From assembly GCA_051866815.1 (NCBI GenBank), contig JBJDXS010000058.1, positions 31,706 to 95,705 on the forward strand: a stretch of 64,000 bases of DNA. Reading direction: 5' to 3'. Shown here piece after piece: positions 1-64,000 of the stretch (within the stretch, counting starts at the first letter, position 1; the number at the start of each line of letters is the position of its first letter). The translations under genes were made by a program, and so were the position numbers. This stretch comes from Candidatus Onthomonas sp. (GTDB lineage: Bacteria > Bacillota > Clostridia > Oscillospirales > Oscillospiraceae). Below the pieces are notes generated by a model, which ran no database searches, was not told the origin of the DNA, and worked only from the letters and a program-made list of their open reading frames with translations.

Positions 1-1483
1 TGATGCGGAAGATCTCCAGTTCTACGGTATCTCCGATGGAGAGATCCTGAATGATCTCCTTCACCTCAGCCACAGAGACCACGCTGATCCCGTTGACGGC
101 GGTGATATAGTCCCCCACCTGCAGACCCTGGGCATAGGCGTCGGAGCCCTCGTTGACAGAGGCCACCAGCAGGCCGGTGACCGGCTCTCCGTTGCGCTCC
201 GCCGTCTCCTGGTCGATGCCGTAGCAGGTGATGCCCAGCACAGGGCGGCTCACTTTACCCGCAGAGGCCAGCGTGGGGACGATCTCCCGCACCACGCTGG
301 TGGGGACGGCAAAGCCCAGTCCCTCCACCGTAACAACGTTGGAGTTCATCTTCATATTGTTGACCCCCACCACCTGGCCGTAGATATTGATCAGCGGGCC
401 GCCGGAGTTGCCGGAGTTGAGGGCGGCGGTGGTCTGAATCAGGGTCATGGAGTAGCTGTTTACCGTCACATTCCGGTTGATGGCGGAGATGATGCCGTTG
501 GTCAGGGTGCCCCGGAGCTCAGTGCCCAGGGGATCGCCGATGGCCAGGGCCTCGTCGCCCACAGTGAGCTCATCAGAGTCGCCGAACTGGGCGGGAGTCA
601 GCCCCTCCGCCTCGATTTTCAGCACTGCCAGATCGGTCTGGGCGTCGCCTCCCACCAGCAGGGCCTCATAGGTCTCGTCATCGCTGGTGGTGACCCGGCA
701 GGTTCTGCCCCCCTCAATGACGTGGTTGCAGGTGAGAATATAGCCATCTTCGGTCATGACGATGCCGGTGCCGGTGCCGATGCCCTCGTCGCTGGTGACG
801 GTGATGGAGACGGTGGAGGGCAGGCATTTGTCGTACAGCTCCTGATAGCTCAGCGGCTTCAGCCCTTTGGCGGACTGGATGTTCACTGTCAGACTGGAAT
901 CCAGCTCCGCCCGCTCCAGCTCGCTGGGCTCCGTCTCAGAGGCGGTATTCTGGGAGGGCTGGGGCTCGGGAAGCGGCTCCGCCTGGCTGCCGCCGTCCTC
1001 CTCCCAGTCGGGGTCAAAGGGGGCCTCTTCCTCGTACCAACTGTCCGCCCAGCCGTCGTCGTAGTATTCTTCCTCCAGCCAGCCGGATACGGTTAGGTTA
1101 ATTGCCAGGCTGGCCACCAGGGCTACGGCGATGATGACCATTGCCCCGACGGCGTTAAACCGCTTCCGGGGCCGAATGGTGGAGCCGGACTCCGGGTAGA
1201 TATACCGGTCGCCCCGGGGATCGTGTGGGGGTGTGGGCGGCTGCGCTCCGTCGTCGTCCGGTTCCGGAGTACGGACACTCCGGCGTTGCTCTGCCTGCTG
1301 GCGGCGGAGCCTTTGGGCCTGCATCCGCTCCTGCTTCTGCGCCTCTACCTCCCGGCAGTGCCAATCGCCGGCGTCCTCTCGCCCCCGGCAGGAAAACCAT
1401 TCCCGGAGTCTGCCGCCTTCGCTCAGCTCCCAGGGAGGGCGCTCCTCGCCCTTGGAATAACGGATGTCCTCTGGATCGTACAT
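1..1483 (-). CDS. htrA: HtrA/DegP-family S1C serine protease with C-terminal PDZ; 3' end runs off the window
   Basis: Not in the ORF track because it is open at nt 1. Reverse translation from ATG 1483..1481 gives a basic N-terminus and a TM anchor (AVGAMVIIAVALVASLAI). The trypsin-like core has His (TCNHVI), Asp (DLAVLKI) and Ser (GNSGGPLIN) motifs. A PDZ-like segment (GDYITAVNGISV) is still open at the window edge. Confidence 0.85.
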   Translation of the reverse strand, partial: MYDPEDIRYSKGEERPPWELSEGGRLREWFSCRGREDAGDWHCREVEAQKQERMQAQRLRRQQAEQRRSVRTPEPDDDGAQPPTPPHDPRGDRYIYPESGSTIRPRKRFNAVGAMVIIAVALVASLAINLTVSGWLEEEYYDDGWADSWYEEEAPFDPDWEEDGGSQAEPLPEPQPSQNTASETEPSELERAELDSSLTVNIQSAKGLKPLSYQELYDKCLPSTVSITVTSDEGIGTGTGIVMTEDGYILTCNHVIEGGRTCRVTTSDDETYEALLVGGDAQTDLAVLKIEAEGLTPAQFGDSDELTVGDEALAIGDPLGTELRGTLTNGIISAINRNVTVNSYSMTLIQTTAALNSGNSGGPLINIYGQVVGVNNMKMNSNVVTVEGLGFAVPTSVVREIVPTLASAGKVSRPVLGITCYGIDQETAERNGEPVTGLLVASVNEGSDAYAQGLQVGDYITAVNGISVVSVAEVKEIIQDLSIGDTVELEIFRI

Positions 1484-1523
1484 AGATGCTCCTCTTCTCT
1501 CTCCCTACTCTCTGCTGCTCCGG

Positions 1524-2954
1524 TTACCGGGCCAGGGTCAGGGTAAAGGTAAACTCGGTGACACCGTCCTTGCTGGTTACGGTGATGGACTCTTTCAGCT
1601 CGTTCAAAATGGTCTTGACCAGATACAGCCCCAGACCCACGCCCTCCTTGTCCAGACTGCGGGAGCGGTCGGATTTATGCAGCCGGTCAAAGATGAGGGG
1701 CAGCTCCTCCTCCGGGATGGTCTCTCCGGTGTCCCGCACTGAGACATAGGCCTTGCCCCCCTTGGTGGTGATGGAGACTCCGATCACCGTACCCGGGGTG
1801 GAGAATTTGATGGCGTTGTCCATCAGGTTGTAGCAGACCTGGGTGATGGAGTCCGGATCTCCCCAGACCAGCACCGGGCCGTCGGGGAACCGGGCGTCCA
1901 CATCCAGCTTGCGGCTGTTGATCTTGCCCTCCAGGCTGATGAGCACCTGGGCCATGGTCTCGGTGACGTCAAACTCCGTCTGGCTGAGCACCATGTCGCC
2001 GGACTGGAGCCGGGACATGTCCAGCATCCGGCGCACCAGCCGGGACAGCCGCCGGGTCTCGTCCGAGATGGTCTGAAGATACTCCCGCTCCTTTTCCGGC
2101 GGGATGGTGCCGTCCAGAATGCCGTCGGCAAAGCCGGCAATGGTGGTCATGGGCGTCTTTAACTCGTGGGAGATATTGGCCACAAACTCGCTCCGCTTCT
2201 GCTCGGCGCAGGCGATGGAGTCCGCCATGGCGTTGAAGGCCCGGGCCAGCTCGCCCACCTCGTCGTTCCGGTTGTGACCGTCTGCCCGCAGGTCATATTC
2301 TCCCATGCCGAACCGGCGCACCACGTCGGTCATCTCCTGGATGGGCTTGGTCTGCTGCCGGGAGGAGATAGAGCTGGAGAGAAAGGCGATGCACAGCACC
2401 ACCACGGCGGTAAAGAAGAAGATCACGGAAAAGCCCCGCCACATCTCGGTGAGCTCGTCGGTGGAAATGGTCACCAGAATCAGCCCCCGGATCTCCGGCG
2501 TTCCGCCCCGGTTCACCGTCACCGGCGCTCCGGAGACAAACCGGCGCTCGGAGAAGATGCCCAGACTGGTCATGGCGGAATAGCGCCCCTCCTGGAGCAG
2601 CTTATCCACCGCCGTCTGTGGAATGTACTTGCCGTCCCAGGCGTCGGTGGGCTCTCCGCCGCCGCTGCCGAAAAGCACCTGTCCGTCCGGCTGGCAGAGG
2701 ATGACGTCTGAATCGATCAGCCGGGCGGCTGCGGTGAGATAGACCTCAAAGTCCTCGTCGGTGACGCCCACTTCCCGGCTGAGCAACTGACTGGTCAGGG
2801 CGGCCATGTAATTTGCCTTGTTGTCCAGGCTTGCCTTCTGATCCCGCACTGCGTACTGATAGCTCAGCGTCATAAAAGCGGAGCCCAGCAGGGCAAAGGA
2901 GAACAGGATCATGCCGGCGGTGAGGGCAAAATGCCGCTTGAACAGGCTGTTCAA
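1524..2954 (-). CDS. Sensor histidine kinase (TM-HAMP-HisKA-HATPase)
   Basis: 476-aa ORF with two TM segments, H-box FVANISHELKTPMT and a C-terminal ATPase region (DTGETIP, GVGLGLYLV). TTG start sits 6 nt after AAAGGGGGAG. Confidence 0.9.
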   Translation of the reverse strand: MNSLFKRHFALTAGMILFSFALLGSAFMTLSYQYAVRDQKASLDNKANYMAALTSQLLSREVGVTDEDFEVYLTAAARLIDSDVILCQPDGQVLFGSGGGEPTDAWDGKYIPQTAVDKLLQEGRYSAMTSLGIFSERRFVSGAPVTVNRGGTPEIRGLILVTISTDELTEMWRGFSVIFFFTAVVVLCIAFLSSSISSRQQTKPIQEMTDVVRRFGMGEYDLRADGHNRNDEVGELARAFNAMADSIACAEQKRSEFVANISHELKTPMTTIAGFADGILDGTIPPEKEREYLQTISDETRRLSRLVRRMLDMSRLQSGDMVLSQTEFDVTETMAQVLISLEGKINSRKLDVDARFPDGPVLVWGDPDSITQVCYNLMDNAIKFSTPGTVIGVSITTKGGKAYVSVRDTGETIPEEELPLIFDRLHKSDRSRSLDKEGVGLGLYLVKTILNELKESITVTSKDGVTEFTFTLTLAR

Positions 2955-2979
2955 GGAAAGCTCCCCCTTTCTCCGGCCC

Positions 2980-3666
2980 TCAGGCCGTCACCAGCTCAAA
3001 CTTATAGCCCACGCCCCACACCGTCTTGAGGCTCCACTGGTCGGATACGCCCTCCAGCTTCTCCCGCAGGCGCTTGATATGCACGTCCACCGTCCGGCTG
3101 TCGCCGAAGTAGTCAAAGCCCCAGACCTCGTCCAGCAGCTGGTTGCGGGTAAACACCCGGTTGGGGGAGGAGGCCAGGTGGAAGAGCAGCTCCATCTCCT
3201 TGGGGGGCGTGTCCACCCGCTTGCCGTCCACCAGCAGCTCGTAGGACTCCATATTGATGACCAGCTTGTCAAAGGTCAGCTTCTTGGGGTTCTGCTCCTC
3301 GGTTCCGCCGTAACGGCGCAGCACGGCGTGGATCCGGGCCAGCACCTCCTTCATCTCAAAGGGCTTGACGATATAGTCATCGGCGCCCATCTCCAGGCCG
3401 GAGACCTTGTCGGTGGTCTCGCCCTTGGCGGTGAGCATAATGACGGGGGTCTTGTCCGTCTCCCGGATCTTTTTCAGCACCCCCCAGCCGTCAATCACCG
3501 GCAGCATCAGGTCCAGCAGCACCAGATCCGGGTGATAGCTGCGAAACAGCTCCACCCCTTTGCCGCCGTCCGGGGCAATCTGGGTCTCAAAGCCCTCCTT
3601 CTCCAGGTACAGCTGCAGCAGCTGGGCGATATTGGGGTCGTCTTCCACAATGAGTACTTTGGTCAT
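2980..3666 (-). CDS. OmpR-family response regulator
   Basis: MTKVLIVEDDP receiver with phospho-Asp context (DLVLLDLMLP) and a winged-helix C-terminus (VWGVGYKF). Start trimmed to ATG 3666; the track ORF extends to 3723. Confidence 0.9.
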   Translation of the reverse strand: MTKVLIVEDDPNIAQLLQLYLEKEGFETQIAPDGGKGVELFRSYHPDLVLLDLMLPVIDGWGVLKKIRETDKTPVIMLTAKGETTDKVSGLEMGADDYIVKPFEMKEVLARIHAVLRRYGGTEEQNPKKLTFDKLVINMESYELLVDGKRVDTPPKEMELLFHLASSPNRVFTRNQLLDEVWGFDYFGDSRTVDVHIKRLREKLEGVSDQWSLKTVWGVGYKFELVTA

Positions 3667-3778
3667 GGCTCGGTCCTCGTTTCTCTGTGCCATTTGCCGG
3701 TCCCTGCCGGACAAATACAGCATTTTTTGATATTATACCGCATAAATGCGGGGTTAGGTGAATTTTTTGTGAATCCAA

Positions 3779-4381
3779 TTATGAAAAGTTCCAACCGGCC
3801 GCCCGGCCCGCCGCTCCCGCCAGCAGGGGATTGTGCCGCTGCTTGGCGGGCAGGCGCCAGTATCGCCGGAGAATCTCCAGGCTCCGCTGCTCCGGCGCGT
3901 TTCCCGGCCCCTGGGCCAGCAGGCAGAGTAACCCAACAGGAAGCTCCGCTGCCTCTCCCGTCCGCCCGGCCAGCACCCGGCACCGCCGGAGGGTGTACTC
4001 CCGCAGAAAGGCGGGCTCCCCTCCGTCCTGCCGCCGCAGGCCGGTTTGCGCTTTTGGCTCCGGCCAGGGAAGACCGGCGTAAAATGCCAGTACCCAGCGC
4101 AGCCAGTCCTGGGAAAAGGACAGCAGCAGAAGCCCGTTTTCCGCCCGGAGGTCTGAAAAGGGCGTACCGCTCAGGTCAGCGCGCTCCGCCAGGGCCCGGG
4201 CCAGTTGGCAGGGCTCCTCTCCCGGGCCGGCGCACTGCCGGGGCAGGGCGGAGAGCAGCAGCCCCGCCTCCCCCCGCAGCCGCAGGGGAATCCGCTCCGG
4301 CACCGGCCGCTCCAGAGCCAGAAGGGCTCCGGTCAGCAGCCGGGCGGCGGCGGTCAGGGCTTCCTCCATGGGCCAGCTCAC
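3779..4381 (-). CDS. Hypothetical protein resembling an arginyl-tRNA synthetase with the catalytic core missing (N-terminal Add-1-like plus C-terminal DALR-like parts)
   Basis: 200-aa ORF whose ATG overlaps the stop of the upstream DUF1934 gene (ATGA at 4378-4381). The segment ...LRAENGLLLLSFSQDWL resembles the ArgRS N-domain motif (IAGPGFINFxL..xxL). No HIGH/KMSK motifs are present. The function call is a guess. Confidence 0.5.
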   Translation of the reverse strand: MSWPMEEALTAAARLLTGALLALERPVPERIPLRLRGEAGLLLSALPRQCAGPGEEPCQLARALAERADLSGTPFSDLRAENGLLLLSFSQDWLRWVLAFYAGLPWPEPKAQTGLRRQDGGEPAFLREYTLRRCRVLAGRTGEAAELPVGLLCLLAQGPGNAPEQRSLEILRRYWRLPAKQRHNPLLAGAAGRAAGWNFS

Positions 4382-4824
4382 TGCTTCAGCGGGGACTGGG
4401 CCTCCCGCACCGAGATGCGGAAGCTGTTGCGTCCGGCCAGGGCGTGGTCAATCTCGATAGAGTAGTCGATCTCCAGCTTGCCCCCCTCCGGGGAGATGGT
4501 GGAGTACAGCCGGCTGGTGGAGATGCCCACCTCCAGGCTGCCGTAGGGGGTGTTGTAGAGGGAGTGATGCCGCCGGCCCTGCTCAAAGACCATCTGGGAG
4601 CAGACGGTGCCCGTCCGCATCAGGGTCACCCGGGGCCCCTGGATCTGGAAGACGGTGGTGGTGCCCTCCATTCCGGTGAGGGCGGTCTCCTCATAGCTCA
4701 GCCGGTAGCCTCCCTCCACCGGGAGCAGCTTGCCCTCGGTGAGCAGGCTCATCTGGTCGTTCTCGGTGCCCTCATAGGCCTGAAAGCCCCGGATAGAGAT
4801 CATGACATCTTTTTCTGTCGCCAT
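4378..4824 (-). CDS. DUF1934 (YwiB-like) beta-barrel protein
   Basis: 148-aa ORF with AAGAGGAAA SD before the ATG. The sequence pattern (ISIRG...LLTEGKL...YEE...TTTVFQI...V.L.R.G) matches my memory of the YwiB family. Confidence 0.75.
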   Translation of the reverse strand: MATEKDVMISIRGFQAYEGTENDQMSLLTEGKLLPVEGGYRLSYEETALTGMEGTTTVFQIQGPRVTLMRTGTVCSQMVFEQGRRHHSLYNTPYGSLEVGISTSRLYSTISPEGGKLEIDYSIEIDHALAGRNSFRISVREAQSPLKQ

Positions 4825-4864
4825 TGTAATTTCCTCTTATCTGCCTGTCCTCAGGGGGGACGGC

Positions 4865-5680
4865 TCAGTATTTTTCAATATCCACCTTGCCCACCGGCTC
4901 GGTGACCGGCCGGCCCAGGAAACGGGTGGCCAGCTCCCGGAAATCTGCCTGGGCGTCGCTGACGTACCAGCGGCTGGCCCCCTTCTGCTCCGTCGGGGCC
5001 AGCTGGTCGTGCTCGGCCAGCCAACGGCCTACCTGATGGGCCACCTCGGCGCCGGAGTCCACCAGCGCCACCTCCGGGCCCATGAAATTGGAGATGACCT
5101 CCCGCAGCAGGGGATAGTGGGTGCAGCCCAGCACCAGCACGTCCACCCTAGCCTCCTTCAGCGGCGAGAGATAGTCCCGGACCACCGTCTCGATGACCAC
5201 ATCTCCCGGCTGCGTCCGCCCGTTTTCCACCAGGGGGACAAAGAGGGGACAAGCGGCGGGGAAAATCTGGGCTCTCGGGGCGTTGGCCCAGATCACCCGC
5301 TCATAGGCCCCGGTGGAGATGGTGGCCCTGGTGGCGATGAGGCCGATCCGATTGTTCCGGGTCAACTCCACCGCCCGGACGGCGGTGGGCTCCACTACGC
5401 CAAAGACAGGGATGTCCTGCTCCTGCCGAAGGGCGTACAGCGCGGTGGAGCTGACGGTGCCGCAGGCGATGACCACCGCCTTCAGGTCGAAGGTGCGGAG
5501 AAAGGCCACGTCCTGGCGGGCGTATTTGGTAATGGTCTCCCGGCCCCGGCTGCCGTAGGGCACCCGGCCGGTGTCGCCAAAGTAGATGATGTTTTCCTGG
5601 GGCATCCGGCTGGCCAGCTCCCGGACGGCAGTGAGTCCCCCCAGACCGGAGTCAAAGACCCCAATGGGACGGTGATCCAT
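4865..5680 (-). CDS. murI: Glutamate racemase
   Basis: PIGVFDSGLGGLT N-terminus, two catalytic Cys contexts (VIACGT, VLGCTHYP), 271 aa. Confidence 0.92.
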   Translation of the reverse strand: MDHRPIGVFDSGLGGLTAVRELASRMPQENIIYFGDTGRVPYGSRGRETITKYARQDVAFLRTFDLKAVVIACGTVSSTALYALRQEQDIPVFGVVEPTAVRAVELTRNNRIGLIATRATISTGAYERVIWANAPRAQIFPAACPLFVPLVENGRTQPGDVVIETVVRDYLSPLKEARVDVLVLGCTHYPLLREVISNFMGPEVALVDSGAEVAHQVGRWLAEHDQLAPTEQKGASRWYVSDAQADFRELATRFLGRPVTEPVGKVDIEKY

Positions 5681-5855
5681 AGATGGTTTCCTCCCTGGCG
5701 CATAGATTTTGATACAGAGTCAGTATAATGATACGTCATCCGCCGGAGCTTGACAAGGACATTTTTCCGCGCCGTCCTGTTTTCCGCCTGTCCGGCTCTG
5801 AAAAAATGCCGATTCAACGATATTCCGACGGAAAACATTTCACAGCAGGTGCCAA

Positions 5856-5883
5856 TTGACAATGCCCGGAAATATACTATACT
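5856..5883 (+). promoter_or_regulatory. Sigma-70-type promoter candidate (TTGACA-16-TATACT)
   Basis: TTGACA at 5856-5861 and TATACT at 5878-5883, upstream of the 5967 ORF. Confidence 0.4.
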
Positions 5884-5966
5884 ATAAGTTGAATTTCCCG
5901 ACGCCGCGGATGCGGCAGAGTGAGGCGGCGTTTCGCGCCGCCGCCCTGGAGAGGAGGTTGTGGGGA

Positions 5967-6383
5967 ATGGAACTGAAGCTCACGGCCAAGCAATTCCGCC
6001 GCCTGCTGGACATGGCTTACATCGGAAACTGGGTGCTCAACTCCGCCCGGGGAGAGGACCGCTTCCAGGACTATGATCAGGTACAGAGCCTGTTGTTTTC
6101 CAAGGCCGAGGAGGAGGGGATGGGCGCCCTTGCCATTCGCTTCGGCTCGGCGGCCCTGCCCAGCCCCGCCTATGTCAACGGCGGCATTCATGAGGCGATT
6201 GCCGACTATGAGGACGCCATCTTCTTCCGCATTCTGGCGGAGGAGCTGGCCCGGCGGGATATGAACGACGTCCCCATTGACGAGAGCAATATGGAGGAGC
6301 TGCACCAGCGCATGGACGCCTATATGGAGGAATTTGAGCTCCACGGCACCGACCATGTGATGGTGGAGACGGAGGACAATTAA
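5967..6383 (+). CDS. Hypothetical acidic protein
   Basis: Start chosen at ATG 5967, after GGAGAGGAGG. 138 aa, no recognisable motif. Followed by a strong terminator. Confidence 0.55.
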   Translation: MELKLTAKQFRRLLDMAYIGNWVLNSARGEDRFQDYDQVQSLLFSKAEEEGMGALAIRFGSAALPSPAYVNGGIHEAIADYEDAIFFRILAEELARRDMNDVPIDESNMEELHQRMDAYMEEFELHGTDHVMVETEDN

Positions 6384-6398
6384 AGACGGTCACCCACA

Positions 6399-6431
6399 CC
6401 GCCCGGCAGCTTTGGCTGCCGGGCGGTTTTG
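6399..6431 (+). terminator. Rho-independent terminator
   Basis: CCGCCCGGCAGC-TTTG-GCTGCCGGGCGG followed by TTTT. Confidence 0.8.
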
Positions 6432-6634
6432 CGCTTTGGCAGCGGCCCGGCCTCCGCCGGGAACAGCGGCTTTGACCGGCAGCGGCCCGAAAACTGTTTG
6501 ATTTTACAGGATGTTTCCGAAAAATTTAAGGACAAAATACTGTCAAGCAGAACAAAAACCGGAAGTGTTTTGGAAATGTTTTTAGGTACTCCGACAAAAT
6601 GCGCCGAAAAAATTACGGAATTAGCTGACTTTTG

Positions 6635-6663
6635 TTGACAAAATTGCATATTAACAATAGAAT
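6635..6663 (+). promoter_or_regulatory. Sigma-70-type promoter (TTGACA-17-TAGAAT)
   Basis: TTGACA at 6635-6640 and TAGAAT at 6658-6663, in an AT-rich spacer 85 nt upstream of the symporter start. Confidence 0.55.
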
Positions 6664-6747
6664 AGTTTCACTTGACGTGCTCCGGCTGATCGTGCCGTTT
6701 TTTTGCCGGAAAGCTGCGCAGCTTGAGGAGAAAAGGAGAAAACTGTT

Positions 6748-8178
6748 ATGGAAGCCTTTACACAAGCGGTCTCAAAGATTGACGACCTGGTCTGGGGCGT
6801 GCCCCTGATCGTATTGATTATCGCCTGCGGCGTCTGGCTGACGATTCGCACCGGCCTGGTTCAGGTGCTTCACTTGGGCAAGGCGCTGAAATTCATGGTG
6901 AAGAATGAGGAGGACGGCCACGGCGAGGTCACCTCCTTCGGCGCGCTGTGCACCGCCCTCTCCGCCACCATCGGTACCGGCAATATCGTCGGCGTGGCTT
7001 CCGCCATTGCCGCCGGCGGCCCCGGCGCCCTGCTGTGGATGGAGATTGCCGCTTTCTTCGGCATGGCCACCAAATACGCCGAGGGCCTGCTGGCGGTCAA
7101 ATACCGGGAGATCGACAGCGACGGCCACGTCCTGGGCGGCCCCTTCTACTACATCGAAAAAGGCATGGGCAAGAGCTGGAAGTGGATGGGCAAGCTGTTC
7201 TCCCTCTTTGCCGTCCTGGCCGGCGCTCTGGGCATCGGCACCATCACCCAGATCAACGGTATCACCTCCGCCGCCCAGAACTTCTTTGACCCGGACAAGG
7301 CCCATGTGGTCTTCACCATCGGCTCCGGGGAGGCCGCAGTGGATATCACCGTGACCACCATTGTGGTGGGCCTGATCGTCACCATCTGCGCCGCTCTGGT
7401 CATCATCGGCGGCATCCAGCGGATTGCCAAGGTCTCCGAGATCATCGTACCCTTCATGGCCATCCTCTATGTGGCCTGCGGCCTGATCATCCTGATTACC
7501 AACTTCACCGCCATCCCCAACGCCCTGTATCAGATTTTCTACGGTGCTTTCAATCCCCAGGCAGTGGCCGGCGGCATTGTGGGCGTGACCATCAAGATCG
7601 CCATTCAGAAGGGCGTGGCCCGGGGCATCTTTTCCAACGAGGCCGGCCTGGGCTCCGCTCCCATCGCCGCCGCCGCCGCCCAGACCAAGGAGCCTGTCCG
7701 TCAGGGCCTGGTGACCATGACCGGCACCTTTATCGACACCATCATCGTCTGCACCATGACCGGCCTGGCCATCGTCATCTCCGGCGCCTGGGATCCTGCC
7801 CTGGGTCTGCAGGGTGCGGAGATCACCATGTACGCCTTCCAGAATGCCCTGCCCTTCCCGGCCAAGGTGGGCTCCTTCCTGCTGATGCTCTGCCTCATGT
7901 TCTTCGCCTTCACCACCATCCTGGGCTGGGACTACTACGCGGAGCGGAGCCTGGAGTACCTCTCCGACCGGAATATGACCGCCGTCAGGGTCTATCGCTG
8001 GATCTACATCGCCGCCGTCTTTGTGGGCCCCTACCTGACTGTGTCCGTGGTCTGGAGCATCGCCGACGTGTTCAACGGCCTCATGGCATTCCCCAACATC
8101 ATCGCCCTGCTGGCCCTGTCCGGCGTGGTGGCCAAGGAGACCAAGGATTATTTCCAGCGCAGCAAGCTGCAGAAGTAA
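6748..8178 (+). CDS. Alanine/glycine:cation symporter (AGCS family)
   Basis: 476 aa, polytopic. Motifs GALCTALSATIGTGNIVGVASAI and FSNEAGLGSAPIAAAAA are typical of sodium:alanine symporters. Confidence 0.9.
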   Translation: MEAFTQAVSKIDDLVWGVPLIVLIIACGVWLTIRTGLVQVLHLGKALKFMVKNEEDGHGEVTSFGALCTALSATIGTGNIVGVASAIAAGGPGALLWMEIAAFFGMATKYAEGLLAVKYREIDSDGHVLGGPFYYIEKGMGKSWKWMGKLFSLFAVLAGALGIGTITQINGITSAAQNFFDPDKAHVVFTIGSGEAAVDITVTTIVVGLIVTICAALVIIGGIQRIAKVSEIIVPFMAILYVACGLIILITNFTAIPNALYQIFYGAFNPQAVAGGIVGVTIKIAIQKGVARGIFSNEAGLGSAPIAAAAAQTKEPVRQGLVTMTGTFIDTIIVCTMTGLAIVISGAWDPALGLQGAEITMYAFQNALPFPAKVGSFLLMLCLMFFAFTTILGWDYYAERSLEYLSDRNMTAVRVYRWIYIAAVFVGPYLTVSVVWSIADVFNGLMAFPNIIALLALSGVVAKETKDYFQRSKLQK

Positions 8179-8200
8179 GCAACCCTCATAAAAGCACAGC

Positions 8201-8228
8201 ATCCCCGGCGTTTTGCGATGCCGGGGAT
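8201..8228 (+). terminator. Terminator hairpin after the symporter gene
   Basis: ATCCCCGGC-loop-GCCGGGGAT, with a weak T tract (ATTCATTTG). Confidence 0.55.
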
Positions 8229-8261
8229 ATTCATTTGCGCGTGCCTTGTACGGGCGGCCAC

Positions 8262-8284
8262 GCAGGGGCGCACATCGTGCGCCC
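8262..8284 (+). repeat. REP-like hairpin repeat, copy 1 (GCAGGGGCGCAC-ATC-GTGCGCCC)
   Basis: 8-bp GC stem identical to the copies inside the RAYT gene (32609, 32785). One loop base differs and the head is GCAGGG instead of GTAGGG. Confidence 0.75.
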
Positions 8285-8376
8285 GCCGTTTCGCAAAGCT
8301 CTCCTGACAATGGATGGGCGGCAGAGCAAGCCAATGCCCCCGGTGTCCGAAGACACCGGGGGCAGGGTATTTTCTG

Positions 8377-9684
8377 TCAGCCCTGGTACAGCTCCCCGAA
8401 TACCTCCCGGCAGAGCTGCTCGCAGTATTCCAGGGTAAAGCCGGGATCCTTCCGGCTCATCTCGTTTTCCTCCAGCAGCGCCTGGGTGTAGTCGCTGAGG
8501 GGGTAGACGGTGGGGTTTCCCGTCCCCTCCACCATGTGGGAGATCAGGGGGACTACCCCATATTCCGAGATGGTGACCTGATCCTCCTCCACCGACAGGG
8601 TGACGGTGGCCATAGCCCCCACCGCCCGCTGGCGGACGCCGTCCCCGGAGTCGCTGGTGAAGTTGATGAAGTTACCCAGGGAGTAGTAGACCAGCATCCG
8701 GTTCCCCTGCTCGTCCTCCACCCACTCCACCGGCTGGATGACGTGGGGGTGTGTGCCCAGCACCAGATCCACCCCGTTCTCCAGGAAAATCTGAGTCCAG
8801 TGCTCCTGTTCCTCAGAGGGGGTATGGGTGTATTCGGTGCCCCAATGGGGGGTTACAATGACAAAATCCGCCAGCCGGTCTGCCCGCTGGAGGTCGGCGA
8901 TCACCTGCTCCTCTTCCAGCAAATCCACCTCATAGGGCTGGGGCAGACTGATGCCGTTGGTGCCGTAGGTGTAGTCCAGGACAGCAATGCTGACTCCGTC
9001 CTGCTGATAGAGATAGAGGCCGTCCCGGCTCTCCTGGCTGTCGTGGATACCCAGCACGGCGATCTGGGGATAGCTGGTCTCCCAGAAGTTCAGGCAGTTG
9101 AGAAGGCCGGTCTCCCCCTTGTCCAGGGCGTGGTTGGTGGCGTGGCAGACCACGTCAAAGCCCGCCTTGACCAGGGCATCTCCCACCTCAAAGGCGCCGT
9201 TGAAGGCGGGATAGCCGGAGAGGCCCAACTCCCGCCCCCCCAGAATCACCTCCTGATTCACCAAGGCCAGGTCGGCCCCGGAGATCAGGCTTTTGGTGTG
9301 GGTGAAGAAGTGGTCATAGTTGTAGCTGCCGTCCTCCTGCAGGCCGCTCTCCTGAAGTGGGGTGTGGAGGAGCACATCTCCCACCATGACCAGAGAGATC
9401 TCATTCTTTTCCGGTTTCTGGGGAGCGACAGTCTCGGCAGGAGCTTCCGCCTGGCCGTCCGAAGGCTGTTCCTCCGTCTGACCGGCCTCGGGGGCGGACT
9501 CCTGAGGACTGCTCAGCAGGCCGATCACCGCCCGGCAGCCCTGAAACAGGCCGACAATCAGGGCAATCAGCACCAGCAGCAGCCCAATGCGGGTCAACTC
9601 AAAGCGCCAGCGCTTGGCGCTCCACTTTTTCCGCCTTCTTCGACGCCGGCGGCGGGGCGGCTGAGAGCGGTATTCTTCCGGCAT
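8377..9684 (-). CDS. CapA-family (PGA_cap metallophosphatase-like) membrane-anchored protein
   Basis: Poly-Arg N-terminus plus TM anchor, then VMVGDVLLH...NHALD...GTHPHVIQP motifs. Start trimmed to ATG 9684, after AAGGAGGG. Confidence 0.8.
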   Translation of the reverse strand: MPEEYRSQPPRRRRRRRRKKWSAKRWRFELTRIGLLLVLIALIVGLFQGCRAVIGLLSSPQESAPEAGQTEEQPSDGQAEAPAETVAPQKPEKNEISLVMVGDVLLHTPLQESGLQEDGSYNYDHFFTHTKSLISGADLALVNQEVILGGRELGLSGYPAFNGAFEVGDALVKAGFDVVCHATNHALDKGETGLLNCLNFWETSYPQIAVLGIHDSQESRDGLYLYQQDGVSIAVLDYTYGTNGISLPQPYEVDLLEEEQVIADLQRADRLADFVIVTPHWGTEYTHTPSEEQEHWTQIFLENGVDLVLGTHPHVIQPVEWVEDEQGNRMLVYYSLGNFINFTSDSGDGVRQRAVGAMATVTLSVEEDQVTISEYGVVPLISHMVEGTGNPTVYPLSDYTQALLEENEMSRKDPGFTLEYCEQLCREVFGELYQG

Positions 9685-9734
9685 GACAATCCCTCCTTTA
9701 CAGAATGCGTCTTCGAGCACGAAGCCTGGACGCA

Positions 9735-9761
9735 GGGGGCGATGGGTGCATCGCCCCCTAC
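9735..9761 (-). repeat. REP-like hairpin repeat, copy 2 (GTAGGGGGCGATG-CACC-CATCGCCCCC)
   Basis: On the minus strand the GTAG head overlaps the ribF stop codon TAG (9760..9758). Confidence 0.7.
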
Positions 9762-10678
9762 AGGTCGAGCGTCATTCCATTGCGACCTGCAAAATAATCC
9801 CTGGTCTGCTGGGCGTTTTTCAGCACCTCCGCAGTAAGTGCCTCCACGCTGGGGAACTTCCGCTCACCCCGGAGCCGGTGGTAGAAAAACATCCGCACCG
9901 TCTGTCCGTAAAGGTCGCCGTCATAGTCCAGAATGTAGCCCTCTACATTGGCCCGGCCGTCCGTCTCCACCGTGGGGCGCACTCCCACATTGGTCACTGC
10001 CATGGCCTGGGTGCCGTCCTCCAGAGAAACGGTGGTGGCATACACCCCGTAGGCGGGGACGATGACGCCGGGCTGGAACTGGAGGTTGACGGTGGGAAAG
10101 CCAAGGGTGTGGCCCAACCGCTTGCCCGGGGAGACCTTCTGGCTCAGGACATGGGGATGGCCCAGAAAGGCCCTGGCCTCCTCCATATCTCCCCGCTCCA
10201 GCAGGGTGCGGATGTGGGTGGAGGAGATGCGGATGCCCTCCAGGTCAATCTCGCTGATGATGTCGCAGCCGATGCCCAGCTGAGCGCATTTCTCCCGCAG
10301 CCGCTGGGGATTGCCCTGGCCCCGGGCGCCGAAGCGGAAGTCGTGGCCGGCCACCACATGGACGGCCCCCTGCTCCCGGATCAGGTAGTCGGTGATAAAG
10401 TCCTCCCAGGGCATGTCCACCATCTGGTCAAAGGAGCCCAGCAGCACCTCCCGGATGCCGTAATAGCGGCGCATCAGCCACTGCCGATCCTCCAGGGAGT
10501 TGATCAGGGGAACCGGGCGTCCGGTGAGCCGGGCGGTGGGGGAGCAGTCGAAGGTGAAGGCGCAGGGCACCGCCCCCAGCTCCTCCGCCCGCTGGCGCAC
10601 CCGGGTGAGCAGCGCCCCGTGGGCCCGGTGTACCCCGTCAAAAAAGCCCAGGGCAATCACTCGTTTCGTATCTGACAT
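9758..10678 (-). CDS. ribF: Bifunctional riboflavin kinase / FMN adenylyltransferase
   Basis: 306 aa, with ALGFFDGVHRAH N-terminus and a riboflavin kinase C-terminal half (GFPTVN, RLRGERKF). Confidence 0.92.
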   Translation of the reverse strand: MSDTKRVIALGFFDGVHRAHGALLTRVRQRAEELGAVPCAFTFDCSPTARLTGRPVPLINSLEDRQWLMRRYYGIREVLLGSFDQMVDMPWEDFITDYLIREQGAVHVVAGHDFRFGARGQGNPQRLREKCAQLGIGCDIISEIDLEGIRISSTHIRTLLERGDMEEARAFLGHPHVLSQKVSPGKRLGHTLGFPTVNLQFQPGVIVPAYGVYATTVSLEDGTQAMAVTNVGVRPTVETDGRANVEGYILDYDGDLYGQTVRMFFYHRLRGERKFPSVEALTAEVLKNAQQTRDYFAGRNGMTLDL

Positions 10679-10684
10679 AGTGTG

Positions 10685-11560
10685 TTAAACCTCAAAAAAG
10701 CTCTTTTTTGTGTGCATCTGTCCCTGCCGCAGCTCTCCCAGCATGAGAAAGCAGCCGTCGGCGCCGTAGACCCGGTAGAGCCCCGGCGCTCCCTTGCAGC
10801 GAAAGGCGTTTCCGTTGCGGCAAAGGCGCTCCGCCTCCCCGGAGATCGTGCAGGCGGGATAGCGGGCAAAGTACCGATCCACCGGCAGCAGCAGATCCTC
10901 CGCAGTTCCCGCATCCGCCGCGGCGATCACCGTCTCCAGGGTCACCGCCTGGCGCAGGTCAAAGCCCGCCGCCATGGTGCGCCGGAGGCTGGACATGCAG
11001 CCCCCGCAGCCCAGGGTCTGGCCGATGTCGTGGCAGAGGGTGCGGACATAGGTGCCCTTGGAGCAGCGCACCCGGAGGGCGTACGCGTCCGCTCCCAGCT
11101 GCTCCCCCAGTTCCAGGGCGTGAATGGTGATCTTCCGGGGCGGACGCTCCACCGTCTTGCCCTTCCGAGCCAGATTGCACAGCTTCTGTCCGTTGATTTT
11201 CAGGGCGGAGTACATGGGGGGAATCTGGTCGATCTCCCCCCGAAACCCGGCCAGGGCGGCCTCAACCTCCGCACGGGTGCAGGTGACGGGATGGGTCTCT
11301 AAAACCTGGCCGGTGGTGTCCTGGGTGTCGGTGGAGAGGCCCAGCTTGAGCCCCGCCAGATACTCCTTCTCCCCCTGCTCGGCGAACTCCACCGCCCGGG
11401 TGGCCCGGCCCACAAAGACGGGCAGCACGCCGGTAGCCATGGGGTCCAGAGTGCCGGCATGGCCCACCCGGCGCTCTCCCAGCAGACGGCGCAGCTTGCC
11501 GCACACGTCCATGCTGGTCCAGTCCTGGGGCTTGTCGATGATGATGATTCCGCTGGGCAT
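10685..11560 (-). CDS. truB: tRNA pseudouridine(55) synthase
   Basis: GIIIIDKPQDWTS and the catalytic Asp context HAGTLDPMATGVL. Confidence 0.93.
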   Translation of the reverse strand: MPSGIIIIDKPQDWTSMDVCGKLRRLLGERRVGHAGTLDPMATGVLPVFVGRATRAVEFAEQGEKEYLAGLKLGLSTDTQDTTGQVLETHPVTCTRAEVEAALAGFRGEIDQIPPMYSALKINGQKLCNLARKGKTVERPPRKITIHALELGEQLGADAYALRVRCSKGTYVRTLCHDIGQTLGCGGCMSSLRRTMAAGFDLRQAVTLETVIAAADAGTAEDLLLPVDRYFARYPACTISGEAERLCRNGNAFRCKGAPGLYRVYGADGCFLMLGELRQGQMHTKKSFFEV

Positions 11561-11597
11561 GGCGGCCTCCTTTTGAGCAATGGAATGGTATGGTAAT

Positions 11598-11621
11598 GTA
11601 GGGGCCGTTCATGAACGGCCC
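11598..11621 (+). repeat. REP-like hairpin repeat, copy 3 (GTAGGGGCCGTTC-AT-GAACGGCCC)
   Basis: Forms an inverted doublet with copy 4, 24 nt away, in the truB-nrnA spacer. Confidence 0.75.
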
Positions 11622-11645
11622 GCCGATGCAGGAAAACCGCCAAAC

Positions 11646-11669
11646 GGGCGATTCGTGAATCGCCCCTAC
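11646..11669 (-). repeat. REP-like hairpin repeat, copy 4 (plus strand reads GGGCGATTCGTGAATCGCCCCTAC)
   Basis: Identical to copy 6 at 20411-20434. Opposite orientation to copy 3. Confidence 0.75.
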
Positions 11670-11694
11670 GGGCCGGGAACCTCTCACCGGGCGT

Positions 11695-12648
11695 TTATTT
11701 CTTTAAATTCTTCCCAATGGCTTCCAGCACCCGCCGCTCCATCTCCGCCAGGCCAATGCCGGACTGCCGGGCGCCGGAGGCGGCAGCGTGGCCGCCTCCC
11801 CCTAAGAGAGCGCAGGTGTCGGTGGCGTTGAGATAGTCCGGGTCGGTGCGCAGGCTCAGCTTCCAGCTGCCGTCCGCCAGCTCCCGGAGGGTGGCGGAGG
11901 CCTTGACCCCCTCCACCTGCCGGAGCAGGGAGGAGAGTTCCTCGCTGTCCGCCTCAGAGGCGCCCACCTCTTCGATATCCCGGAGGGAGGTGGCGCCGAT
12001 GACCACCTTGCCGTCCTCATAGTAGTGGGCGCTCTGGAGCAGGCGGCTCTCCAGCTCCAGCCGCTTGCGGCTCTTGGTCTGGAAGCAGCGCTGGTTGATC
12101 TCCTTGAAAAAGTCCCCGTACTCCATCAGCTCCGCGGCGATCCGGTGGGTGGTGGGGGTGGTGTTGCTGTAAACAAAGCAGCCGCAGTCGGTGGAAATGG
12201 CCAGGTACAGCGCCCTGGCGATCTCCCGATCCATGACCCCCATCTCTTCCCTGCAGATGCGGTAGATCACCTCACCGCAGGCGGCGGCAGAGGCGTCCAG
12301 GCAGAGATTGGGGGCGTAGCGCTCATTGGAGGGGTGGTGGTCGATGCAGAGCTCTGCCTTGCCCTTATACCCCTCAAACTCAGGGGGAAACAGATTCTCC
12401 GTGGCGATGTCCACCGCCACAATATGCTCCGGCACATAGTCCTCCGGGGCGAACCAGGGCTGAATATCCCCCAGATAGGTGGCGGTGACCCCCAGATTCC
12501 GGGCAACCCAGACTGTCTTTCCCTTCTTCCGCAGGGCGGCGCACAGGGCGGCGGCGCAGCCTAACGTGTCCCCGTCGGGACGGATGTGGGTGAGAATGAG
12601 GAAGTTGTCCCGCTCCAGCAGCCAGCGGGCGGCCTCACGTTCTGTCAT
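11695..12648 (-). CDS. nrnA: DHH/DHHA1 phosphoesterase (NrnA-like oligoribonuclease / pAp phosphatase)
   Basis: ILTHIRPDGDTLG, IDHH and GGGGHAAASG motifs. 317 aa. Confidence 0.85.
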   Translation of the reverse strand: MTEREAARWLLERDNFLILTHIRPDGDTLGCAAALCAALRKKGKTVWVARNLGVTATYLGDIQPWFAPEDYVPEHIVAVDIATENLFPPEFEGYKGKAELCIDHHPSNERYAPNLCLDASAAACGEVIYRICREEMGVMDREIARALYLAISTDCGCFVYSNTTPTTHRIAAELMEYGDFFKEINQRCFQTKSRKRLELESRLLQSAHYYEDGKVVIGATSLRDIEEVGASEADSEELSSLLRQVEGVKASATLRELADGSWKLSLRTDPDYLNATDTCALLGGGGHAAASGARQSGIGLAEMERRVLEAIGKNLKK

Positions 12649-12994
12649 GCTCTTTGGCCTCCAGGTCGTTCATCATCTGAATGATCTTGGCGCCCTCGCC
12701 GATGGAGTTGTCCAGAATAAACTGGAGCTCCGGGGTGTGGCGCAGGCTGAGGGCACGGCTTAGCTCCCGGCGGAGGTAGCCGGAGGCGGATTTCAGCCCC
12801 CGGCGGATCTCCTTCTCATCACCCTGATCCAGGGAGCTGATAAAGACCCTGCAGGAGCCCAGATCGCTGGCGGTGTCCACCCGGACGATGGACAGCAGGT
12901 GGCCGCCCACCCGGGGATCCTTCACCGTCCGCAGCAGGGCGGACAGCTCCCGCTGGATATCCTCGTTGATTCGGTCCAAACGATAGCTTGGCAT
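12635..12994 (-). CDS. rbfA: Ribosome-binding factor A
   Basis: 119 aa from MPSYRLDRINEDIQRELS. The track ORF (to 13267) over-extends through the REP-containing spacer. Overlaps the nrnA start by 14 nt. Confidence 0.9.
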   Translation of the reverse strand: MPSYRLDRINEDIQRELSALLRTVKDPRVGGHLLSIVRVDTASDLGSCRVFISSLDQGDEKEIRRGLKSASGYLRRELSRALSLRHTPELQFILDNSIGEGAKIIQMMNDLEAKEHDRT

Positions 12995-13089
12995 AGTGTT
13001 CTCCTCTTCCTTTCGGAATGACAGGTGCAGGAGGCAGGAGCACCGTTGTGCCTGTTCTGCCTCCTGCACCGGGGTTTTGGTATGGGGTT

Positions 13090-13114
13090 GTAGGGGCCGC
13101 TCATGAGCGGCCCC
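13090..13114 (+). repeat. REP-like hairpin repeat, copy 5 (GTAGGGGCCGCTC-AT-GAGCGGCCCC)
   Basis: Lies in the infB-rbfA spacer. Confidence 0.75.
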
Positions 13115-13303
13115 TGGTGACAGCTCCTTGTCACACGTCAGCCTCGCAGAGTTCCGCCAGCTTGCTGGCGGAATCAAATGCAATCCGTTTTTCGGACGGA
13201 CATGTGCCGGCCGAAAAACACAGGGAGGCCGGGAGTGTGCCCGCAAGGGCGCGCGGTTCGGCCGCATGCTCCAAGAAAATGCTTTGCATTTTCTTGGAAG
13301 AGC

Positions 13304-15712
13304 TTATGCCTCCACCTGCTCCATCTGGAAGCACTCGAAAATGTCGCCCACCTTGATGTCGCTGAACTTCTCCAGGCCAATGCCGCACTCGAAGTTGGTG
13401 GCGACCTCCTTGACGTCGTCCTTGAACCGGCGGAGAGAGGCGATGGAGCCCTCGTGGATGACCACGCCGTCCCGGACGAGACGGATCTGGGCGTTGCGGA
13501 CCACCTTGCCCTCCTTGACGTAGCAGCCTGCGATGATACCGGCGCCGGTGATCTTGTAGACCTCCCGGACCTCCACGCGGCCCAGCTCCACTTCCTTGAA
13601 CTTGGGGGCCAGCATGCCCTTCATGGCCGCCTCGATCTCCTCGATGCAGTCGTAGATGACCCGGTACAGCCGCACGTCCACCTTGTCCCGCTCGATCATG
13701 GTGCGAGCCACGTTGTCCGGGCGGACGGAGAAGCCCACGATGATGGCGTTGGAGGTGGCGGCCAGCATGACGTCGCTCTCGTTGATGGCGCCCACGCCGG
13801 AGTGGATGACGTGCACCCGCACCTCGTCGTTGGACAGCTTCTCCAGATTCTGACGCACTGCCTCGGCGGAGCCCTGGACGTCCGCCTTGACGATGACCTT
13901 CAGCTCCTTCACCTCGCCCACCTGGATCTGGTCGAACAGGTCGTCCAGGCTCACCTTCTTGGCGGCGGGGGCGGAGAGGGCGTCCTTCTTCTCCTGCTTG
14001 CGCTGCTCGGCCAGCTCACGGGCCATCCGCTCGTCAGCCACGGCGTAGAAGTCGTCGCCGGCGGCGGGCACCTCGGCCATACCGGTGATCTCCACCGGTA
14101 CGGAGGGGCCGGCGGCCTTGACGGGTTTGCCCCGGTAATCGGTCATGGCGCGGACACGGCCCACGGCAGTGCCGGCGATGATGATGTCGCCCTGCTTGAG
14201 GGTGCCGTTCTGAACCAGCAGGGTGGCCACAGGGCCGCGGCCCTTGTCCAGACGGGCCTCCACCACGGCGCCCCGGGCGGCCCGGTTGGGATTCGCCTTC
14301 AGCTCCCGCATCTCAGCCACCAGCAGGACGTTCTCCAGCAGGTCCTCGATGCCCTCGCCGGTCTTGGCGGAGATGGGGCAGATAATGGTGTCGCCGCCCC
14401 ACTCCTCAGACAGCAGGCCGTACTGGGTCAGCTGCTGCTTGATGTTCTCCGGGTTGGCGTTGGGCAGGTCCATCTTGTTAATGGCCACCACGATGGGGAT
14501 CTCGGCGGCCTTGGCGTGGTTGATGGCCTCCACCGTCTGAGGCATAATGCCGTCGTCGGCGGCCACCACCAGAATGGCGATGTCGGTGACCATGGCGCCC
14601 CGGGCGCGCATGGCGGTAAAGGCCTCGTGGCCGGGGGTATCCAGGAAGGTGACCACCTTGTCCCGGCCGGTCTCCTCATCCTTGCCCACCGTCACCTGAT
14701 AGGCGCCGATGGCCTGGGTGATGCCGCCGGCCTCGCCGGCGGTGACGTTGGTGGAGCGGATATAGTCCAGCAGGGAGGTCTTGCCGTGGTCGACGTGGCC
14801 CATGACCACGATGACCGGGGGACGGGAGACCAGATCCTCCTCCTTGTCCTCGGCGGTGTCGATCAGCTTCTCCTCGATGGTGACGACGACTTCACGCTCC
14901 ACCTTGCAGCCCATCTCCTCGGCCACAATGGCGGCGGTGTCGAAGTCGATGATCTCGCTGAGGGAGGCCATGACGCCCATCTTCATCAGCTCTTTCACCA
15001 CGCTGGCGCCGGTCTTCTTCATCCGGCTGGCCAGCTCGCCCACCGAGATCTCGTCGGGGATCTGCACCTTCACCGGGGCCTTCTTGGCCACCTCCTGCTG
15101 GAGCCGGCGCATCTGCTGCTTCTGCTCCTCCTGGCGGCGCTTAGCGCCCTGGGCGCCCTTGCGCTTTTGCTGGCTGCGGTTGCTCTTGAGCTTCTGCTTG
15201 CCCTGCTGCATCTTGTCCGCCCTGTCGGGGGCCAGCTCATCCAGACGGGCGTCGTACCGGTCCAGGTTGACGTCCGCGCTCTTGCGGGTGTTGACCACCT
15301 TCTTCTGGGGTACCCGGCTCACCGAGGCGTCTGCCGGAGCGGCCTCCTCCTGGGCGGGTGCGGGTGCAGGCTGCTGCTCCTGGGGCTTGGCCGGCTGCTG
15401 CGCCTTGGGCTGCTGCTTCTGGGCCGGCGCAGGGGCGGGCTTCTGGCCGGCCTTGGGGGCCGGAGCGGCCGCCTTGGGAGCGGCGGGAGAGAGCACCTCT
15501 TCCAGGCTGGAGACCTGGTTGTGCTGGGTCAGATACTCAAAGATCAGGGAGAGCTCCATCTCGTTGAGGGCAGCCATATGGCTGGAGGGAGTCTGGGCGT
15601 ATTTGGTCAGAATCTCTGTAATCTTCTTGGAGCCCACGGCCTTGCCCTTGATTTTAAAATCCTTGGCCACCTCGTGGACCCGATACTTCATGTCAATACC
15701 CAAATGGGACAC
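13304..15712 (-). CDS. infB: Translation initiation factor IF-2
   Basis: GTPase motifs ([23 protein letters not shown]) and a low-complexity Ala/Pro/Gln N-terminal region. The start is ambiguous: the GTG at 15712 overlaps the AGGAGG, a TTG at 15703 has 8-nt spacing, and an ATG lies at 15691. Confidence 0.95.
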
Positions 15713-15802
15713 CTCCTATAATTGAAGGCCTGTGCCAACGGGAAAGCCCCGCAACCTGCGGGACATTCCCGCTGGCACAAACAAACGGTTGAAACACACA
15801 TC

Positions 15803-16207
15803 TTACTTGCCGGGCCGGCTGTGCTTGCCCGGCTTGACCGCCTTGCGGTGGGCGATCTTGTCGCGCTTTTCGGTGAGCGCCTCCAGGACGGGGGCGTGGC
15901 GGGAATCATGCTCCGCCATCTTTTGGGCAAAGGCCAGAGCCATGCCCAGGTCGGTGACGGCGGCGGCGGCGCATTGCTCCCAGCCCAGCGCCGTCCCGAG
16001 GGCAGCCTTGCCGCTCTCCAGATACAGGATAGGCAGCCGGCCCTGGGAGCGCAGCTCCATCCGGCGGACGGTATTCTCTCCCGCGTCGGCGGCCAGCAGC
16101 AGCAGGCGCACCTTGCCGGCCTGGAGGGCGGCGAGCACCGCGTCCTCTCCGGCGGCCAGCTTGCCCGCCCGCTTGGTCAGGCCGAGAAATCCCAGCGGCT
16201 CACTCAT
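15803..16207 (-). CDS. ylxQ: L7Ae-family RNA-binding protein (YlxQ-like)
   Basis: MSEPLGFLGLTKRAGKLAAGEDAV... is the canonical position and motif between ylxR and infB. Start trimmed to ATG 16207. Confidence 0.8.
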   Translation of the reverse strand: MSEPLGFLGLTKRAGKLAAGEDAVLAALQAGKVRLLLLAADAGENTVRRMELRSQGRLPILYLESGKAALGTALGWEQCAAAAVTDLGMALAFAQKMAEHDSRHAPVLEALTEKRDKIAHRKAVKPGKHSRPGK

Positions 16208-16469
16208 GGGGAGCCTCCATCTGGGACTCCAGGGCCTCGTATACCTCGGCAGGAATGGGAGTGGAGAAAGCCCGCTCCAGAGCCTTGCTCTTCCGGGCCT
16301 TGGCCAGGCACGCCGGACTGGGACAGACATAGGCCCCCCGCCCCGGCTTCTTGCCCCGGAAGTCCAGGGAGATCTCCCCCTCCGGGGAGCGGACCACCCG
16401 GATCAGCTCCCGCTTGGCTTTCATCTCCCGGCAGCCCAGACACTGGCGCATGGGGATCTTTTTCGGCAT
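16200..16469 (-). CDS. ylxR: YlxR/RnpM (DUF448) RNA-binding protein
   Basis: IPMRQCLGCREMKAKRELIRVV...GRGAYVC motif. 89 aa. Overlaps the ylxQ start by 8 nt. Confidence 0.87.
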   Translation of the reverse strand: MPKKIPMRQCLGCREMKAKRELIRVVRSPEGEISLDFRGKKPGRGAYVCPSPACLAKARKSKALERAFSTPIPAEVYEALESQMEAPHE

Positions 16470-16503
16470 GGCTTACGCCTCCTTCTCCGCCCTTCCGGAC
16501 GGC

Positions 16504-17676
16504 TTACTCTTCCTCGGCGAACAGGCCGTCGTCCTCGTCCTCGTCGGCAAACAGGGCGTCCGCCTCTGCCTCCGCCTGGGCGGCGCCGGAGACGCTCTTG
16601 ATGTCGATCTTGAAACCGGTGAGCTTGGCGGCCAGGCGGGCGTTCTGGCCCTCCTTGCCGATGGCCAGGCTCAGCTGGTCGTCGGGGACGATGACCCGGC
16701 AGCTCTTCCCCTCCTCCAGGGTCTCCACGCTGACCACGTCGGCGGGGGAGAGAGCGGCGGCCACATACTGGACGGGGTCCTCGCTGTACTTGATGATGTC
16801 CACCTTCTCGCCGTGGAGCTCCTCCACAATGGCGTTGACCCGCTGGCCCCGGGTGCCTACGCAGGCGCCGATGGGGTCGACTTCCGGGTTGTTGGACCAG
16901 ACGGCCATCTTGGTGCGGCTGCCCGCCTCCCGGGCGATGGACTTGATCTCCACCGTACCGTCGAAGATCTCGGGCACCTCCAGCTCAAACAGCCGCTTGA
17001 CCAGGCCGAAGTGGGTGCGGGAGATGAGCACCTTGGTGCCCCGGGTGTCCCGGCGAACCTCCACCACATAGACCTTGATCCGGTCGCCTTCCTTGTAGGT
17101 CTCCCCCTTCACCTGCTCGTTTGCGGTGAGCAGGGCGTCGGTGGTCTCCTTGCCGGAGCCGATGCGCACGTGCAGCGCACCGGTGCGGGGGTCGATGCGG
17201 GAGACAGTGCCGGTGATCAGCTCCTGGGTCTTGGTGTTGAACTCGTCAAACACCATGTTCCGCTCCGCCTCCCGGATGCCCTGGATGATCACCTGGCGGG
17301 CGTTCTGGGCGGCGATGCGGCCCAGGTTCTTGGTCTTGATCTCGCTGGAGACTACGTCGCCCAGCTGCACCCGGGGCAGCACCTTCCGGGCCTCCTCCAG
17401 GGAGATCTCGGTGCAGGGGTTATCCACCGTCTCCACCACATCCCGGCGGACGATCATCCGCAGCAGGTTCTTCTCCGGGTCGGCCTGGATGAAGATGTTC
17501 TCCCCGGCGCCCTCATGATCCTTCTTGTAGGCGGCGACCAGGGCCTGGGTGATCTTCTCCAGCATATATTCCTTCTTAATGCCCCGCTCCCGCTCCAACA
17601 GGTCGAGGGCCAGGAAAAAGTCCTGGGCGTCCTCTTCGGGTGTCGGGCCTTTCTTCTTTGTCGTTCTCTTGGCCAT
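16504..17676 (-). CDS. nusA: Transcription termination/antitermination factor NusA
   Basis: 390 aa with N-terminal domain, S1 (GTVSRID) and KH1/KH2 (GACVG.RG.RV, AIGKEGQNARLA). Confidence 0.95.
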   Translation of the reverse strand: MAKRTTKKKGPTPEEDAQDFFLALDLLERERGIKKEYMLEKITQALVAAYKKDHEGAGENIFIQADPEKNLLRMIVRRDVVETVDNPCTEISLEEARKVLPRVQLGDVVSSEIKTKNLGRIAAQNARQVIIQGIREAERNMVFDEFNTKTQELITGTVSRIDPRTGALHVRIGSGKETTDALLTANEQVKGETYKEGDRIKVYVVEVRRDTRGTKVLISRTHFGLVKRLFELEVPEIFDGTVEIKSIAREAGSRTKMAVWSNNPEVDPIGACVGTRGQRVNAIVEELHGEKVDIIKYSEDPVQYVAAALSPADVVSVETLEEGKSCRVIVPDDQLSLAIGKEGQNARLAAKLTGFKIDIKSVSGAAQAEAEADALFADEDEDDGLFAEEE

Positions 17677-17716
17677 TATCCTTCACTCCTTATTGAACTC
17701 CATGCAAAGGTTCGAA

Positions 17717-18175
17717 TTAAAAGCTGACGTACAGGCGGACCAGGGCGGTCTCCTTTTTGGGAAAGACCCGGTCCGTGCCGTCCGCCATGGTCAGGGTCAC
17801 ATCCCCCTGGTCATAGCCTTTGAGCACGCCGTGGAACTCCTTGCGGCCCTCCACCGGGCGGTACAGCCGCACCTCCACCTCATGGCCCAGGAAAGCCGCA
17901 AAATGCTCCGGCTTTTTCAGGGGCCGGTCGGCGCCGGCGGAGGAGACCTCCAGCACATAGCTTCCCTCGATGGGATCGGCCACATCCAAAGCGTCGGAGA
18001 GGGGACGGCTCACCGCTTCGCACTGATCCACGCTCACCCCGCCGGGGCAGTCGATATAGATCCGCAGAAACCAGGTGCCCGCCTCCCGGACGTATTCCAC
18101 ATCCCACAGGGTGCAGCCCGCCGCCTGGACAAAGGGCAGGGCCAGCTCAGCGGCCACGGCAGTCACTTTTTTCAT
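17717..18175 (-). CDS. rimP: Ribosome maturation factor RimP
   Basis: LRIYID...LEVSSAGADRPLK motif. Start set to ATG 18175 (GAGGTG plus 6 nt); the track start GTG overlaps the SD. Confidence 0.9.
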   Translation of the reverse strand: MKKVTAVAAELALPFVQAAGCTLWDVEYVREAGTWFLRIYIDCPGGVSVDQCEAVSRPLSDALDVADPIEGSYVLEVSSAGADRPLKKPEHFAAFLGHEVEVRLYRPVEGRKEFHGVLKGYDQGDVTLTMADGTDRVFPKKETALVRLYVSF

Positions 18176-18368
18176 GGTGTACACCTCAAAATGCTGAAAA
18201 GAAAGAGCGGGGCAAGCCCCACTCTCAGGTTGATACTATCATTCATACAGTTGCAGTATAGCATTGTCCTTCGCAGAATGCAAGGATATTTTGGATTTTC
18301 CCTCTGTCAGAAGTGACAAATTTATTCTCTTTCCCATAAAATAGAATAAAGATCAGGAGGGATGCGCC

Positions 18369-18881
18369 ATGCAGGAGACCAATCGCCCCGAACTGGAGGA
18401 CGCCCAGCGGTTCCGCCGGGTCTGGCAGCGGGTTCAGGGGGGCCGGGAGGAGGCGGAACGTGCCGCCGCAGAGGGGACTGAGCTGCCGGTTCAATCCTCC
18501 GCCCCCTGGGAGCCCACCGCCTTTCTCCAGGACGCCATCGTCCGCGCCCGGCTCCGGGGCAGCGCCTACCGCCAGTGGGTACGGCTGGCGCCGCTGGCCG
18601 GGCTGACTCTGAGCCAGGCCCGCAGGCTCACCGCCGCCCTGTTTCTGCTGCGGGGCATCCGGACAGTGCCGCAAGCTCAGGCTCCGGGGCGGCGCTGGGC
18701 CAGCCTGGAGGAGAGCTGCCGTCAGCTCTATCTCTGGGAGCGCCGGGAGGAGGCGGACTATCGGATTGCCCTGGGCCGCACGGCAGATCCGGAGCTTCAG
18801 GCCCTGTTCCGGGAACTGGCAGGAGAGTGCGCCATTCAGCAGCAGCGGCTGAGAGGGATATTGGAGGAGATTATGGAGTGA
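18369..18881 (+). CDS. Hypothetical helical protein
   Basis: 170 aa, with AGGAGGGA SD 6 nt before the ATG. No confident motif; Arg/Ala/Leu-rich helices. Confidence 0.55.
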   Translation: MQETNRPELEDAQRFRRVWQRVQGGREEAERAAAEGTELPVQSSAPWEPTAFLQDAIVRARLRGSAYRQWVRLAPLAGLTLSQARRLTAALFLLRGIRTVPQAQAPGRRWASLEESCRQLYLWERREEADYRIALGRTADPELQALFRELAGECAIQQQRLRGILEEIME

Positions 18882-18967
18882 AATCTCTCAGCCTGACAGA
18901 AACGGCCGCCGGACTGACAGTAAGCACAATCGGCCAGTGATAAAATGCCAAAGTCAAAGCAAAACAA

Positions 18968-18996
18968 AGCCGCCCGGAGATCCGAGCGGCTTTTCT
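18968..18996. terminator. Bidirectional terminator hairpin
   Basis: GCCGC(C)CGG-loop-CCG(A)GCGGC, flanked by AAAACAAA on the left and TTTT on the right. Serves the 18369 ORF (+) and tRNA-Gln (-). Confidence 0.6.
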
Positions 18997-19000
18997 CAAG

Positions 19001-19071
19001 CAGCGGGAGAAGGATTCGAACCCTCACATACAGAGTCAGAGTCTGCTGTGCTACCCTTACACAATCCCGCT
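19001..19071 (-). tRNA. tRNA-Gln (anticodon CTG)
   Basis: Hand-folded cloverleaf: acceptor AGCGGGA/TCCCGCT, D stem GTGT/GCAC with an AAGGGTA loop, anticodon stem GCAGA/TCTGT with loop CTCTGAC, T arm GAGGG-TTCGAAT-CCTTC, discriminator G. No encoded CCA. Confidence 0.85.
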
Positions 19072-19225
19072 AAATGGAATTTTCTGTCGTCTTGCTGACG
19101 ACTTTTATTATTATATCCATTTTCCCTCTGTTGTCAAGAGCTATTTCCCGATTTTTTCAATTTCCTATTTTCTACCCCTGTGGTAGAATAGAGCACACAG
19201 AGTTTTGTACAGAGGAGGGCGTAAT

Positions 19226-19807
19226 ATGGATTGGGAGAGCCTGCGGCAGACCTGTGAGCAGTGCCATAACTGTCCCCTGGGAGAGACCCGCACCAATCTG
19301 GTGTTCGGGGACGGCAATCCCAGGGCCAAGCTGATGCTGGTGGGCGAGGGCCCGGGCCAGCAGGAGGACCTCTCCGGTGTCCCCTTTGTAGGCCCGGCAG
19401 GGCAGCTGCTGGACCGGATGCTGGAGATCATCGACCTGGACCGGAGCCGCTACTATATTACTAATATCGTCAAATGCCGCCCGCCCCACAACCGGGATCC
19501 CCTGGCCCAGGAACAGGATGCCTGCATCGGCTATCTGCGCACCCAGACCCGGCTGATCCGCCCCAAGCTGATTGTCTGCCTGGGCCGCATCGCCGCCATG
19601 CGGCTGATCCGTCCGGATTACCGGATCACCCGGGAGCACGGCCAGTGGGTGCAGAAGGGGGACTTCTGGATGACCGCCATCTATCACCCCTCCGCCCTGC
19701 TCCGGGACGAGAGCAAGCGGCCGGAGGCCTTTGACGATCTCATCGGCATCCGGGATAAGATCCGGGAGATCTGCCCGGAGATCTACGGAGACCGGCCGGA
19801 GGGCTGA
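19226..19807 (+). CDS. Family 4 uracil-DNA glycosylase (Fe-S type)
   Basis: CEQCHNCPL Cys cluster, LVGEGPGQQED motif and HPSALLR near the C-terminus. Start at ATG 19226, after AGGAGGG. Confidence 0.85.
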   Translation: MDWESLRQTCEQCHNCPLGETRTNLVFGDGNPRAKLMLVGEGPGQQEDLSGVPFVGPAGQLLDRMLEIIDLDRSRYYITNIVKCRPPHNRDPLAQEQDACIGYLRTQTRLIRPKLIVCLGRIAAMRLIRPDYRITREHGQWVQKGDFWMTAIYHPSALLRDESKRPEAFDDLIGIRDKIREICPEIYGDRPEG

Positions 19808-19963
19808 CATCGCTGCCGCACCCTGTCGCATTTCGCCGCATAGGCTGGACTATCCCCGTTTTTCTGCCGGCCGGGTATAATCCCGCCGCCCTTGGGGAGA
19901 ATGAAAGTACCTCGTTACATAGGATGTGTGACGGGTAGATTTGATTCGGCGGAGTGTGAGATT

Positions 19964-20332
19964 GTGGATACCAGCGTCAGAAGAGGAGACATTTTTTACG
20001 CCGACCTGAGCCCGGTGGTGGGCAGCGAACAGGGCGGCGTCCGGCCCGTGCTGATTATTCAGAACGACATGGGCAACCGGCACAGCCCGACGGTGATCGC
20101 GGCGGCCATTACCTCCCAGCTCAATAAAGCAAAGCTGCCCACCCATATCGAGCTGATCGACCAGCACTGCGGCCTGACCCGGGACTCGGTGGTTCTGCTG
20201 GAGCAGATCCGAACCCTGGATAAGCGGCGGCTGCGGGAGCGGATGGGCCATCTGGACGAGGCGATGATGGAGGAGGTAGACACCGCAATCGCCGTCAGCT
20301 TCGGCCTGCGCCCCCGGGAGCGGGAGGTATAA
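19964..20332 (+). CDS. mazF: MazF/EndoA (PemK-family) mRNA interferase toxin
   Basis: [59 protein letters not shown] closely resembles B. subtilis EndoA. Start taken at GTG 19964 (GGAG 9 nt upstream); in-frame ATGs at 19892 and 19901 are possible alternatives. Confidence 0.85.
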
Positions 20333-20410
20333 ATTCAGCGCCAGCACAGCCCGGCAGAAGCCGGAAGGTGCTGGCGTTTTTTGCGCTCAGGTCACAGGGA
20401 ATACAGAGGC

Positions 20411-20434
20411 GGGCGATTCGTGAATCGCCCCTAC
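20411..20434 (-). repeat. REP-like hairpin repeat, copy 6 (plus strand reads GGGCGATTCGTGAATCGCCCCTAC)
   Basis: Identical to copy 4. Confidence 0.75.
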
Positions 20435-20450
20435 AAACAGTCAGCGCCCT

Positions 20451-20474
20451 GTAGGGGCCGTTCACGAACGGCCC
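20451..20474 (+). repeat. REP-like hairpin repeat, copy 7 (GTAGGGGCCGTTC-AC-GAACGGCCC)
   Basis: One loop base differs from copy 3. Confidence 0.75.
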
Positions 20475-20490
20475 GACTTCACCGGTTTCC

Positions 20491-20514
20491 GTAGGGCGGG
20501 GGCTTGCCCCCCGC
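20491..20514 (+). repeat. REP-like hairpin repeat, copy 8 (GTAGGGCGGGGGC-TT-GCCCCCCGC)
   Basis: Same subfamily as copy 11 (36833-36855, opposite strand). Confidence 0.7.
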
Positions 20515-20552
20515 TGTTTGCCGCAGATGAAAAACGAATTTTCCGTCCTCTT

Positions 20553-21272
20553 TCACAGATGAAACTGCAGCAGATAGTGCTCCGGCAGAAAATACAGCTT
20601 GTTCCGGGCCAGCGGCCGGCTCTCCTCGTCCCGGAGGATGACCTCCATCAGGATCATAGGCCGGCCCTCCTCAATTTCCAGGAAGGACTTCTCCATCTCG
20701 TTGGCGAAGATCAACTTGATCACCAGATCCCACTGCTGAGCGGCCTCAAAGATGACCTGGGTGGAGAGCTGCTCAATGGCTCCCTCCTGAGACAGATCCA
20801 CATTCAGTTCCTTGAACACGGTCACCGGAATCTGGGTGAAGGCGTAGCCGATGGCCTGGCCGGCGGAGCGGTAGACGATGTCGCAGGCCAGGACGATGTC
20901 CGTCTTGTCCAAAGACAGCTTGGTTCGGGCAATGTCGGTGGGGGCGTTGTAGTTGTACTGAATCTGGATCTGATCCACCTTCTGCCGGGCCAGGTCGATG
21001 AGGGGATTTTTGTGCTTGTCCGGCGCCAGGGGCTTTTTCTGGGGAGCCACCAGCGTCTCCCGGCCCTGGGAGCGGACGATCAGCCCATCCTCCGCCAAAA
21101 TGGCCAGGGCTTGCCGGAGGGTGTTGCGGCTGACATGGTATTTCTCCGCCAGCGCCGTCTCTCCCGGCAGCGCCTCATTTTCCTGATAGACGCCGGAGCG
21201 CAGGTCAGAATACAGGGAATTGTAGACCGCCACATAAGCCGGCATTTTGCTTCCGGTCAGTGTCTGCTTCAT
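20553..21272 (-). CDS. GntR-family (HutC-like, UTRA effector domain) transcriptional regulator
   Basis: N-terminal wHTH LPGETALAEKYHVSRNTLRQALAILAEDGLI plus a roughly 150-aa C-terminal effector domain. Divergent from the ECF operon. Confidence 0.9.
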   Translation of the reverse strand: MKQTLTGSKMPAYVAVYNSLYSDLRSGVYQENEALPGETALAEKYHVSRNTLRQALAILAEDGLIVRSQGRETLVAPQKKPLAPDKHKNPLIDLARQKVDQIQIQYNYNAPTDIARTKLSLDKTDIVLACDIVYRSAGQAIGYAFTQIPVTVFKELNVDLSQEGAIEQLSTQVIFEAAQQWDLVIKLIFANEMEKSFLEIEEGRPMILMEVILRDEESRPLARNKLYFLPEHYLLQFHL

Positions 21273-21317
21273 CGTTGACCCCTCCTTTTCCGCTGTGCGG
21301 TTTATTCAGTAAATATT

Positions 21318-21346
21318 ATTATAGCACACCTCCCGCCCGGGTACAA
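21318..21346 (-). promoter_or_regulatory. gntR promoter candidate (TTGTAC-17-TATAAT with TGc extension)
   Basis: Minus-strand -10 is TATAAT (plus ATTATA at 21318-21323). Minus-strand -35 is TTGTAC (plus GTACAA at 21341-21346). Confidence 0.45.
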
Positions 21347-21353
21347 GTTGAAC
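21341..21353. promoter_or_regulatory. Candidate GntR operator 1 (GTACAA-G-TTGAAC)
   Basis: Imperfect GT..AC palindrome overlapping the -35 of the gntR promoter. Shares the 10-mer GTTGAACAAG with site 2. Confidence 0.35.
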
Positions 21354-21462
21354 AAGCAGCTGCGCAAACAGTCTTTCAGTGCCCACCAAAATAATTTTGA
21401 GAGCTCCATCCGTTTTTCGCTTATTCCCAAAAGATAGCCTGCTTTTTGTACTATATGACGAA

Positions 21463-21491
21463 TTGACAAGCAGTATTCCAAATGCTATACT
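21463..21491 (+). promoter_or_regulatory. ECF/DUF62 operon promoter (TTGACA-17-TATACT)
   Basis: TTGACA at 21463-21468 and TATACT at 21486-21491. Confidence 0.55.
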
Positions 21492-21499
21492 GCAAGCAT

Positions 21500-21516
21500 G
21501 TTCAATCTTGTTGAAC
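21500..21516. promoter_or_regulatory. Candidate GntR operator 2 (GTTCAA-TCTTG-TTGAAC)
   Basis: Perfect 6-bp inverted repeat starting 9 nt after the -10, near the expected transcription start. GTTGAACAAG also occurs at 21347-21356. Confidence 0.4.
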
Positions 21517-21535
21517 AAGTAAACGCTTTGAGGCG

Positions 21536-21584
21536 ACGGCGCTGGACGATTTTGCAGACAAATCCTCTGGTGCCGTTTTTGTTT
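21536..21584 (+). promoter_or_regulatory. Possible leader attenuator hairpin plus T tract
   Basis: ACGGCGCTGG (21536-45) can pair with CTGGTGCCGT (21567-76) using 3 G-U pairs and a 21-nt loop, followed by TTTTTGTTT. Weak. Confidence 0.25.
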
Positions 21585-21627
21585 CAAGGCAAAGTCAACC
21601 TGAACGAGAGAAACAGGAGGTATTGTC

Positions 21628-22209
21628 ATGAAGTCAAAACTGGGTGTCTGGACGACCAAATCCATCGTGACCATGGGCCTGGGCGCGGCGCTGTACGGCG
21701 TGCTGATGGTCTACGGCGCAGTTCCTATCTTCACCAACACGAATCTGTCCTTTGCCATGATCGTGCCCGTCTTTGTGGGCGGCCTGTTCGGCCCGCTGCC
21801 CGCCATGATCACCTGCGGCGTGGGCAATGTCATCGCCGACCTGATCGGCGGCTGGGGCATGTGGTTTGACTGGTCCATCGGCAACGCCGTTATGGGCCTG
21901 TTCGTGGGCATGCTGCCGCTGTACGGCGCGGACATCGCCAACGGCGTTTTCAAGGTCAAGCACGCGGTCATCTATGCCGTCCTGTGCGTGGTGGGCAATA
22001 TGCTGGCCTTCGGCGTGGTCACCCCCATCTTCTCCACCACTTTGTACGGCCAGGATCTGAACATCACCCTGATGCAGGCTGTCTTTGCCACTGCGGGCAA
22101 CACCCTGGTGCTGGTGGTGGCCGGCATTCCTATTCTGGTTCTGCTGTCCAAGCGGGCTGCTTCCAAGATGAACCTGAAGAAGGAAGCGGACGACAACGGC
22201 GAGTATTAA
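21628..22209 (+). CDS. ECF transporter substrate-specific (S) component, specificity unknown
   Basis: 193 aa with about 6 TM helices, a small Gly-rich polytopic protein (GVGNVIADLIGGWG). Sits immediately upstream of the ECF A and T genes. SD is AGGAGG. Confidence 0.8.
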   Translation: MKSKLGVWTTKSIVTMGLGAALYGVLMVYGAVPIFTNTNLSFAMIVPVFVGGLFGPLPAMITCGVGNVIADLIGGWGMWFDWSIGNAVMGLFVGMLPLYGADIANGVFKVKHAVIYAVLCVVGNMLAFGVVTPIFSTTLYGQDLNITLMQAVFATAGNTLVLVVAGIPILVLLSKRAASKMNLKKEADDNGEY

Positions 22210-22267
22210 TAGAGAAAAGTATTCCAGGTAATCTCTGCCCCGGAAAGCGTTGAAGAGGGAGGCCGAC

Positions 22268-23983
22268 ATGGACCATCGAAAGCCAGTCATCGAATTTCGG
22301 AACTTCGGGTTTCAGTACAAGTCTCAGCAGGAACCCACCTTGTACGATATTAACCTGACCATCTACGAGGGGGAAAAGGTGCTGATTCTGGGCAGCTCGG
22401 GCAGCGGCAAATCCACCCTGGCCAGCTGTGTCAACGGTCTCATTCCCTTCGCCGACGAGGGCACCATCACCGGCTCGGTGAAGGTCAACGGGGTGGAGAC
22501 CCGGGAGCGCTCGGTCTTTGAGCTGAGCAAATCGGTGGGCACCGTTCTCCAGGACAGCGACGCCCAGTTTGTGGGCCTGTCCGTAGGAGAGGATATCGCC
22601 TTCGCCATGGAAAACGACAATATGCCCCGGCCCCAGATGGTCCCCCGGGTGAAGAAATTCGCCGGTGTGGTGGGCATGCAAGACTTTCTGGGCGCGGTCC
22701 CCTTCAACCTCTCCGGCGGCCAGAAGCAAAAGGTGGCCATCGCCGGCGTCCTGGGCGAGGCGGTGAACATCCTTATCTTTGACGAGCCCCTGGCCGCTCT
22801 GGACCCCCAGGCGGGGCTGGAGACGGTGGAGATCATCGACGAGCTCTCCCGGCAGGAGAACCGCACCATCCTCATCATCGAGCACCGGCTGGAGGATGTG
22901 CTCCACCGCCATGTAGACCGCATTATCTTTCTCTCGGAGGGCCGGATTCTGGCGGACACCACGTCGGAAGCTCTGCTCCGGTCCTCCCGGCTGAAGGAGT
23001 ACGGCATCCGGGAGCCCCTCTATCTCACCGCTATGAAATACGCCGGCTGCGACCTGGAGGCCCAGCCCCAGATCTCTGACTTTGCCGGGCTGGAGCTGAC
23101 AAAGGAGAACCGGGAGCGGCTGCTGCGCTTCTTCCAGGAGGAGGTTCCCCCCGCCCCCGCCCCGGCGGGCGATCCCCTGCTGGAGTTCCAAAACGTGACC
23201 TTCGCCTATGAGGAAGCTCCCGTAGTGGAGGACATCTCCTTCCAGGTGCGCAGGGGCGAGCGGATCGCTGTCATCGGCAAAAACGGCGCCGGTAAGTCCA
23301 CCGCCGCCCGGCTGGCCTGCGGCGTCATCCGGCCCCAGAAGGGCAAGATCCTGCTGGAGGGCAAGGATGCGGCCAAGCTCACCGTCAAGGAGCTGGGGGA
23401 GCACATCGGCTACGTCATGCAGGACCCCAACCAGATGCTGATCAAGGACGTCATCAAGAGCGAGGTAGAGCTGGCCCTGGTTCTCCGGGAGTATCCCAAG
23501 GAGGAGCGCCAGCGCCGGGCCAGCGCAGCCCTGAAGGCCTGCAACCTCTATCCCATGCGCAACTGGCCGGTAGACGCCATCAGCTACGGCCAGAAGAAGC
23601 GGGTCACCACCGCCTCCATGATGGCCCTGGAGCCGGAGATCCTCATCCTGGACGAGCCCACCGCCGGCCAGGACTACAACAGCTACTCCGAGATCATGGA
23701 GTTTGTCAACAATCTGAACCGGGAGTATCACACCACCATCCTCTTTATCACCCACGATCTGCACCTGGCCATTGAGCACACCGACCGCACCATCGTCTTT
23801 GCCGACGGCAAGGTGGTGGCGGACGACTCTCCCTTTGCCGTCCTGGCGGACGACGGCGTGATTCAGACGGCACATTTGAAGCGCACCTCTCTCTACGAGC
23901 TGGCGGAGAAGCTGGGGCTCTCCCCCGAGTTGGTGATCCGGCGCTTCATCGACTTTGAGAGGAGGGAGCGGCAGACGCCATGA
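22268..23983 (+). CDS. ECF transporter fused double ATPase (EcfA-EcfA', YkoD-like architecture)
   Basis: Two ABC cassettes: Walker A GSSGSGKST and GKNGAGKST; signatures LSGGQKQKVAIA and ISYGQKKRV; Walker B ILIFDEP and ILILDEP. Start trimmed to ATG 22268, after GGGAGG. Confidence 0.9.
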   Translation: MDHRKPVIEFRNFGFQYKSQQEPTLYDINLTIYEGEKVLILGSSGSGKSTLASCVNGLIPFADEGTITGSVKVNGVETRERSVFELSKSVGTVLQDSDAQFVGLSVGEDIAFAMENDNMPRPQMVPRVKKFAGVVGMQDFLGAVPFNLSGGQKQKVAIAGVLGEAVNILIFDEPLAALDPQAGLETVEIIDELSRQENRTILIIEHRLEDVLHRHVDRIIFLSEGRILADTTSEALLRSSRLKEYGIREPLYLTAMKYAGCDLEAQPQISDFAGLELTKENRERLLRFFQEEVPPAPAPAGDPLLEFQNVTFAYEEAPVVEDISFQVRRGERIAVIGKNGAGKSTAARLACGVIRPQKGKILLEGKDAAKLTVKELGEHIGYVMQDPNQMLIKDVIKSEVELALVLREYPKEERQRRASAALKACNLYPMRNWPVDAISYGQKKRVTTASMMALEPEILILDEPTAGQDYNSYSEIMEFVNNLNREYHTTILFITHDLHLAIEHTDRTIVFADGKVVADDSPFAVLADDGVIQTAHLKRTSLYELAEKLGLSPELVIRRFIDFERRERQTP

Positions 23984-24900
23984 ACAACCGATTTGTCATC
24001 AACTTTGTCCCCGGCAGCACCATGCTGCACAAGCTCACCGGCGGCACCAAGGTGGCCCTGTTCATCCTCTACACCGCCGCCATCATTGTCACCTTTGACA
24101 TCCGGCTGCTGCTGCCGCTGACCGTCTTCCCCATCGCGGCGATCATCTCCATGAAGCCCAACTACAAGCCCCTGGTGGTCATGTATACCTTTATGTTTGT
24201 CACCGTGGGCCTCATCGGCGGCGTCATGCTGCTCTTCTTTGCCTCCAATGCGGGGCTTACCCATGTGGGCGCCAATCATATCATCTGGCAGCTCACCGAG
24301 GACATCTACCTGAGCAAGGAGTGGCTCTGGTACAATCTGGTCTTCTTCCTCAAGCGGACGGTGTCCTTCCTGACGGTCATGGCTTTCGCCCTGGCCACCA
24401 CTCCTTCGGAATTTGCCTCCGGCCTGGCAGTGCTGAAGGTGCCCTATAAGGTCTGCACCATCATCTCCCTGGCATACCGCTCCATCCCCGACATCGCCCG
24501 GCAGTTCGTGGACATCCGCAACAGCATGCAGATGCGGGGCACCGAGCTCAGCGGCAAAATTCCCCTCCATAAGAAAATCAAGCAGTATGTGCTGCTGCTG
24601 GTGCCGCTGATCATCTCCACCTTCGCCCGGGTGGGGGACATCGCCAAGGCCATGGATCTCCGGGGCTACGGCAAGAAAAAGCAGCGCAGCTGGTATGCCG
24701 AGCACGAGCTGACCCCGGCGGACAAGGTGCTGCGGGTGGTCTGCGTGCTGCTGCTCCTCTTTATCATCGGGTATGTGATCTATACCAAGCTGATCAATCC
24801 CTATCCCGCCCAGATGTGGTGCCCCTGGGTCTCCCGGGAGGAGATTCAGACCGTCTCCACCGTGGACACCCTCTTCTTCCGGGATCTGCTCCCCGATTAA
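23980..24900 (+). CDS. ECF transporter transmembrane (T) component (EcfT/CbiQ family)
   Basis: 306 aa, polytopic. Its start overlaps the ATPase stop (ATGA). Contains the coupling-helix-like motif (AYRSIPDIARQF...MQMRG). Confidence 0.85.
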   Translation: MNNRFVINFVPGSTMLHKLTGGTKVALFILYTAAIIVTFDIRLLLPLTVFPIAAIISMKPNYKPLVVMYTFMFVTVGLIGGVMLLFFASNAGLTHVGANHIIWQLTEDIYLSKEWLWYNLVFFLKRTVSFLTVMAFALATTPSEFASGLAVLKVPYKVCTIISLAYRSIPDIARQFVDIRNSMQMRGTELSGKIPLHKKIKQYVLLLVPLIISTFARVGDIAKAMDLRGYGKKKQRSWYAEHELTPADKVLRVVCVLLLLFIIGYVIYTKLINPYPAQMWCPWVSREEIQTVSTVDTLFFRDLLPD

Positions 24901-24940
24901 ATGACATACGTCAAAAGAAAATGCGGAAAGGACGATTTTT

Positions 24941-25780
24941 GTGAAAAGCGCAGTTGTTATGTTAACTGATTTCGGCGTAGACAACCTGTCTGTCTCCACC
25001 ATGTTCGGCGTCTGCCGGATTGTGGATCCGGAGCTGGACGTGTTCAGCGCCTGCAACGCCATCCGTCCCTTTGACGTGCTGGCCGCCTCGGACGCGCTGA
25101 TGTATGTGATGCCCTTCTGGCCCAAGGGAACGGTGTTCGTCTCGGTGGTGGATCCCGGCGTGGGCACCGCCCGGAAGGCCAGCGTGGCCAAGCTGCGCAA
25201 CGGCCAGTATGTGGTCACTCCGGACAACGGCACTCTGACCTATATCAAGGAGCAGGTGGGAATTGAGGAGATCCGGGAGATCGACGAGTCCATCAACCGC
25301 TATCCCACCACCCGGAACATCCACATCTTCCACGGCCGGGATCTCTTCGCCTACTGCGGCGCCCGACTGGCCGCCGGGGTCATCACCTATGAGCAGGTGG
25401 GCCCTGCCTACCCGGTGGAGGACGTGGTAGAGGCCTACTATATTAAGCCCAAGGCGGAGGACGGCGTCCTCTCCGGCATGATCAACGAGGCCACCGACCA
25501 CTTCGGCCTGCTGGGCACCAACATCCCCTTCGGCTGGCTGGAGGAGAACGGCATCCACTACGGCGACCGGGTCCATGTGACCATCACCTGCAAGGAGGAG
25601 GTCAAGCTGGACGCGGAGCTGCCCCTGGCCAAGAGCTTTGGCTATGTGGGCCTGGGGGAGATGCTGATGCTCAGCTCGGAGACCGCTACCGTCATGCTGG
25701 CCAAGAACCAGGGCAATCTTGTGGCCGACTGCGGCCTGGGCTGCGGCCCGGATTGGAAGCTCACCTTCTCCAAGATCTGA
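24941..25780 (+). CDS. DUF62 SAM hydrolase/halogenase-fold protein, paralog 1 (motifs intact)
   Basis: LTDFG, FVSVVDPGVGTARK, TPDNGTL, FHGRDLFAYCGARLAAG and a C-terminal barrel part. GTG start 7 nt after GGAAAGGA. Confidence 0.85.
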   Translation: MKSAVVMLTDFGVDNLSVSTMFGVCRIVDPELDVFSACNAIRPFDVLAASDALMYVMPFWPKGTVFVSVVDPGVGTARKASVAKLRNGQYVVTPDNGTLTYIKEQVGIEEIREIDESINRYPTTRNIHIFHGRDLFAYCGARLAAGVITYEQVGPAYPVEDVVEAYYIKPKAEDGVLSGMINEATDHFGLLGTNIPFGWLEENGIHYGDRVHVTITCKEEVKLDAELPLAKSFGYVGLGEMLMLSSETATVMLAKNQGNLVADCGLGCGPDWKLTFSKI

Positions 25781-25807
25781 CCCAGTCCGGAGAAAGGAGA
25801 GACGCTT

Positions 25808-26650
25808 ATGAGCTACGCAAGTGTTGTCCTGACGGCGGACTGGGGAGGCGGGAGCCCCCGCACCGCCCAGGTGATCGGCTGTGCCAAGCAGGCGGATCCG
25901 TCGCTGGATGTCTGCCCCGCCCACATCTGGCTGGGCCGACAGGACATCGGCCAGGCCTCGGGGATGCTGTATGCCATGCTGCCCTTCTGGCCCGCCGGCA
26001 CCGTCTTTCTCAACCTGGTGCACGCCGTGGAGGGGGAGACGGCCTGGCTGGCGGCGGTGATGAAATGTGGCTGCATCCTGCTGACGCCGGATAACGGCAG
26101 CATCACCATGCCCCTGCGGGTGTTGGGGGTGTCCGGCCTCTACCGGATTTCCGGGGAGACCGACGACTTCCAGGCTGCCCGCCTGGCGGGGGAGATTGCC
26201 CGGAACGGCCTCTCTGCCGGGCTGCTGGGCAAGCCGGTGGAGGAAACGGAGATTTGCCAGCTGGCCTGGACAGAGCCGGTTCTGGCCCCCGGCCGGGCCT
26301 CCGGCGTCATTGTCCAGGTCATGCAGAACTTCGGCAACCTCACCACCAATATCCCCATCTCTGATTTCCAGACCACCGGCATTCAGGCCGGGGACTGGGT
26401 GCGCCTGACGGTGTGCCGGGGGGAGCAGGTGTTCTTTGACCAGGAGGCCCTCTATCACCACTCCTTCGGCTTTGCGGAGGACGGGGCACCCATCGTATTC
26501 AACGGCAGCAGCGGCTTTATGGGCTTTGGCCTCAACCGCCGGAACTTTGTCAAGACCTATCTGTCCCCGCTGGAGCAGCCGGGGCAGACCCCCACAGAAT
26601 ATCAGGTTTCCATTGTGAAAGTGGACAGGAGTGTGCAAGATGAAAAGTGA
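25808..26650 (+). CDS. DUF62-fold protein, paralog 2 (catalytic motifs degenerate)
   Basis: Same length and collinear with the other paralogs (PFWPAGTVF, TPDNGS, FGNLTTNIP retained). However VVDPGVGTAR becomes LVHAVEGETA, and the FHGRD segment is deleted or replaced. Confidence 0.75.
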   Translation: MSYASVVLTADWGGGSPRTAQVIGCAKQADPSLDVCPAHIWLGRQDIGQASGMLYAMLPFWPAGTVFLNLVHAVEGETAWLAAVMKCGCILLTPDNGSITMPLRVLGVSGLYRISGETDDFQAARLAGEIARNGLSAGLLGKPVEETEICQLAWTEPVLAPGRASGVIVQVMQNFGNLTTNIPISDFQTTGIQAGDWVRLTVCRGEQVFFDQEALYHHSFGFAEDGAPIVFNGSSGFMGFGLNRRNFVKTYLSPLEQPGQTPTEYQVSIVKVDRSVQDEK

Positions 26651-27494
26651 TCTGGTTCTGCAAACCGATTTCAGCCTGTCTACCGGCTATGTGGCCGCCA
26701 TGTACGGCGTCATCAAGCTGGTGGATCGCTCCCTCAACGCCTACGACCTGAACCATGAGATCCGGGCCTTTGACGTCAAGCAGGCCTCGGAGCTGCTCAA
26801 GGCCACCATCCCCTTCTGGCCCCAGGGCACCGTCTTTGTGTCGGTGGTGGATCCCGGGGTGGGTACCGCCCGCCGGGGTTGCGTCGCCCTGCTGAACAAC
26901 GGCAGCTATGTGGTCACCCCGGACAACGGTACCCTCACCGCCCTGAAGGATCAGGTGGTGGCCATCCGCCAGATCGATGAGACGGTGAACCGGCTCCCCG
27001 GCAGCGAAAACGGAAACACCTTCCACGGTCGGGACGTCTTTGCTTACTGCGCCGCCCGGCTGGCCGCCGGGATCATCGACTACAACGGGGTTGGCCCCGC
27101 CTATCCCCTCAGCGAGCTGGTGACCTATACCCAGAATCAGCCGGAAATCTCCGAAGGAAAAGCGGTGGGCGAGATCGGCGGCGCCGAACGCCACTTCGGA
27201 GGCGTCAGCTTCAACATCACCGCCGAGGAGTTCGCCAGCACCGGCATTCAGCGGGGGGATATGACCCACATCACCATCACCAAGGGCTGCGACCGGTACT
27301 TTGACGGGGACGTGCTCTATCACTGGTCCTTTGGCTATGTGCCGGTGGGGGAGCCCATCCTGTATAACGGCAGCACCAGCGTCTATATCAGCCTCTCCCT
27401 CAACCAGCGGAACTTTGTCCAGAAGTATCTGCCGGATATCTGGGATACCGGGGTCAACTTCTCCGATTACAAGGTCACTATCACAAAGAAGTAG
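26640..27494 (+). CDS. DUF62 SAM hydrolase/halogenase-fold protein, paralog 3 (motifs intact)
   Basis: QTDFS, FVSVVDPGVGTARR, TPDNGTL, FHGRDVFAYCAARLAAG. Its start overlaps the paralog 2 stop by 11 nt; an alternative ATG lies at 26631. Confidence 0.85.
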   Translation: MKSDLVLQTDFSLSTGYVAAMYGVIKLVDRSLNAYDLNHEIRAFDVKQASELLKATIPFWPQGTVFVSVVDPGVGTARRGCVALLNNGSYVVTPDNGTLTALKDQVVAIRQIDETVNRLPGSENGNTFHGRDVFAYCAARLAAGIIDYNGVGPAYPLSELVTYTQNQPEISEGKAVGEIGGAERHFGGVSFNITAEEFASTGIQRGDMTHITITKGCDRYFDGDVLYHWSFGYVPVGEPILYNGSTSVYISLSLNQRNFVQKYLPDIWDTGVNFSDYKVTITKK

Positions 27495-27505
27495 GAGGCG
27501 TCTCT

Positions 27506-28345
27506 ATGGCCAAACCCAGTATTGTATTTCAGACCGACTTCGGACTGGGGGGCGGCGGTGCCATGTACGGTGTCTGCAAGCAGGTGGATCCCGGCCTCCG
27601 GTTCTACGAGCTGACCCACACCATCCCCACCTTCGACGTGGTCAAGGCATCCCTCTCCCTTCGGGATGTGATGCCCGCCTGGCCCGAGGGAACCATCTTT
27701 GTCTCGGTGGTGGATCCCGGGGTGGGCACCGCCCGCCGGGCCTCCATCGCCCGCACCTGCAACGGCTACTATATCACCACCCCGGACAACGGCAGCCTCA
27801 CCTATCCTCTGCTGGACTTCGGCATCGAGGAGATCCGCCAGATCGACGAGACGGTGAACCGCTACCACGGCACCGAGAACACCAGCATTTTCCACGGCCG
27901 GGATCTCTTCGCCTACTGCGCCGCCCGGCTGGCCGCCGGGGTCATCGACTTCGAGGGCGTCGGCCCCGCCTATCCCGTCTCTGAGATCGTCACCTTCCCG
28001 GTGCCCAAGTACACGGTAGAGGCCGGGATCGCCTCCGGCAGCATCACCGGCTGCCTGGCCAGCTTCGGCAACCTGGACACCAGCATCCCCGCCTCCGCCA
28101 TGGCAAAGACAGGCATTGCCAGCGGCGGCCGCGTGCGCCTCACCCTCTGCCATGGGGAGGAAGTCCTGTTTGACCGGCCGGTGCTGTATCGGGAGTCCTT
28201 TGCCGACGCCCAGCCCGGGGAGGAGATTCTCTTTCACAACTACAGCGGCTTTTTGGGCATTGCCGTCAACCGGGGCAGCTTTGCCCAGCGCTACCAGGTG
28301 GGCACCGGCCCGGACTGGACGGTCACGGTGAGAAAGGCGGAGTGA
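27506..28345 (+). CDS. DUF62 SAM hydrolase/halogenase-fold protein, paralog 4 (motifs intact)
   Basis: QTDFG, FVSVVDPGVGTARR, TPDNGSL, FHGRDLFAYCAARLAAG. SD is AGGAGG. Confidence 0.85.
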   Translation: MAKPSIVFQTDFGLGGGGAMYGVCKQVDPGLRFYELTHTIPTFDVVKASLSLRDVMPAWPEGTIFVSVVDPGVGTARRASIARTCNGYYITTPDNGSLTYPLLDFGIEEIRQIDETVNRYHGTENTSIFHGRDLFAYCAARLAAGVIDFEGVGPAYPVSEIVTFPVPKYTVEAGIASGSITGCLASFGNLDTSIPASAMAKTGIASGGRVRLTLCHGEEVLFDRPVLYRESFADAQPGEEILFHNYSGFLGIAVNRGSFAQRYQVGTGPDWTVTVRKAE

Positions 28346-28347
28346 GC

Positions 28348-28833
28348 ATGGGAAATATTCTGTTTCAATCGGACTACGGCCTGGGTAACGGCACGGCGGA
28401 GCTGAGCGGCATCTGCCTCCGGGTAGACCCGGCGCTGCAGATCTACACGCTGAGCCATGACCTCCCCCGCCTGGACGTGGCTGCCGCCGCCGCCAATCTG
28501 GCCGCCGTGGAGCCCCTCTGGCCGGCAGGGACCGTCCTGGTCTCTCTGGTGGACCCGGAGGTGGGGACGGAGCACCGGATCTGCGCCGCCCGTACCGTCC
28601 ACGGCTGCTATATGCTCACAGCAGACAACGGCGCTCTGGCCCCGCTGAAGAAGTCCATCGATCAGGTGCGGGACATCGGGCAGCTGCTGAAGCAGTACCC
28701 TTTCCCCGCCGCCTCCGCGCTGCTCCACGGCAAGGACCTGGCCTGGGCTGCCGCCCTGCTGGCCTCCGGCCAGCGCCCCTTTGAGGCGCTGGGGGATCCC
28801 TATCCGGTGGAAGAGATTGCAGGTGCAGTTTAG
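28348..28833 (+). CDS. DUF62 N-terminal domain-only protein, paralog 5 (truncated or stand-alone)
   Basis: 161 aa with QSDYG, LVSLVDPEVGTEHR, TADNGAL, LHGKDLAWAAALLASG. It ends where the C-terminal barrel domain should begin. Could be a gene remnant. Confidence 0.6.
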   Translation: MGNILFQSDYGLGNGTAELSGICLRVDPALQIYTLSHDLPRLDVAAAAANLAAVEPLWPAGTVLVSLVDPEVGTEHRICAARTVHGCYMLTADNGALAPLKKSIDQVRDIGQLLKQYPFPAASALLHGKDLAWAAALLASGQRPFEALGDPYPVEEIAGAV

Positions 28834-28868
28834 TTGACATAAAATTCAGATGCGGATGTTCCGCGGTA

Positions 28869-28907
28869 ACGCCCCCGTTTCCGCCCTTGCGCGGGAGACG
28901 GGGGCGC
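28869..28907 (+). other. Strong GC hairpin after the DUF62 array, without a U tract
   Basis: CGCCCCCGT...ACGGGGGCG with an inner CCGC/GCGG pairing. No T run follows, so terminator function is uncertain. Confidence 0.35.
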
Positions 28908-28969
28908 TGCCGTGTGCTCCGCCGCGAGAGGGCAGGACTGTGGCTGCTCTCATATTTTTTGCAGATTTC

Positions 28970-28998
28970 TTGTCTTTCCCCCGGGCCGATGCTATAAT
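28970..28998 (+). promoter_or_regulatory. pyrE promoter candidate (TTGTCT-17-TATAAT)
   Basis: TTGTCT at 28970-28975 and TATAAT at 28993-28998. Confidence 0.5.
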
Positions 28999-29038
28999 GA
29001 ATCGAAACCCGATAATTACAACCAGGAGGGACTATTTT

Positions 29039-29710
29039 ATGACTTATCAAGAGGAATTTATCACCTTTATGGTGCGCTCCGGCGTGCTGACCTTCGGCGA
29101 CTTCACCACCAAGAGCGGGCGCAAAACCCCCTACTTTGTCAATACCGGCAACTACAAGACCGGCGCCCAGGCCGCCAAGCTGGGCGACTACTACGCCGCC
29201 TGCATCCAGGAGAACCTCCCTGAAGGGATTGACGCCCTCTTTGGCCCCGCCTATAAGGGCATCCCCCTGGCTGTCACCGCCGCCGCCTCCCTCTACCGGA
29301 ACTATGACCGGGACTTGCCCTACTGCTTTAACCGTAAGGAGGCCAAGGATCACGGCGAGGGAGGCTCCATGGTGGGCTATAAGCCCCAGGACGGGGACCG
29401 GATCGCCATCATTGAGGACGTGGTCACCGCCGGTACCGCTGTCCGGGAGTCCATCGCCCTGTTTGAGCATGTGGCCAAGGTGGATATCAAGGCCCTCTTC
29501 GTCTCAGTCGACCGGATGGAGCGGGGCACCCGGGACTGCTCCACCCTGGACGAGCTGCACCAGGACTACGGCATCCAGGTATTCCCCATCGTCACCGTCC
29601 GCCAGGTCATCGACTTCCTGCATAACAATCCCATCGACGGGAAAATCTACATTGACGACGATATGAAGGCCCGGATGGAGGCCTATCTGGCCACCTATGG
29701 AGCCCGATAA
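29039..29710 (+). CDS. pyrE: Orotate phosphoribosyltransferase
   Basis: FGDFTTKSGRKTPYFVN, the PRPP loop IAIIEDVVTAGTA, and AYKGIPLA. Start at ATG 29039, after AGGAGGG. Confidence 0.9.
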   Translation: MTYQEEFITFMVRSGVLTFGDFTTKSGRKTPYFVNTGNYKTGAQAAKLGDYYAACIQENLPEGIDALFGPAYKGIPLAVTAAASLYRNYDRDLPYCFNRKEAKDHGEGGSMVGYKPQDGDRIAIIEDVVTAGTAVRESIALFEHVAKVDIKALFVSVDRMERGTRDCSTLDELHQDYGIQVFPIVTVRQVIDFLHNNPIDGKIYIDDDMKARMEAYLATYGAR

Positions 29711-30434
29711 GGACAAGCCGGCTCCTCCGGAGCCCCGGCCCAAGCGGGAGCCCAGCATCCACACCGGACATCGCCAGCGGGTCAAGGCCCGCCTCCTGGA
29801 GCACGGCGGCCAGCAGCTGGAGGACTATCAGCTGCTGGAGCTGCTGCTCTTTTACACCCATCCCCGGGGGGACGTGAATCCCCTGGCTCACCGGATCATC
29901 AACCGGTTCGGCAGCCTGAAGGCTGTGCTGGACGCCTCTCCGGACGAGCTGAAGGAGGTGGTGGGCGTCTCCGACAACACCGCCGCCCTGTTCCGGCTGT
30001 GCTACGAGGTGATGCTCCGCTACCAGCGCTCCACAGTGGGGCCGGGCATGCTGGTCCGCTCCACCGAGGAGGCGGGGGACGCCCTGCGGCCCTACTTCCT
30101 GGGGGCAAAGGAGGAGATGGTCTACCTTCTGTCGGTGGACAGCAAGGGCAAGCTGCTGGGCTGCGACCTGATCTCCACGGGCTCGGCGGACGCCGTGCTG
30201 CTCAACCAGCGGAAAATCGTGGAGCGGGCCATCAGCCGCCGGGCCAGCCAGGTCTATCTGTCCCACTGCCACGTCTCCGGGCTGGCCTGGCCCTCCCGGG
30301 ACGACATCTGGTCCACCCGCCAGCTCAGTCAGGCCCTCCGGCTGCTGAATATCCGCCTGGTGGATCATCTGATCTTCTCCGATGGGGACTACGTCTCCAT
30401 GGCACAATCCGAGCTGATGGAGGAAACCATTTGA
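29697..30434 (+). CDS. radC: RadC-family (UPF0758, JAB/MPN-like) protein
   Basis: HRQRVKARLLEHG...LEDYQLLELLL...FGSLKAVLDASPDELKEV (HhH) plus a C-terminal MPN-like domain (SHCHVSG...PSRDD). Overlaps the pyrE end by 14 nt. Confidence 0.8.
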   Translation: MEPDKDKPAPPEPRPKREPSIHTGHRQRVKARLLEHGGQQLEDYQLLELLLFYTHPRGDVNPLAHRIINRFGSLKAVLDASPDELKEVVGVSDNTAALFRLCYEVMLRYQRSTVGPGMLVRSTEEAGDALRPYFLGAKEEMVYLLSVDSKGKLLGCDLISTGSADAVLLNQRKIVERAISRRASQVYLSHCHVSGLAWPSRDDIWSTRQLSQALRLLNIRLVDHLIFSDGDYVSMAQSELMEETI

Positions 30435-30506
30435 CATAGAACGCCCGTTCTGTTACAATGCTCCTGTACACAGATTTTGCGGTTTTTTCTCCTGCGGAGG
30501 TGTCCT

Positions 30507-32477
30507 ATGCCCAACTTTCAGGTGGTCAGTGAATACCAGCCCAGCGGCGATCAGCCCCAGGCCATCCAAGCCCTTGCCCGGGGCGTGGAGCTGGGGCTGG
30601 ACGAGCAGACGCTGCTGGGCGTCACCGGCTCCGGCAAGACCTATACTATGGCCAAGGTCATTGAAGCGGTCCAGCGCCCCACCCTGGTGCTGGCCCACAA
30701 CAAGACCTTGGCCGCTCAGCTGTGCAGCGAGTTCAAGGAGTTTTTCCCCAACAACGCGGTGGAGTACTTTGTCTCCTACTACGACTACTACCAGCCGGAG
30801 GCCTACATTCCCCATACAGACACCTTCATTGAGAAGGACGCCTCCATCAACGAGGAGATCGAGCGGCTGCGCCACAGCGCCACAGCCGCTCTCTTTGAGC
30901 GCCGGGATGTAATTGTGGTGGCCTCTGTCTCCTGCATCTACGGCCTGGGCGACCCCATCGACTACAAGAACATGGTAATTTCCCTGCGCACCGGCATGGA
31001 GAAGCCCCGCAACGAGCTGCTCCACAAGCTGGTGGAGATCCGCTACGAGCGAAACGACATCGCCTTCGAGCGCAACACCTTCCGGGTTCGGGGGGACACG
31101 GTGGACATCTACCCGGTCTATTCCAAGGACCACGCCATCCGGGTGGAGTTCTGGGGAGACGAGGTGGAGCGGATCGCCGAGATCAACGCGGTCACCGGCG
31201 CCCCAACCCGGATTCTCAACCATGTGGCCATCTACCCCGCCAGCCACTATGTCACCACCAAGGAGAAGATGGAGCGGGCCATCAGCGAGATTCAGACGGA
31301 GCTGGAGGAGCGGGTGAAGTTCTTCCAGAGTCAGGACAAGGCCATCGAGGCCCAGCGCATCCAGCAGCGGACGGAATACGATATCGAGATGATGCGGGAG
31401 CTGGGCTACTGTACCGGCATCGAGAACTATTCCCGGGTCATCTCCGGCCGGCCGGCAGGTTCCCCTCCCATGACCCTGCTGGACTACTTCCCCAAGGATT
31501 TTCTTCTCTTTATCGACGAGAGCCACGTCACTTTGCCCCAGGTGCGGGCCATGTACAACGGCGACCGGGCCCGAAAGACCAGTCTGGTGGACTACGGCTT
31601 TCGGCTCCCCTGCGCCTTTGACAACCGGCCCCTGAAGTTTGATGAGTTCGAGCAGCGGCTCAACCAGGTGATCTACGTCTCCGCCACCCCGGGAGAGTAT
31701 GAGCGCAGCCGCTCCGGCCAGGTTGTGGAGCAGGTGATCCGTCCCACCGGCCTGCTGGACCCCCTGGTGGAGGTGCGGCCCATCGACGGGCAGATCGACG
31801 ACCTCATCGGCGAAATTAACCTGCGGGTACAGCGCAACGAGCGGGTGCTGGTCACCACTCTCACCATCAAAATGGCGGAGGACCTCACCGCCTACCTTCA
31901 GAAGTCGGGCATCAAGGTGAAATATATGCACCACAACGTCCAGACCATCGAGCGCACCGAGATCATCCGGGATCTGCGCCTGGGCAAGATTGACGTGCTG
32001 GTGGGCATCAACCTGCTCCGGGAGGGCCTGGACATGCCGGAGGTCTCCCTGGTGGCCATTCTGGATGCGGACAAGGAGGGCTTCCTCCGCAGCGAGACCG
32101 CCCTCATCCAGACCATCGGCCGGGCCGCCCGGAATGCCGACGGCCGGGTCATCCTCTACGCCGACACCATCACTCCCTCCATGGATCGGGCAATGACCGA
32201 GACGGCCCGCCGCCGGGAGATTCAGGACGCCTATAACCAGGCCCACGGCATCGTCCCCAAGACGGTGGTCAAGTCGGTGCGGGAGCTGCTGGAGATCTCC
32301 AAGGCGGTGGAGGAGACCGAGACCCGGAAAAAGCGGCCCCGCCGTCTCTCCCCGCAGGAGAAGGAGGCGGAGATCGCCCAGCTGGAGAAGCAGATGAAAG
32401 AGGCTGCGTCCCGGCTGGAGTTCGAGCTGGCCGCCGCGCTGCGGGATCAGATCATCGAGCTGCGGGGCGGGAAGTGA
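30507..32477 (+). CDS. uvrB: Excinuclease ABC subunit B
   Basis: [17 protein letters not shown] and a C-terminal UVR motif (AAALRDQI). Start at ATG 30507, after GGAGGTG. Confidence 0.96.
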
Positions 32478-32478
32478 G

Positions 32479-32991
32479 ATGGAGCGGGATGGATTGCCGC
32501 AAAGGAAATCGCTGCGGCTTAAGACGTTTGATTACAGCGCACCAGGGTACTATTTTGTGACAGTATGTGTCAAGAACAGGGAATGCTTATTTTGTTATCG
32601 CCAACCGCGTAGGGGCGCACATTGTGCGCCCGTTTCCCCTGTCAAATTCCAGCCAACGGAAATCGGAAGCATTGTCGACAACGCAATTAAACGCATCCCT
32701 GTCCATTATCCATCTGCCATGGTGGAAAAATATGTGATTATGCCCAATCATATTCATTTGATTCTGGTTCTGTCCGGCAACGACGGGCGCACAATGTGCG
32801 CCCCTACGACCTCTCGCATCATTCATCACATGAAGGAATACGTCACAAAGCGTCTGCATTACTCCATCTGGCAAAAATCCTATTACGACCACATCATCCG
32901 CGACGAGCAAGACTTCCAGCGCATCTGGAACTATATCGACACCAACCCCCAAAAGTGGGAAGACGATTGTTATTACAAGGAATCTGATTGA
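32479..32991 (+). CDS. RAYT-like (REP-associated) IS200/IS605-superfamily Y1 HUH transposase
   Basis: 170 aa with the HUH motif MPNHIHLIL and a catalytic Tyr context [14 protein letters not shown]. Starts 1 nt after the uvrB stop and ends 2 nt before the uvrA ATG. Carries two internal REP copies. Confidence 0.8.
32609..32631 (+). repeat. REP-like hairpin repeat, copy 9, inside the RAYT CDS (GTAGGGGCGCAC-ATT-GTGCGCCC)
   Basis: Translated in frame as RRGAHCAP. Exact reverse complement of copy 10. Confidence 0.8.
32785..32807 (-). repeat. REP-like hairpin repeat, copy 10, inside the RAYT CDS
   Basis: Plus strand reads GGGCGCACAATGTGCGCCCCTAC, translated as GRTMCAPT. This is the exact 23-nt reverse complement of 32609-32631. 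Confidence 0.8.
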
Positions 32992-32993
32992 CT

Positions 32994-35825
32994 ATGCAGG
33001 ATCACATTTTTGTAAAAGGCGCCCGGGTGAACAACCTGAAAAACGTGGATGTCTCCATCCCCCGGGACAAGCTGGTGGTGCTGACCGGCCTGTCCGGTTC
33101 AGGCAAATCCTCCCTGGCCTTTGACACCATCTACGCTGAGGGCCAGCGCCGGTATGTGGAGAGCCTGTCCTCCTATGCCCGGATGTTTTTGGGCCAGATG
33201 GAGAAGCCGGACGTGGACTATATTGACGGCCTCTCTCCCGCCATCTCCATCGATCAGAAGACCACCTCCAAGAATCCCCGCTCCACCGTGGGTACCGTCA
33301 CCGAGATCTATGACTACCTCCGCCTGCTCTGGGCCCGGGTGGGCATCCCCCACTGCCCCAAGTGCGGCAAGGAGATCCGTCAGCAGACGGTGGATCAGAT
33401 TGTGGATCAGGTCATGTCCCTGCCTCCCGCCACCCGGATTCAGATTCTGGCCCCGGTGGTCCGGGGCCGGAAGGGCGAGCATCAGAAGGTGTTCGAGGAT
33501 GCCCGGCGCTCCGGCTATGTCCGGGTGCGGGCGGACGGCTCCCTCTACGACCTGACCGAGACCATTCAGCTGGACAAGAACAAAAAGCACTCCATCGAGA
33601 TTGTCATCGACCGGCTTGTCATCCGGGAGGACATCACCCAGCGGCTCACCGACTCCATCGAGACCGCCTCCGCCCTCTCCGGCGGCCTGGTGATTGTCAA
33701 CCTGGCCCAGGAGGACCGGGACCTGTCCTTCTCCCAGAACTACGCCTGCGAGGACTGCGGCATCTCCATCGAAGAGCTGACTCCCCGGATGTTCTCCTTT
33801 AACAACCCCTACGGCGCCTGCCCCACCTGTTCCGGCCTGGGCAGCCAGCTCAAGGTGGATCCTAACCTGATCATCCCCAACGACGGACTCTCTCTGATGG
33901 ACGGAGCCATCTCCGCCTCCGGCTGGAACAACGTCAAGGGAGACGGCATCAGCCGGATGTACTTTGACGCCCTGTCCGCCAAATATCATTTTAAGCTCAC
34001 CGAACCCTTCCGGGCTCTGTCCGAGGAGGCCAAGCAGGTCATTCTCTACGGCACCCAGGGGGAAAAGCTTACCCTCCACTACGACCAGCCCCGGGGTAAG
34101 GGCACCCTCTACCAGCCCTTTGAGGGCATCGTCCCCAATCTGGAGCGCCGCTATCGGGAGACCCAGTCCGACTCAGTGAAGCGGGAGCTGGAGCAGTGTA
34201 TGAGCGAGTGCCCCTGCCCGGAGTGCGGCGGCCGCCGGCTGCGGAAAGAGGCCCTGGCCGTCACGGTGGGCGGACTCTCCATCGACCAGGTCTGCGCGCT
34301 GCCGGTGGACGACGCTTTGGCGTTTTTTGACAAGCTGGAGCTGACCCACCAGCAGATGCTGATTGCGGAACGGATTCTCAAGGAGATCAAGACCCGGCTG
34401 GGCTTTCTGCGCAGCGTGGGCCTCCAGTATCTCACCCTCAGCCGCAAGGCGGGCACCCTCTCCGGAGGCGAGAGCCAGCGCATCCGGCTGGCCACCCAAA
34501 TTGGCTCCTCCCTCATGGGGGTGCTGTATATTCTGGACGAGCCCTCCATCGGCCTGCACCAGCGGGACAACGACATGCTGCTGGACACCCTCAAGCATCT
34601 CCGGGATCTGGGCAACACCCTGATCGTGGTGGAGCACGACGAGGACACCATGCGGGCCGCCGACTACCTCATCGACGTGGGCCCCGGTGCCGGCATCCAC
34701 GGCGGCGAGATTGTGGCGGCTGGCACTCCGGAGGAGGTCATGAACACCCCGGGGTCGATTACCGGTGACTATCTCTCCGGCCGCAAACGGATTCCCGTCC
34801 CCACCCAGCGGCGAACCGGCAGCGGGGAATATCTCACCGTCCGGGGCGCCCGGGAGAACAACCTGAAAAACATCGACGTGTCCATCCCTCTGGGCACCCT
34901 CACCGTGGTCACCGGCGTCTCCGGCTCGGGCAAGAGCTCCCTGGTCAATGAGATTATCCACAAGCGGCTGGCCGCCGACCTGAACCGGGCCAAGACCCAT
35001 CCAGGCAAGCACACTGCTCTGGAAGGGGAGGAGCATCTGGACAAGGTGATCTGTATCGACCAGTCCCCCATCGGCCGCACCCCCCGCTCCAACCCGGCCA
35101 CCTATACCGGCCTCTTCTCCGACATCCGGGATCTCTTCGCCTCCACCCAGGACGCCAAGGCCCGGGGCTACGGCTCCGGCCGGTTCTCCTTTAACGTCCG
35201 GGGCGGCCGCTGCGAGGCCTGCGGCGGCGACGGCCTGGTCAAGATTGAGATGCACTTTCTCCCCGACATTTATGTCCCCTGCGAGGTGTGCAAGGGCAAG
35301 CGGTACAACCGGGAGACGTTGGAGGTCAAATACAAGGGGAAAAATATCTGGGAAGTACTGGACATGACGGTGGAGGAGGGGTTAGAATTTTTCCAGCCTC
35401 TGCCCAAGCTGTACAACCGGATCAAGACCCTCTACGATGTGGGTCTGGGCTATATCAAGCTGGGTCAGCCCTCCACCACTCTCTCCGGCGGCGAGGCCCA
35501 GCGGGTCAAGCTGGCTACCGAGCTGTCCAAGGTCTCCACCGGCAATACCTTCTATATCCTGGACGAGCCCACCACCGGCCTGCACGCGGCGGACGTGCAC
35601 AAGCTGCTGGAGGTGCTGCAGCGGCTCACCGAGTCCGGCAACACGGTGCTGGTCATCGAGCACAATCTGGACGTCATCAAGACGGCGGACTACCTCATCG
35701 ACCTGGGCCCCGAGGGGGGCGCGGGGGGCGGCACGGTGGTCTGTACCGGCACCCCGGAGGAGGTCGCCGCCTGTCCCCGGTCCTACACCGGAAGGTATCT
35801 CAGGCCCCTGCTGGAGCGGGAATAA
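32994..35825 (+). CDS. uvrA: Excinuclease ABC subunit A
   Basis: [18 protein letters not shown], two ABC modules ([20 protein letters not shown]) and zinc-finger Cys pairs. The track start TTG 32988 overlaps the RAYT stop, so ATG 32994 is preferred. Confidence 0.96.
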
Positions 35826-35976
35826 CCGGCTCCGGCTGCCTTGCGCCAATTTTAAGGTTTTTATAATCCCTTTTTCAGCTTTCTATGCTATACTGTATCC
35901 GCTTTTCCAAAGCGCCTCCCTGGCAGGGCTGGGGAGCAAACCGCACCAGACGCCCCGGCATAGAGGAGGATGTTCT

Positions 35977-36456
35977 TTGTTTGACTGGCTGACCGGCTCT
36001 CTGGCCGGAAAATATGTATTCACCTTTTTCGCCTCCATGGTTCCGATCATGGAGCTGCGGGGGGCTATCCCCATCGGTGTGGGCCTGGGTCTGCCCCTGG
36101 TGCCCACCATTATCACCTGCATTCTGGGCAATATGGTCCCCGTACCTTTTATCATCCTGTTCATCCGGCGCATCTTTCAGTGGATGCGCACCCTGCTGCC
36201 CAAGCTGGACGGTCTGGTCACCCGGATGGAAAACAAGGCCTACAGCAAAAAGGATCTGATCGACCGGTACAAAATGCTGGGCCTGTACATCCTGGTGGCG
36301 ATTCCCCTCCCCGGCACCGGCGCCTGGACCGGCTCTCTGGTGGCCGCCCTCTTTGACATCCGGCTGAAAAACGCCTTTCCCATCATCTTCGCCGGCGTGG
36401 TCACTGCCGGACTGGTGATCGGCCTGCTCACCGGCGGCGTGGTTGCTCTGCTGTGA
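35977..36456 (+). CDS. COG2426-type small membrane protein (annotated in databases as putative small multidrug export protein)
   Basis: MELRGAIPIG...PLPGTGAWTGSL motifs. TTG start 6 nt after AGAGGAGGA. The long track ORF from 35437 is an out-of-context extension overlapping uvrA. Confidence 0.72.
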   Translation: MFDWLTGSLAGKYVFTFFASMVPIMELRGAIPIGVGLGLPLVPTIITCILGNMVPVPFIILFIRRIFQWMRTLLPKLDGLVTRMENKAYSKKDLIDRYKMLGLYILVAIPLPGTGAWTGSLVAALFDIRLKNAFPIIFAGVVTAGLVIGLLTGGVVALL

Positions 36457-36499
36457 CCGATCTCCTCCCTCCGCCATAGAATGGACTGAGGTGAGGGAT

Positions 36500-36805
36500 A
36501 TGGAACCGCTGACTGCTGTCGTCGCCCTGCTGGCCGCCTTTGGCCTGGCCGCCCTGCTCTGGCTCTGCCTGGGCCGGCTGCTGCTGCCGGTGGGAGCCAT
36601 GGAGCCGGTGCAGGTGTCCCTGATGCCCGGCCCCAGCCTGGAGCAGAATCTGAAGGGGCTCCAGTGGCTGGCCGCTGTGGGACTGCTGGACGCCCGGGTG
36701 ACGGTGATTGACCCCGGCCTGCTGCCCCAGGAGCGGGCGGAAACCCTGCGGCTGCTCCGCCGCTGGCCGGGAATTCCTCTGGTCTCCGCGGAGCGGAGGC
36801 ATTGA
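36500..36805 (+). CDS. Hypothetical small membrane-anchored protein
   Basis: 101 aa from ATG 36500 (GAGGTGAGGG SD), with one N-terminal TM helix. No motif recognised. Confidence 0.45.
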   Translation: MEPLTAVVALLAAFGLAALLWLCLGRLLLPVGAMEPVQVSLMPGPSLEQNLKGLQWLAAVGLLDARVTVIDPGLLPQERAETLRLLRRWPGIPLVSAERRH

Positions 36806-36832
36806 GGCGCCGTCGATGCACGCTTTGAACCG

Positions 36833-36855
36833 GCGGGGGCAAGCCCCCGCCCTAC
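36833..36855 (-). repeat. REP-like hairpin repeat, copy 11 (plus strand reads GCGGGGGCAAGCCCCCGCCCTAC)
   Basis: Its reverse complement matches copy 8 apart from one C fewer. Confidence 0.7.
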
Positions 36856-36960
36856 GTCAGCATTTATCTATGGATCTGCAATTGACCAAGCCTTGAAGCT
36901 GTCGAATATCCTTTCGGCAGCTTCAAGCATAAATTACGTTCAAAGGAAGGAGGAGGACAG

Positions 36961-39243
36961 ATGCTGGAACCGGAGCTGCCGGAGGAATCCGGCCGGGAGA
37001 CCCTGGAGGCTACCGCCGAGGCGGTGATCTTTCAGAATCAGGACAACGGCTATACTGTCCTCCGCTGTTCCGGCGGGGGTGACCACTTTACCGCCGTGGG
37101 CATTATGCCCCGGGTGGCCCCGGGGGAGCTGCTCACCCTGGAGGGGAGCTGGGTGACTCACCCCTCCTTTGGTGATCAGTTCAAGGCGGACTCCGTCCGG
37201 CTCCGGCTGCCCACCGGCACCGAGGCCATCTACCGCTATCTGGCCTCCGGCGTCATCAAGGGCATTGGGGAGAAGATGGCGAAAAAGCTGGTGGATCAGT
37301 TCGGGGAGGACACCTTTGAGGTGCTGGAGTTCCACCCGGAGCAACTGGCCTCCCTCAAGGGCATCACCGCCAAAAAGGCCCGGGCCATTCAGGCGGAGTT
37401 CATCCAGAAGTCCGGCATGCGCAGTCTGCTGGAATTTCTCACCCAGCACGGCCTCCCGGCGGAGCTGGGGCCCAAGCTTTGGAAGGTCTACGGCCCCGGC
37501 GCCCTGGAGGTGCTCCACGTCAACCCCTATGTGCTGCTGGGTGGCGACTTGGGGGTGGACTTCGCTACCGCTGACCGGCTGGCCGCGGCGGCCGGCATCC
37601 ACGCTGACGACGCCCAGCGGCTGGAGGCGGGGGTGCTCTACACCCTGAGCCACAATCTGGACAACGGCCATGTCTTCCTTCCACGGGACAAGCTGCTCCA
37701 GACGGCGGGCCGCTTACTCTCCACCGACCCTCAGATCCCCATTGGCCCCGACCTGCTGGACGAGGCCCTGGACGCCCTCTCCGTCCGGGGCAGGGTGGTG
37801 CAGCAGGAGATTCTGGGCCTCCCCGCCGTCTACCGCAGCGACCTCTATGAGGCGGAGGAGTACATCGCCCAGCGGCTCCGGGAGATGGCGGCCAATGAGC
37901 TGCTGGTGCCTGAGCGCCTGCCGCAGCTGGTAGATCAGGTGGAGCAGGAGGCGGACATCCACTATGCCGCCCAGCAGCGTCAGGCAGTGGAGCTGGCCGC
38001 CCGGCGGCAGGTGATTCTGCTCACCGGCGGCCCGGGCACCGGAAAGACCACCACCCTCAAGGGCATTCTGGCCTGCTTTGAGGCCATGGGGCTGGAGACC
38101 GCTCTGGCGGCCCCCACCGGCCGGGCGGCCAAGCGGCTGGGGGAGCTGTGCAATGCCGAGGCCTTCACCATCCACCGGCTGCTGGAGGCGGGCTATGACC
38201 AGGAGACGGATCAGCTGGCCTTTACCCACAACGAGGACAACCCCCTGGATGCCGAGGCGGTCATCGTGGACGAGATGAGTATGGTGGACATCCCCCTGAT
38301 GGACTCCCTGCTCCGGGCGGTCTCCGGCGGCTGCCGGCTGGTGCTGGTGGGCGACCCGGATCAGCTGCCCAGCGTGGGCCCGGGCCAACTCTTTGACCAT
38401 CTCATCCGCAGCGGGGTGATTCCCACCGTCCAGCTCACCGAGATCTTCCGCCAGGCCCGGAAGTCCCAGATTGTCATGGGCGCCCATCAGATCAACCAGG
38501 GGCTGCTGCCTCCGCTGGCCAACCGGGGCGGCAGTCAGGACTTTTTCTTTCTCCGGCGGCTTCAGGGGGAGCAGGCGGTGCAGACGATTGTGGAGCTGTG
38601 CAAGACCCGGCTGCCCCAAAACATGGGGATCCCCGCTGACCAGATCCAGGTGCTCTCTCCCACCCGGCGGTATATCACCGGAACCGCCAGCCTGAACAAG
38701 GCCCTCCAGGAGGCGCTGAATCCCCCGGCGGACGGCAAGGGGGAGGTCAAGTGCGGCTCGGTGATCTTCCGAACCGGTGACCGGGTGATGCAGATCAAGA
38801 ACAATTACGACATCCTCTGGCGGGAGGAGGATGGGCTCAAGGGCGGCATGGGGATTTTCAACGGAGACATCGGCACCGTCCTCTCCGCAGAGCCTCACGA
38901 GCGCATTGTCACCGTCAGCTTTGACGGCCGGGTGGTGGAGTATACCTCCGACCTGCTCCCGGAACTGGAGCTGGCCTATGCCATGACTGTCCACAAGTCC
39001 CAGGGCAGCGAGTACCGGGCGGTGATTCTGGCCGCCGTCAGCGGCGCACCCATGCTGCTGACCCGGGGGGTGCTGTATACCGCCGTCACCCGGGCCAGGA
39101 GCCTGTTCATCGCTGTGGGAGATGAGCAGGTACTGGACAAGATGGTGCAGAACAACCGCCAGACCCGGCGGTACAGCGGCCTCCGGGCCCGGCTCACCGG
39201 CCAGGTGGGACCGGCGGAGATCAACGGGGAGCTGCCTTTTTAA
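36961..39243 (+). CDS. recD2: SF1B ATP-dependent RecD2-type DNA helicase
   Basis: 760 aa. N-terminal HhH/OB region, Walker A LTGGPGTGKTT, DEMSMVD, and a C-terminal AMTVHKSQGSEY motif. Confidence 0.9.
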   Translation: MLEPELPEESGRETLEATAEAVIFQNQDNGYTVLRCSGGGDHFTAVGIMPRVAPGELLTLEGSWVTHPSFGDQFKADSVRLRLPTGTEAIYRYLASGVIKGIGEKMAKKLVDQFGEDTFEVLEFHPEQLASLKGITAKKARAIQAEFIQKSGMRSLLEFLTQHGLPAELGPKLWKVYGPGALEVLHVNPYVLLGGDLGVDFATADRLAAAAGIHADDAQRLEAGVLYTLSHNLDNGHVFLPRDKLLQTAGRLLSTDPQIPIGPDLLDEALDALSVRGRVVQQEILGLPAVYRSDLYEAEEYIAQRLREMAANELLVPERLPQLVDQVEQEADIHYAAQQRQAVELAARRQVILLTGGPGTGKTTTLKGILACFEAMGLETALAAPTGRAAKRLGELCNAEAFTIHRLLEAGYDQETDQLAFTHNEDNPLDAEAVIVDEMSMVDIPLMDSLLRAVSGGCRLVLVGDPDQLPSVGPGQLFDHLIRSGVIPTVQLTEIFRQARKSQIVMGAHQINQGLLPPLANRGGSQDFFFLRRLQGEQAVQTIVELCKTRLPQNMGIPADQIQVLSPTRRYITGTASLNKALQEALNPPADGKGEVKCGSVIFRTGDRVMQIKNNYDILWREEDGLKGGMGIFNGDIGTVLSAEPHERIVTVSFDGRVVEYTSDLLPELELAYAMTVHKSQGSEYRAVILAAVSGAPMLLTRGVLYTAVTRARSLFIAVGDEQVLDKMVQNNRQTRRYSGLRARLTGQVGPAEINGELPF

Positions 39244-39254
39244 GCTTGAGAAAC

Positions 39255-39288
39255 GCCCAGCTTCGGGAGGTAAATCCCGAAGCTGGGC
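39255..39288. terminator. Bidirectional terminator between recD2 and spoIID
   Basis: GCCCAGCTTCGGGA-GGTAAA-TCCCGAAGCTGGGC (14-bp perfect stem), followed by ATTTTT. Confidence 0.8.
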
Positions 39289-39292
39289 ATTT

Positions 39293-40405
39293 TTACTGCG
39301 CAGTCAGCTCTGTCCCGGGATAATAGTGGGCCAGAATCCCGGCATAGTCTGCCCCCTGCTCCGCCAGCACGTTGGCCCCGTACTGGCTCATGCCCACTCC
39401 GTGGCCGTAGCCGGTGACATAGAAGGTGACCTTGTCCTCGGCGCACTCTACCTCAAAGGTGGCGGAGCGCAGTCCGCAGAGGCTGCGCAGCTCCTGGGCG
39501 GTGACGGTGACCCCGCCCACGGTGAAGGAGGCGGGTGCGCCGCTGTCGTCCGTCTCCGGCGTACCGAACCAGCTTTCGCAGGAGCCGGAGAGGTCTGCCG
39601 CCGGGTAAGCCGCCAGGAAGAGGTCGGAAAACTCCTGGGCGGTCAGGCTGACCACGCTGTAGTAGTTGGGGGCGTCCTCCTCCCCCTCGGGGCTGTCTAC
39701 CGACACCAGGTAGGGGACGCTCCTGCCCCAGACCGCCTGGGCGGAGCGGGTCTTTCCGGCGGAGGAGGCGTGGAACACCGCCAGAATCGGCTCTCCCTCC
39801 CAGGTGAGCACCTGATCCTGGGTGGCCTCCAGCGCGGCGGTGATCCGGTCTGCGTAGGTCTGCTGATCCTCCTCCGGCCACTGGGCCAGCCTGTCCTCCC
39901 GGGAGATCCAGGCCTGGCAGCAGCTGTAATCGGTGCACACGTCCGCGTCTGGGTGGGCCTCCTTGGGATGGGCCAGGTGGTACAGGGTATAGGTGCGGGC
40001 GGCCACCGCCTGGGCCTTCAGCGCCTCATCCTGAAAGGATGCGGGCATCTCCGCCGCCAGCACCCCCCACAGGTAGTCCTCCAGTTCCATGGCTTCCACC
40101 GTCCCGTCCGGGAGCAGCACCCGCAGACGGGTCTTGTCCGAGCCGCTGTCCGTCTGTTCCCCCGTCTCAGCGCTGGAGGCCTGTACATCGTCTTGGACTT
40201 CGTCAGAAGGCGTATGCTCTTCCGCTGCGTCAGTTCCCTCATCCAAAGCGAGGGCAGGCGCAGTGGCCGGTTCCTCTTCTTGGGATTCCTCCTGATCTTG
40301 GGCAGGCGGCTCTGCCGTGGACGGCTCCCGGGGCAGGACGCCCAGAGGGAGCACCAGCAGCGCCAGAACCAGGGCGGCAGACAACAGGGTAATCCGATGC
40401 AGCAT
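39293..40405 (-). CDS. spoIID: Stage II sporulation protein D (SpoIID/LytB domain lytic transglycosylase)
   Basis: Signal/TM N-terminus and an acidic low-complexity linker, then AVAARTY, FHASSAGKT, VPYLVSVDSP and GHGVGMSQYGA motifs. Confidence 0.85.
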   Translation of the reverse strand: MLHRITLLSAALVLALLVLPLGVLPREPSTAEPPAQDQEESQEEEPATAPALALDEGTDAAEEHTPSDEVQDDVQASSAETGEQTDSGSDKTRLRVLLPDGTVEAMELEDYLWGVLAAEMPASFQDEALKAQAVAARTYTLYHLAHPKEAHPDADVCTDYSCCQAWISREDRLAQWPEEDQQTYADRITAALEATQDQVLTWEGEPILAVFHASSAGKTRSAQAVWGRSVPYLVSVDSPEGEEDAPNYYSVVSLTAQEFSDLFLAAYPAADLSGSCESWFGTPETDDSGAPASFTVGGVTVTAQELRSLCGLRSATFEVECAEDKVTFYVTGYGHGVGMSQYGANVLAEQGADYAGILAHYYPGTELTAQ

Positions 40406-40535
40406 AGGCGGTCTCTCCTTGCAATATTACTGCTTTGCTTGTGCAAGATTTTGGTATAAGCGGCAAAAACAACAACTGTATTTGGATTATTATGACAGAA
40501 GTGATTCGGTTTATTCATATCGGCGGGGGATGGCG

Positions 40536-40564
40536 TTGACTTCTCCCGGCAGTTACGATATACT
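40536..40564 (+). promoter_or_regulatory. Citrate synthase promoter candidate (TTGACT-17-TATACT)
   Basis: TTGACT at 40536-40541 and TATACT at 40559-40564. Confidence 0.5.
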
Positions 40565-40650
40565 GAATACAATGGTTCCCGGAAAGACGGCCTGTCCGGT
40601 TTTCCGCGAGGAAACCCTTGATTATTCCAGAGAAAAGGCGCTGAACAGCT

Positions 40651-42018
40651 ATGAGCAGAACTCTCTCCCCCGAAACCACACAATACATCCAGGAGCTGAG
40701 CCATCAGCTGCAGGGAACCAAGCCCCTGCGGCCGGAGCTGTATGAGAAATATCAGGTCAAACGCGGCCTGCGCAATCCGGACGGTACCGGCGTTATGGCT
40801 GGCCTCACCCAGGTGGGCAGCGTTCAGGGCTACTACCTCCAGGACGGCGAGAAGACCCCGGCGGAGGGTCGCCTGATCTATCGGGGCATCAATGTGGAGG
40901 ATCTGATCCGGGGCTGCGTCTCTGAGGGCCGGTTTGGCTTTGAGGAGACTGCCTATCTGCTGCTCATGGGCAAGCTGCCCAACCGGCAGCAGCTGACCAG
41001 CTTCCAGCAGGCCCTGGAGGAGATGCGTCCGCTGCCCCATATGTTCACCGAGGATATGATCCTGAAAGCCCCCAGTAAGGATCTGATGAACAAGCTGGCC
41101 CGCAGCGTCCTGACCCTCTATTCCTATGACCCGGATCCGGAAACTATGACGGTGGAAAATCAGCTGCGGCTGTCCATGCAGCTCATCGCCAGTACCCCTA
41201 TGATCGTGGCCCACGCCTATGCCGCCAAGCGGTGCTATTTTGACAAGGGCTCCCTCTACCTCCACCGGTCTCAGGCCGGAAAGGGGACGGCGGAAAACTT
41301 CCTGGCTGCCGCCCGGGACGACCAGCAGTACACCGAGGAAGAGGCCCGGCTGCTGGACCTCTGCCTGATTCTCCACGCGGAGCACGGCGGCGGCAACAAC
41401 TCCACCTTTACCTGCCGGGTCATCTCCTCCTCCTATACCGACATCTTCTCCTCCATCGCGGCGGCGGTGGGCTCCCTGAAGGGCCCTCGGCACGGCGGCG
41501 CCAACATCAAGTGCAAGCAGATGATCGACTACATCGCGGAAAACGTCCACGACTGGGAGGATGACGACGAGCTGTCCGCCTGCCTGGCCGGCCTGCTGCG
41601 CCGGGAGGGCTTTGACCGGTCCGGTCTGATCTACGGCATGGGCCACGCCGTGTACACCCTCTCCGACCCCAGAGCGAAGGTGCTGAAAAAGTTCAGCCGC
41701 AATCTGGCTGTCCAGAAAGGGATGGAGAAGCGGCTCAACCTGATCGAGAGCGTGGAGCGGCTCACACCCCAGGTGTTCTACCGGGTCACCGGCAAGGACA
41801 AGGTGATGTGCGCCAACGTGGATCTGTACTCCGGCTTTGTTTACGACATGCTCAACATCCCCGAGGAGCTGTATACGCCGCTCTTTGCTACCGCCCGTAT
41901 GGTGGGCTGGTGCGCCCACCGGATGGAGGAGATCTTCAGCGGCGGCAAGATCATCCGGCCCGCTTATAAGGCAATTGCCCCCCGCAGTCCCTTTATTCCT
42001 CTGGACGATCGGAACTGA
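40651..42018 (+). CDS. Citrate synthase (citrate/2-methylcitrate synthase family)
   Basis: 455 aa, with LILHAEHGGGNNSTF and GMGHAVYTLSDPR catalytic His contexts. Confidence 0.9.
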   Translation: MSRTLSPETTQYIQELSHQLQGTKPLRPELYEKYQVKRGLRNPDGTGVMAGLTQVGSVQGYYLQDGEKTPAEGRLIYRGINVEDLIRGCVSEGRFGFEETAYLLLMGKLPNRQQLTSFQQALEEMRPLPHMFTEDMILKAPSKDLMNKLARSVLTLYSYDPDPETMTVENQLRLSMQLIASTPMIVAHAYAAKRCYFDKGSLYLHRSQAGKGTAENFLAAARDDQQYTEEEARLLDLCLILHAEHGGGNNSTFTCRVISSSYTDIFSSIAAAVGSLKGPRHGGANIKCKQMIDYIAENVHDWEDDDELSACLAGLLRREGFDRSGLIYGMGHAVYTLSDPRAKVLKKFSRNLAVQKGMEKRLNLIESVERLTPQVFYRVTGKDKVMCANVDLYSGFVYDMLNIPEELYTPLFATARMVGWCAHRMEEIFSGGKIIRPAYKAIAPRSPFIPLDDRN

Positions 42019-42129
42019 CTGTGGTAAAATAAACAATAGCGGCAGTTGTTTTTCAAAATTGATTCCCATTTTGCGGCGGACTGTCCGGCATGGCAGTCCG
42101 CCGCTGTTTTATCGGAAAGGAGCAGCACC

Positions 42130-43476
42130 ATGGAAGAGAGACGGCATCCACGCCATTCCCAGAGACGGCCTGCCCGACGCAGACGGAGACTGAACCCCGG
42201 CTTTGTGCTCTGCTCGGTCTGCTCTGTTCTCATCGTTATCTGCCTGTGCATCGGGGGCGTCCAGTATCTGGTGGCCCAGGGAGAGGCTAAGGAGCAGGCC
42301 GCCAAGGAGGCCGCCGAGCAGGCCGCCCGGGAGGAAGAAGAGCGCAGAGCAGCGGAGGAAGCTGCTGCCGCGGAGGCCGCCAAATATGACTTCACCATCT
42401 CCTTCATGGGAGACGTGAATCTGGACGACAGTTGGTCCACCATGACTTACCTGTCCCAGCAGCCCAACGGTATCTCCGACTGCTTTGATCCCGACCTGCT
42501 GGAGAAGATGCAGAGCGCTGATCTGTTCTGCATCAACAGCGAGTTCGCCTTCACTGACCGGGGAACGCCCCTGGATGGCAAGAGCTACACCTTCCGCTCC
42601 CGGCCCTCCAATGTGTCCATCTACCAGACCATGGGGGTGGATCTGGTCACCCTGGCCAACAACCACATCTACGACTTCGGCCCCGAGGGCCTGACCGACA
42701 CGCTCAAGACGCTGGATGACGCCGGTATTGCCCATGTGGGCGCGGGGGAGACCCTGGCCGACGCCTCCACTCCCTATTACTGCGAGATTCAGGGTGTGAC
42801 GGTGGCCTTTGTCAACGCCTGCTGTGCCGAGCAGCACCGTTTCACCCCGGAGGCCACTGAGGACAGCTCCGGCGTCCTGCTGTGCTACGAGACGGACAAG
42901 TTCCTCCGGTCCATCCGGGAGGCCCGGAGCAATGCCGACTATGTCATCGCTCTGGTCCACTGGGGCACCGACTATGTCTACGAGACCAGCGACAGCCAGC
43001 GCTCCACCGCCCAGGACTATATCATCGCCGGTGCCGACGCCGTGATCGGCACCCACTCCCACAGCCTTCAGGGCATCGAATACTACAACGGAAAGCCTAT
43101 CTTTTACAGCCTGGGCTCCTGCTGGTTCAACGACAAGACGCTGGAGACCTTTCTGCTGGAGCTCCGGTTTACCGGCGATGGCAGCGGAGGTGACATGACC
43201 GCCACCATCGTCCCGGCTATCCAAAAGGGCTGCACCACCAGCCTGACTCAGACCACGGAGGAGTGGCAGCGGGTGGTTGACCTCATCCTCGAGTACTCCG
43301 CCGATGTCCATATTGGCAGCGACGGCCTGCTGGGCCAGGGTGAAGCCCCGGCGGAGGCACCGGTGGACGACGCTGCTGATGTGCCGGAGGTGGACGACGC
43401 TGCTGATGCGCCGGAGGCGGATGACGGAGCCGACGCTCCGGGGACACCTGCTGAGGACAGCGAGGCGGCAGGATGA
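42130..43476 (+). CDS. CapA-family (PGA_cap metallophosphatase-like) membrane-anchored protein, second paralog
   Basis: Poly-Arg N-terminus plus TM anchor, then FMGDVNLD, NNHIYDFG and GTHSHSLQG. The acidic C-terminal tail is encoded by 3 tandem 27-bp repeats. Start at ATG 42130, after GGAAAGGAG. Confidence 0.8.
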   Translation: MEERRHPRHSQRRPARRRRRLNPGFVLCSVCSVLIVICLCIGGVQYLVAQGEAKEQAAKEAAEQAAREEEERRAAEEAAAAEAAKYDFTISFMGDVNLDDSWSTMTYLSQQPNGISDCFDPDLLEKMQSADLFCINSEFAFTDRGTPLDGKSYTFRSRPSNVSIYQTMGVDLVTLANNHIYDFGPEGLTDTLKTLDDAGIAHVGAGETLADASTPYYCEIQGVTVAFVNACCAEQHRFTPEATEDSSGVLLCYETDKFLRSIREARSNADYVIALVHWGTDYVYETSDSQRSTAQDYIIAGADAVIGTHSHSLQGIEYYNGKPIFYSLGSCWFNDKTLETFLLELRFTGDGSGGDMTATIVPAIQKGCTTSLTQTTEEWQRVVDLILEYSADVHIGSDGLLGQGEAPAEAPVDDAADVPEVDDAADAPEADDGADAPGTPAEDSEAAG

Positions 43477-43547
43477 CATTCTGATACGAAAAAGCCCTTC
43501 AACGTGCGCAAAGAGCCAGACTCCTTCGGGAGCCTGGCTCTTCGTGA

Positions 43548-43576
43548 TTGACATGCTTGTCTTAAAAGTGTAAAAT
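43548..43576 (+). promoter_or_regulatory. Promoter candidate (TTGACA-17-TAAAAT)
   Basis: TTGACA at 43548-43553 and TAAAAT at 43571-43576, upstream of the membrane protein/XRE pair. Confidence 0.5.
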
Positions 43577-43592
43577 TACACTATCAGAAAGG

Positions 43593-44078
43593 ATGGTGAC
43601 CTCCATGAAACGGGAGCTGCGTCTGTACAACGTCCTCTTTCCCATCTGGATGCTTTTCCTCTGGCCCGGCGTTTGGCTGATTCTGCTGCCGGGGAACTTC
43701 CTGATCGACAGCCTGGTGCTGCTGCTGGCCATGACCACGCTGGGATATGCCGGCCGCAAAGCGGTGTGGAAGTCCGCTATTCTCAAGGTGTGGGGCTTTG
43801 GCTTTGCCGCCGACTTGGCGGGAGCTGTGGTCACCCTGGGGCTGATGCTGCTGCTGGACTGGCTGGCCCCTCAGTGGAACACCTTTCTCATCCCCGGCGG
43901 TCAGCTTTTGGTGCTGCCGGGCATTGCCGCCGCCGGTGCGTTGATCTATTTCCTCAACCGATGCTTCTCCTTCCGGCGGACAGAGCTGACTGCCCGGCAG
44001 ATCCACCGGCTCTCTCTGGCGCTGGCGGTGTTTACCGCCCCCTATACCATGCTGATTCCCTCGGAGTGGATTTATTGA
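43593..44078 (+). CDS. Hypothetical 4-TM membrane protein
   Basis: 161 aa, hydrophobic. Its stop overlaps the downstream ATG (TGATG). The start could instead be ATG 43605. Confidence 0.6.
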   Translation: MVTSMKRELRLYNVLFPIWMLFLWPGVWLILLPGNFLIDSLVLLLAMTTLGYAGRKAVWKSAILKVWGFGFAADLAGAVVTLGLMLLLDWLAPQWNTFLIPGGQLLVLPGIAAAGALIYFLNRCFSFRRTELTARQIHRLSLALAVFTAPYTMLIPSEWIY

Positions 44079-44530
44079 TGAATCGAAGCGAATTTGTGGC
44101 CCAGGCGGACGGCCTGGAGCGTCTGGTGCGGGCAGAGTTTGATCTGACCCAGGAGAAGATGGCCCTGGTGCTGGGCTTCTCCAAAAAGACGCTGGTGGAG
44201 ATTGAAAAAGGCCGCTCCTCCCTGGGCTGGGCAGGAGCGGTCACCCTGTGTACTTTATTCTCCGACAGTCAGGTGCTGCACAACGCCTACGGCGGGGAGC
44301 TGTCCGACCTGCTGAAGGCACTGGCTTTTCAGCGTCCGCCTCGGGCGCCCCGGCCTACCATGGGCGGCCGGATCTGGTGGCAGAACATCCGGGAGCGGGA
44401 GGGCTGGCGTATCCAGCAAAATGTGGTCTCCCAGCACTACCGGATTCTGGATCCCCGGGACGGGCGGCTATTCTCCTCCTTTGATTGGGAGGAAATTGAG
44501 GCATTTTGGAATCTCTATTGTGGGGAATAA
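44078..44530 (+). CDS. XRE-family HTH protein with an unknown C-terminal domain
   Basis: The HTH segment is LTQEKMALVLGFSKKTLVEIEKG; a Trp-rich C-terminal half follows. The track ORF from 43673 is an upstream over-extension. Confidence 0.7.
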   Translation: MNRSEFVAQADGLERLVRAEFDLTQEKMALVLGFSKKTLVEIEKGRSSLGWAGAVTLCTLFSDSQVLHNAYGGELSDLLKALAFQRPPRAPRPTMGGRIWWQNIREREGWRIQQNVVSQHYRILDPRDGRLFSSFDWEEIEAFWNLYCGE

Positions 44531-44541
44531 TCAGCGCAGCC

Positions 44542-44760
44542 TCAGCACAGGCTGCCGTCCGTAGCCCGCAGCCCTGCCAGCACTTCATACAGGCAGGAGA
44601 GCTGCTCTGCCTCATAACGGTAAACGGCAATGATCCGCTCCACCCGGGCCACGGCATCTTGTCTCTGCTGCGTTTTCAGTTTCCGCCGATGCCAATGGAT
44701 TTTAATCCAAAGCCATTCGATTTTCAGCGCTGTATATGTTTTTTTCCATACCATGCTCAT
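44542..44760 (-). CDS. Hypothetical small basic protein (72 aa)
   Basis: GAAGGAGAA SD directly upstream of the ATG and a TGtTATAAT-like -10 at 44801-44809 (minus strand). Lower GC than its surroundings. No motif. Confidence 0.4.
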   Translation of the reverse strand: MSMVWKKTYTALKIEWLWIKIHWHRRKLKTQQRQDAVARVERIIAVYRYEAEQLSCLYEVLAGLRATDGSLC

Positions 44761-44837
44761 TTCTCCTTCTGCAGATGGTTTTACTCTGCTTCCGCTTTCG
44801 ATTATAACAGGCGAATTTGTCGAAAAATACTATAAAA

Positions 44838-44871
44838 AGCCGGAGACTGCATTATTTCGCAGCCTCCGGCT
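44838..44871. terminator. Bidirectional terminator downstream of prfC
   Basis: AGCCGGAG(A)CTGC-loop-GCAG(C)CTCCGGCT, flanked by AAAAA on the left and T-rich sequence on the right. Confidence 0.7.
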
Positions 44872-44912
44872 TAAATATTTTATTTTGTACTGGAATTTGG
44901 CAGCGGATTCAC

Positions 44913-46514
44913 TCAGAACCGCGCTCCGCCGAACTCAGAGAGCTTCAGTCCCTTGTTCTTGTCCAGCACCCAGTTGATGGACCAGGGGGCGGAGAAGAGC
45001 ATCAGCTTGCCGCCGTGATAGTCCTCCACGATCTTCACATCCTGGCCGTCGCCGATGATCAGCTCCTCCAGATCCTCCACCGGGCTGTGATCGATCCAGC
45101 GGACATATTCGTAGGGCAGGCTGTCCATGACCAGATCCACCTTGTACTCGTTTTTCAGCCGGTACTCAAAGACGTCAAACTGCAGGGTACCCACCACGCC
45201 TACAATGACCTCCTCCATGCCGGTGTAGGGGATTTTGAAGATCTGGATGGCGCCCTCCTGAGCGATCTGCTCGGTGCCCTTGATGAACTGCTTGCGCTTG
45301 AGGGTGTCCTTGGGCCGCACCCGGCGGAAGTGCTCCGGGGCGAAGGTGGGAATGGGGTCGAACTGGCACTTCATGGCGGGGTCGCAGATGGTGTCGCCGA
45401 TGGTGAAGATGCCGGGGTCGAAGACGCCGATGATGTCGCCGGCGTAGGCCTCCTCAATGATCTCCCGCTCTGCGGCCATCAGCTGCTGGGGCCGGGAGAG
45501 GCGGAGCTTCCGCTCCCCCTGGACGTGATAGACTTCCTTTTCTGCGTCAAACCGGCCGGAGCAGACCCGGACAAAGGCGATCCGGTCCCGGTGGGCCTTG
45601 TTCATGTTCGCCTGAATTTTAAAGACAAAGCCGGAGAACTTATCCCCGAAGGAGTCGATCACCTGGTCGCCGGCCCTCCGGGGGAGAGGGGCGGTGGTCA
45701 TCCGGAGAAACTCCTCCAGGAAAGCCTCAATGCCGAAGCTGGTGAGGGCGGAGCCGAAGAATACCGGGGACAGCTTGCCGTGGCGCACCGCCTCCAGATC
45801 CAGCTCCTCACCGGCCCCGTCCAGCAGCTCCAGCTCGTCCCGGAGCTGGTCGCAGTGGGCCTGGCCGATGACCTGAGCCAGCCGGGGATCGTCCAGGGCG
45901 ATCTCCTCGCTGTCGGCGGCCTTGGCGCTGCCGTTGGAGGTGAAATGGAGAATCCGCTTGTTGGGCCGGTCATAGACACCCTGGAAGTCCTTGCCGCAGC
46001 CGATGGGCCAGTTCACCGGGCAGGTGTCAATGCCCAGCTCGTGCTCGATCTCCTCGCACAGGTCAAAGGGATCCCGGGCCTCCCGGTCCATCTTGTTGAT
46101 GAAGGTGAAGATGGGAATGTCCCGCATGGCGCAGACCTTGAACAGCTTCCGGGTCTGGGCCTCCACGCCCTTGGCGGCGTCGATGACCATGACGGCGGAG
46201 TCGGCGGCCATCAGGGTCCGATAGGTGTCCTCGGAGAAGTCCTGGTGGCCCGGGGTGTCCAGAATGTTGATGCAGTAGCCCTGATACTGGAACTGCATCA
46301 CCGAGCTGGTGACCGAGATGCCTCTCTGCTTCTCGATCTCCATCCAGTCCGAGGTGGCGGCCCGGGCGTTGCGCTTGCCCTTGACCACGCCGGCCTGGTT
46401 GATGGCGCCTCCGTAGAGCAGGAACTTCTCGGTCAGGGTGGTCTTACCGGCGTCCGGGTGGGAAATAATGGCAAAAGTGCGGCGGCGGTTGATTTCGGAA
46501 TCAAAATTTGACAT
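44913..46514 (-). CDS. prfC: Peptide chain release factor 3
   Basis: RRTFAIISHPDAGKTTLTEK, DTPGHQDF and NKMD GTPase motifs. 533 aa. Confidence 0.95.
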   Translation of the reverse strand: MSNFDSEINRRRTFAIISHPDAGKTTLTEKFLLYGGAINQAGVVKGKRNARAATSDWMEIEKQRGISVTSSVMQFQYQGYCINILDTPGHQDFSEDTYRTLMAADSAVMVIDAAKGVEAQTRKLFKVCAMRDIPIFTFINKMDREARDPFDLCEEIEHELGIDTCPVNWPIGCGKDFQGVYDRPNKRILHFTSNGSAKAADSEEIALDDPRLAQVIGQAHCDQLRDELELLDGAGEELDLEAVRHGKLSPVFFGSALTSFGIEAFLEEFLRMTTAPLPRRAGDQVIDSFGDKFSGFVFKIQANMNKAHRDRIAFVRVCSGRFDAEKEVYHVQGERKLRLSRPQQLMAAEREIIEEAYAGDIIGVFDPGIFTIGDTICDPAMKCQFDPIPTFAPEHFRRVRPKDTLKRKQFIKGTEQIAQEGAIQIFKIPYTGMEEVIVGVVGTLQFDVFEYRLKNEYKVDLVMDSLPYEYVRWIDHSPVEDLEELIIGDGQDVKIVEDYHGGKLMLFSAPWSINWVLDKNKGLKLSEFGGARF

Positions 46515-46577
46515 GGGAAAACCTCCGTGTAGGAAAGATTGTCTGAATATCTGCCTTCCCCCAGGGGGGACGCCGGA

Positions 46578-46907
46578 TTATGGCGGACAGAGCCGGATCA
46601 GGGCCATATAGAGGGCTGTGGCCCCGAAAATACTCATCAGGGTATTTCCCTTCCACAGGTGGAGAAGGGCGGCTACGGCCACGCAGATCAGCTGGGGCAG
46701 ACCGTGATTGCCTGCCAGCAGGTCAATATTCCGCAGGCAGTAGACCACCAGCAGGGCCATAATGGCCGGTGGCAGCACCTGGCCCAGATAAGAGATCCAC
46801 CGGGGCGGCTGCTCCCCATGGTCAAAAAGCAGGAAGGGCAGTGCCCGGGTAAACAGGGTGACCAGTGCCATTACCCCAATGATCAGCAAAGTGTGAGCGG
46901 TACTCAT
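46578..46907 (-). CDS. azlD: AzlD-family branched-chain amino acid transport protein
   Basis: 109 aa, hydrophobic (TRALPFLLF motif). Its start overlaps the azlC stop (ATGA). The track ORF to 47189 is an over-extension. Confidence 0.8.
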   Translation of the reverse strand: MSTAHTLLIIGVMALVTLFTRALPFLLFDHGEQPPRWISYLGQVLPPAIMALLVVYCLRNIDLLAGNHGLPQLICVAVAALLHLWKGNTLMSIFGATALYMALIRLCPP

Positions 46908-47599
46908 GCAGCTGCCTCCTTTCGTCCCAGCCGGGGCCGGAGGGCCAGCAGAAAGGCGGTGAGGCCGATGAGGGCGGGAATCAGGAATCGATCCGCCCCC
47001 AGCAAGGCCAGAGAGACCAGGGCGCAGACCAGGCCCACCAAGGCGGGCAGCCGGTTCTCCCGCTTTTTTACCTGCTCCACCAGCAGTACCACGAAGAGGG
47101 CGGTCATGGCGAAGTCCACGCCCTCGGTGGAAAAGGGAATCAGCGCTCCCACCGCGCCCCCCAGCAGGGAGCCGGCCACCCAATAGCACTGATCCAGCAG
47201 GGTGACGGCAAAGTAGAAGTCCGGGGCGGGTACCTCAGGGGGCACCTGGGTGGCAGTGAGCAGGGCATAGGTTTCGTCGGTGAGGCCGAAGATGAGATAG
47301 GGCTTGCGCCAGCCGGTATCCCGGAACTGGCTGAGCAGGCTGAGACCATAGAAAAAGTGTCGGAAGTGGAGCACCAGGGTGAGCAGTGCCGTCTGAGTCA
47401 GGGCTGCTCCGGCGGAGATGAGGGAGACCGCCAGAATCTGGCCGGAGCCGGCGTAGATGAGCGCGCTCATCAGCCCCGACCACAGGGCGCCCAGGCCGAT
47501 ATCCGACATCATCAGTCCGAAGGCCACCCCCAGGGCCAGATAGCCCGCCATCACCGGAACGGTATGGGGAAACGCCGCCCGCAGGGCTTTTCTGCTCAT
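46904..47599 (-). CDS. azlC: AzlC-family branched-chain amino acid permease subunit
   Basis: FPHTVPVMAGYLALGVAFG N-terminus, polytopic. Start trimmed to ATG 47599. Confidence 0.85.
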   Translation of the reverse strand: MSRKALRAAFPHTVPVMAGYLALGVAFGLMMSDIGLGALWSGLMSALIYAGSGQILAVSLISAGAALTQTALLTLVLHFRHFFYGLSLLSQFRDTGWRKPYLIFGLTDETYALLTATQVPPEVPAPDFYFAVTLLDQCYWVAGSLLGGAVGALIPFSTEGVDFAMTALFVVLLVEQVKKRENRLPALVGLVCALVSLALLGADRFLIPALIGLTAFLLALRPRLGRKEAAA

Positions 47600-47715
47600 C
47601 TGTCCGCTCCCTCCTCTCTGCTTTATTTTGTTTCTCCCGGGAGAACACGTCAATTTTTTAGTATATAGGCTCTGAGGAAAAAATGCAAGAAGAGACAGGG
47701 GATTTCCCCAAAAAA

Positions 47716-47751
47716 GGAAGCGATGAAGGGAAAAACCCGCTCATCGCTTCC
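47716..47751 (-). terminator. spoIIID terminator
   Basis: GGAAGCGATGA...TCATCGCTTCC (11-bp stem). On the minus strand it is followed by TTTTTT. Confidence 0.75.
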
Positions 47752-47754
47752 TTT

Positions 47755-48045
47755 TCAGCGCTTCTGCTCCCGGCGCTTCCGGTATTTCTCCCGGGTGGCC
47801 AGGCCGCCCCGGATGTGACGCTCCGCCTTGTTCTGCTCCAGCACCGGCTGCACCTGCCGGTAGAGGGTGGGGTTGATGCCGGGAAGGCGCTCCCGCAGAT
47901 CCTTGTGCACCGTGCTTTTGCTGATTCCAAACTGTCCGGCAGCCTCCCGCACCGTACCGTGATTCTCGATGATGTAGGCGGCCAGTTCGCAGGCCCGTTC
48001 CTCAATATTTCCCCTCAAGGGCCAACACGCTCCCTCTCTCAGCAT
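47755..48045 (-). CDS. spoIIID: Stage III sporulation protein D (mother-cell HTH transcription factor)
   Basis: IEERACELAAYIIENHGTVREAAGQFGISKSTVHKDLRERLPGINP closely parallels B. subtilis SpoIIID. Start is ATG 48045 or the in-frame TTG 27 nt downstream. The track ORF to 48594 is an over-extension. Confidence 0.85.
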   Translation of the reverse strand: MLREGACWPLRGNIEERACELAAYIIENHGTVREAAGQFGISKSTVHKDLRERLPGINPTLYRQVQPVLEQNKAERHIRGGLATREKYRKRREQKR

Positions 48046-48149
48046 GCTCCATCCTATGCATCGACTGAGAAAAACAGCACTGACCGGCCTTGTCCGGGCA
48101 AAAAAGAGGCCGCCGGGGCTGTTTTGCCTGCCGCCGGCGGCCGTGAGCG

Positions 48150-49154
48150 TTATTCGTAATTGTATACCAGGAACATGGGCTTGATGGCCACGACCTCGTC
48201 GTACTCGTCCTGCTCCACGGTGACGCTGGAGTTGAGATGTTTCAAATCCTGTTTGAGCACCTCCAACGCCTCCGGCACCGTCTCCGCCCGGCCCTGGGCG
48301 ATGATCTCCTTCATCCGCCGGAGCACGGCCGGGTGGGCGTAGTGGGCGGGGATGGGGAACTCGGGATAGGCTTTCACATAGTGCTCCATAGCCTGCACCG
48401 CCTGGGCCAGACGGTTTTCCACCGCCTTCCGGTTGTTCCGGGCGGTGGGCAGCACATTGGCGCTGGAGAAGAGAAAGATGGCGCCCAGACCGAAGAGCAG
48501 GAAGTACATGGCCATTCCCGCCTGGGTCATCAGGGCGTATACGCCGTAGGCCAGGGAGCAGACGCCCATGAGGACGATGGCCAGTGCCACCCATTTGTAG
48601 GCCGGGTTGCTCCGCTCATAGGTGCGTTTCTTCCGGGCGGAGATGCTCAGCTCTGTGGAGAGCTCCGGATTTTCTCCCAGATAAGAGGCGCAGTCCTCCA
48701 GGATGCGGATGCTCTCCCTGGCCTGGGGCGAGAGGTTTTTCACCCGCTTGGCCGCCTCCCGCCGGGCCTTCTCCCGGAGACGGCGCTCCCCCTCCTTGCT
48801 GTGCAGGCGGATCTCCGGGTGGGACTGCTCCAGACAGCTGAGCAGCTGATCCACATTTTCCTCAAATTTGAAGTTGCACTGCTGCTCCTTGCCGTCGTCA
48901 TACTCCACCACCAGATAGGGGATGGTGGCAAACAGACCCTTGCCGGTAAAGCCGCCCTTGCTCATGGCCAGGCGCTTATAGACCCGCTGAACAGAGGCGA
49001 AGGGGATGTAATACCGGCGCTCCAGGAAAAAGCTGTTGAGGTAGATCGCCTTTTCGCCTACGCCGCAGGGGCCGAATTTTTTGCAGTGCTTCTTATCCTC
49101 CTCCAGCTCGGAGGCCGGCAGGGGGGCGGACAGGGGATGGGGTTTGAAAATCAT
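48150..49154 (-). CDS. Hypothetical protein with two central TM helices
   Basis: 334 aa: an N-terminal soluble domain, a basic coiled segment, 2 TM helices (WVALAIVLMGVCSLAYGVYAL, AMYFLLFGLGAIFLF), and a C-terminal helical domain. No motif recognised. Confidence 0.6.
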   Translation of the reverse strand: MIFKPHPLSAPLPASELEEDKKHCKKFGPCGVGEKAIYLNSFFLERRYYIPFASVQRVYKRLAMSKGGFTGKGLFATIPYLVVEYDDGKEQQCNFKFEENVDQLLSCLEQSHPEIRLHSKEGERRLREKARREAAKRVKNLSPQARESIRILEDCASYLGENPELSTELSISARKKRTYERSNPAYKWVALAIVLMGVCSLAYGVYALMTQAGMAMYFLLFGLGAIFLFSSANVLPTARNNRKAVENRLAQAVQAMEHYVKAYPEFPIPAHYAHPAVLRRMKEIIAQGRAETVPEALEVLKQDLKHLNSSVTVEQDEYDEVVAIKPMFLVYNYE

Positions 49155-49186
49155 AGGACAGTTCCTCTTTTTCCGGGGAGTGGGAA

Positions 49187-49210
49187 AAGGGGACGCCGGT
49201 TTCAGCGTCC
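49187..49210 (-). terminator. cstA terminator
   Basis: GGGGACGC-loop-GCGTCCCC. On the minus strand it is followed by TTTTCC. Confidence 0.65.
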
Positions 49211-49255
49211 CCCTCTTCCACCGAATTTGTCAGATGTATTCCGGCTGTCAGGCGG

Positions 49256-50698
49256 TTATGCCAGCTTACGCTGCTTTTTCGTGCTGTACAGGAAGATGCC
49301 CAGGAACAGAGCGGCCAGGACGATGCCCACCGGATAGGCGATGGCGGTGCTCAGATGCAGGCACTCGGGAGCGCTGAAGAAATAGGTCATGGAGACCGCA
49401 CTCATGAAGGTAGCGGGCACCGCGGTGATCCAGTAGTTCTTCTTCTCCTGGAAGAGGAACATGCTGGCGGCCCACAGGACGATCATGGCCAGGGTCTGGT
49501 TGGTCCAGCTGAAGTAACGCCAGATCACGTTGTAGTCGATCTTGCCCAGAGCGTTGCCGATGCCCAGGATTGCGCCGACGCCCAGCACGGGGATGCAGAG
49601 CTTCAGGCGGTTAAGATAGTTCTTCTGGTCAATTTTGAACCAGTCGGCCAGCACCAGACGGGCGGAACGGAAGGCGGTGTCGCCGGAGGTGATGGGGCAG
49701 GCGATAACGCCCAGCATGGCCAGCACCAGGCCCACAGAGCCCATGGTCTTGGAGCAGATGTCATAGACGGTAGCGGGGCAGCCGCCGCCCATCTCCAGAA
49801 GCTGCGCGCCCTCGTAGATGGAGCAGCCGGCAGCGGCCCAGATCAGGGCGATGACGCCCTCACTGACCATGGCGCCGTAGAACACACAGTGGCCCTGCCG
49901 TTCAGACTTCATGCACCGGGCCATCAGCGGGGACTGGGTGGCGTGGAAGCCGGAGATGGCGCCGCAGGCCACGGTGATGAACATAAAGGACCAGACGGGC
50001 GTTCCGCTGGGATGCATATTAGTGAAGTTGGACCAGATCTCAGGGATGACATAGTTGGGATTGCTGAGCACGCCGAATCCCACGCCGACAGCCATGATGA
50101 TCAGGCAGATGCCGAAGACGGGATAGATCTTGCCGATGATCTTATCCACGGAGAGGAAGGTGGCGATGAAGTAGTAGACCAGGATGATGATCAGCCAGAA
50201 CAGCTTGCTGGACAGGATGTTGGTGACGCCCGCATTGCTGAACAGCAGCTGAATCAGGCCGGCGGGGCCGACTGCGAAGACGGTGCCTACCATGACCAGC
50301 AGCACCACGCTGAACACACGCATGACGTTCTTCATCACGTTGCCCAGATAGATGCCGGTGATCTCGGAGACGGACGCGCCCTCGTTGCGTTCGGAGAGCA
50401 TACCGGAGAAATAGTCGTGGACACCGCCGGCGAAAATGGTACCAAAGGTGATCCACAGGAACACGATGGGACCCCACAGCGCACCAGTCAATGCGCCGAA
50501 GATGGGACCCAGGCCGGCGATGTTCAGCAGCTGCACCAGAAACAGCTTCCACTGAGGCATCACCACGTAGTCCACGCCGTCGTTGATGCGGACGGCGGGC
50601 GTCTCTCTGTCGTCAGGAGCGAAGGTATTTTCGACTACTTTGCCGTAGACGAAATATCCGCCGATGAGCAGCAGCAGACAGATCAGAAAGCTTACCAT
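49256..50698 (-). CDS. cstA: CstA-family transporter (carbon starvation protein A / BtsT-like, short form)
   Basis: 480 aa, polytopic, with CstA-like N-terminal motifs (LLNIAGLGPIFGALTGALWGP, ISGFHATQSP). Confidence 0.88.
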   Translation of the reverse strand: MVSFLICLLLLIGGYFVYGKVVENTFAPDDRETPAVRINDGVDYVVMPQWKLFLVQLLNIAGLGPIFGALTGALWGPIVFLWITFGTIFAGGVHDYFSGMLSERNEGASVSEITGIYLGNVMKNVMRVFSVVLLVMVGTVFAVGPAGLIQLLFSNAGVTNILSSKLFWLIIILVYYFIATFLSVDKIIGKIYPVFGICLIIMAVGVGFGVLSNPNYVIPEIWSNFTNMHPSGTPVWSFMFITVACGAISGFHATQSPLMARCMKSERQGHCVFYGAMVSEGVIALIWAAAGCSIYEGAQLLEMGGGCPATVYDICSKTMGSVGLVLAMLGVIACPITSGDTAFRSARLVLADWFKIDQKNYLNRLKLCIPVLGVGAILGIGNALGKIDYNVIWRYFSWTNQTLAMIVLWAASMFLFQEKKNYWITAVPATFMSAVSMTYFFSAPECLHLSTAIAYPVGIVLAALFLGIFLYSTKKQRKLA

Positions 50699-50917
50699 AC
50701 AGAGACCTCCTTTATAGAATACCGATGCGGATTGCTCCGCTGTCGTGTCCTATTATAGTCCTTCGTAATTGAAATGCAATAGACTTTAAGAAAAAATTTT
50801 TCCTTTTCATTTTGACTTGCTTTTCCGCTGTGCAGCTACAAAGTGTTGTCCTTCAGAGACGGATGTGCATTGGGGCTAATTTTTGCTTCCGAATCGTAGG
50901 GATTGGGCGACAAGACG

Positions 50918-50947
50918 AAAAAGGGCGGATTGAGTCCTGCCCTTTTT
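50918..50947. terminator. Orphan bidirectional terminator-like hairpin in the cstA-ppdK divergent spacer
   Basis: AAAAAGGGCGGA-TTGAG-TCCTGCCCTTTTT, with no converging CDS on either side. Confidence 0.45.
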
Positions 50948-50968
50948 AGAAAAAATTACCGATAATCC

Positions 50969-50996
50969 TTGAAAAATTTCTTCCTATATGTATAAT
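50969..50996 (+). promoter_or_regulatory. ppdK promoter candidate (TTGAAA-16-TATAAT)
   Basis: TTGAAA at 50969-50974 and TATAAT at 50991-50996. Confidence 0.5.
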
Positions 50997-51078
50997 ATTA
51001 TGTGTGCAAGGAATGCTGCAATTCCCTGACCGGCGGATGAGGAACGAATCCGCCAGTTTCTATCAAAGGAGAGAGTTT

Positions 51079-53706
<2,628 letters not shown>

Positions 53707-53720
53707 AGTTTACAGCTGCA

Positions 53721-53757
53721 GCACCCCCGCACAGGCTCCTGTGCGGGGGTGCTTTTG
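53721..53757 (+). terminator. ppdK terminator
   Basis: GCACCCCCGCACAGG-loop-CCTGTGCGGGGGTGC followed by TTTT. Confidence 0.85.
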
Positions 53758-53820
53758 CGTCGGTTTTGCAATCTGACGGAAATCGAATTGCAAAACGCAC
53801 CCGTTTCGGTATGGAAATGC

Positions 53821-53850
53821 TTGACAGTTTCCCTGTATCCGTGTTACCAT
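53821..53850 (+). promoter_or_regulatory. Promoter candidate for the ATP-grasp operon (TTGACA-18-TACCAT)
   Basis: TTGACA at 53821-53826 and TACCAT at 53845-53850. The -10 is imperfect. Confidence 0.35.
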
Positions 53851-53856
53851 AATCAA

Positions 53857-53903
53857 GAAAACAAAGGTGTTTTGCATTTGCAAGGCGCCTTTGTTTCTTT
53901 TTT
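53857..53903 (+). promoter_or_regulatory. Leader terminator/attenuator hairpin upstream of the ATP-grasp operon
   Basis: AAACAAAGG (53859-67) pairs with CCTTTGTTT (53888-96), followed by C and TTTTTT. It lies between the candidate promoter and the start codon at 53957. Confidence 0.5.
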
Positions 53904-53956
53904 GGGGTATGCCATCTCCGGACACCCCCATGAGAGAGCAAAGAGAGGGTGATTCT

Positions 53957-55279
53957 ATGTACGATGAGATGGATCTGGTGACCCGCGCGGAGTCTGTCAA
54001 TATGCTGCTGGCCCGCTACGGAGTCAAGTTCGGCATCTACAAAAACAATACGTTTAAAGAGCAGCTCTTCCCCTTTGACGCCATTCCCCGGATCATTTCC
54101 GCCGACGAGTTTGAAATGCTGGACCGGGGCCTGCGCCAGCGGGTCAAGGCGCTGAATCTGTTTCTGGAGGACATCTACAACGAGAAGCGGATTGTCCGGG
54201 ACAAGGTGGTGCCGGAGGAGTTTATCTACGCCTCCAGCGGCTATCTGGCCCAGTGCGAGGGTATCCGCCCGCCCCACGGCGTGGCCTCCCACATCTCCGG
54301 CATCGACCTGGTGCTGGGCAAGGACGGCGTCTGGTATATTCTGGAGGACAATCTGCGGGTGCCCTCCGGCGCCTCCTATCCCCTGATTGCCCGGGAGCTC
54401 TGCCGCCGGAGCAGTCCACGCACCTTCCAGGACTATCACATTGAGGACAACCGGAACTATGCCCAGCTGCTGAGCCACACCATGGAGTATGCCAGCACCG
54501 GCGGCCTCACCGTGGTGCTCACCCCCGGCCGGTACAACGCCGCCTACTTCGAGCACTCCTATCTGGCGGAGCAGACCCACTGCCCTCTAGTCAGCGGCCA
54601 GGATCTGGTGGTGGAGCCGGACGGCGTCTATTTCGTGGACTACACTGGCAAAAAGGAGCGGGTCGGCGCCATCTACCGCCGGATCTCTGATGAGTATCTG
54701 GATCCCCTCCACTTCTGCCGGGAGTCGGTGATCGGTGTGCCCAACCTGTTCTCCGCCTATCAGAAGGGCCAGGTGGCCATTCTCAACGCTCCGGGCAATG
54801 GCATCGCCGATGACAAGGGCATCTACTACTTCGTCCCCAAGATGATCCGCTACTATCTGGGGGAGGAGCCCATCCTCTCCAACGCCCCCACCTATCTGCC
54901 CTTCTACGAGGAGGATATGAAGTACACCCTGGAGCACTTCGACTCTCTGGTGCTCAAGGACGTGGCCGAGGCGGGAGGCTACGGCGTGGTCTTCGGCAGC
55001 AAGATGACCGCCAAACAGAAGGAGGACTTTATCGCCCTGCTCAAGGCGGAGCCCCGCCGGTTCATCGCCCAGGAGGTCATCGACTTCCAGGATCTGGACA
55101 TTATGGACGAGGGCAAACGGGTGCCACGGAAGGCGGATCTCCGGGCTTTCGTCCTCTCTTCTGAGGAACCGGTGGTCTGGAAGAGCGGCCTGACCCGGTT
55201 CTCCCGCAATCCCGATTCTTTCATCGTCAATTCTTCTCAAGGAGGAGGCTTTAAGGACACATGGGTGTTAAGTCGTTAG
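53957..55279 (+). CDS. Circularly permuted type-2 ATP-grasp protein (COG2308 family)
   Basis: 440 aa from MYDEMDLVT (AGAGGGTGA SD). The sequence pattern (FPFDAIPRIIS..EF..L..GL.QR..ALN.FL.DIY, VLEDNLRVPSG, APGNGIADDK) matches this family. Confidence 0.85.
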   Translation: MYDEMDLVTRAESVNMLLARYGVKFGIYKNNTFKEQLFPFDAIPRIISADEFEMLDRGLRQRVKALNLFLEDIYNEKRIVRDKVVPEEFIYASSGYLAQCEGIRPPHGVASHISGIDLVLGKDGVWYILEDNLRVPSGASYPLIARELCRRSSPRTFQDYHIEDNRNYAQLLSHTMEYASTGGLTVVLTPGRYNAAYFEHSYLAEQTHCPLVSGQDLVVEPDGVYFVDYTGKKERVGAIYRRISDEYLDPLHFCRESVIGVPNLFSAYQKGQVAILNAPGNGIADDKGIYYFVPKMIRYYLGEEPILSNAPTYLPFYEEDMKYTLEHFDSLVLKDVAEAGGYGVVFGSKMTAKQKEDFIALLKAEPRRFIAQEVIDFQDLDIMDEGKRVPRKADLRAFVLSSEEPVVWKSGLTRFSRNPDSFIVNSSQGGGFKDTWVLSR

Positions 55280-55926
55280 ATGTGACCAACCGGCTGTTCT
55301 GGCTGGGCCGGTATTCGGAGCGGGTGTATACCACCCTGCAGCTGTTTGCAAAGCGGTATGACCAGATGTTGGATCAGGGGGACACCTACGGGGAGTTCTG
55401 CCAGTCCCTGGACATTCCCAATATCTATCCCACGGCGCAAAACTTCCTGCGCCGGTATCCCTTTGACGAGAGCGATCCCAACTCCATCGCCAGCAACCTC
55501 CGCCGGGCCTATGACAACGGCATCGAGCTGCGGCAGGAGATCGGCACCGAGGAGCTGAGCTATATCCAGCTGGCCGTCTATGAGATGAACCGGGCCCGGA
55601 ACAGTCAGGCCCCCATGCTGGAGTTCCAGAAGATCGTGGACAACATTCTGGCCTTCTGGGGCATCATTGACGACCAAGTGGAGGATGAGAATACCCGCAA
55701 CATCATCAAGGTGGGCAAGCGGGTGGAGCGCATCGACCTCTATGGCCGTCTGCACATGCCCGCCCCCGCCCTGCGCCGGGAAGTGCGCCGGCTGCTGGGC
55801 CGGATTGACCGGTGCACCGTCTGTTACCATCTGGATCGGCGGAACCAGCTGCTCCAGCTGGTGGAGGCGGAAAGCCTGGACTACCGGGCCATTGTGGACT
55901 GCGTTGAGCATCTGACGGAGGTCTGA
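55261..55926 (+). CDS. Alpha-E domain protein (COG2307 family)
   Basis: N-terminal RLFWLGRYSERVY signature, all-helical. Overlaps the ATP-grasp gene by 19 nt. Confidence 0.8.
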   Translation: MGVKSLDVTNRLFWLGRYSERVYTTLQLFAKRYDQMLDQGDTYGEFCQSLDIPNIYPTAQNFLRRYPFDESDPNSIASNLRRAYDNGIELRQEIGTEELSYIQLAVYEMNRARNSQAPMLEFQKIVDNILAFWGIIDDQVEDENTRNIIKVGKRVERIDLYGRLHMPAPALRREVRRLLGRIDRCTVCYHLDRRNQLLQLVEAESLDYRAIVDCVEHLTEV

Positions 55927-55927
55927 G

Positions 55928-56743
55928 ATGGAGGAGCTGCGATACGAATACAGTCTCCGGCTCCAGTTTTCCCAGCCGGCGTGGAATCACCGGTTTTTCC
56001 TCCGTGCCTTCCCCCAATCGGACGGGCGTCAGCAGCTCTTTGATCAGCGGATCGAGATCTCCCCCCACCGCTTTCTCCAGGAAAGCAGAGATTCCTTCGG
56101 GAACCTCTGCTTTTATGGTGCGGCCGAGGAGGAGCAGGACGCATTTTTGGTGGAGGTCACCGGCTGGGCCAGAACCGGCCTGTCCTCAGGCGTGCCGGAG
56201 CCGAATCCGGAGCGGTGGAGCGCGATGAAATATCCCTCCCCCTACACCCGGCCCGGCCCCCATCTGCTGGCCCTGGCCCGGCGGCTGCCGCCCCGGAGTG
56301 AGAATTGCGCTCCCCTGGAGCGCAGCATCCAACTCATGGAGGCGGTCTACAGCGCCCTGTCCTACCAGCAGTGGGTCACCGGCATCCAGACCACCGCCGA
56401 GGAGGCCCTGGCCCTGGGGGCGGGGGTTTGTCAGGACTATGCCCACATCCTTCTGGCCCTGTGCCGGCTGGAGGGAATTCCCGCCCGGTATGTGGTGGGC
56501 ATGCTCCAGGGCGAGGGGGCCAGCCATGCTTGGGTGGAGGTGCTCAGCCAGGGCCGCTGGTACGGCCTGGATCCCACCAATTTGCTCCGTGTGGAGGGGC
56601 AGCACATCAAAATCTCCTGCGGGAGAGACTACGGAGACTGTATTTTAAATCAGGGCGTCTTTCTGGGGGGCGGAACCCAGACTCAGACCGTGCGGGTGTC
56701 TGTCTCGCCCTGTACTATCCCCTTGGAAGCGGGAGAACTGTGA
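55928..56743 (+). CDS. Transglutaminase-like cysteine peptidase (COG1305 family)
   Basis: The catalytic triad contexts are intact: GAGVCQDYAH (Cys), GASHAWVEV (His), WYGLDPTN (Asp). Starts 1 nt after the alpha-E stop. Confidence 0.85.
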   Translation: MEELRYEYSLRLQFSQPAWNHRFFLRAFPQSDGRQQLFDQRIEISPHRFLQESRDSFGNLCFYGAAEEEQDAFLVEVTGWARTGLSSGVPEPNPERWSAMKYPSPYTRPGPHLLALARRLPPRSENCAPLERSIQLMEAVYSALSYQQWVTGIQTTAEEALALGAGVCQDYAHILLALCRLEGIPARYVVGMLQGEGASHAWVEVLSQGRWYGLDPTNLLRVEGQHIKISCGRDYGDCILNQGVFLGGGTQTQTVRVSVSPCTIPLEAGEL

Positions 56744-56755
56744 GGAGTGATTGTT

Positions 56756-57691
56756 ATGATTCAGACGGTGGCGTCCATCCCATTGCCCGTCTTTGAAAAT
56801 CTGGTTATCCAGAAAAACCGCCTGTCCCCGGCCTCCGGGGCCAAGGGCAGGCGGATCAGTGTTGTCACCGGTATCCACGGCGATGAACTGGAGGGGCAGT
56901 ACGTCTGCTACCAGCTCTGCCGCCAGATTCAGGAACACCCGGAGTACCTCCAGGGCACGGTAGATCTCTATCCCGCCCTGAATCCCTTGGGCATCGACTC
57001 GGTGACCCGGGGCATTCCCGGCTTTGACCTGGACATGAACCGGCTGTTTCCCGGCAGCCGGGACGGGGCCATGACCGAGTACATGGCCGCCAAGATCATC
57101 GAGGATCTGCTGGGCTCTGACCTGTGCCTGGACATCCACGCCAGCAATATCTATCTCACCGAGATGCCCCAGATCCGCATCAACGAGCTGTTCCGGGATC
57201 AGCTAATGGACTACGCTAAGCTGGCCAATGTGGACTTTATCTGGGTGCACGGGGCCAATACCGTGCTGGAGGCCACCCTGGCCCACAGCCTGAACAGCCG
57301 GAATGTCCCCACCCTGGTGGTGGAGATGGGAGTGGGTATGCGATTGACCCCGTCTTACGGCGACCAGCTCACTCAAGGCATTTTCCGGCTGATGGCGGAG
57401 CTGGGCATTTGGACCGGGCCGGTACCTGAGGTGCGGACGCCCGTGATCTCTGAGGAGGGGGACGCCGTCTGCTATCTCAACGCCCCGGTCTCCGGTATCT
57501 TTCTCAAAGAGAGCACCCACGGAACCATGCTGAGAGCGGGCGACCGGATCGGCTCCATCCTCAACCCCCTCACCGGCGAAATTCTCTGCCAGGTCACCGC
57601 TCCGGCGGACGGCCTGCTCTTCACCATCCGGGAGTACCCGGTGGTGGACGAGGGGTCGCTGCTGGCCCGAATCCGGAAGGAGGCTGTGTGA
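56756..57691 (+). CDS. M14 metallopeptidase of the succinylglutamate desuccinylase/aspartoacylase (AstE/AspA) type, motifs intact
   Basis: The Zn ligands are in GIHGDELEG (HxxE) and CLDIHAS (His). DMNRLFPG is present, and LVVEMG holds the candidate catalytic Glu. Confidence 0.8.
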   Translation: MIQTVASIPLPVFENLVIQKNRLSPASGAKGRRISVVTGIHGDELEGQYVCYQLCRQIQEHPEYLQGTVDLYPALNPLGIDSVTRGIPGFDLDMNRLFPGSRDGAMTEYMAAKIIEDLLGSDLCLDIHASNIYLTEMPQIRINELFRDQLMDYAKLANVDFIWVHGANTVLEATLAHSLNSRNVPTLVVEMGVGMRLTPSYGDQLTQGIFRLMAELGIWTGPVPEVRTPVISEEGDAVCYLNAPVSGIFLKESTHGTMLRAGDRIGSILNPLTGEILCQVTAPADGLLFTIREYPVVDEGSLLARIRKEAV

Positions 57692-57692
57692 C

Positions 57693-58625
57693 ATGAGACA
57701 GAGCGTCATCTATGAGATTCCCTCCCTCTATCGGGAGAATTTCCGCATCCACGGCTACACCTTCGGCCAGGGGGAGAAGGCCCTGTGCGTGGTGGGCAGC
57801 CTCCGGGGCAATGAGTACCAGCAGATCTACACCTGCTCCCAACTGGTCAAAGCCCTGAAGCGGGCGGAGCAGCGGGGAGAGCTGAGTCCCGGCAAGGAGA
57901 TTCTGGTGCTGCCCTCCCTGAACCCCTATTCCATGAATGTGGGGAAACGGTTCTGGCCCACCGACAATACCGACATCAACCGGATGTTCCCCGGCTACGA
58001 CCAGGGGGAGACCACCCAGCGGATTGCAGACGGCGTGTTCCGTCAGATATCCCAGTACGAAAACGGCATCCAGTTGGCCTCCTTCTATATGCCCGGCCAG
58101 TTTCTGCCCCATGTACGGATGATGCGCACCGGCTTTGAGAATGTGGAAAAGGCTAAAGAATTTGGCTTGCCCCACATCATCCTCCGGGATCCCCGGCCCT
58201 ATGATACCACCACCCTGAACTACAACTGGCAGATCTGGAACACCAACGCCTACAGCATTTACACTACCACCACTGGCGCCATCGATGAGGTCAGCGCTGA
58301 CCTGGCCGTCCGGGCAATCCTCCGATTCCTGGCCCGGGAGGGGGTATTGGACCATCCGGTGGGGGGCGGCTATCTGTCCCAGGTGTGGGAGGACAGTACG
58401 CTTGCTTCGGTGCGGCCCCGCTACGCGGGCATCTTCCGGCCCCTGTGCAAGCCGGGAGATCGGATCACCGCCGGCGACCCGCTGGCGGAAATTCTGGATC
58501 CCGGGGAGGGCAGCGCTCTGGAGCGGCTGCTGGCGCCCTGTGACGGCGTGGTCTTCTTCCTCCACAGCGACCCCATGACCTATGCCAACACGGCGGTGGT
58601 AAAACTGCTGCCGGAGCGGTATTGA
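57693..58625 (+). CDS. AstE/AspA-type M14 paralog lacking the metal-binding and catalytic residues
   Basis: Collinear with the upstream paralog (DINRMFPG conserved), but GIHGDELEG becomes GSLRGNEYQQ, LDIHAS becomes IQLASF, and VVEMG becomes IYTTTTG. Confidence 0.75.
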   Translation: MRQSVIYEIPSLYRENFRIHGYTFGQGEKALCVVGSLRGNEYQQIYTCSQLVKALKRAEQRGELSPGKEILVLPSLNPYSMNVGKRFWPTDNTDINRMFPGYDQGETTQRIADGVFRQISQYENGIQLASFYMPGQFLPHVRMMRTGFENVEKAKEFGLPHIILRDPRPYDTTTLNYNWQIWNTNAYSIYTTTTGAIDEVSADLAVRAILRFLAREGVLDHPVGGGYLSQVWEDSTLASVRPRYAGIFRPLCKPGDRITAGDPLAEILDPGEGSALERLLAPCDGVVFFLHSDPMTYANTAVVKLLPERY

Positions 58626-58645
58626 CAGCGACACCCCATAAAAAT

Positions 58646-58677
58646 GCGCCGTCCGGCTTGCCGGGCGGCGCTCTTTT
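58646..58677. terminator. Bidirectional terminator between the M14 pair and the YheO-like gene
   Basis: GCGCCG(T)CCGG-CTTG-CCGG(G)CGGCGC, flanked by AAAAA on the left and TCTTTT on the right. Confidence 0.8.
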
Positions 58678-58695
58678 CCATCGTATCGAATTTTC

Positions 58696-59355
58696 TCAGG
58701 CTTCCTCTTTTTCCGCCTCTCCCCGGGCGGCTTTTTCCTCGGCCAGCTCAGAGAGGTACTTGTACACCGTATACCGGGACACGCCCAGCCGCTGGGAGAC
58801 AAAGGGCACCGACTTCCGGAAGGAGAAGGCCTCCTTCTGATCCAGCAGGGCGATGATCTTCATCCGATCCACCTTGTTCAGCGCGGAGACCGGCTTGCCC
58901 ACGGCGGCCAGGCACTCGTCAAAGACCTCGCCCAGGCGATTGTCCCCGCTGTGCCACATAGCAGATTTCAGGTCGGCGTCGGCGCTCATCAGGTCGACCA
59001 GAATCCGGTTGGCGTAGACCAGGGAGGAATAGTCAAAGTTAATGCCCAGGGCCAGATTGTAGTCCTCTCCGATCATGTGGAAGGTAGAGCTCTTGATCTG
59101 CTGACCGGAGGGGGTAGTGGCGTAGAGGTTGACAAAGTCGGTCTTCAGTCCCTCTTCACTGAGCTGGGTCTCATTGCCCAAAATGTCCATAGTGGAACCA
59201 ACTGCCCGACCGGAGACATGGCCGTTATAGATCGAGAGGATCGGATGACTGGGAATACTCATGTCGTGAACTAATGTCTCGCAGGAGGAGCCAAAGGTTT
59301 CTGCGATGCCTTTAGCTGTCCGATCCAAAAATTCAAACGCTTCTTCCCGGTTCAT
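58696..59355 (-). CDS. YheO-like PAS domain plus C-terminal HTH transcriptional regulator
   Basis: The N-terminal part is ...SCETLVHD...ILSIYNGHVSGR...G. The C-terminal HTH is VSQRLGVSRYTVYKYL. Start is ATG 59355, after AAGAGGAGAG. Confidence 0.78.
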   Translation of the reverse strand: MNREEAFEFLDRTAKGIAETFGSSCETLVHDMSIPSHPILSIYNGHVSGRAVGSTMDILGNETQLSEEGLKTDFVNLYATTPSGQQIKSSTFHMIGEDYNLALGINFDYSSLVYANRILVDLMSADADLKSAMWHSGDNRLGEVFDECLAAVGKPVSALNKVDRMKIIALLDQKEAFSFRKSVPFVSQRLGVSRYTVYKYLSELAEEKAARGEAEKEEA

Positions 59356-59392
59356 GGCGGTCTCTCCTCTTCCCGCAAGATTTGTCATATTT

Positions 59393-59422
59393 ATTATAAA
59401 AGAATCGACCAACTGATGTCAA
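59393..59422 (-). promoter_or_regulatory. Promoter candidate for the YheO-like gene (TTGACA-18-TATAAT)
   Basis: Minus-strand TTGACA (plus 59417-59422) and TATAAT (plus 59393-59398). Confidence 0.5.
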
Positions 59423-59479
59423 GAGAAAGGGGATAATTGACGCAGGTTTCAGGATAAAGTTCGTTAAAAAGTGACAAAA

Positions 59480-59506
59480 CACTGTCCGACACCTGCCGGA
59501 CAGTGT
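59480..59506 (-). terminator. Second eno terminator hairpin
   Basis: ACACTGTCCG-loop-CGGACAGTGT. On the minus strand it is followed by TTTTGTCACTTTTT. Confidence 0.7.
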
Positions 59507-59529
59507 GCGGGTTGCCGAAGACGGAAAAC

Positions 59530-59568
59530 GCCCGGGCGGATAGAGAGCGTTTCCAGTCCGCCCGGGCT
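59530..59568 (-). terminator. First hairpin after the eno stop
   Basis: GCCCGGGCGGA...TCCGCCCGGGC (11-bp stem, 17-nt loop). On the minus strand it is followed by GTTTTCC. Confidence 0.55.
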
Positions 59569-59578
59569 GCCGCCGGTC

Positions 59579-61202
<1,624 letters not shown>

Positions 61203-61324
61203 TACTGTTCCCCCATATTGTTATATGGAAACAGTTTATCCTAGTCAAAATGTTTACTAATCTTTCAGGACAAATTTTTACTGGATTTCTCCCAACATAC
61301 CCTTTAAAGTAAAAATATTTACTA

Positions 61325-61353
61325 TTGACATCAGTACACAAGTTTACTAAAAT
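61325..61353 (+). promoter_or_regulatory. Promoter candidate (TTGACA-17-TAAAAT) for the secreted hydrolase gene
   Basis: TTGACA at 61325-61330 and TAAAAT at 61348-61353. Two of the four TTTACT repeats overlap it. Confidence 0.5.
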
Positions 61354-61429
61354 ATAGAAAACAAAAAGAAAGGAGGGCAGTCTTTGGACATGCGTTTGAG
61401 GCGCAAAAAAATAAAAAGGGGGTACTTTT

Positions 61430-62464
61430 ATGAAGAAACGTATTCTGTCTCTGTTCCTGGCAGTCATAACAATTATGGGACTCTTTGTTGTGCCTGCATC
61501 CGCTGTAGATCTTCCTGCTGTTTCGTCCAGCAAATATATCTCCTGCTATACGCTAAGCACATCCGGTAAAGTGTATGCTTATAAAGAAGATGAATTGAAG
61601 AACAAGACCGGAGGCTATATTGACTGTTCCACAGATGAATGCCGCATCATCGAATTCAGCGGAACAGCTGTGCGGGTATCTTATCCGGTTTCCGGCGGGC
61701 GCAAGACTGCCTGGTTTGACCATGAAGCTTTTACCAAGCGGGATTGGGCGGTACGAGGCCCTCAGTCCAAGATGACGGCAACCAAGCAGATTACAACCTA
61801 TAAGCGGCAGTCGTGCAGCAGTGATGTGAAGTATGGGTATATTTCCAAAGGCGATGTAATTTATGTCAACAAAGAATATGATGATGTTACGCAGGTGATT
61901 TATCCCACTGGAAGCACTTACAAGATGGCGTGGGTATTGACCAGTGACCTATATGGTACGCAGAATTCCACAGAGGCTGCGGTACAGGCTAGATTAGATA
62001 AAATCGCAAATGGAACACTAAAGTATAATTCCGACACAGTTCTGCAAGTCGGAAAAACCTTTGTTGGATATAGGGAAAATGAGCAATGTAAAGGTTATGC
62101 AAAAGATGTATTCGAGCTCTGCTTTGGAATTACACCTGGTAGCACGCAAGCAAAGCCAAACAATCATCTGCTAAATTCCACCTCAGGAATGACTAAGGTA
62201 GGCAGCGTTACATCTATGACTAACAGCAACGTAAAGGCTCTTTTCAGCAAAGCTCGTCCCGGTGATTTCGTTCAGATCCGCCGCAGTCATGGTGGTTCGC
62301 ATTCGGCAATTGTCTACTCTGTGTCTTCCGATGGAGTAACCTTCCTTGAGGCGAACCTTGATGGAAAGAATACAATTTATAAGAAAACTTATACCTGGAG
62401 CAGTCTTTGCTCATCCAATGCCAAGATGTCTGTTTACACAGCCACGAACTACAAACTGAAATAA
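61430..62464 (+). CDS. Secreted protein: signal peptide, two SH3b-like repeats, and a C-terminal CHAP/NlpC-like cysteine amidase/peptidase domain
   Basis: The signal peptide is MKKRILSLFLAVITIMGLFVVPASA. Two roughly 70-aa repeats end in ...AWF/AWV. The C-terminus has NEQCKGYAKDVF (Cys), GGSHSAIVYSV (His) and FLEANLDG (polar third residue). Clearly lower GC than neighbouring genes. Confidence 0.7.
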   Translation: MKKRILSLFLAVITIMGLFVVPASAVDLPAVSSSKYISCYTLSTSGKVYAYKEDELKNKTGGYIDCSTDECRIIEFSGTAVRVSYPVSGGRKTAWFDHEAFTKRDWAVRGPQSKMTATKQITTYKRQSCSSDVKYGYISKGDVIYVNKEYDDVTQVIYPTGSTYKMAWVLTSDLYGTQNSTEAAVQARLDKIANGTLKYNSDTVLQVGKTFVGYRENEQCKGYAKDVFELCFGITPGSTQAKPNNHLLNSTSGMTKVGSVTSMTNSNVKALFSKARPGDFVQIRRSHGGSHSAIVYSVSSDGVTFLEANLDGKNTIYKKTYTWSSLCSSNAKMSVYTATNYKLK

Positions 62465-62473
62465 GAAACACTG

Positions 62474-62500
62474 CCCCCGACTCCACACGGAGCCGGGGGC
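62474..62500. terminator. Hairpin between the hydrolase gene and gpmI
   Basis: CCCCCG(A)CTCC-ACAC-GGAG(C)CGGGGG. The T tracts on both sides are weak. Confidence 0.45.
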
Positions 62501-62535
62501 GGCGCTCATTTCAGAGATTCACTTGTACCGGAAGC

Positions 62536-64000
62536 TCAGTCGTCAATCAGGCTGACGCCGTCCATCTCCACAGGCTTCTCCAGGCCCATGAGATCCAGCA
62601 TAGTGGGGGCGATGTCGCACAGACGGCCGTCCTTCAGCTTGACGTCGGCGCCCACGATGCAGAAGGGCACCAGGTTGGTGGTATGGGCGGTCATGGGAGA
62701 GACGCCGTCGGCCTGGAGCATCTGCTCGCAGTTGCCGTGGTCGGCGGTGATCAGGGTGACGCCGCCCATCTTGCTGGTGGCCTCCACCACCTGGCCCACG
62801 CAGCGATCCACCGTCTCCACAGCGATCTCAGCCGCGCTGAGGACGCCGGTGTGGCCCACCATATCGCCGTTGGCGAAGTTGAGGATGATGACGTCGTACT
62901 TGCCGCTTTCGATGCGCTCCACACAGGCGGCAGCCACCTCGTTGGCGGACATGTCCGGCTTCAGGTCGTAGGTGGCAACCTTGGGGGAGGGGATCAAGCA
63001 GCGGTCCTCGCCGGGGAAGACCTTCTCCACGCCGCCGTTGAAGAAGAAGGTGACGTGGGCGTACTTCTCGGTCTCGGCAATCCGCAGCTGGGTCAGGCCC
63101 AGGTCGGAGATATACTCGCCGAAGATCTTGGTCAGCTTCTGCTTGGGGAAGGCGATCTCCACGTTGGGCATGGTGGCGTCATAGGAGGTGGTGCACACAT
63201 AGTTGACGTGGAAGAAGCCCTTGCGGCGCTCAAAGCCCTTGAACTCGGGATCCACAAAGGTGCGGGTGATCTCCCGGGCACGGTCAGGCCGGAAGTTCAT
63301 AAAGATGATGGAGTCGCCCTCGCCGATTTCTGCGTTCTCGGCGGTGATGACGGGCACCACGAACTCATCGGTGACGCCGGCGTCATAGCTGGCCTGCATG
63401 GCGCCCACAGGGTCGTCGATGAAGCGGGCCTCGCTCTCGCCGTAGACCATGGCCTTGTAGCTCTTCTCCACACGATCCCAGTTGGTGTCCCGGTCCATGG
63501 CATAGTACCGGCCGGAGATGGTGGCGATCTTGGCGCCGTACTGGTCGCAGGTCTCCTTCATCTGAGCCACATAGCCCTTGCCGGAGGTGGGGGGCACGTC
63601 ACGGCCGTCCATGAAGCAGTGGACAAAGACCTTTTTGCAGCCCAGCTCCCGGGCCATCTTGACGGCGGCCTGAATATGGGTGATGTGGGAGTGGACGCCG
63701 CCGTCGGACATGAGGCCGTAGATGTGGACAGCCTTGCCCGCTTCCTTGGCGGCCAGCATGGCCTTCTTGTAGGCGGGATTCTCGAAGAAAGTGCCGTCCT
63801 GGATGGCCTTGGTGATCTTGGGCAGATCCTGGAACACCACACGGCCGGCGCCGATATTGGTATGTCCCACCTCGCTGTTGCCCATCTGGCCGTCAGGCAG
63901 ACCCACGTCCATGCCGGAGGCGGAGAGACGGCTGGTGGGATTCTCGGCAAACAGCTTGTCCAGAACAGGAGTGGGGGCCAGCCGGAAGGCGTTGCCCTCG
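62536..64000 (-). CDS. gpmI: 2,3-bisphosphoglycerate-independent phosphoglycerate mutase; 5' end beyond the window
   Basis: GLPDGQMGNSEVGHTNIGAGR and ITADHGNCE motifs. The frame stays open upstream of the track Met to nt 64000 (...NAFRLAPTPVLDKLFAENPTSRLSASG). Confidence 0.93.
   Translation of the reverse strand, partial: EGNAFRLAPTPVLDKLFAENPTSRLSASGMDVGLPDGQMGNSEVGHTNIGAGRVVFQDLPKITKAIQDGTFFENPAYKKAMLAAKEAGKAVHIYGLMSDGGVHSHITHIQAAVKMARELGCKKVFVHCFMDGRDVPPTSGKGYVAQMKETCDQYGAKIATISGRYYAMDRDTNWDRVEKSYKAMVYGESEARFIDDPVGAMQASYDAGVTDEFVVPVITAENAEIGEGDSIIFMNFRPDRAREITRTFVDPEFKGFERRKGFFHVNYVCTTSYDATMPNVEIAFPKQKLTKIFGEYISDLGLTQLRIAETEKYAHVTFFFNGGVEKVFPGEDRCLIPSPKVATYDLKPDMSANEVAAACVERIESGKYDVIILNFANGDMVGHTGVLSAAEIAVETVDRCVGQVVEATSKMGGVTLITADHGNCEQMLQADGVSPMTAHTTNLVPFCIVGADVKLKDGRLCDIAPTMLDLMGLEKPVEMDGVSLIDD

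Follow-up and report, generated by a model that had tools for sequence, protein, structure and literature searches.

We know of no transporter partner for any characterised DUF62 hydrolase. Members of this family convert S-adenosylmethionine (SAM) to adenosine and methionine, with selectivity for the (R)-epimer (PMC10491745; bioRxiv 10.1101/2025.08.29.672840); the enzymes published so far act slowly, and what they do in the cell is contested (PMC12120602). Bacterial uptake of SAM is known only from specific transporters of obligate intracellular bacteria (PMC12676344). In the window (the whole 64-kb stretch of DNA that was analysed) an importer of the ECF type, known from vitamin uptake, is followed directly by five DUF62 genes, D1 to D5. 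A literature search found no paper that describes an ECF-DUF62 link and, as the sequence-only reading had supposed, no characterised system that combines an ECF importer with several DUF62 genes.

Gene content, boundaries and control of the operon

Profile searches recovered all nine genes of the sequence-only reading at their coordinates – a divergent GntR/HutC regulator, an S component, a fused A-A' ATPase, a T component and five DUF62 ORFs – and matched the claimed families well above threshold. No further DUF62 ORF was found in the 64-kb window.

20553..21272, minus strand: GntR/HutC-type repressor (winged helix-turn-helix and UTRA effector domain), divergent from the operon; PF00392 62.9 bits, PF07702 28.5 bits
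21344..21356, no strand: second, weaker operator-like site CAAGTTGAACAAG, near the GntR gene start
21463..21491, plus strand: predicted sigma-70 promoter of the operon (TTGACA, 17-nt spacer, TATACT, extended -10 TG; 11/12 consensus positions)
21499..21519, no strand: palindromic operator TGTTCAA-N5-TTGAACA / CTTGTTGAACAAG, immediately 3' of the -10 element
21628..22209, plus strand: ECF S component (substrate-capture subunit), PF07155/UPF0397-type, DUF62-linked clade; PF07155 95.5 bits, NF010182 123.5 bits
22268..23983, plus strand: fused A-A' ATPase, two ABC domains joined by DUF3744; PF00005 twice, PF12558, TIGR04520 411 bits
23980..24900, plus strand: ECF T component, CbiQ family; PF02361 105.8 bits; ATGA, 4-nt overlap with the ATPase gene
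24941..25780, plus strand: D1, full length, Asp-Arg-His triad intact, divergent C-domain ligand residues; SAM_HAT_N 140.6 bits, SAM_HAT_C 49.9 bits
25808..26650, plus strand: D2, full-length conserved pseudoenzyme; triad lost, FHGRD loop deleted
26640..27494, plus strand: D3, full length, triad intact; most constrained, dN/dS 0.03
27506..28345, plus strand: D4, full length, triad intact, canonical C-domain; SAM_HAT profile match
28342..28833, plus strand: D5, N-terminal domain only, 163 aa; SAM_HAT_N 95.2 bits, no C-domain
28852..28960, plus strand: operon end; long GC-rich hairpin 28852-28922, then terminator hairpin 28928-28951 and T-run

Junctions between the operon genes are very short or overlapping. 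In the DUF62 array the gaps are 40, 27, -11, 11 and -4 nt; the first four are as reported before, while the last takes its earlier value of 2 nt only if D5 is read from the ATG at 28348. The ATPase gene has an alternative TTG start at 22250. The promoter at 21463-21491 is the only strong plus-strand sigma-70 site between the GntR gene and the terminator. At the distal end, the hairpin previously placed at 28869-28907 is present, but forms the core of the longer stem and is followed by the second hairpin and its T-run (MFE of the region -66.7 kcal/mol, z = -4.63). Downstream, pyrE starts at 29039 and has its own promoter (28970-28998). With a single strong promoter at one end and a single terminator at the other, the operon is predicted to form the single transcription unit under the divergent GntR that had been proposed. 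All its genes are under purifying selection, as judged from dN/dS against a congeneric genome.

The HutC-type GntR would repress the operon through the palindromic operator, which overlaps the predicted transcription start. The operator pattern has three matches in 64 kb (0.54 expected), two of the three within the GntR-S intergenic region, and the weaker site at 21344-21356 makes autoregulation of GntR probable. Orthologues of the regulator were found at 18 related loci. A second operator site, CTTGTTTAACATT, occupies the equivalent position in six relatives, and L013 has a weaker form of it. The S gene is preceded, at 56-121 nt, by nTTGTTSAACAAG in all 11 loci with a divergent GntR and, at 27-38 nt, by CATGTTSAACAAC in five of the six loci with a GNAT-GntR pair downstream of the DUF62 genes. 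No operator was found in L082, where GntR is far upstream. Release of GntR would presumably be brought about by the substrate or product of the system.

The five DUF62 classes

Identity within a class across species is 58-60%, and between classes 27-50%. The D1 orthologues that head the array in other species are 58-71% identical, and the order D1-D2-D3-D4-D5 recurs in about 20 of 80 species-level loci. Judged from these sequences, the five copies are old, non-equivalent orthologous classes and not a lineage-specific expansion. One copy per genome, the earlier expectation, is not the rule in this S-component clade, where two copies are common.

Only D1, D3 and D4 have the full catalytic signature; its attribution to all five ORFs fails for D2 and D5. 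In D2, LVHAVEG-ETA replaces DPGVGTAR and a 13-residue deletion removes FHGRD, the SAM_HAT_N score is 49 bits vs 140-151 for D1, D3 and D4, and the triad is dead in all 27 lineages that have D2. The protein still has PDNG and the Asp that binds ribose, and in its C-domain the canonical FGN and S269; its AF2 model (pLDDT 88.9) is a complete two-domain DUF62/halogenase fold (TM 0.7-0.8), and its dN/dS against the congeneric genome is 0.27. D5 (dN/dS 0.28), which has no C-terminal barrel, reads DPEVGTEHR and LHGKD; in this lineage its Asp and His are kept and its Arg is displaced. Both D2 and D5 evolve faster than D1 and D3.

Against two (R)-SAM hydrolase equivalog models the five proteins score 33-119 bits (cut-offs 350 and 470), and the positions that line the methionine end of the fluorinase pocket show class-specific differences among D1-D5. 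Scores so far under the cut-offs, taken with the variable methionine-end residues, suggest that SAM may not be the substrate of every paralog. Halogenated nucleosides, which had been listed as candidate substrates, find no support: all copies fall far under the cut-off of 400 for TIGR04507 (fluorinase), at 17-80 bits, and the hydrolase triad is intact in three.

An N-only ORF occurs in 29 related arrays, at 28 of these 29 loci together with a dead full-length D2, and this co-occurrence suggests a hetero-oligomer. In DUF62 proteins and fluorinase two neighboring protomers build the active site together, one giving its N-domain and the other its C-domain. Since the site is shared in this way, D2 (with its canonical C-domain) and D5 (an N-domain) probably complement each other within a hetero-oligomer. 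That the copies are old classes, among them a conserved pseudoenzyme and a half-protein, favors the earlier suggestion of hetero-oligomers over that of a simply wider substrate range.

Linkage and regulatory RNAs in related species

A scan with the S-component profile, one genome per species, gave 255 loci, of which 80 were fetched. The S-component orthologues in these 80 species-level loci are 57-98% identical, and essentially every fetched locus with enough sequence has one to five DUF62 genes in its S-AA-T operon. The linkage spans bacteria of gut, rumen and digester, some 80 species besides the source, and extends to five more relatives of the S component (P0283, P0331, P0321, P0335 and the distant P0159). 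Outside the clade DUF62 was absent at Paenibacillus UPF0397, the P0305 locus (L107), two solitary S genes and nine metagenome loci. Genes flanking the operon are otherwise unrelated, with no family exceeding four among 91 neighbors. Minimal modules consist of S-AA-T and one DUF62 gene and nothing else (L034, L043, L059, L075, L104); in many relatives the operon has a further gene, for an M20 dipeptidase (18 loci), for an amidohydrolase of the FGase family (9) or for a GNAT (6). At a single distant relative, DUF62-S-AAT ends a cobT-cobU-cobS-HAD cluster.

SAM-I riboswitches lie directly upstream of the operon in four species (L071, L052, L077, L032; 57-81 bits, above the Rfam gathering score), that of L071 with a terminator downstream. 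Met-specific T-boxes with specifier GAAC-AUG-G and a terminator are present at L054, L055, L056, L064 and L067, three of the five scored by Rfam (81-86 bits, E ~1e-16) and two recognized by motif. A purine riboswitch of the guanine type (C74), counted for one species, precedes S by 48 nt at L093 and L094. These elements come from about 10 of roughly 90 loci, none with the five-gene architecture, where GntR or some other control operates. Rfam scans of the stretch in the window and of 36 loci gave neither a cobalamin nor an FMN riboswitch. DUF62 cleavage gives two products, and the SAM-I, Met T-box and guanine signals correspond to these; together with the ECF-DUF62 pairing, the signals fit SAM-like substrates that give methionine and adenosine. 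The proposal of import followed by cleavage thus gains from both a pairing that is near-universal in the clade and the control elements of relatives.

Proposed function and known systems

Our best reading, to which we assign a probability of about 0.55, is that the operon is a self-contained module that imports a SAM-type adenosyl compound with high affinity and cleaves it at C5' to adenosine and methionine. A dedicated, group I ECF transporter (S component of a distinct PF07155 sub-clade, fused A-A', T) would take up a scarce S-adenosyl-type compound. Most likely this is SAM, its inactive (R)-sulfonium epimer, which forms spontaneously, included, or a close analogue. Within the co-translated DUF62 proteins activated water would attack C5', and adenosine and L-methionine (or the corresponding amino-acid moiety) would be released for purine and methionine/SAM salvage. 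The enzyme part in this lineage would comprise catalytic D1, D3 and D4, a dead D2 with canonical C-domain, and D5 as N-domain only. Besides the low equivalog scores, the slowness of the published hydrolases and the riboflavin name of the S component, the following speaks against import and cleavage: to hydrolyse imported SAM under SAM scarcity is wasteful, unless the inactive epimer alone is cleaved, and plain SAM hydrolysis leaves the M20 dipeptidase, FGase amidohydrolase and GNAT of related operons unexplained. The ECF-DUF62 link suggests a salvage pathway not yet described, and offers a role that can be tested for an enzyme family that has long been a puzzle.

It is possible, though doubtful, that the importer brings in some other methionine source (methionine, N-acyl-Met, Met-dipeptides, SAH or MTA), and that the DUF62 proteins are co-regulated housekeeping enzymes of (R)-SAM repair that do not act on the cargo. 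Control by SAM riboswitch and Met T-box shows only membership of the Met/SAM regulon, the in-operon dipeptidase or amidohydrolase would suit peptide-bound or N-blocked methionine, and DUF62 enzymes are documented as (R)-SAM hydrolases. Yet DUF62 is the sole enzyme universally tied to the S-component clade, and minimal modules hold no other; a housekeeping repair enzyme is expected neither to track one transporter over some 85 species and five or more arrangements of the operon nor to expand to five specialized subunits, and the guanine riboswitch of L093 suits a purine-yielding substrate, not methionine alone. We consider it unlikely that the proteins assemble a product, moving 5'-deoxyadenosyl from intracellular SAM onto an imported corrinoid or other strong nucleophile instead of water. 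The fold does transfer adenosyl to varied nucleophiles, F-, Cl- and OH- (PMC10491745), class-specific differences line the distal pocket, and one cob cluster adjoins such a module; but the water-activating Asp-Arg-His triad, which marks hydrolase from halogenase, is intact in D1, D3 and D4, a SAM riboswitch turns the operon off when SAM is plentiful (the wrong logic for SAM-consuming assembly), and the cob neighborhood was seen once, with a cobalamin riboswitch at no scanned locus.

Very unlikely, in our estimation, is a riboflavin (or FMN/FAD) importer with unrelated DUF62 passengers, as the names would have it. The S component matches PF07155 ('ECF-ribofla_trS') and, above the cut-off of 99, NF010182 ('ECF-type riboflavin transporter substrate-binding protein'), and public annotations of its orthologues agree. 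Against this, the control elements seen respond to SAM, tRNA-Met or guanine, passenger genes would not be linked with anything like the consistency of DUF62, and a survey paper on riboflavin transporters, with B. subtilis RibU as prototype, does not mention the PF07155-type family. The AF2 model (pLDDT 84) has the S-component fold, is nearest to FolT (TM 0.6-0.74) and fits it better than TmRibU; among PDB sequence matches at E <= 10 there was FolT alone (E = 0.05) and no RibU. The riboflavin label is without support beyond the database name, and specificity is not readable from sequence or fold. Membership of a clade of known, unrelated specificity, which the sequence-only reading had held would count against it, is thus found in name only, with the FMN riboswitch absent and FolT, not RibU, the nearest structure. 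Scarcely credible, and already contradicted by the comparative data, is the view that the five copies are recent, decaying tandem duplicates, with D2 and D5 as pseudogenes without a function of their own. The loss of catalytic residues or of an entire domain, and an evolution faster than that of D1 and D3, would suit it, but both are intact ORFs that keep their place in the array in over 25 species of several families, with dN/dS of 0.27-0.28, D2 is confidently modelled as a complete two-domain fold, and identity between classes is as low as 27-50%.

Among known systems, PH0463, MJ1651, TM 2ZBU, Salinispora StDUF62 and the Saci and Hvo SAMH have the two-domain fold and Pfam families in common with D1-D4, and D1, D3 and D4 share the ribose-binding Asp and the Asp-Arg-His triad with characterised DUF62 (R)-SAM hydrolases. 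Those hydrolases are single-gene products that crystallise as homotrimers, whereas here five non-equivalent classes, including a pseudoenzyme and a half-protein, are tied to an ECF importer. The halogenases FlA and SalL have the same fold and an active site at the same N/C-domain interface, but the positions of FlA Tyr77 and Tyr157 (the latter beside halide-binding Ser158) hold the hydrolase Asp and His in the DUF62 proteins here, and the TIGR04507 scores are 17-80 bits against 400. RibU and FolT share the six-helix fold of the S component at an identity of 24% or less; unlike them, it carries a distinct, highly conserved motif, GNVIADLIGGWGMWFDWSIGN, and its loci have no FMN or THF riboswitch.

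Among dedicated (group I) ECF transporters whose ATPase is duplicated, YkoEDC (HMP/thiamine) and MtsA/B/C (MtsTUV) have the same operon of S component, fused A-A' with DUF3744 linker, and T component. S-box and Met T-box control, as in our relatives, is the defining trait of the SEED/Rodionov 'methionine-regulated ECF transporter MtsA/B/C', an annotation string used for streptococci. MtsA (of Rodionov et al. 2009) may be of the same sequence family as the S component; to our knowledge the Mts substrate has never been identified, and no description of an Mts-DUF62 link was found in the literature. With the SAM transporters RP076 of Rickettsia and CTL843 of Chlamydia (DMT family) the shared function would be SAM uptake. 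These, however, are unrelated secondary carriers in obligate intracellular parasites without SAM synthesis, whereas the candidate described here would be an ATP-driven ECF system of free-living anaerobes, coupled to cleavage.

Organization and control of the window operon

Gene listing and profile searches bear out both the gene map and the central observation of the sequence-only reading of the window: an importer of the ECF type – consisting of an S component (substrate capture), a fused double ATPase (AA) and a T component – is followed by five consecutive DUF62 (SAM_HAT) ORFs, referred to here, in array order, as D1 to D5.

Features of the operon and its borders (window coordinates, strand)
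20553-21272 (-): GntR/UTRA (HutC-type) regulator; PF00392 62.9 bits, PF07702 28.5 bits
21344-21356: second, related operator-like site, near the regulator gene
21463-21491 (+): sigma-70 promoter TTGACA-17-TATACT with extended -10; 11/12 positions match; the sole strong site
21499-21517: perfect palindrome TGTTCAA-N5-TTGAACA, immediately 3' of the -10 element
21628-22209 (+): ECF S component; PF07155 95.5 bits, NF010182 123.5 bits
22268-23983 (+): fused double ABC ATPase with DUF3744 linker; 2 x PF00005, TIGR04520 411 bits
23980-24900 (+): CbiQ-type T component; PF02361
24941-25780 (+): D1; SAM_HAT_N match
25808-26650 (+): D2; SAM_HAT_N match
26640-27494 (+): D3; SAM_HAT_N match
27506-28345 (+): D4; SAM_HAT_N match
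28342-28833 (+): D5; SAM_HAT_N match
28852-28922 (+): long GC-rich hairpin after the D5 stop, enclosing the hairpin noted earlier at 28869-28907
28928-28951 (+): second hairpin with T-run, 3' of the long GC-rich hairpin
28970-28998: pyrE promoter, separate from the ECF-DUF62 operon

The intergenic region between regulator and S gene is 355 nt long. A terminator lies directly 3' of D5, where the two hairpins together fold far better than shuffled sequence (z = -4.6), and pyrE (starting at 29039) is a separate unit with its own promoter. These signals are consistent with a single promoter-to-terminator unit of ~7.4 kb. The flanks are housekeeping in character (rimP, UDG, a MazF-type toxin, radC, uvrB), and neither a further DUF62 ORF nor a MetK signature was found anywhere in the 64 kb. 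The PemK/MazF-type toxin ORF (19892-20332, +, 123.9 bits) lies between a family-4-like UDG gene (19205-19807) and the GntR gene, with no antitoxin ORF evident immediately upstream; a lone tRNA gene (19001-19071, -, 59.3 bits) lies between the UDG gene and a 170-aa ORF (18369-18881) that has no Pfam match.

The regulator joins an N-terminal wHTH to a C-terminal UTRA domain, as is the case for the HutC subfamily. No riboswitch was detected in the leader (21273-21627), either by Rfam at E <= 1 or by purine and SAM covariance models. All 11 GntR-S intergenic regions with a divergent GntR gene contain the 7-mers TGTTCAA and TTGAACA, and also the 13-mer nTTGTTSAACAAG, 56-121 nt upstream of S; where the GntR gene follows a GNAT gene at the operon end, CATGTTSAACAAC is found 27-38 nt upstream of S (5/6 loci). 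The picture is consistent with a local HutC-type repressor acting at a predicted palindromic operator, and control of the window operon appears to lie with this GntR protein.

The importer belongs to the group I ECF systems and has a duplicated ATPase: PF07155, PF02361 and two PF00005 domains are contiguous, and TIGR04520 scores 411 bits against a cut-off of 315. The AF2 model of the S component (pLDDT 84) has the six-helix fold, with Foldseek probability 1.0 to FolT, TmRibU, BioY, ThiT and PanT. In an S component of known specificity unrelated to adenosyl compounds the sequence-only reading saw a finding that would count against it, and the name 'riboflavin' points that way (NF010182 123.5 bits, cut-off 99), but the match is at the level of the name only and receives no backing from regulation, sequence or structure. 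The FMN riboswitch RF00050 was found neither in the window stretch nor in any of the 36 loci scanned with Rfam, a PDB sequence search with the S component returned no RibU chain at E <= 10, and the structural ranking places FolT above TmRibU; a true riboflavin transporter is thus very improbable. An aromatic/acidic stretch, GN(V)IADLIGGWGMWFDWSIGN, is invariant among S components of the DUF62-linked clade and contains three Trp, one Phe and two Asp: judging by composition only, a putative cation-pi/adenine-stacking ligand site is plausible, if speculative.

Five non-equivalent DUF62 paralogs

SAM_HAT_N matches all five ORFs (49-151 bits; Pfam gathering cut-off 26.3), with 140-151 bits for D1, D3 and D4 and only 49 bits for the N-domain of D2. 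The SAM_HAT_C domain (PF20257), a beta-barrel that completes the active site of the neighbouring protomer, scores 34-56 bits in D1-D4, while D5 stops after the N-domain. Hydrolases of this fold are separated from halogenases by the triad that activates water (D68/R75/H127 in PH0463; PMC10491745). In D1, D3 and D4 the ribose-binding Asp, VVDPGVGTAR and FHGRD are all present and the triad is intact. In D2 the triad is absent: LVHAVEG-ETA is found instead, and a 13-residue deletion takes out FHGRD. D2 retains the ribose Asp and TPDNG, its C-domain has the canonical FGN...S.G residues, and its AlphaFold model (pLDDT 88.9) gives TM scores of 0.7-0.8 to TM 2ZBU, SalL, FlA, MJ1651 and PH0463. Loss of the triad together with a confident fold model argues that D2 is a folded pseudoenzyme. 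D5, of 163 aa, is an N-domain only, carrying DPEVGTEHR and LHGKD: Asp and His of the triad are kept and His occupies the Arg position. The N-terminal xTDFG motif, whose Asp we take to bind ribose by comparison with FlA D16, reads TDFG, ADWG, TDFS, TDFG and SDYG from D1 to D5.

The equivalog models for (R)-SAM hydrolases (NF058624/NF053629) have cut-offs of 350/470 bits, and the best scores of D1-D5 are 33-119 bits; the five are members of the DUF62 superfamily (PF01887 plus PF20257) and not equivalogs of characterised enzymes. A fluorinase or chlorinase identity is rejected: TIGR04507 scores 17-80 bits against a cut-off of 400, and Asp and His sit where FlA has Tyr77 and Tyr157. The names 'riboflavin transporter' and 'chlorinase/fluorinase', which have spread widely in annotations of these genes, are probably wrong. 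Ligand-contact positions of FlA (its sequence having first been verified against 1RQP) were mapped onto the DUF62 classes. Ribose and adenine contacts are largely kept, D1 and D3 varying at the N215 position, and methionine-end positions differ class by class; the mapping brings out these differences and does not single out a ligand.

Across species the best match of each paralog follows its position in the array, D1, D3 and D4 being 50-73% identical to their positional counterparts, and mean identity within classes is 58-60% (D5 47%, D2 38.5%) compared to 27-50% between classes. Class identities and conserved gene order rule out recent tandem duplication. Compared with the congeneric genome L008, each of the eight operon genes shows purifying selection, dN/dS ranging from 0.03 (D3) to 0.27 (D2) and 0.28 (D5); that the array holds decaying duplicates is barely credible. 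The paralogs are old orthologous classes that are non-equivalent.

The triad is lost from D2 in all 27 lineages that carry it. Twenty-nine arrays hold an N-only ORF (145-185 aa), whose triad is still complete in some lineages and has degenerated in that of the window. The dead full-length protein and the N-only protein occur together in 28 of the 29 loci having either, and four loci with three intact full-length copies have neither. The sole array with an N-only ORF and no triad-dead D2 is that of L009 (13327-16389; D1-D3-D4-N-only, all motifs intact); a purine riboswitch in the same locus (3858-3959), 6 kb upstream, heads a different gene.

In FlA, SalL and PH0463 adjacent protomers share the active site, which forms where the N-domain of one meets the C-domain of its neighbour. 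Given this arrangement, D2 (dead N-domain, good C-domain) and the N-only D5 would read most simply as two parts of one hetero-oligomer. The 'paralog expansion' of the sequence-only reading is better described as a conserved multi-subunit set that includes a pseudoenzyme and a half-protein.

Distribution of the importer and its DUF62 partner

Orthologues of the S component are 57-98% identical, and the closest with a name belongs to a Candidatus Onthomonas MAG. Scanning one genome for each GTDB species gave 255 loci, of which the best 80 were examined: carriers are found in Oscillospiraceae, Christensenellaceae, Lachnospiraceae (Diplocloster, Anaerocolumna), Erysipelotrichaceae, Thermoclostridium, Mageeibacillus and spirochaetes (Treponema, Sphaerochaeta). 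Cultured carriers include Diplocloster, Anaerocolumna sp. AGMB13025 and Thermoclostridium caenicola DSM 19027. For some MAG labels (Bacteroidaceae, Coriobacteriaceae) a binning error seems likely. L001-L004, L025, L026, L037 and L039 are near-identical under labels that span Sphaerochaeta, Bacteroidaceae and Coriobacteriaceae, which means that either the binning is at fault or the module as a whole was recently transferred between lineages by horizontal transfer; the layout in these loci is a PdxK-like kinase, a 302-aa protein, S-AA-T-D1-D2-D3-short D4 and a reverse-strand DUF62 gene with FYGRD.

DUF62 linkage was scored with an HMM built from the paralogs. Among the best 80 of the 255 loci, every one with enough sequence has one or more DUF62 genes and S-AA-T in one operon; loci with no match are mostly short or end near the transporter genes, although L027 and L083 are longer and still have none. 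The neighbourhood survey that the sequence-only reading proposed thus shows the pairing recurring across species, in five architectures, with one DUF62 gene plus S-AA-T as the minimal module.

Architectures of the ECF-DUF62 operon
I: S-AA-T-D1-D2-D3-D4-D5; ~20 species including that of the window, plus shortened variants
II: S-AA-T-M20 dipeptidase-DUF62A(-B); 18 loci
III: DUF62A-B-S-AA-T-FGase amidohydrolase; 5 loci (counting all arrangements, which vary, 9 loci have FGase-family genes)
IV: S-AA-T-A-B-GNAT-GntR; 6 loci
V: one DUF62 gene 5' of S-AA-T, sometimes two more 3'

Five further S-component relatives, looked up singly, are all coupled to DUF62 (5/5). No recurrent pathway genes surround the operon: among 91 flanking genes from other species no Pfam family occurs more than four times. 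Outside the clade DUF62 is lacking from the locus of a Paenibacillus UPF0397 protein (which has its own AA-T), from that of relative P0305 (L107, also S-AA-T), from two solitary S genes and from nine distant metagenome loci. When 1.84 billion representatives were searched, the clade linked to DUF62 came out as essentially one 50% cluster (320 bits), and the next full-length relatives beyond it score at most 183 bits. On this comparative evidence a DUF62 enzyme appears to be the universal partner of the importer.

In one metagenome locus (L110, 4980-13250; JGI 3300048627), which carries the distant PF07155 relative P0159, a DUF62-S pair ends a packed cluster of cobT, an AP-endonuclease-2-fold gene, cobU, cobS, a HAD gene and a 72-aa ORF; both ATPase domains and the T component are fused in a single 879-aa protein. 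This cob cluster is the basis for a minor rival reading of the cobalamin type, but the link was seen once and comes with no B12 riboswitch: no RNA element was detected in L110, where the intergenic region before cobT is only 62 nt.

RNA sensors, a proposed import-and-cleave route and known systems

In other lineages the operon is headed by RNA sensors. SAM-I riboswitches scoring above Rfam gathering immediately precede the first gene in L071 (59.1 bits, with a terminator behind it), L052 (57.5 bits) and L077 (59.5 bits), and one of 80.6 bits occurs in L032, where the first gene is DUF62. A T-box with a methionine specifier loop (GAAC-AUG-G) and a terminator precedes S in L054, L055, L056, L064 and L067, closely related species that are counted as one lineage; three were found by scanning at an E-value threshold (81-86 bits, under the gathering score of 93, E ~1e-16), and those of L056 and L064 by motif and near-identical sequence. 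In L093 and L094 (S-AA-T-DUF62-DUF62) the sensor, 48 nt upstream of S, is a purine riboswitch of the guanine type (C74). Neither a metagenome scan nor a protein search with the S-component relative P0283 returned anything but distant relatives or main-clade members, and the guanine signal therefore rests on one lineage. Covariance models built from the hits found no more copies of these elements in ~90 sources, and none of the operons scanned with Rfam is preceded by an FMN, THF, cobalamin or other cofactor riboswitch. The molecules sensed (SAM, methionine via tRNA-Met, and guanine/hypoxanthine) match the pair of products that the DUF62 reaction gives, and all sensors act in the same direction: the operon is on when the ligand is scarce. 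The control logic in independent lineages is methionine/SAM and purine supply.

Other RNA elements occur nearby. In L071 (7043-7262) and L052 (804-1024) a second, full-score Met-specifier T-box (118-125 bits) controls an ABC-transporter cluster just upstream of the SAM-riboswitch operon, and a tmRNA gene lies 3' of the operon (16153-16496 and 9921-10267, respectively). A lysine riboswitch (L063, 9340-9513, -, 103.9 bits) on the opposite strand, just upstream of the Thermoclostridium caenicola operon, presumably controls the divergent gene.

Because the universal partner is DUF62 and the sensors report methionine/SAM and purine supply, the best-supported reading, to which we assign a probability of roughly 0.55, is that the importer takes up an S-adenosyl sulfonium compound, which DUF62 enzymes would then hydrolyse at C5' to adenosine and methionine. 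The import-and-cleave pathway for an adenosyl compound put forward from the sequence gains substantial comparative support from the same two lines of evidence. What is imported would be SAM, probably in the mixture of epimers that builds up outside cells, or else a close analogue; SAM itself falls somewhat short of an even chance. Selectivity of DUF62 hydrolases for the (R)-epimer (PMC10491745; bioRxiv 10.1101/2025.08.29.672840) would resolve the apparent waste of hydrolysing SAM: usable (S,S)-SAM would be kept and the inactive epimer recycled.

Three points are left unexplained by import-and-cleave. M20, FGase or GNAT genes, present in many operons, suggest chemistry on the alpha-amino group or on an N-blocked amino-acid moiety; D1-D5 score low against the equivalog models; and the physiological relevance of SAM hydrolysis has been doubted (PMC12120602). 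A different methionine source might be imported, with DUF62 only co-regulated; we regard this alternative as unlikely. Transfer of an adenosyl group onto the imported compound, by the same partner enzymes, is more improbable still: the triad that marks hydrolases is intact in D1, D3 and D4.

Extended to the whole array, the import-and-cleave reading leads to a tentative and rather doubtful proposal. The operon might encode the first ATP-driven uptake, in free-living bacteria, of sulfonium compounds of the S-adenosylmethionine type; the importer would be linked, both physically and in function, to a heteromeric DUF62 machine, where D2 would lend its C-domain to D5 and three catalytic subunits would differ in pocket chemistry. 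Several adenosyl compounds could be sorted or processed by such a complex – (S,S)-SAM might be spared, (R,S)-SAM destroyed and analogues cleaved, for example – and it might form the intracellular half of community-level SAM scavenging.

Widespread, repeatedly crystallised and in use as biocatalysts, DUF62 enzymes nevertheless have a cellular role that is under debate (PMC12120602), and bacterial SAM uptake is known only from obligate parasites (PMC12676344). A strict genomic tie to a single ECF importer, with sensors for SAM, Met and guanine, offers a concrete, testable physiological context for DUF62 and, if the proposal for the whole array is true, would reveal its long-sought physiological role. 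An ECF-type route for SAM in anaerobes that abound in gut, rumen and digesters would place SAM and its degradation products among the cross-fed cofactors, and could matter for uptake of SAM-analogue drugs. With its three catalytic subunits, one pseudoenzyme and one half-protein, the conserved array would be a clean natural case in which a pseudoenzyme was recruited to an oligomer whose active sites lie at subunit interfaces. A full-text literature search found no paper describing an ECF-DUF62 system or heteromeric DUF62 arrays; prior mention in older ECF or DUF62 papers is possible.

One of the closest known systems is the 'methionine-regulated ECF transporter' (MtsABC/MtsTUV), reportedly defined by Rodionov and co-workers, with a duplicated ATPase and unknown substrate. 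S-box and T-box control in relatives fits this description, and the annotation string is in use. Mts-type control (S-box/Met T-box) is found in relatives 62-66% identical in S, whereas the window has a GntR operator and no riboswitch. The chlorinase ClA1 (PDB 7CCG), of the DUF62 fold, bears the same PDB molecule name as a streptococcal gene (PMC9423846 Table; S. suis SSUSC84_0347-0349). That gene may be a mislabelled DUF62, and given the shared misnomer the streptococcal system may also adjoin a DUF62 gene. ECF importer and DUF62 hydrolase are each of a known kind: what is seen here is a new combination of the two, not a new category.

Follow-up and report, generated by a model that had tools for sequence, protein, structure and literature searches.

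We report that a RAYT gene wedged between uvrB and uvrA in the genome of a Candidatus Onthomonas sp. carries two copies of the genome's REP hairpin, the predicted target of its hairpin-cutting enzyme, inside its own reading frame, in inverted orientation and one on each side of the HUH codons. Comparison of 76 homologous genes and of the genomes that host them shows, at the level of sequence, that the two-site layout is an inherited trait of the family and that the hairpins co-vary with the REP family of the host genome. Our data further suggest that the gene is transcribed together with uvrB and uvrA from a promoter with a LexA box. An earlier sequence-only reading of the same DNA had pointed to the gene and its palindromes, and we describe below where this reading held and where it had to be corrected.

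The RAYT gene and the inverted hairpin pair

The features discussed here lie in a window of 64 kb, by which we mean the whole stretch of 64,000 nucleotides that was analysed:

8262-8284 (pattern 8266-8284), plus strand: extragenic REP of the same family, intergenic, with loop ATC and a degenerate foot, GCAG
30431-30459, plus strand: predicted uvrB operon promoter, TTGACA-17-TACAAT (TG-extended), from a promoter scan
30438-30451, within the promoter spacer: LexA (Cheo-type) box AGAACGCCCGTTCT, a sequence motif
30507-32477, plus strand: uvrB, with the Pfam domains UvrB_inter, UvrB, Helicase_C and UVR
32479-32991, plus strand: RAYT / TnpA_REP gene, intact, 170 aa, ATG start, stop codon at 32989-32991
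32608-32633, plus strand: intragenic REP site 1 on the sense strand, GTAG foot at 32609-32612 and hairpin at 32613-32631
32749-32757, plus strand: HUH motif codons H91-I-H93, from the alignment to 4ER8
32783-32808, minus strand: intragenic REP site 2 on the antisense strand, with GTAG foot and hairpin
32932-32934, plus strand: predicted catalytic Tyr codon, Y152 in WNYIDTNP, aligned to Y115 of 4ER8, invariant column
32994-35825, plus strand: uvrA, with Pfam UvrA domains, ATG at 32994

The placement of the ORF between uvrB and uvrA with gaps of 1 and 2 nt, as claimed in the sequence-only reading, is correct: the uvrB stop codon (TGA, 32475-32477) is followed after 1 nt by the RAYT ATG, and 2 nt separate the RAYT stop from the uvrA ATG. 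The likely uvrB start is ATG 30507, which follows GGAGG (the mechanical ORF, as translated, begins at TTG 30477), and the uvrA start at ATG 32994 is supported by 17 UvrA residues that match MQDRIIVKGARANNLKN of relatives. The Shine-Dalgarno region of uvrA, AAGGAA, doubles as part of the last RAYT codons, which read K-E-S-D-stop. The G+C content of the RAYT gene is 46-51% vs 60-67% in its flanks. Searches of the assembly with tblastn and NF047646 gave one RAYT gene in this genome and no further RAYT paralogs that would explain other REP subfamilies.

Judged by its motifs, modelled fold, REP type and insertion site, the ORF product is a RAYT/TnpA_REP-type Y1 HUH enzyme that resembles subclass 2.4. 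The RAYT-like identity proposed earlier is thus upheld by the HUH motif, by the WQ motif, by Y152/N156 and by E. coli TnpA_REP (4ER8) being the top match in sequence as well as in fold: a profile of 34 homologs matches 4ER8 with an E value of 2e-9, and when the AF2 model (pLDDT 84) is compared with the PDB, 4ER8_A comes first (E 7.7e-8, TM 0.57-0.59), followed by the ISDra2, IS608 and IS200 transposases. N90-H91-I92-H93 aligns to H59-M60-H61 of 4ER8, with the HUH motif on beta3. The catalytic Tyr had been sought in SYYDHIIR, which is the beta4 region; homology to 4ER8 instead assigns this role to Y152, and N156, aligned to N119 of 4ER8, is the predicted metal ligand. Both residues are invariant across the alignment, and together they give a YxxxN motif on alphaD, with the Asn four residues downstream, unlike the YxxxQ motif of IS200. 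The match to the NCBIfam model NF047646 (REP_Tyr_transpos) scores 66.5 bits, which is under the cut-off of 80, and is interrupted by the two loop insertions; Pfam gave no match for this RAYT at 1e-3; several homologs carry precomputed PF01797. An IS200/IS605 insertion sequence, which would have several near-identical copies, hairpin ends outside the gene, a YxxxQ motif and often a tnpB partner, was considered and rejected, given the single copy, the YxxxN motif and the way uvrB and uvrA abut the ORF.

The two exact inverted copies said to flank the HUH motif are real and longer than the 23 nt first claimed: the inverted repeat is 26 nt, 100% complementary (32608-32633 / 32783-32808), and 149 nt lie between the arms, which bracket the HUH codons. 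Each arm is in itself a hairpin, as had also been seen, and consists of GTAG plus GGGCGCAC-ATT-GTGCGCCC with a stem of 8 bp and a loop of 3 nt. RRGAHCAP, the peptide from site 1 (residues 44-51), falls in the loop that joins strand beta1 to the first long helix, and GRTMCAPT, the peptide from site 2 (residues 103-110), in the loop that joins beta3 to alphaC, right before the hairpin-binding helix; both peptides lie in low-pLDDT loops of the AF2 model and both are insertions relative to 4ER8.

The pattern GGGCGCAC-N3-GTGCGCCC occurs three times in the 64-kb window vs 0.13 expected, and no shuffle reached three. The third occurrence is the intergenic copy at 8262-8284, which was described correctly as having one loop base changed and a GCAG head. 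That the palindromes belong to a genuine repeat family is confirmed by a census of the genome (assembly of 1.97 Mb, 91.6% complete), where approximately 45 copies of GTAG-GGGCGCAC-N3-GTGCGCCC-G(CC)GTTT are present, 31 of them with exact stems; eight convergent doublets are found, 40-49 nt start to start. The ATT loop of the RAYT gene is the commonest loop variant among the REPs of this genome. From the RAYT gene itself only the REP parts (26-31 nt) recur elsewhere in the genome, where there is no second copy of the 199-nt REP-core-REP unit or of the 149-nt interval. The 199-nt unit was accordingly rejected as a mobile element, and since no other copy exists in the genome the intragenic pair is not itself a mobile REPIN. 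In a strain comparison none of approximately 16 listed variants fell within the 52 arm bases, which alone is not significant (p ~0.1).

Hairpins in homologous genes and in their host genomes

The loci of 80 relatives with 39-57% identity (mostly from Oscillospiraceae, Acutalibacteraceae and other Clostridia MAGs) were fetched and 76 genes were scored, using a reverse-complementary score of ≥15 as threshold for a pair (cross-gene control median 8, shuffle maximum 12). A reverse-complementary pair, one arm before and one after the HUH codons, is present in 61 of the 76 homologs at fixed positions, with arm 1 approximately 126 nt before the PNH codons and arm 2 from +32 to +50 nt after them. Taken one by one, the site 1 position is occupied by a REP in 56 and the site 2 position in 61 of the 76 genes. 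Nearly all arms in these 76 genes begin with GTAG-GGG and finish with CCC-CTAC, and the homologs show at least 24 stem types, every one an internally perfect hairpin of 7-9 bp. A difference between the two sites at a single stem position, matched by a change of the partner base, is seen in 15 of 54 genes. The alignment of the 76 genes, with the pair present in 61 of them and with compensatory changes in the stems, thus bears out the idea that homologs keep the hairpins beyond what the protein needs. Among the paralogs we also noted one with site 1 outside the ORF and another where the orientation of the pair is reversed.

Among the homologs, two different reading frames are in use at each of the REP sites. 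At site 1 the frame is GTA-GGG (VG...) in 51 genes and xGT-AGG (xR...) in five, including the gene in the window, while the split at site 2 is 48 vs 13 genes. The same element consequently gives unrelated peptides, RRGAHCAP vs VGAxxxRP at one site and GRxxxAPT (here GRTMCAPT) vs GGHGNPPLQ at the other. The remaining frame at site 1, which none of the genes uses, would contain TAG. Nucleotide divergence is 9.4% in the REPs vs 21.9% in the rest of the gene, with pS between 0.2 and 0.76 (median ~0.6) and pN/pS between 0.11 and 0.29 outside the REPs, all for homolog pairs that are not independent of each other. Taken together, the frame differences and a REP divergence less than half that of the rest of the gene show that it is the DNA that is conserved and not the peptide; the low divergence could stem from gene conversion instead of selection.

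The hairpin type of a gene follows that of its host. GGGACGATG-N4-CATCGTCCC is found in the four genomes that have it in their RAYT gene (2, 3, 29 and 3 copies) and in three copies in one other genome, and GGGCGATC-NNT-GATCGCCC only in its four carrier genomes (26, 14, 2 and 29 copies); both are absent from all other tested genomes. Most of the genomes used are MAGs, in which REP-rich regions may be under-assembled. In four of these eight genomes hardly any copies exist besides the intragenic pair; in two of the four the pair is perfect (27-30 nt), in one there is a loop difference, and in the fourth the stem types differ. Eight RAYT paralogs occur together in one genome from the same order, and each of the six full-length paralogs that were examined contains or adjoins a REP of a type different from the others; four of these six REP types appear as families among the genomic matches listed. 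A gene's hairpin is also present in the flanks of its own locus at 25% of the loci vs 2.4% for controls. Finally, REP type is clustered on a RAYT tree from which the REP-coded residues were left out, with 34 changes at site 1 vs 46.1 ± 1.4 after shuffling, and 36 changes at site 2 vs 49.0 ± 1.3.

The uvrB-RAYT-uvrA operon

Genomes where uvrB and uvrA are adjacent without the insert were sought and found within the same genus: in five of them (G016, G017, G001, G003 and G023) the spacer is 27-55 nt. AAGGAAT, which in these empty spacers is the Shine-Dalgarno sequence of uvrA, recurs as the final codons of the RAYT gene. In other species of the genus a RAYT gene (44-57% identical) is located at the same place, and its hairpins vary: GGGCGCAC in G013 and G022, GGGCGACC in G024 and a different, imperfect REP in G018. 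The ortholog in G004 is a pseudogene in which a foreign REPIN has been inserted beside site 2, coincident with truncation of the ORF, and in G009 a C-terminal RAYT remnant is left at the locus. At four loci from other genera (L002, L062, L047 and L080) uvrB, 76-78% identical, is situated directly upstream of the RAYT gene, which again carries different REP types. The same address downstream of uvrB combined with differing REP types implies that the gene has been resident there for long while its hairpins changed, although elsewhere it has been lost or has decayed to a pseudogene.

The promoter at 30431-30459 is the sole plus-strand promoter-like site before uvrA in a promoter scan, and a sequence scan gave no plus-strand terminator-like sites between uvrB and RAYT or between RAYT and uvrA. 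In four pig-gut metatranscriptomes contigs with approximately 96% identity span the RAYT-uvrA junction, with DNA carry-over as a possible source. The proposal that the RAYT gene is embedded in the uvrBA transcript is therefore supported by the lack of a promoter or terminator between the genes, by the short empty sites of relatives and by the metatranscriptome contigs that cross from RAYT into uvrA.

The LexA box AGAACGCCCGTTCT is the only GAAC-N4-GTTC in the 64-kb window. The genome also has a lexA gene, with AGAACGAATGTTTG (GAAC-N4-GTTT) approximately 60 nt ahead of it. The operators known from C. difficile are GAAC-N4-GTTC for uvrB, the same type of box at the same position, and GAAC-N4-GTTT for lexA (PMC4234289). 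From the box in the promoter spacer, the lexA gene with its own box and the C. difficile operators, SOS control of uvrB-RAYT-uvrA is a well-founded prediction. A literature search, mostly outside subscription journals, returned nothing that links a RAYT to SOS, uvrB or LexA.

Explanations for the hairpin pair and comparison with known systems

We put at about even the chances that the hairpins are real substrates linked to the gene of their enzyme, i.e., that the gene is a flankless REPtron which can act as protected template for the REP family. The predicted binding and cleavage substrates would be the two in-frame copies of the genome's GTAG-REP, one per DNA strand, convergent as in REPINs and placed in two surface loops that are poorly ordered and flank the HUH strand. 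Their location inside the ORF would make the hairpins inseparable from the gene, such that enzyme and substrate would be inherited, transferred and changed as a unit; in effect this would be a REPtron folded into its own reading frame, an arrangement that would suit a gene lacking flanking non-coding DNA. The intragenic copies may serve as protected REP templates whose uniformity is maintained by selection or through replacement, either by the enzyme or by conversion, and DNA damage would provide more enzyme and more single-stranded substrate at once. The gene might also be the ancestral source of the repeat family or regulate itself, as suggested earlier. In one genome (G046), unlike in the window's genome, the loop variant inside the gene is not the most frequent one among the genomic REPs, and this mismatch is a poor fit to a simple master-copy model.

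Less probable, but a serious alternative, is that the hairpins are tolerated passengers, i.e., functionless in-frame REP insertions that persist in two permissive loops of an ancestral RAYT and were made uniform by gene conversion or by repeated insertion of REP next to REP. Insertions of this kind would be expected in RAYT genes since RAYTs act preferentially near their own gene, and REP arrays do accumulate beside RAYT genes. The low pLDDT of both loops and their absence from E. coli TnpA_REP fit this explanation, as does the accretion of extra REPs or doublets in the same loops of L021, L025, L052, L078 and G034:C41 (in the latter as a GGHGNP x3 repeat). Loops of equal length without palindromes are found in L048/L060, L043 and L065/L066, and that such REP-less members retain the loops indicates that the hairpins are dispensable for the protein. 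The REPIN insertion in G004 that coincides with ORF truncation can be counted on the same side, together with the published view of subclass 2.4 (PMC6006769). Against passengers, the positions are fixed across relatives that are 40-69% identical, the arms are perfect or differ only in the loop in three genomes that have nearly no extragenic donors, and the REP segments evolve far slower than synonymous sites.

A more active version of the substrate reading, which we regard as unlikely, is that the RAYT cuts and rejoins the REPs of its own gene and thereby exchanges variants, perhaps the entire REP-HUH-REP core, with genomic REPs, and that master copies protected by selection in the ORF seed or re-seed the family in a process switched on by SOS. 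Such master copies could also allow enzyme and target to switch type together.

Somewhat less likely still is autoregulation at the RNA level, where the arms would pair as a perfect 27-bp duplex around the HUH core or fold as two local hairpins; the duplex would limit RAYT translation or trigger a double-strand-specific RNase, and in this way a dangerous nuclease would be kept low in the uvrBA transcript. The minimum-free-energy and centroid folds do pair the arms (-90 kcal/mol, z = -7, 0/200 shuffles), and the same stem type is present at both sites in 38 of 54 genes, mostly with loops that are complementary too. However, the two sites have differing stem types in the other 16 of the 54, and each of these hairpins is still internally perfect, which argues that what is kept is the local palindrome and the GTAG foot and not long-range pairing. 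Moreover, an RNA switch would not need to match the genomic REP family.

We consider it very improbable that the REP-encoded peptides are specificity loops contacting the hairpin, with target and reader in the same DNA. The loops directly precede both hairpin-binding helices of 4ER8 (R46; R78, K81 and K82), and the alignment of 34 sequences shows little or no variation at G103, R104, A108, P109 and T110, but the use of different frames per clade yields unrelated peptides, both loops are predicted to be disordered and Quentin et al. put the insertion away from the DNA surface (PMC6006769). The least credible explanation, and one we give hardly any weight, is an invertible cassette in which the 26-nt repeats invert the 149-nt HUH core to turn the gene off or give an alternative protein: perfect inverted repeats do flank the catalytic core and the inverted segment is open in frame in the window (minus-strand ORF 32587-32952), but only 5 of 54 homologs have an open frame there (mean 2.6 stops, no better than a control frame), so the open antisense frame in the window is due to chance, and no strand-switch joints were seen in eight metagenome/metatranscriptome runs, a weak test since it used assembled contigs. 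The single joint across the arms, 32632>32784 with 26 other letters in between, turned out to be an ordinary extragenic REP doublet from elsewhere.

The spread of REPs and the long-term matching between RAYTs and REPs are unsolved problems. A family with one substrate copy per strand at fixed codons offers natural enzyme-hairpin pairs (at least 24 types) for work on specificity and strand transfer, and in-gene REPs may explain why flank-only surveys found few repeats for some RAYT groups (PMC5581495). The placement behind an SOS box, kept across genera, makes it possible to test how DNA damage and single-stranded DNA are connected with the processing of REPs.

REPs that keep the frame of a tnpA_REP gene have been described before: Quentin, Siguier, Chandler and Fichant (2018) reported that genes of subclass 2.4 (RAYT/Bertels Group 4), besides having REPs in their flanks, contain frame-preserving REP insertions of variable length, which as a rule are situated in the beta3:alphaC loop, between HuH and Y (PMC6006769). 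The present case is a well-documented variant of this and, since the core phenomenon is in print and we infer the function, its value is that of a well-characterised variant. The general statement that REPs usually flank RAYT genes is accordingly incomplete with respect to in-gene REPs such as those of subclass 2.4 (PMC6006769). The in-gene REPs of subclass 2.4 were described mainly from Cyanobacteria and Bacteroidetes and were judged peripheral and probably without effect on the protein, and the subclass is characterised by the motifs NH[IFV]H, WQ and YIxNNP and by GTAG REPs with GGG/CCC at the stem base (Table S1 in PMC6006769). Our gene shares NHIH and WQ, and its Tyr motif YIDTNP is of the YIxxNP type, with T where the consensus YIxNNP has N; site 2 (residues 103-110) corresponds to the in-frame REP insertion between beta3 and alphaC, and the REPs are of the GTAG-GGG...CCC type in nearly all 76 genes. 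It differs from subclass 2.4 in having a fixed pair, one REP in sense upstream of HUH and one in antisense downstream, in the absence of flanking REPs, in a layout kept in a Clostridial clade, and in protein length, 170 aa vs a median of 194.

As in E. coli tnpA_REP (yafM, 4ER8), the HUH motif is combined with Tyr and Asn on alphaD, the hairpin has a GTAG foot and the gene is single-copy and housekeeping-like. In the E. coli REPtron the REP/BIMEs flank the gene and the stem is bulged, whereas here perfect 8-bp stems lie inside the ORF, and the E. coli protein is without the two loops found here and carries a regulatory tail at its C-terminus. The pair is also similar to REPINs (Bertels and Rainey 2011, PMC3116915) in that two REPs are inverted and convergent, as in the eight doublets of this genome, but the intragenic copies are 172 nt apart vs 40-49 nt in the genomic doublets. 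Di Nocera et al. (2013) found in-frame GTAG REPs tolerated in loops of unrelated genes, including uvrA/uvrB, and noted an association of REPs with excision-repair genes (PMC3733652); those cases are sporadic and in host genes, unlike the present one, which concerns the REP enzyme's own gene with positions conserved family-wide. Our search, which was mostly outside subscription journals, gave no account of REPs paired convergently at fixed positions about HUH, of changes in their reading frame or of uvrBA operons that have an SOS box and contain a RAYT. In relation to these systems, our analysis contributes the fixed, convergent two-site layout together with an SOS-box promoter for uvrB-RAYT-uvrA, an arrangement kept across several genera.

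Possible mosaic structure and relatives of the RAYT gene

The product of the RAYT gene, which encodes a TnpA_REP-type HUH enzyme, shares ≈90% identity with two homologous proteins, P0077 and P0002, over its last ≈42 residues (window 32866-32991), vs only ≈35% with the N-terminal two thirds of P0077, where the REP type also differs. Metatranscriptome contigs diverge from the window at 32869/32878. Together, these identity values and contig breaks suggest that the RAYT locus carries mosaic alleles.

Only this single RAYT could be detected in the assembly, which is 91.6% complete, despite the presence of other REP subfamilies across the genome (GGGCGATTC…, GGGGCCGTTC…, GGGCGGGGGC… and GGGCGCGC…). 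One genome of the same order (G034) gave eight RAYT matches (L104-L110), and the REP types of these paralogs differ from one another; tandem REP arrays lie directly 3' of three of the genes, and the site-2 loop (site 2 being the in-frame REP after the HUH codons) of one gene holds three REP-coded repeats (GGHGNP).

At another related locus, L002 (3001-4005), the RAYT stop-to-stop frame extends into YbaK/EbsC-like sequence to give 335 aa in total, which could represent a fusion or a missed stop.

The uvrB-uvrA spacer

In the genus-level junction comparison the uvrB-uvrA gap measures 2.4-3.0 kb in three genomes (G002, G020 and G041), and the two genes are split between contigs in five others. 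Insertions thus seem to have entered this spacer repeatedly.

A same-genus species (L116; G004:C1:2000-3000) has a RAYT ortholog in this spacer, which is a pseudogene; immediately after site 2 it carries a doublet (two convergent inverted copies) of a different REP, GGGCGGCC-CTT-GGCCGCCC, at which the ORF stops.

Antisense frame and LexA box

Two further features were considered in the window:

32587-32952, - strand, 121-aa antisense ORF overlapping the RAYT core
30431-30459, predicted uvrB promoter with a Gram-positive LexA box, AGAACGCCCGTTCT, between -35 and -10

The antisense ORF is open by chance: 49 of 54 homologs lack an open frame at this position.

The lexA gene of the same assembly (G000:C5:5839-6429) has AGAACGAATGTTTG ≈60 nt upstream. 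The pairing of AGAACGCCCGTTCT at uvrB with AGAACGAATGTTTG at lexA mirrors the operators of these two genes in C. difficile.

Follow-up and report, generated by a model that had tools for sequence, protein, structure and literature searches.

One precedent for joining synthesis and hydrolysis of a single bond is glutathionylspermidine synthetase/amidase (GspSA): its GspS-like ATP-grasp ligase makes a small-molecule amide, and its papain-like Cys amidase cleaves that amide again. Judging from aspartoacylase structures, AstE/AspA-type enzymes would exclude large substrates. Cyanophycin metabolism, whose role is nitrogen storage, provides in CphA/CphB/CphZ a further precedent for a ligase and a hydrolase of one bond: an ATP-dependent non-ribosomal amide ligase (CphA1, with an ATP-grasp domain) is followed by a peptidase of the polymer or oligomer (cyanophycinase) and by a terminal dipeptidase of the AstE/AspA fold, the homodimeric beta-Asp-Arg dipeptidase CphZ, and characterised members of the AstE/AspA branch cleave N-acyl amino acids or an isodipeptide (PMC9974463). 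The triad of ATP-grasp, alpha-E and transglutaminase-like (TGL) proteins (COG2308, COG2307 and COG1305) is a conserved neighbourhood in the Anbu operons of Proteobacteria, Cyanobacteria and others; as a preliminary description of the present locus stated, the Aravind group predicted that it ligates peptide tags which the TGL protein removes (PMC3495828, PMC5666114, PMC3235984). In the searchable literature we found no enzyme activity, substrate or product for any member of the three COGs, no biochemical data for any PF14403/COG2308 protein and, in agreement with that description, no defined biochemical function for the five-gene operon reported here; Rv2411c was assayed for one reaction, GABA-trehalose synthesis, with a negative result (bioRxiv 10.64898/2026.04.15.718621).

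The window, the whole 64-kb stretch of DNA that was analysed, contains five co-directional genes spanning 53957-58625 (Table 1), for which we tentatively favour, at somewhat less than even confidence, a role as a cytoplasmic system under nitrogen-status control in which an amide or isopeptide conjugate of amino acids is both made and hydrolysed. The genes are separated by −19, +1, +12 and +1 nt, exactly as first described, when G1 and G4 begin at ATG 53957 and ATG 56756. The G1 frame was listed from GTG 53867, and the ATG, preceded by AGAGAGGG, was judged by eye to be the likelier start; G4 was listed from 56747 and its start was reset because its orthologues are 311 aa long. The operon is bracketed by a promoter-like site on its 5' side, at which the region first delimited also began (53821), and by a strong terminator at 58646-58671, whose 11-bp stem, 10 of its pairs G-C, is followed by a T-run; an A-run upstream of the stem plausibly makes the terminator bidirectional, as had been claimed. 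By eye, many related loci have a comparable promoter 5' of the leader hairpin. Given the tiny gaps and the lack of any promoter-like site on the + strand inside the operon, co-transcription, also proposed initially, is likely; two weak terminator-like stems of 5 pairs each occur internally, at 54137 and 58533. By composition each of the five proteins is soluble (GRAVY −0.47 to 0.08, pI 4.9-6.2), and none has an apparent signal peptide or membrane segment. No frame for Anbu, an Ntn-hydrolase and proteasome beta homologue, is present between 53700 and 58700, nor does the operon hold an Anbu, target or tag gene.

Table 1. Features of the five-gene operon and its flanking signals (window coordinates).
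Feature	Coordinates	Strand	Product length	Description or profile match
Promoter, sigma-70-like	53821..53850	+		TTGACA-18-TACCAT, TG upstream
Leader element, intrinsic-terminator-like hairpin	53858..53899	+		Arms 53864-53875 / 53880-53891, then T-rich tail
G1, circularly permuted type-2 ATP-grasp (COG2308 type)	53957..55279	+	440 aa	PF14403
G2, short alpha-E protein	55261..55926	+	221 aa	PF04168, E 4.5e-20
G3, TGL Cys peptidase/amidase	55928..56743	+	271 aa	Bact_transglu_N + Transglut_core
G4, M14-A, predicted AstE/AspA-type zinc deacylase/dipeptidase	56756..57691	+	311 aa	PF24827, E 2e-23
G5, M14-B, predicted AstE/AspA-fold pseudo-peptidase	57693..58625	+	310 aa	PF24827, E 2.2e-11
Operon terminator	58646..58677	.		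Common to operon and convergent YheO-like regulator gene

Comparison with other genomes confirmed the five-gene operon as real. Among the 80 closest species the gene order is kept in all but one of about 75 loci with enough downstream DNA, and is therefore conserved far beyond chance. The operon occurs in hundreds of species of gut Clostridia and in at least two other phyla, the five-gene set being present in Nitrospirota, Heliorestis and one gammaproteobacterium. At all related loci the ATP-grasp, alpha-E and TGL genes are adjacent, co-directional and in triad order, and the module is present once per sampled locus. Flanks differ from locus to locus and mostly lack a conserved gene; across 82 loci no conserved extra gene was found in or beside the operon. 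Citrate synthase and isocitrate dehydrogenase genes are inserted within the operon at one locus (L072) and adjoin it at three others (L068, L070, L073), the gammaproteobacterial copy has a P-II gene nearby, and a polar-amino-acid ABC transporter extends the 5' end of the operon in four loci.

The two M14 genes, in every case seen, are adjacent paralogs, and they stay together in each full-length context sampled across phyla: with the triad, with a TGL gene beside a MoxR AAA+ system (one genome), or alone, one stand-alone pair adjoining a polar-amino-acid ABC transporter. The expected conservation of their adjacency was thus borne out in related Clostridia and in other phyla. Their expected co-occurrence with the triad held only in part, as the pair accompanies the triad across phyla and is also found without the ligase, so that it is an autonomous unit and not the appended eraser initially envisaged.

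A Pfam profile search upheld all five family assignments of the preliminary description, including the placement of G1 within PF14403/COG2308. G1 matches CP_ATPgrasp_2 over profile positions 1-373 of 374 (E 2e-135; 452 bits, cut-off 32) and, over its whole length, PDB entry 3n6x, a Methylobacillus protein annotated as a putative glutathionylspermidine synthase (E 3.5e-113); orthologues in 80 other species are 74-80% identical. Pfam reported only CP_ATPgrasp_1 and CP_ATPgrasp_2, with no RimK or TTL match, and no NCBIfam model matched. From its family, G1 is presumed to be a carboxylate-amine ligase. G2, at 221 aa, falls short of a full-length alpha-E domain (about 300 aa) and covers profile positions 6-163 of 294, a truncated form shared by the 120 closest homologues listed (192-239 aa), whereas the Heliorestis and gammaproteobacterial five-gene loci encode full-length proteins of 318 and 325 aa. 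Of 71 loci, 63 preserve its 19-nt overlap with G1; AF2 models it as an all-helical protein (pLDDT 93.5), for which no PDB fold match was found. G3 matches its Pfam domains with E 1.3e-18 and PDB entry 3isr with E 5.5e-14, and its Cys168, His200 and Asp215, which align with 3isr, are present in 69/69, 69/69 and 68/69 orthologues, in keeping with the intact catalytic triad first reported. The locus thus has the three families of the Anbu operons, arranged as they are there and with Bact_transglu_N in the TGL protein, and differs from those operons in its lack of Anbu or another Ntn-hydrolase, in the AstE/AspA-type M14 pair that follows the TGL gene instead and, in this lineage, in its alpha-E truncated to about 221 aa.

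The M14 proteins do not form the double eraser originally suggested. In M14-A the catalytic set is complete: H41, E44, H128, E190 and N95 are present in 109/109 orthologues and R96 in 108/109, retaining the HxxE...H zinc ligands, the catalytic Glu and the N-R carboxylate-binding motif. This site, and an alignment over nearly the whole length, it shares with AstE, aspartoacylase and DoeB, from which it differs in being always paired with a second paralog, here dead. Its nearest PDB sequences are 3cdx, 2qj8 and DoeB (6twm), yet it lies far under every NCBIfam equivalog cut-off (DoeB, 49 bits against 402.7; AstE, 16 against 170) and therefore represents a separate subfamily. In M14-B, 22% identical to M14-A, the two His zinc ligands and the catalytic Glu are replaced (R38 in 119/119 sequences, A/T/P/S129 and T/G/S191), and only E41 and N96-R97 are kept of the features of the active enzymes. 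The fold is retained, the top match of its AF2 model being CphZ (8eip; E 5e-19, 15% identity), and 110 of 310 positions, including His140, Arg142 and Asp171, are at least 95% conserved. M14-B appears to be a conserved pseudoenzyme in this lineage and is probably a non-catalytic partner of M14-A; highly conserved as it is, it may carry a new activity rather than be inert.

The nearest relatives of both M14 proteins by sequence and fold are CphZ, DoeB, AstE and AstE/AspA structural-genomics proteins, and to such relatives both align across nearly their whole length. Neither matches Peptidase_M14 (PF00246), AstE_AspA_cat being the only profile reported at E ≤ 0.01. To CphZ itself the sequence match of either is weak and confined to the C-terminal part (E about 1e-5); AotO, 38% identical, was confirmed as a CphZ, and homologues of 27-29% identity were placed below the cut-off of that study (PMC9974463). 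By their sequences both appear to be of the small-substrate deacylase/dipeptidase types (CphZ, DoeB, AstE) rather than of the tubulin-CCP type, which weakens the CCP analogy drawn at the outset.

These assignments bear on the tagging of proteins, in which the ATP-grasp protein would add amino-acid or peptide tails, the alpha-E protein would serve as adaptor or target, and the TGL protein and M14-A would remove the tails, a scheme likened to tubulin TTL/CCP or RimK. It is the published prediction for the triad (PMC3495828, PMC5666114), it draws on the link to the proteasome homologue Anbu in Proteobacteria (PMC3235984) and on the intact TGL catalytic triad, and the one genome with a TGL gene and M14 pair beside MoxR fits it in that the MoxR system is a predicted protein degrader (PMC3495828). 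The concept of an ATP-grasp writer and an M14 eraser is shared with TTL/CCP and RimK, but the ATP-grasp here is permuted and GspS-like and the M14 proteins belong to another branch, whose characterised members have small substrates, N-acyl amino acids or an isodipeptide (PMC9974463). The occurrence of the pair without a ligase, once next to an amino-acid transporter, and the lack of an Anbu, target or tag gene also speak against tagging, and co-expressing Anbu with its operon partners failed to change Anbu (PMC5666114). We regard tagging as rather unlikely, and the initial interpretation built on it as partly supported overall.

The favoured reading, a regulated system for an amino-acid conjugate, draws on the leader, a terminator-like hairpin that, like the truncation of the alpha-E protein and the dead active site of M14-B, corrects the earlier reading. 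A mini-hairpin of 4-5 bp (53859-53862 with 53869-53872, hexaloop AAAGGT) overlaps the left arm of the terminator and competes with it; its loop has G without exception at position 4 and A or G, mostly A, at position 1. Covariance model R1 scores the leader at 51.5 bits (E 3e-10), its sole strong match in the window, and about 67 of 82 related loci have a + strand match 5' of the operon; pair counts for the terminator come from an alignment selected for pairing. The stem sequence alone is also found as an ordinary 3' terminator. Elsewhere the element precedes polar-amino-acid ABC transporters (L031, L056, L103/L125), with an aspartate/glutamate-binding protein as the best family match, under cut-off, of the L056 binding protein; urtABC at two loci (L131, L134; UrtA 508.6 bits, above cut-off); citrate synthase and isocitrate dehydrogenase (L076); and a gamma-glutamyl-GABA-hydrolase-like (PuuD-like) amidase. 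In L017, L037 and L051, transporter genes are preceded by weaker matches to the model. ANTAR-regulated leaders share the mini-hairpin, whose hexaloop likewise has G at position 4 and A in most cases at position 1 and whose 3' strand belongs to the terminator, and the association with nitrogen-metabolism genes, including urea transporters (PMC3369931). An ANTAR target, however, needs two tandem mini-hairpins, the second overlapping the terminator, while the leader here shows one, and no upstream partner was seen by eye in several leaders. With a single mini-hairpin and no match in an Rfam search, the leader was rejected as an ANTAR RNA target.

The company kept by the leader could also suit catabolic scavenging, in which an incoming amine or amino compound would be ligated to a carrier acid, as by PuuA in gamma-glutamylation pathways, and ammonia or amino acids would be freed later by the TGL protein and M14-A; on this view the operon would serve nitrogen acquisition alone. 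Consistent with this are the leader's presence at urea and amino-acid uptake genes and at the PuuD-like gamma-glutamyl amidase, the transporter at the 5' end of four operons, and the association with citrate synthase and isocitrate dehydrogenase, suppliers of 2-oxoglutarate and glutamate. The module nevertheless has no enzyme (oxidase, dehydrogenase or transaminase) that would alter the conjugate after it is ligated and before it is hydrolysed, only a minority of the 82 loci have a transporter alongside, and most loci have no conserved flanking gene, so we consider scavenging unlikely. Ribosomal-peptide or secondary-metabolite biosynthesis, with the TGL protein as leader protease (compare lasso B2) and the ATP-grasp as macrocyclase (compare graspetides), is highly improbable: ATP-grasp macrocyclases exist and G3 has weak similarity to the lasso B2 NCBIfam model (23.1 bits, under the cut-off of 33), but G1 falls in a GspS-like permuted family, no conserved small frame or precursor, exporter or other flanking gene was found, and extreme conservation at one copy per sampled locus over hundreds of species is unlike natural-product clusters. 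Least probable of all is an anti-phage defence or stress-toxin system, which the differing genomic contexts might suggest, given that PADLOC returned no match for any of the five proteins, the neighbours here are housekeeping genes (PPDK, enolase, iPGM) and no mobile-element genes were noticed alongside in the partly annotated flanks.

In the conjugate system that we favour, the bonds formed and then broken would be amide or isopeptide bonds that link amino acids, or acids and amines closely related to them. G1, translationally coupled to G2, would most likely form with it the ligase, activating a carboxylate as acyl-phosphate and joining it to an amine. The product would be dismantled in two steps, by the G3 thiol hydrolase and by an M14-A/M14-B heteromer in which M14-A is catalytic and the dead M14-B ligand-binding or regulatory. 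M14-A would act last, cleaving an N-acyl-amino acid or isodipeptide to yield a free amino acid, as CphZ, DoeB and AstE act on cyanophycin dipeptides, N-acetyl-diaminobutyrate and succinylglutamate. We infer both complexes from the kept G1-G2 overlap, the constant adjacency of the M14 paralogs and the CphZ homodimer. A small conjugate or short non-ribosomal oligomer is the more likely substrate, rather than a protein tail, because of the M14 relatives and their full-length alignment, the transporter-adjacent stand-alone pair and the solubility of all five proteins. GspSA resembles this arrangement in its GspS-like ATP-grasp and thiol amidase, 3n6x being the nearest structure to G1, and differs in that the activities here lie in separate genes, with a TGL rather than a CHAP domain and with an alpha-E protein and M14 pair in addition. 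The cyanophycin system shares the logic and, in CphZ, a relative of both M14 proteins, although G1 is no homologue of CphA, nor is the TGL protein a cyanophycinase of family S51.

If the ligase and the hydrolases encoded together here act on one and the same bond, regulation would be needed to prevent a futile cycle; if their bonds differ, no such cycle would arise. The promoter-proximal terminator of the leader would gate expression, and the mini-hairpin could disrupt it. We infer a nitrogen signal from which genes share the leader, a link beyond the observations of the preliminary description. In P. putida under nitrogen limitation, no locus was induced more strongly than the triad+Anbu operon (PMC3235984, note added in proof). 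Given this induction, a leader shared with uptake and assimilation genes, the neighbouring citrate synthase and isocitrate dehydrogenase genes and the P-II gene, the regulation and gene neighbours of the operon point to nitrogen and amino-acid metabolism.

The five plus-strand ORFs are bounded by the terminator of the gene for pyruvate phosphate dikinase (gene end 53706) and by a convergent YheO-like gene, and their junctions, recalculated from the ORF coordinates, are the −19, +1, +12 and +1 nt given in the preliminary description. A promoter/terminator scan found no plus-strand promoter-like site within the operon and only two terminator-like stems inside it, both weak. Orthologues of the fourth protein are 311 aa long, so the start of its gene was placed at ATG 56756. 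An in-frame GTG at 53867 in the ORF listing lengthens the first gene by 30 codons (53867-53956), across the leader hairpin; automatic annotation could pick this start, though it is probably wrong. By composition all five proteins are soluble, and neither a signal peptide nor a membrane segment is evident.

Features of the operon and its borders (window coordinates; Pfam E-values)
Feature	Coordinates	Strand	Pfam match	Remarks
Promoter-like site	53821-53850			TTGACA-18-TACCAT with upstream TG
Leader hairpin	arms 53864-53875 and 53880-53891	+		directly after the promoter; T-rich tail follows
G1, permuted ATP-grasp	53957-55279	+	CP_ATPgrasp_2, 2e-135	likely start ATG, judged by eye; preceded by AGAGAGGG
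G2, alpha-E	55261-55926	+	Alpha-E, 4.5e-20	
G3, transglutaminase-like Cys peptidase (TGL)	55928-56743	+	Bact_transglu_N and Transglut_core, 1.3e-18 for the core domain	
G4, M14-A	56756-57691	+	AstE_AspA_cat, 2e-23	ATG 56756 the most likely start
G5, M14-B	57693-58625	+	AstE_AspA_cat, 2.2e-11	
Terminator	58646-58671			strong hairpin; operon 3' end
YheO-like regulator gene	58696-59412	-	PAS_6 and HTH_22	convergent with the operon

The YheO-like gene has its own promoter on the minus strand (59393-59422, TTGACA-18-TATAAT), a perfect 12/12 match to the sigma-70 consensus. It was considered as the regulator of the operon and dropped, since its adjacency to the module is not kept in other loci. Central-carbon genes surround the module here (49256-53706 and 59579-63912), encoding CstA, pyruvate phosphate dikinase, enolase and cofactor-independent phosphoglycerate mutase.

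Each of the five family assignments made earlier was borne out by Pfam. The ATP-grasp protein aligns end to end with 3n6x (E 3.5e-113), a Methylobacillus structural-genomics entry annotated as a putative glutathionylspermidine synthase, and the TGL protein aligns with 3isr. The TGL catalytic triad is conserved among orthologues (Cys168 and His200 in 69/69, Asp215 in 68/69). For the second protein the alpha-E family stands, with the correction that this is a truncated rather than a full-length form: its 221 aa cover profile positions 6-163 of 294, and the 120 closest homologues listed span 192-239 aa. AF2 models it with confidence as an all-helical bundle (pLDDT 93.5), for which a PDB fold search gave no meaningful match (best E 0.45).

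The two M14 proteins share 22% identity. Neither matched the Peptidase_M14 model, and both fall far below each NCBIfam equivalog cut-off of their branch (DoeB, AstE, aspartoacylase); they belong to the AstE/AspA branch while being none of its named enzymes. Among M14-A orthologues, 109/109 have the zinc ligands (H41, E44, H128), the catalytic E190 and also N95, and 108/109 have R96. The preliminary description had listed both as M14 metallopeptidase paralogs; the two are not equivalent, for M14-B lacks the zinc His pair and the catalytic Glu. In its orthologues (n=119) the first His is Arg38 in all, the second is Ala, Thr, Pro or Ser129, and the Glu is replaced by Thr, Gly or Ser191. M14-B is nevertheless well conserved, with 110 of 310 positions at least 95% identical among orthologues and motifs of its own (KRFWxTDNTDINRMFPGY, SFYMPGxFxPH and PYDTTTLNYNWQ). 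Its AF2 model (pLDDT 85.5) has CphZ, 3cdx, 2qj8 and DoeB as top PDB fold matches. With its conserved motifs, retained fold and replaced active-site residues, M14-B is therefore either a pseudo-peptidase that has been conserved or an enzyme that works by another mechanism. Its relatives number only 1337 at E ≤ 0.001 among 1.84 billion representative proteins. The most conserved loop of M14-B is SMNVGKRFWPTDNTD (residues 79-93, 57927-57971). This loop is also the sole long low-confidence segment of the model (pLDDT < 50), and may become ordered only with a partner or ligand. That M14-A and M14-B form a heteromer is the obvious inference from their pairing.

Scanning one genome per species revealed at least 594 stretches with relatives of the ATP-grasp gene. 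The best 80 of these are 74-99% identical to it and are carried mostly by Lachnospiraceae (Blautia, Roseburia, Butyrivibrio, Acetatifactor, Fusicatenibacter and others) and in some cases by Oscillospiraceae. The top match, at 99% identity, is a Candidatus Onthomonas MAG (Oscillospiraceae). With two loci added through M14-A, a set of 82 (L001-L082) was used for gene order; the window's own M14-A sequence had no match in an index of assemblies. The five-gene order is kept at all of these with enough downstream DNA save L015, where the triad of ATP-grasp, alpha-E and TGL genes is present (527-3392) and M14 genes or remnants are absent over 7.5 kb downstream, reflecting either lineage-specific loss or mis-assembly. 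The 19-nt overlap of the first two genes recurs at 63 of 71 loci, and the other junctions have median gaps of 12, 12 and −4 nt. Between Oscillospiraceae and Lachnospiraceae the ATP-grasp protein is 74-80% identical and the TGL protein just 35-52% (window 53957-55279 versus L004-L082), a gap that points either to very strong constraint on the ligase or to recent horizontal spread of the module. Modules whose ATP-grasp gene is 74-77% identical also occur in MAGs labelled Prevotella, Treponema, Muribaculum, Holdemanella and Gastranaerophilales (L019, L023, L038, L055, L057, L058, L079); these are more likely binning contamination than real transfer.

Beyond the five genes, no flanking gene is kept across the 82 loci, where only minority associations were seen; the five genes therefore constitute a self-contained module. 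RiPP biosynthesis, which would call for further conserved genes in these flanks, is unlikely. Two recurrent neighbours, just before the first gene or after the last, were noted at L056 (7125-9032), L051, L081, L076, L023 and L072. One encodes a Cytidylate_kin2-like protein; in the product of the other, an ArAE/FUSC membrane domain is fused to a Cof-type HAD phosphatase.

A handful of more distant loci (L141-L148) was also sampled. The same five genes occur in a Nitrospirota MAG (L141), where the second gene is short (210 aa, without a Pfam match) and M14-B is of the Arg type. They occur likewise in Heliorestis acidaminivorans (L142) and a gammaproteobacterial MAG (L143), each with a full-length alpha-E (318 and 325 aa, respectively) and a second M14 protein with His/Glu/His. 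A P-II gene lies close by in L143. In the four sampled cases a short second gene accompanies a dead M14-B and a full-length alpha-E an active-type second M14, and the two changes may be correlated. On a 2.16-Mb contig (L144, 5227-7999) the TGL gene and the M14 pair follow a MoxR (AAA+)/DUF4350/DUF4129/TPR set, with ATP-grasp and alpha-E absent from the locus; these three hydrolase-fold genes may be a sub-module that systems share. A lone M14 pair adjoins a polar-amino-acid ABC transporter on a 1.03-Mb contig (L145), and another lies on a 54.6-kb contig (L148). The preliminary description had named loss of M14 adjacency in relatives as grounds for giving up its proposal; the paralogs are adjacent in each full-length context sampled, across at least three phyla, so this ground falls away. 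The M14 pair is an autonomous two-gene unit.

Directly 5' of the operon lies the leader element, a terminator-like hairpin whose consensus among loci is RAAC-R-AAGGCGTTYTGC-loop-GCARRGCGCCTTTTT. A covariance model built from 50 leaders found one strong match in the window (53858-53899, 51.5 bits, E 3e-10), compared with 19.5 bits at the next site, an unrelated one. It also gave plus-strand matches ahead of the operon at about 67 of 82 loci. Pairing in the terminator helix reaches 99.8%, with 72 compensatory cells, a value that is partly circular because the input sequences were chosen for pairing. Evidence free of that selection comes from a 4-bp mini-hairpin with the hexaloop AAAGGC, formed when the four bases that precede the stem pair with GTTY in its left arm: it is 95% paired, with 21 compensatory cells and A-U/G-C covariation at two positions, and 0/500 shuffles scored as high. 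The mini-hairpin and the terminator are mutually exclusive, the anatomy of an attenuator. That the inverted repeat is instead a DNA operator was rejected in view of the varying arm spacing, the covariation of both helices, and G-U pairs found only on the plus strand, which mark an RNA element.

An exact-pattern metagenome scan of the leader stem yielded 31 distinct sequences. The R-C-R 5' flank is present in 19, with the ATP-grasp gene following in 12. The other seven cases comprise urtABC (twice, with UrtA at 508.6 bits, over its cut-off), a polar-amino-acid ABC transporter, a gamma-glutamyl-GABA-hydrolase-like (PuuD-like) amidase, an Lrp/AsnC regulator, a decayed operon remnant and a site just downstream of glyA. 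Flank-bearing sites outside the 82 loci are at L131, L134, L103, L125, L095, L111 and L126. None of the 12 sequences without the flank precedes the ATP-grasp gene, and most lie 20-40 nt past a stop codon as ordinary terminators; the stem sequence alone was accordingly rejected as a specific motif.

Within the 82 loci, the leader precedes a polar-amino-acid ABC transporter operon that runs into the ATP-grasp gene at L031 and L056; among families, the binding protein of L056 matches an aspartate/glutamate-binding protein best, under the cut-off. At L076 the leader is followed by citrate synthase and isocitrate dehydrogenase (4863-7493) and then the ATP-grasp gene, and weaker covariance matches lie 5' of transporter genes at L017, L037 and L051. 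The same two enzymes are encoded between alpha-E and TGL in a Lachnospiraceae MAG (L072, 5583-8210) and adjoin the module at L068, L070 and L073. Outside this set, in L084, L091 (1911-2299), L121 and L139, the hairpin runs straight into a 3' part of M14-B (aa 187-306, 42% identity), which looks like a deletion scar left by loss of the first four genes.

The leader's partner genes all belong to nitrogen scavenging or assimilation, in agreement with a report on P. putida, in which nitrogen limitation induces the triad+Anbu operon more than any other locus (PMC3235984). From its structure and partners, the leader may be a nitrogen-regulon attenuator. Its mini-hairpin resembles half of an ANTAR target: the hexaloop has G at position 4 and mostly A at position 1, the hairpin overlaps a terminator, and the genes concerned are nitrogen genes, including urea transporters (PMC3369931). 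However, ANTAR needs two hairpins and the leader shows one, and an Rfam scan of the leader returned nothing credible; membership is therefore not claimed.

Two known systems pair a non-ribosomal, ATP-dependent amide ligase with enzymes that hydrolyze the bond it makes. In the glutathionylspermidine synthetase/amidase system, whose ligase is the nearest annotated relative of the ATP-grasp protein, the amidase is likewise a papain-like thiol enzyme. Among M14 relatives, DoeB acts on N-acetyl-diaminobutyrate and AstE on succinylglutamate. Cyanophycin, a nitrogen store, is made non-ribosomally and broken down by such a set (CphA/CphB/CphZ), in which CphZ, a dimer, cuts the beta-Asp-Arg dipeptide from cyanophycin breakdown (PMC9974463).

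In the most likely mechanism, the ATP-grasp protein and the alpha-E protein coupled to it would together form an ATP-dependent carboxylate-amine ligase. Hydrolysis of the ligase product, or of derivatives of it, would take two steps and fall to TGL and an M14-A/M14-B heteromer, with M14-A releasing a free amino acid in the terminal step. Tentatively, the substrate could be a small amino-acid conjugate or short oligomer, which we favour over protein tails and over purely catabolic ligation in view of the characterised M14 relatives and the known ligase/hydrolase systems. Amino-acid tails on proteins are doubtful, as the characterised M14 relatives all act on small substrates, and a purely catabolic ligation route seems rather improbable. 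A defence system is unlikely, a PADLOC search of the five proteins having returned nothing. The favoured small conjugate also enters a broader joint reading, one that we think improbable in its entirety: abundant gut Clostridia would make and recycle a nitrogen-rich conjugate of amino acids, or a short polymer assembled without ribosomes, that has so far not been described and that parallels cyanophycin or glutathionylspermidine. A heterodimer of a catalytic and a pseudoenzyme M14 protein would be its dedicated terminal hydrolase, and the module would be switched by a new single-hairpin antiterminator that defines a nitrogen regulon spanning urea/amino-acid uptake and 2-oxoglutarate supply.

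To our knowledge, the triad (COG2308/2307/1305) has since 2008-2009 been one of the widespread conserved bacterial neighbourhoods without a known reaction. Its earlier portrayal as such a neighbourhood with a predicted tagging role matches the published prediction of peptide tagging reversed by TGL (PMC3495828, PMC5666114). The statement that its function is not yet defined also stands: a literature search found no functional study or biochemical function for the triad or the five-gene system. Rv2411c was assayed solely as a candidate GABA-trehalose synthetase, with a negative result (bioRxiv 10.64898/2026.04.15.718621). The same search did not find the M14-pair variant, the pseudoenzyme or the leader described, though Iyer et al. 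2009, from which the tagging prediction originates, may mention an M14 link.

The M14-pair variant makes an old question more testable. Compared with the classical Anbu version it offers hydrolases from a family whose small-molecule chemistry is known (N-acyl amino acids, isodipeptides), a portable and separately assayable M14 pair, and a leader that ties the operon to urea/amino-acid uptake and 2-oxoglutarate supply. The conserved absence of a zinc site from one paralog, when related five-gene loci retain it, makes a clear-cut example of a pseudoenzyme evolving inside an operon. If the joint reading were true, it would provide the first chemistry for the Anbu-operon triad. The carriers are hundreds of species of Lachnospiraceae and Oscillospiraceae, major gut bacteria, in which an unknown nitrogen metabolite or pathway would matter for gut microbial physiology.
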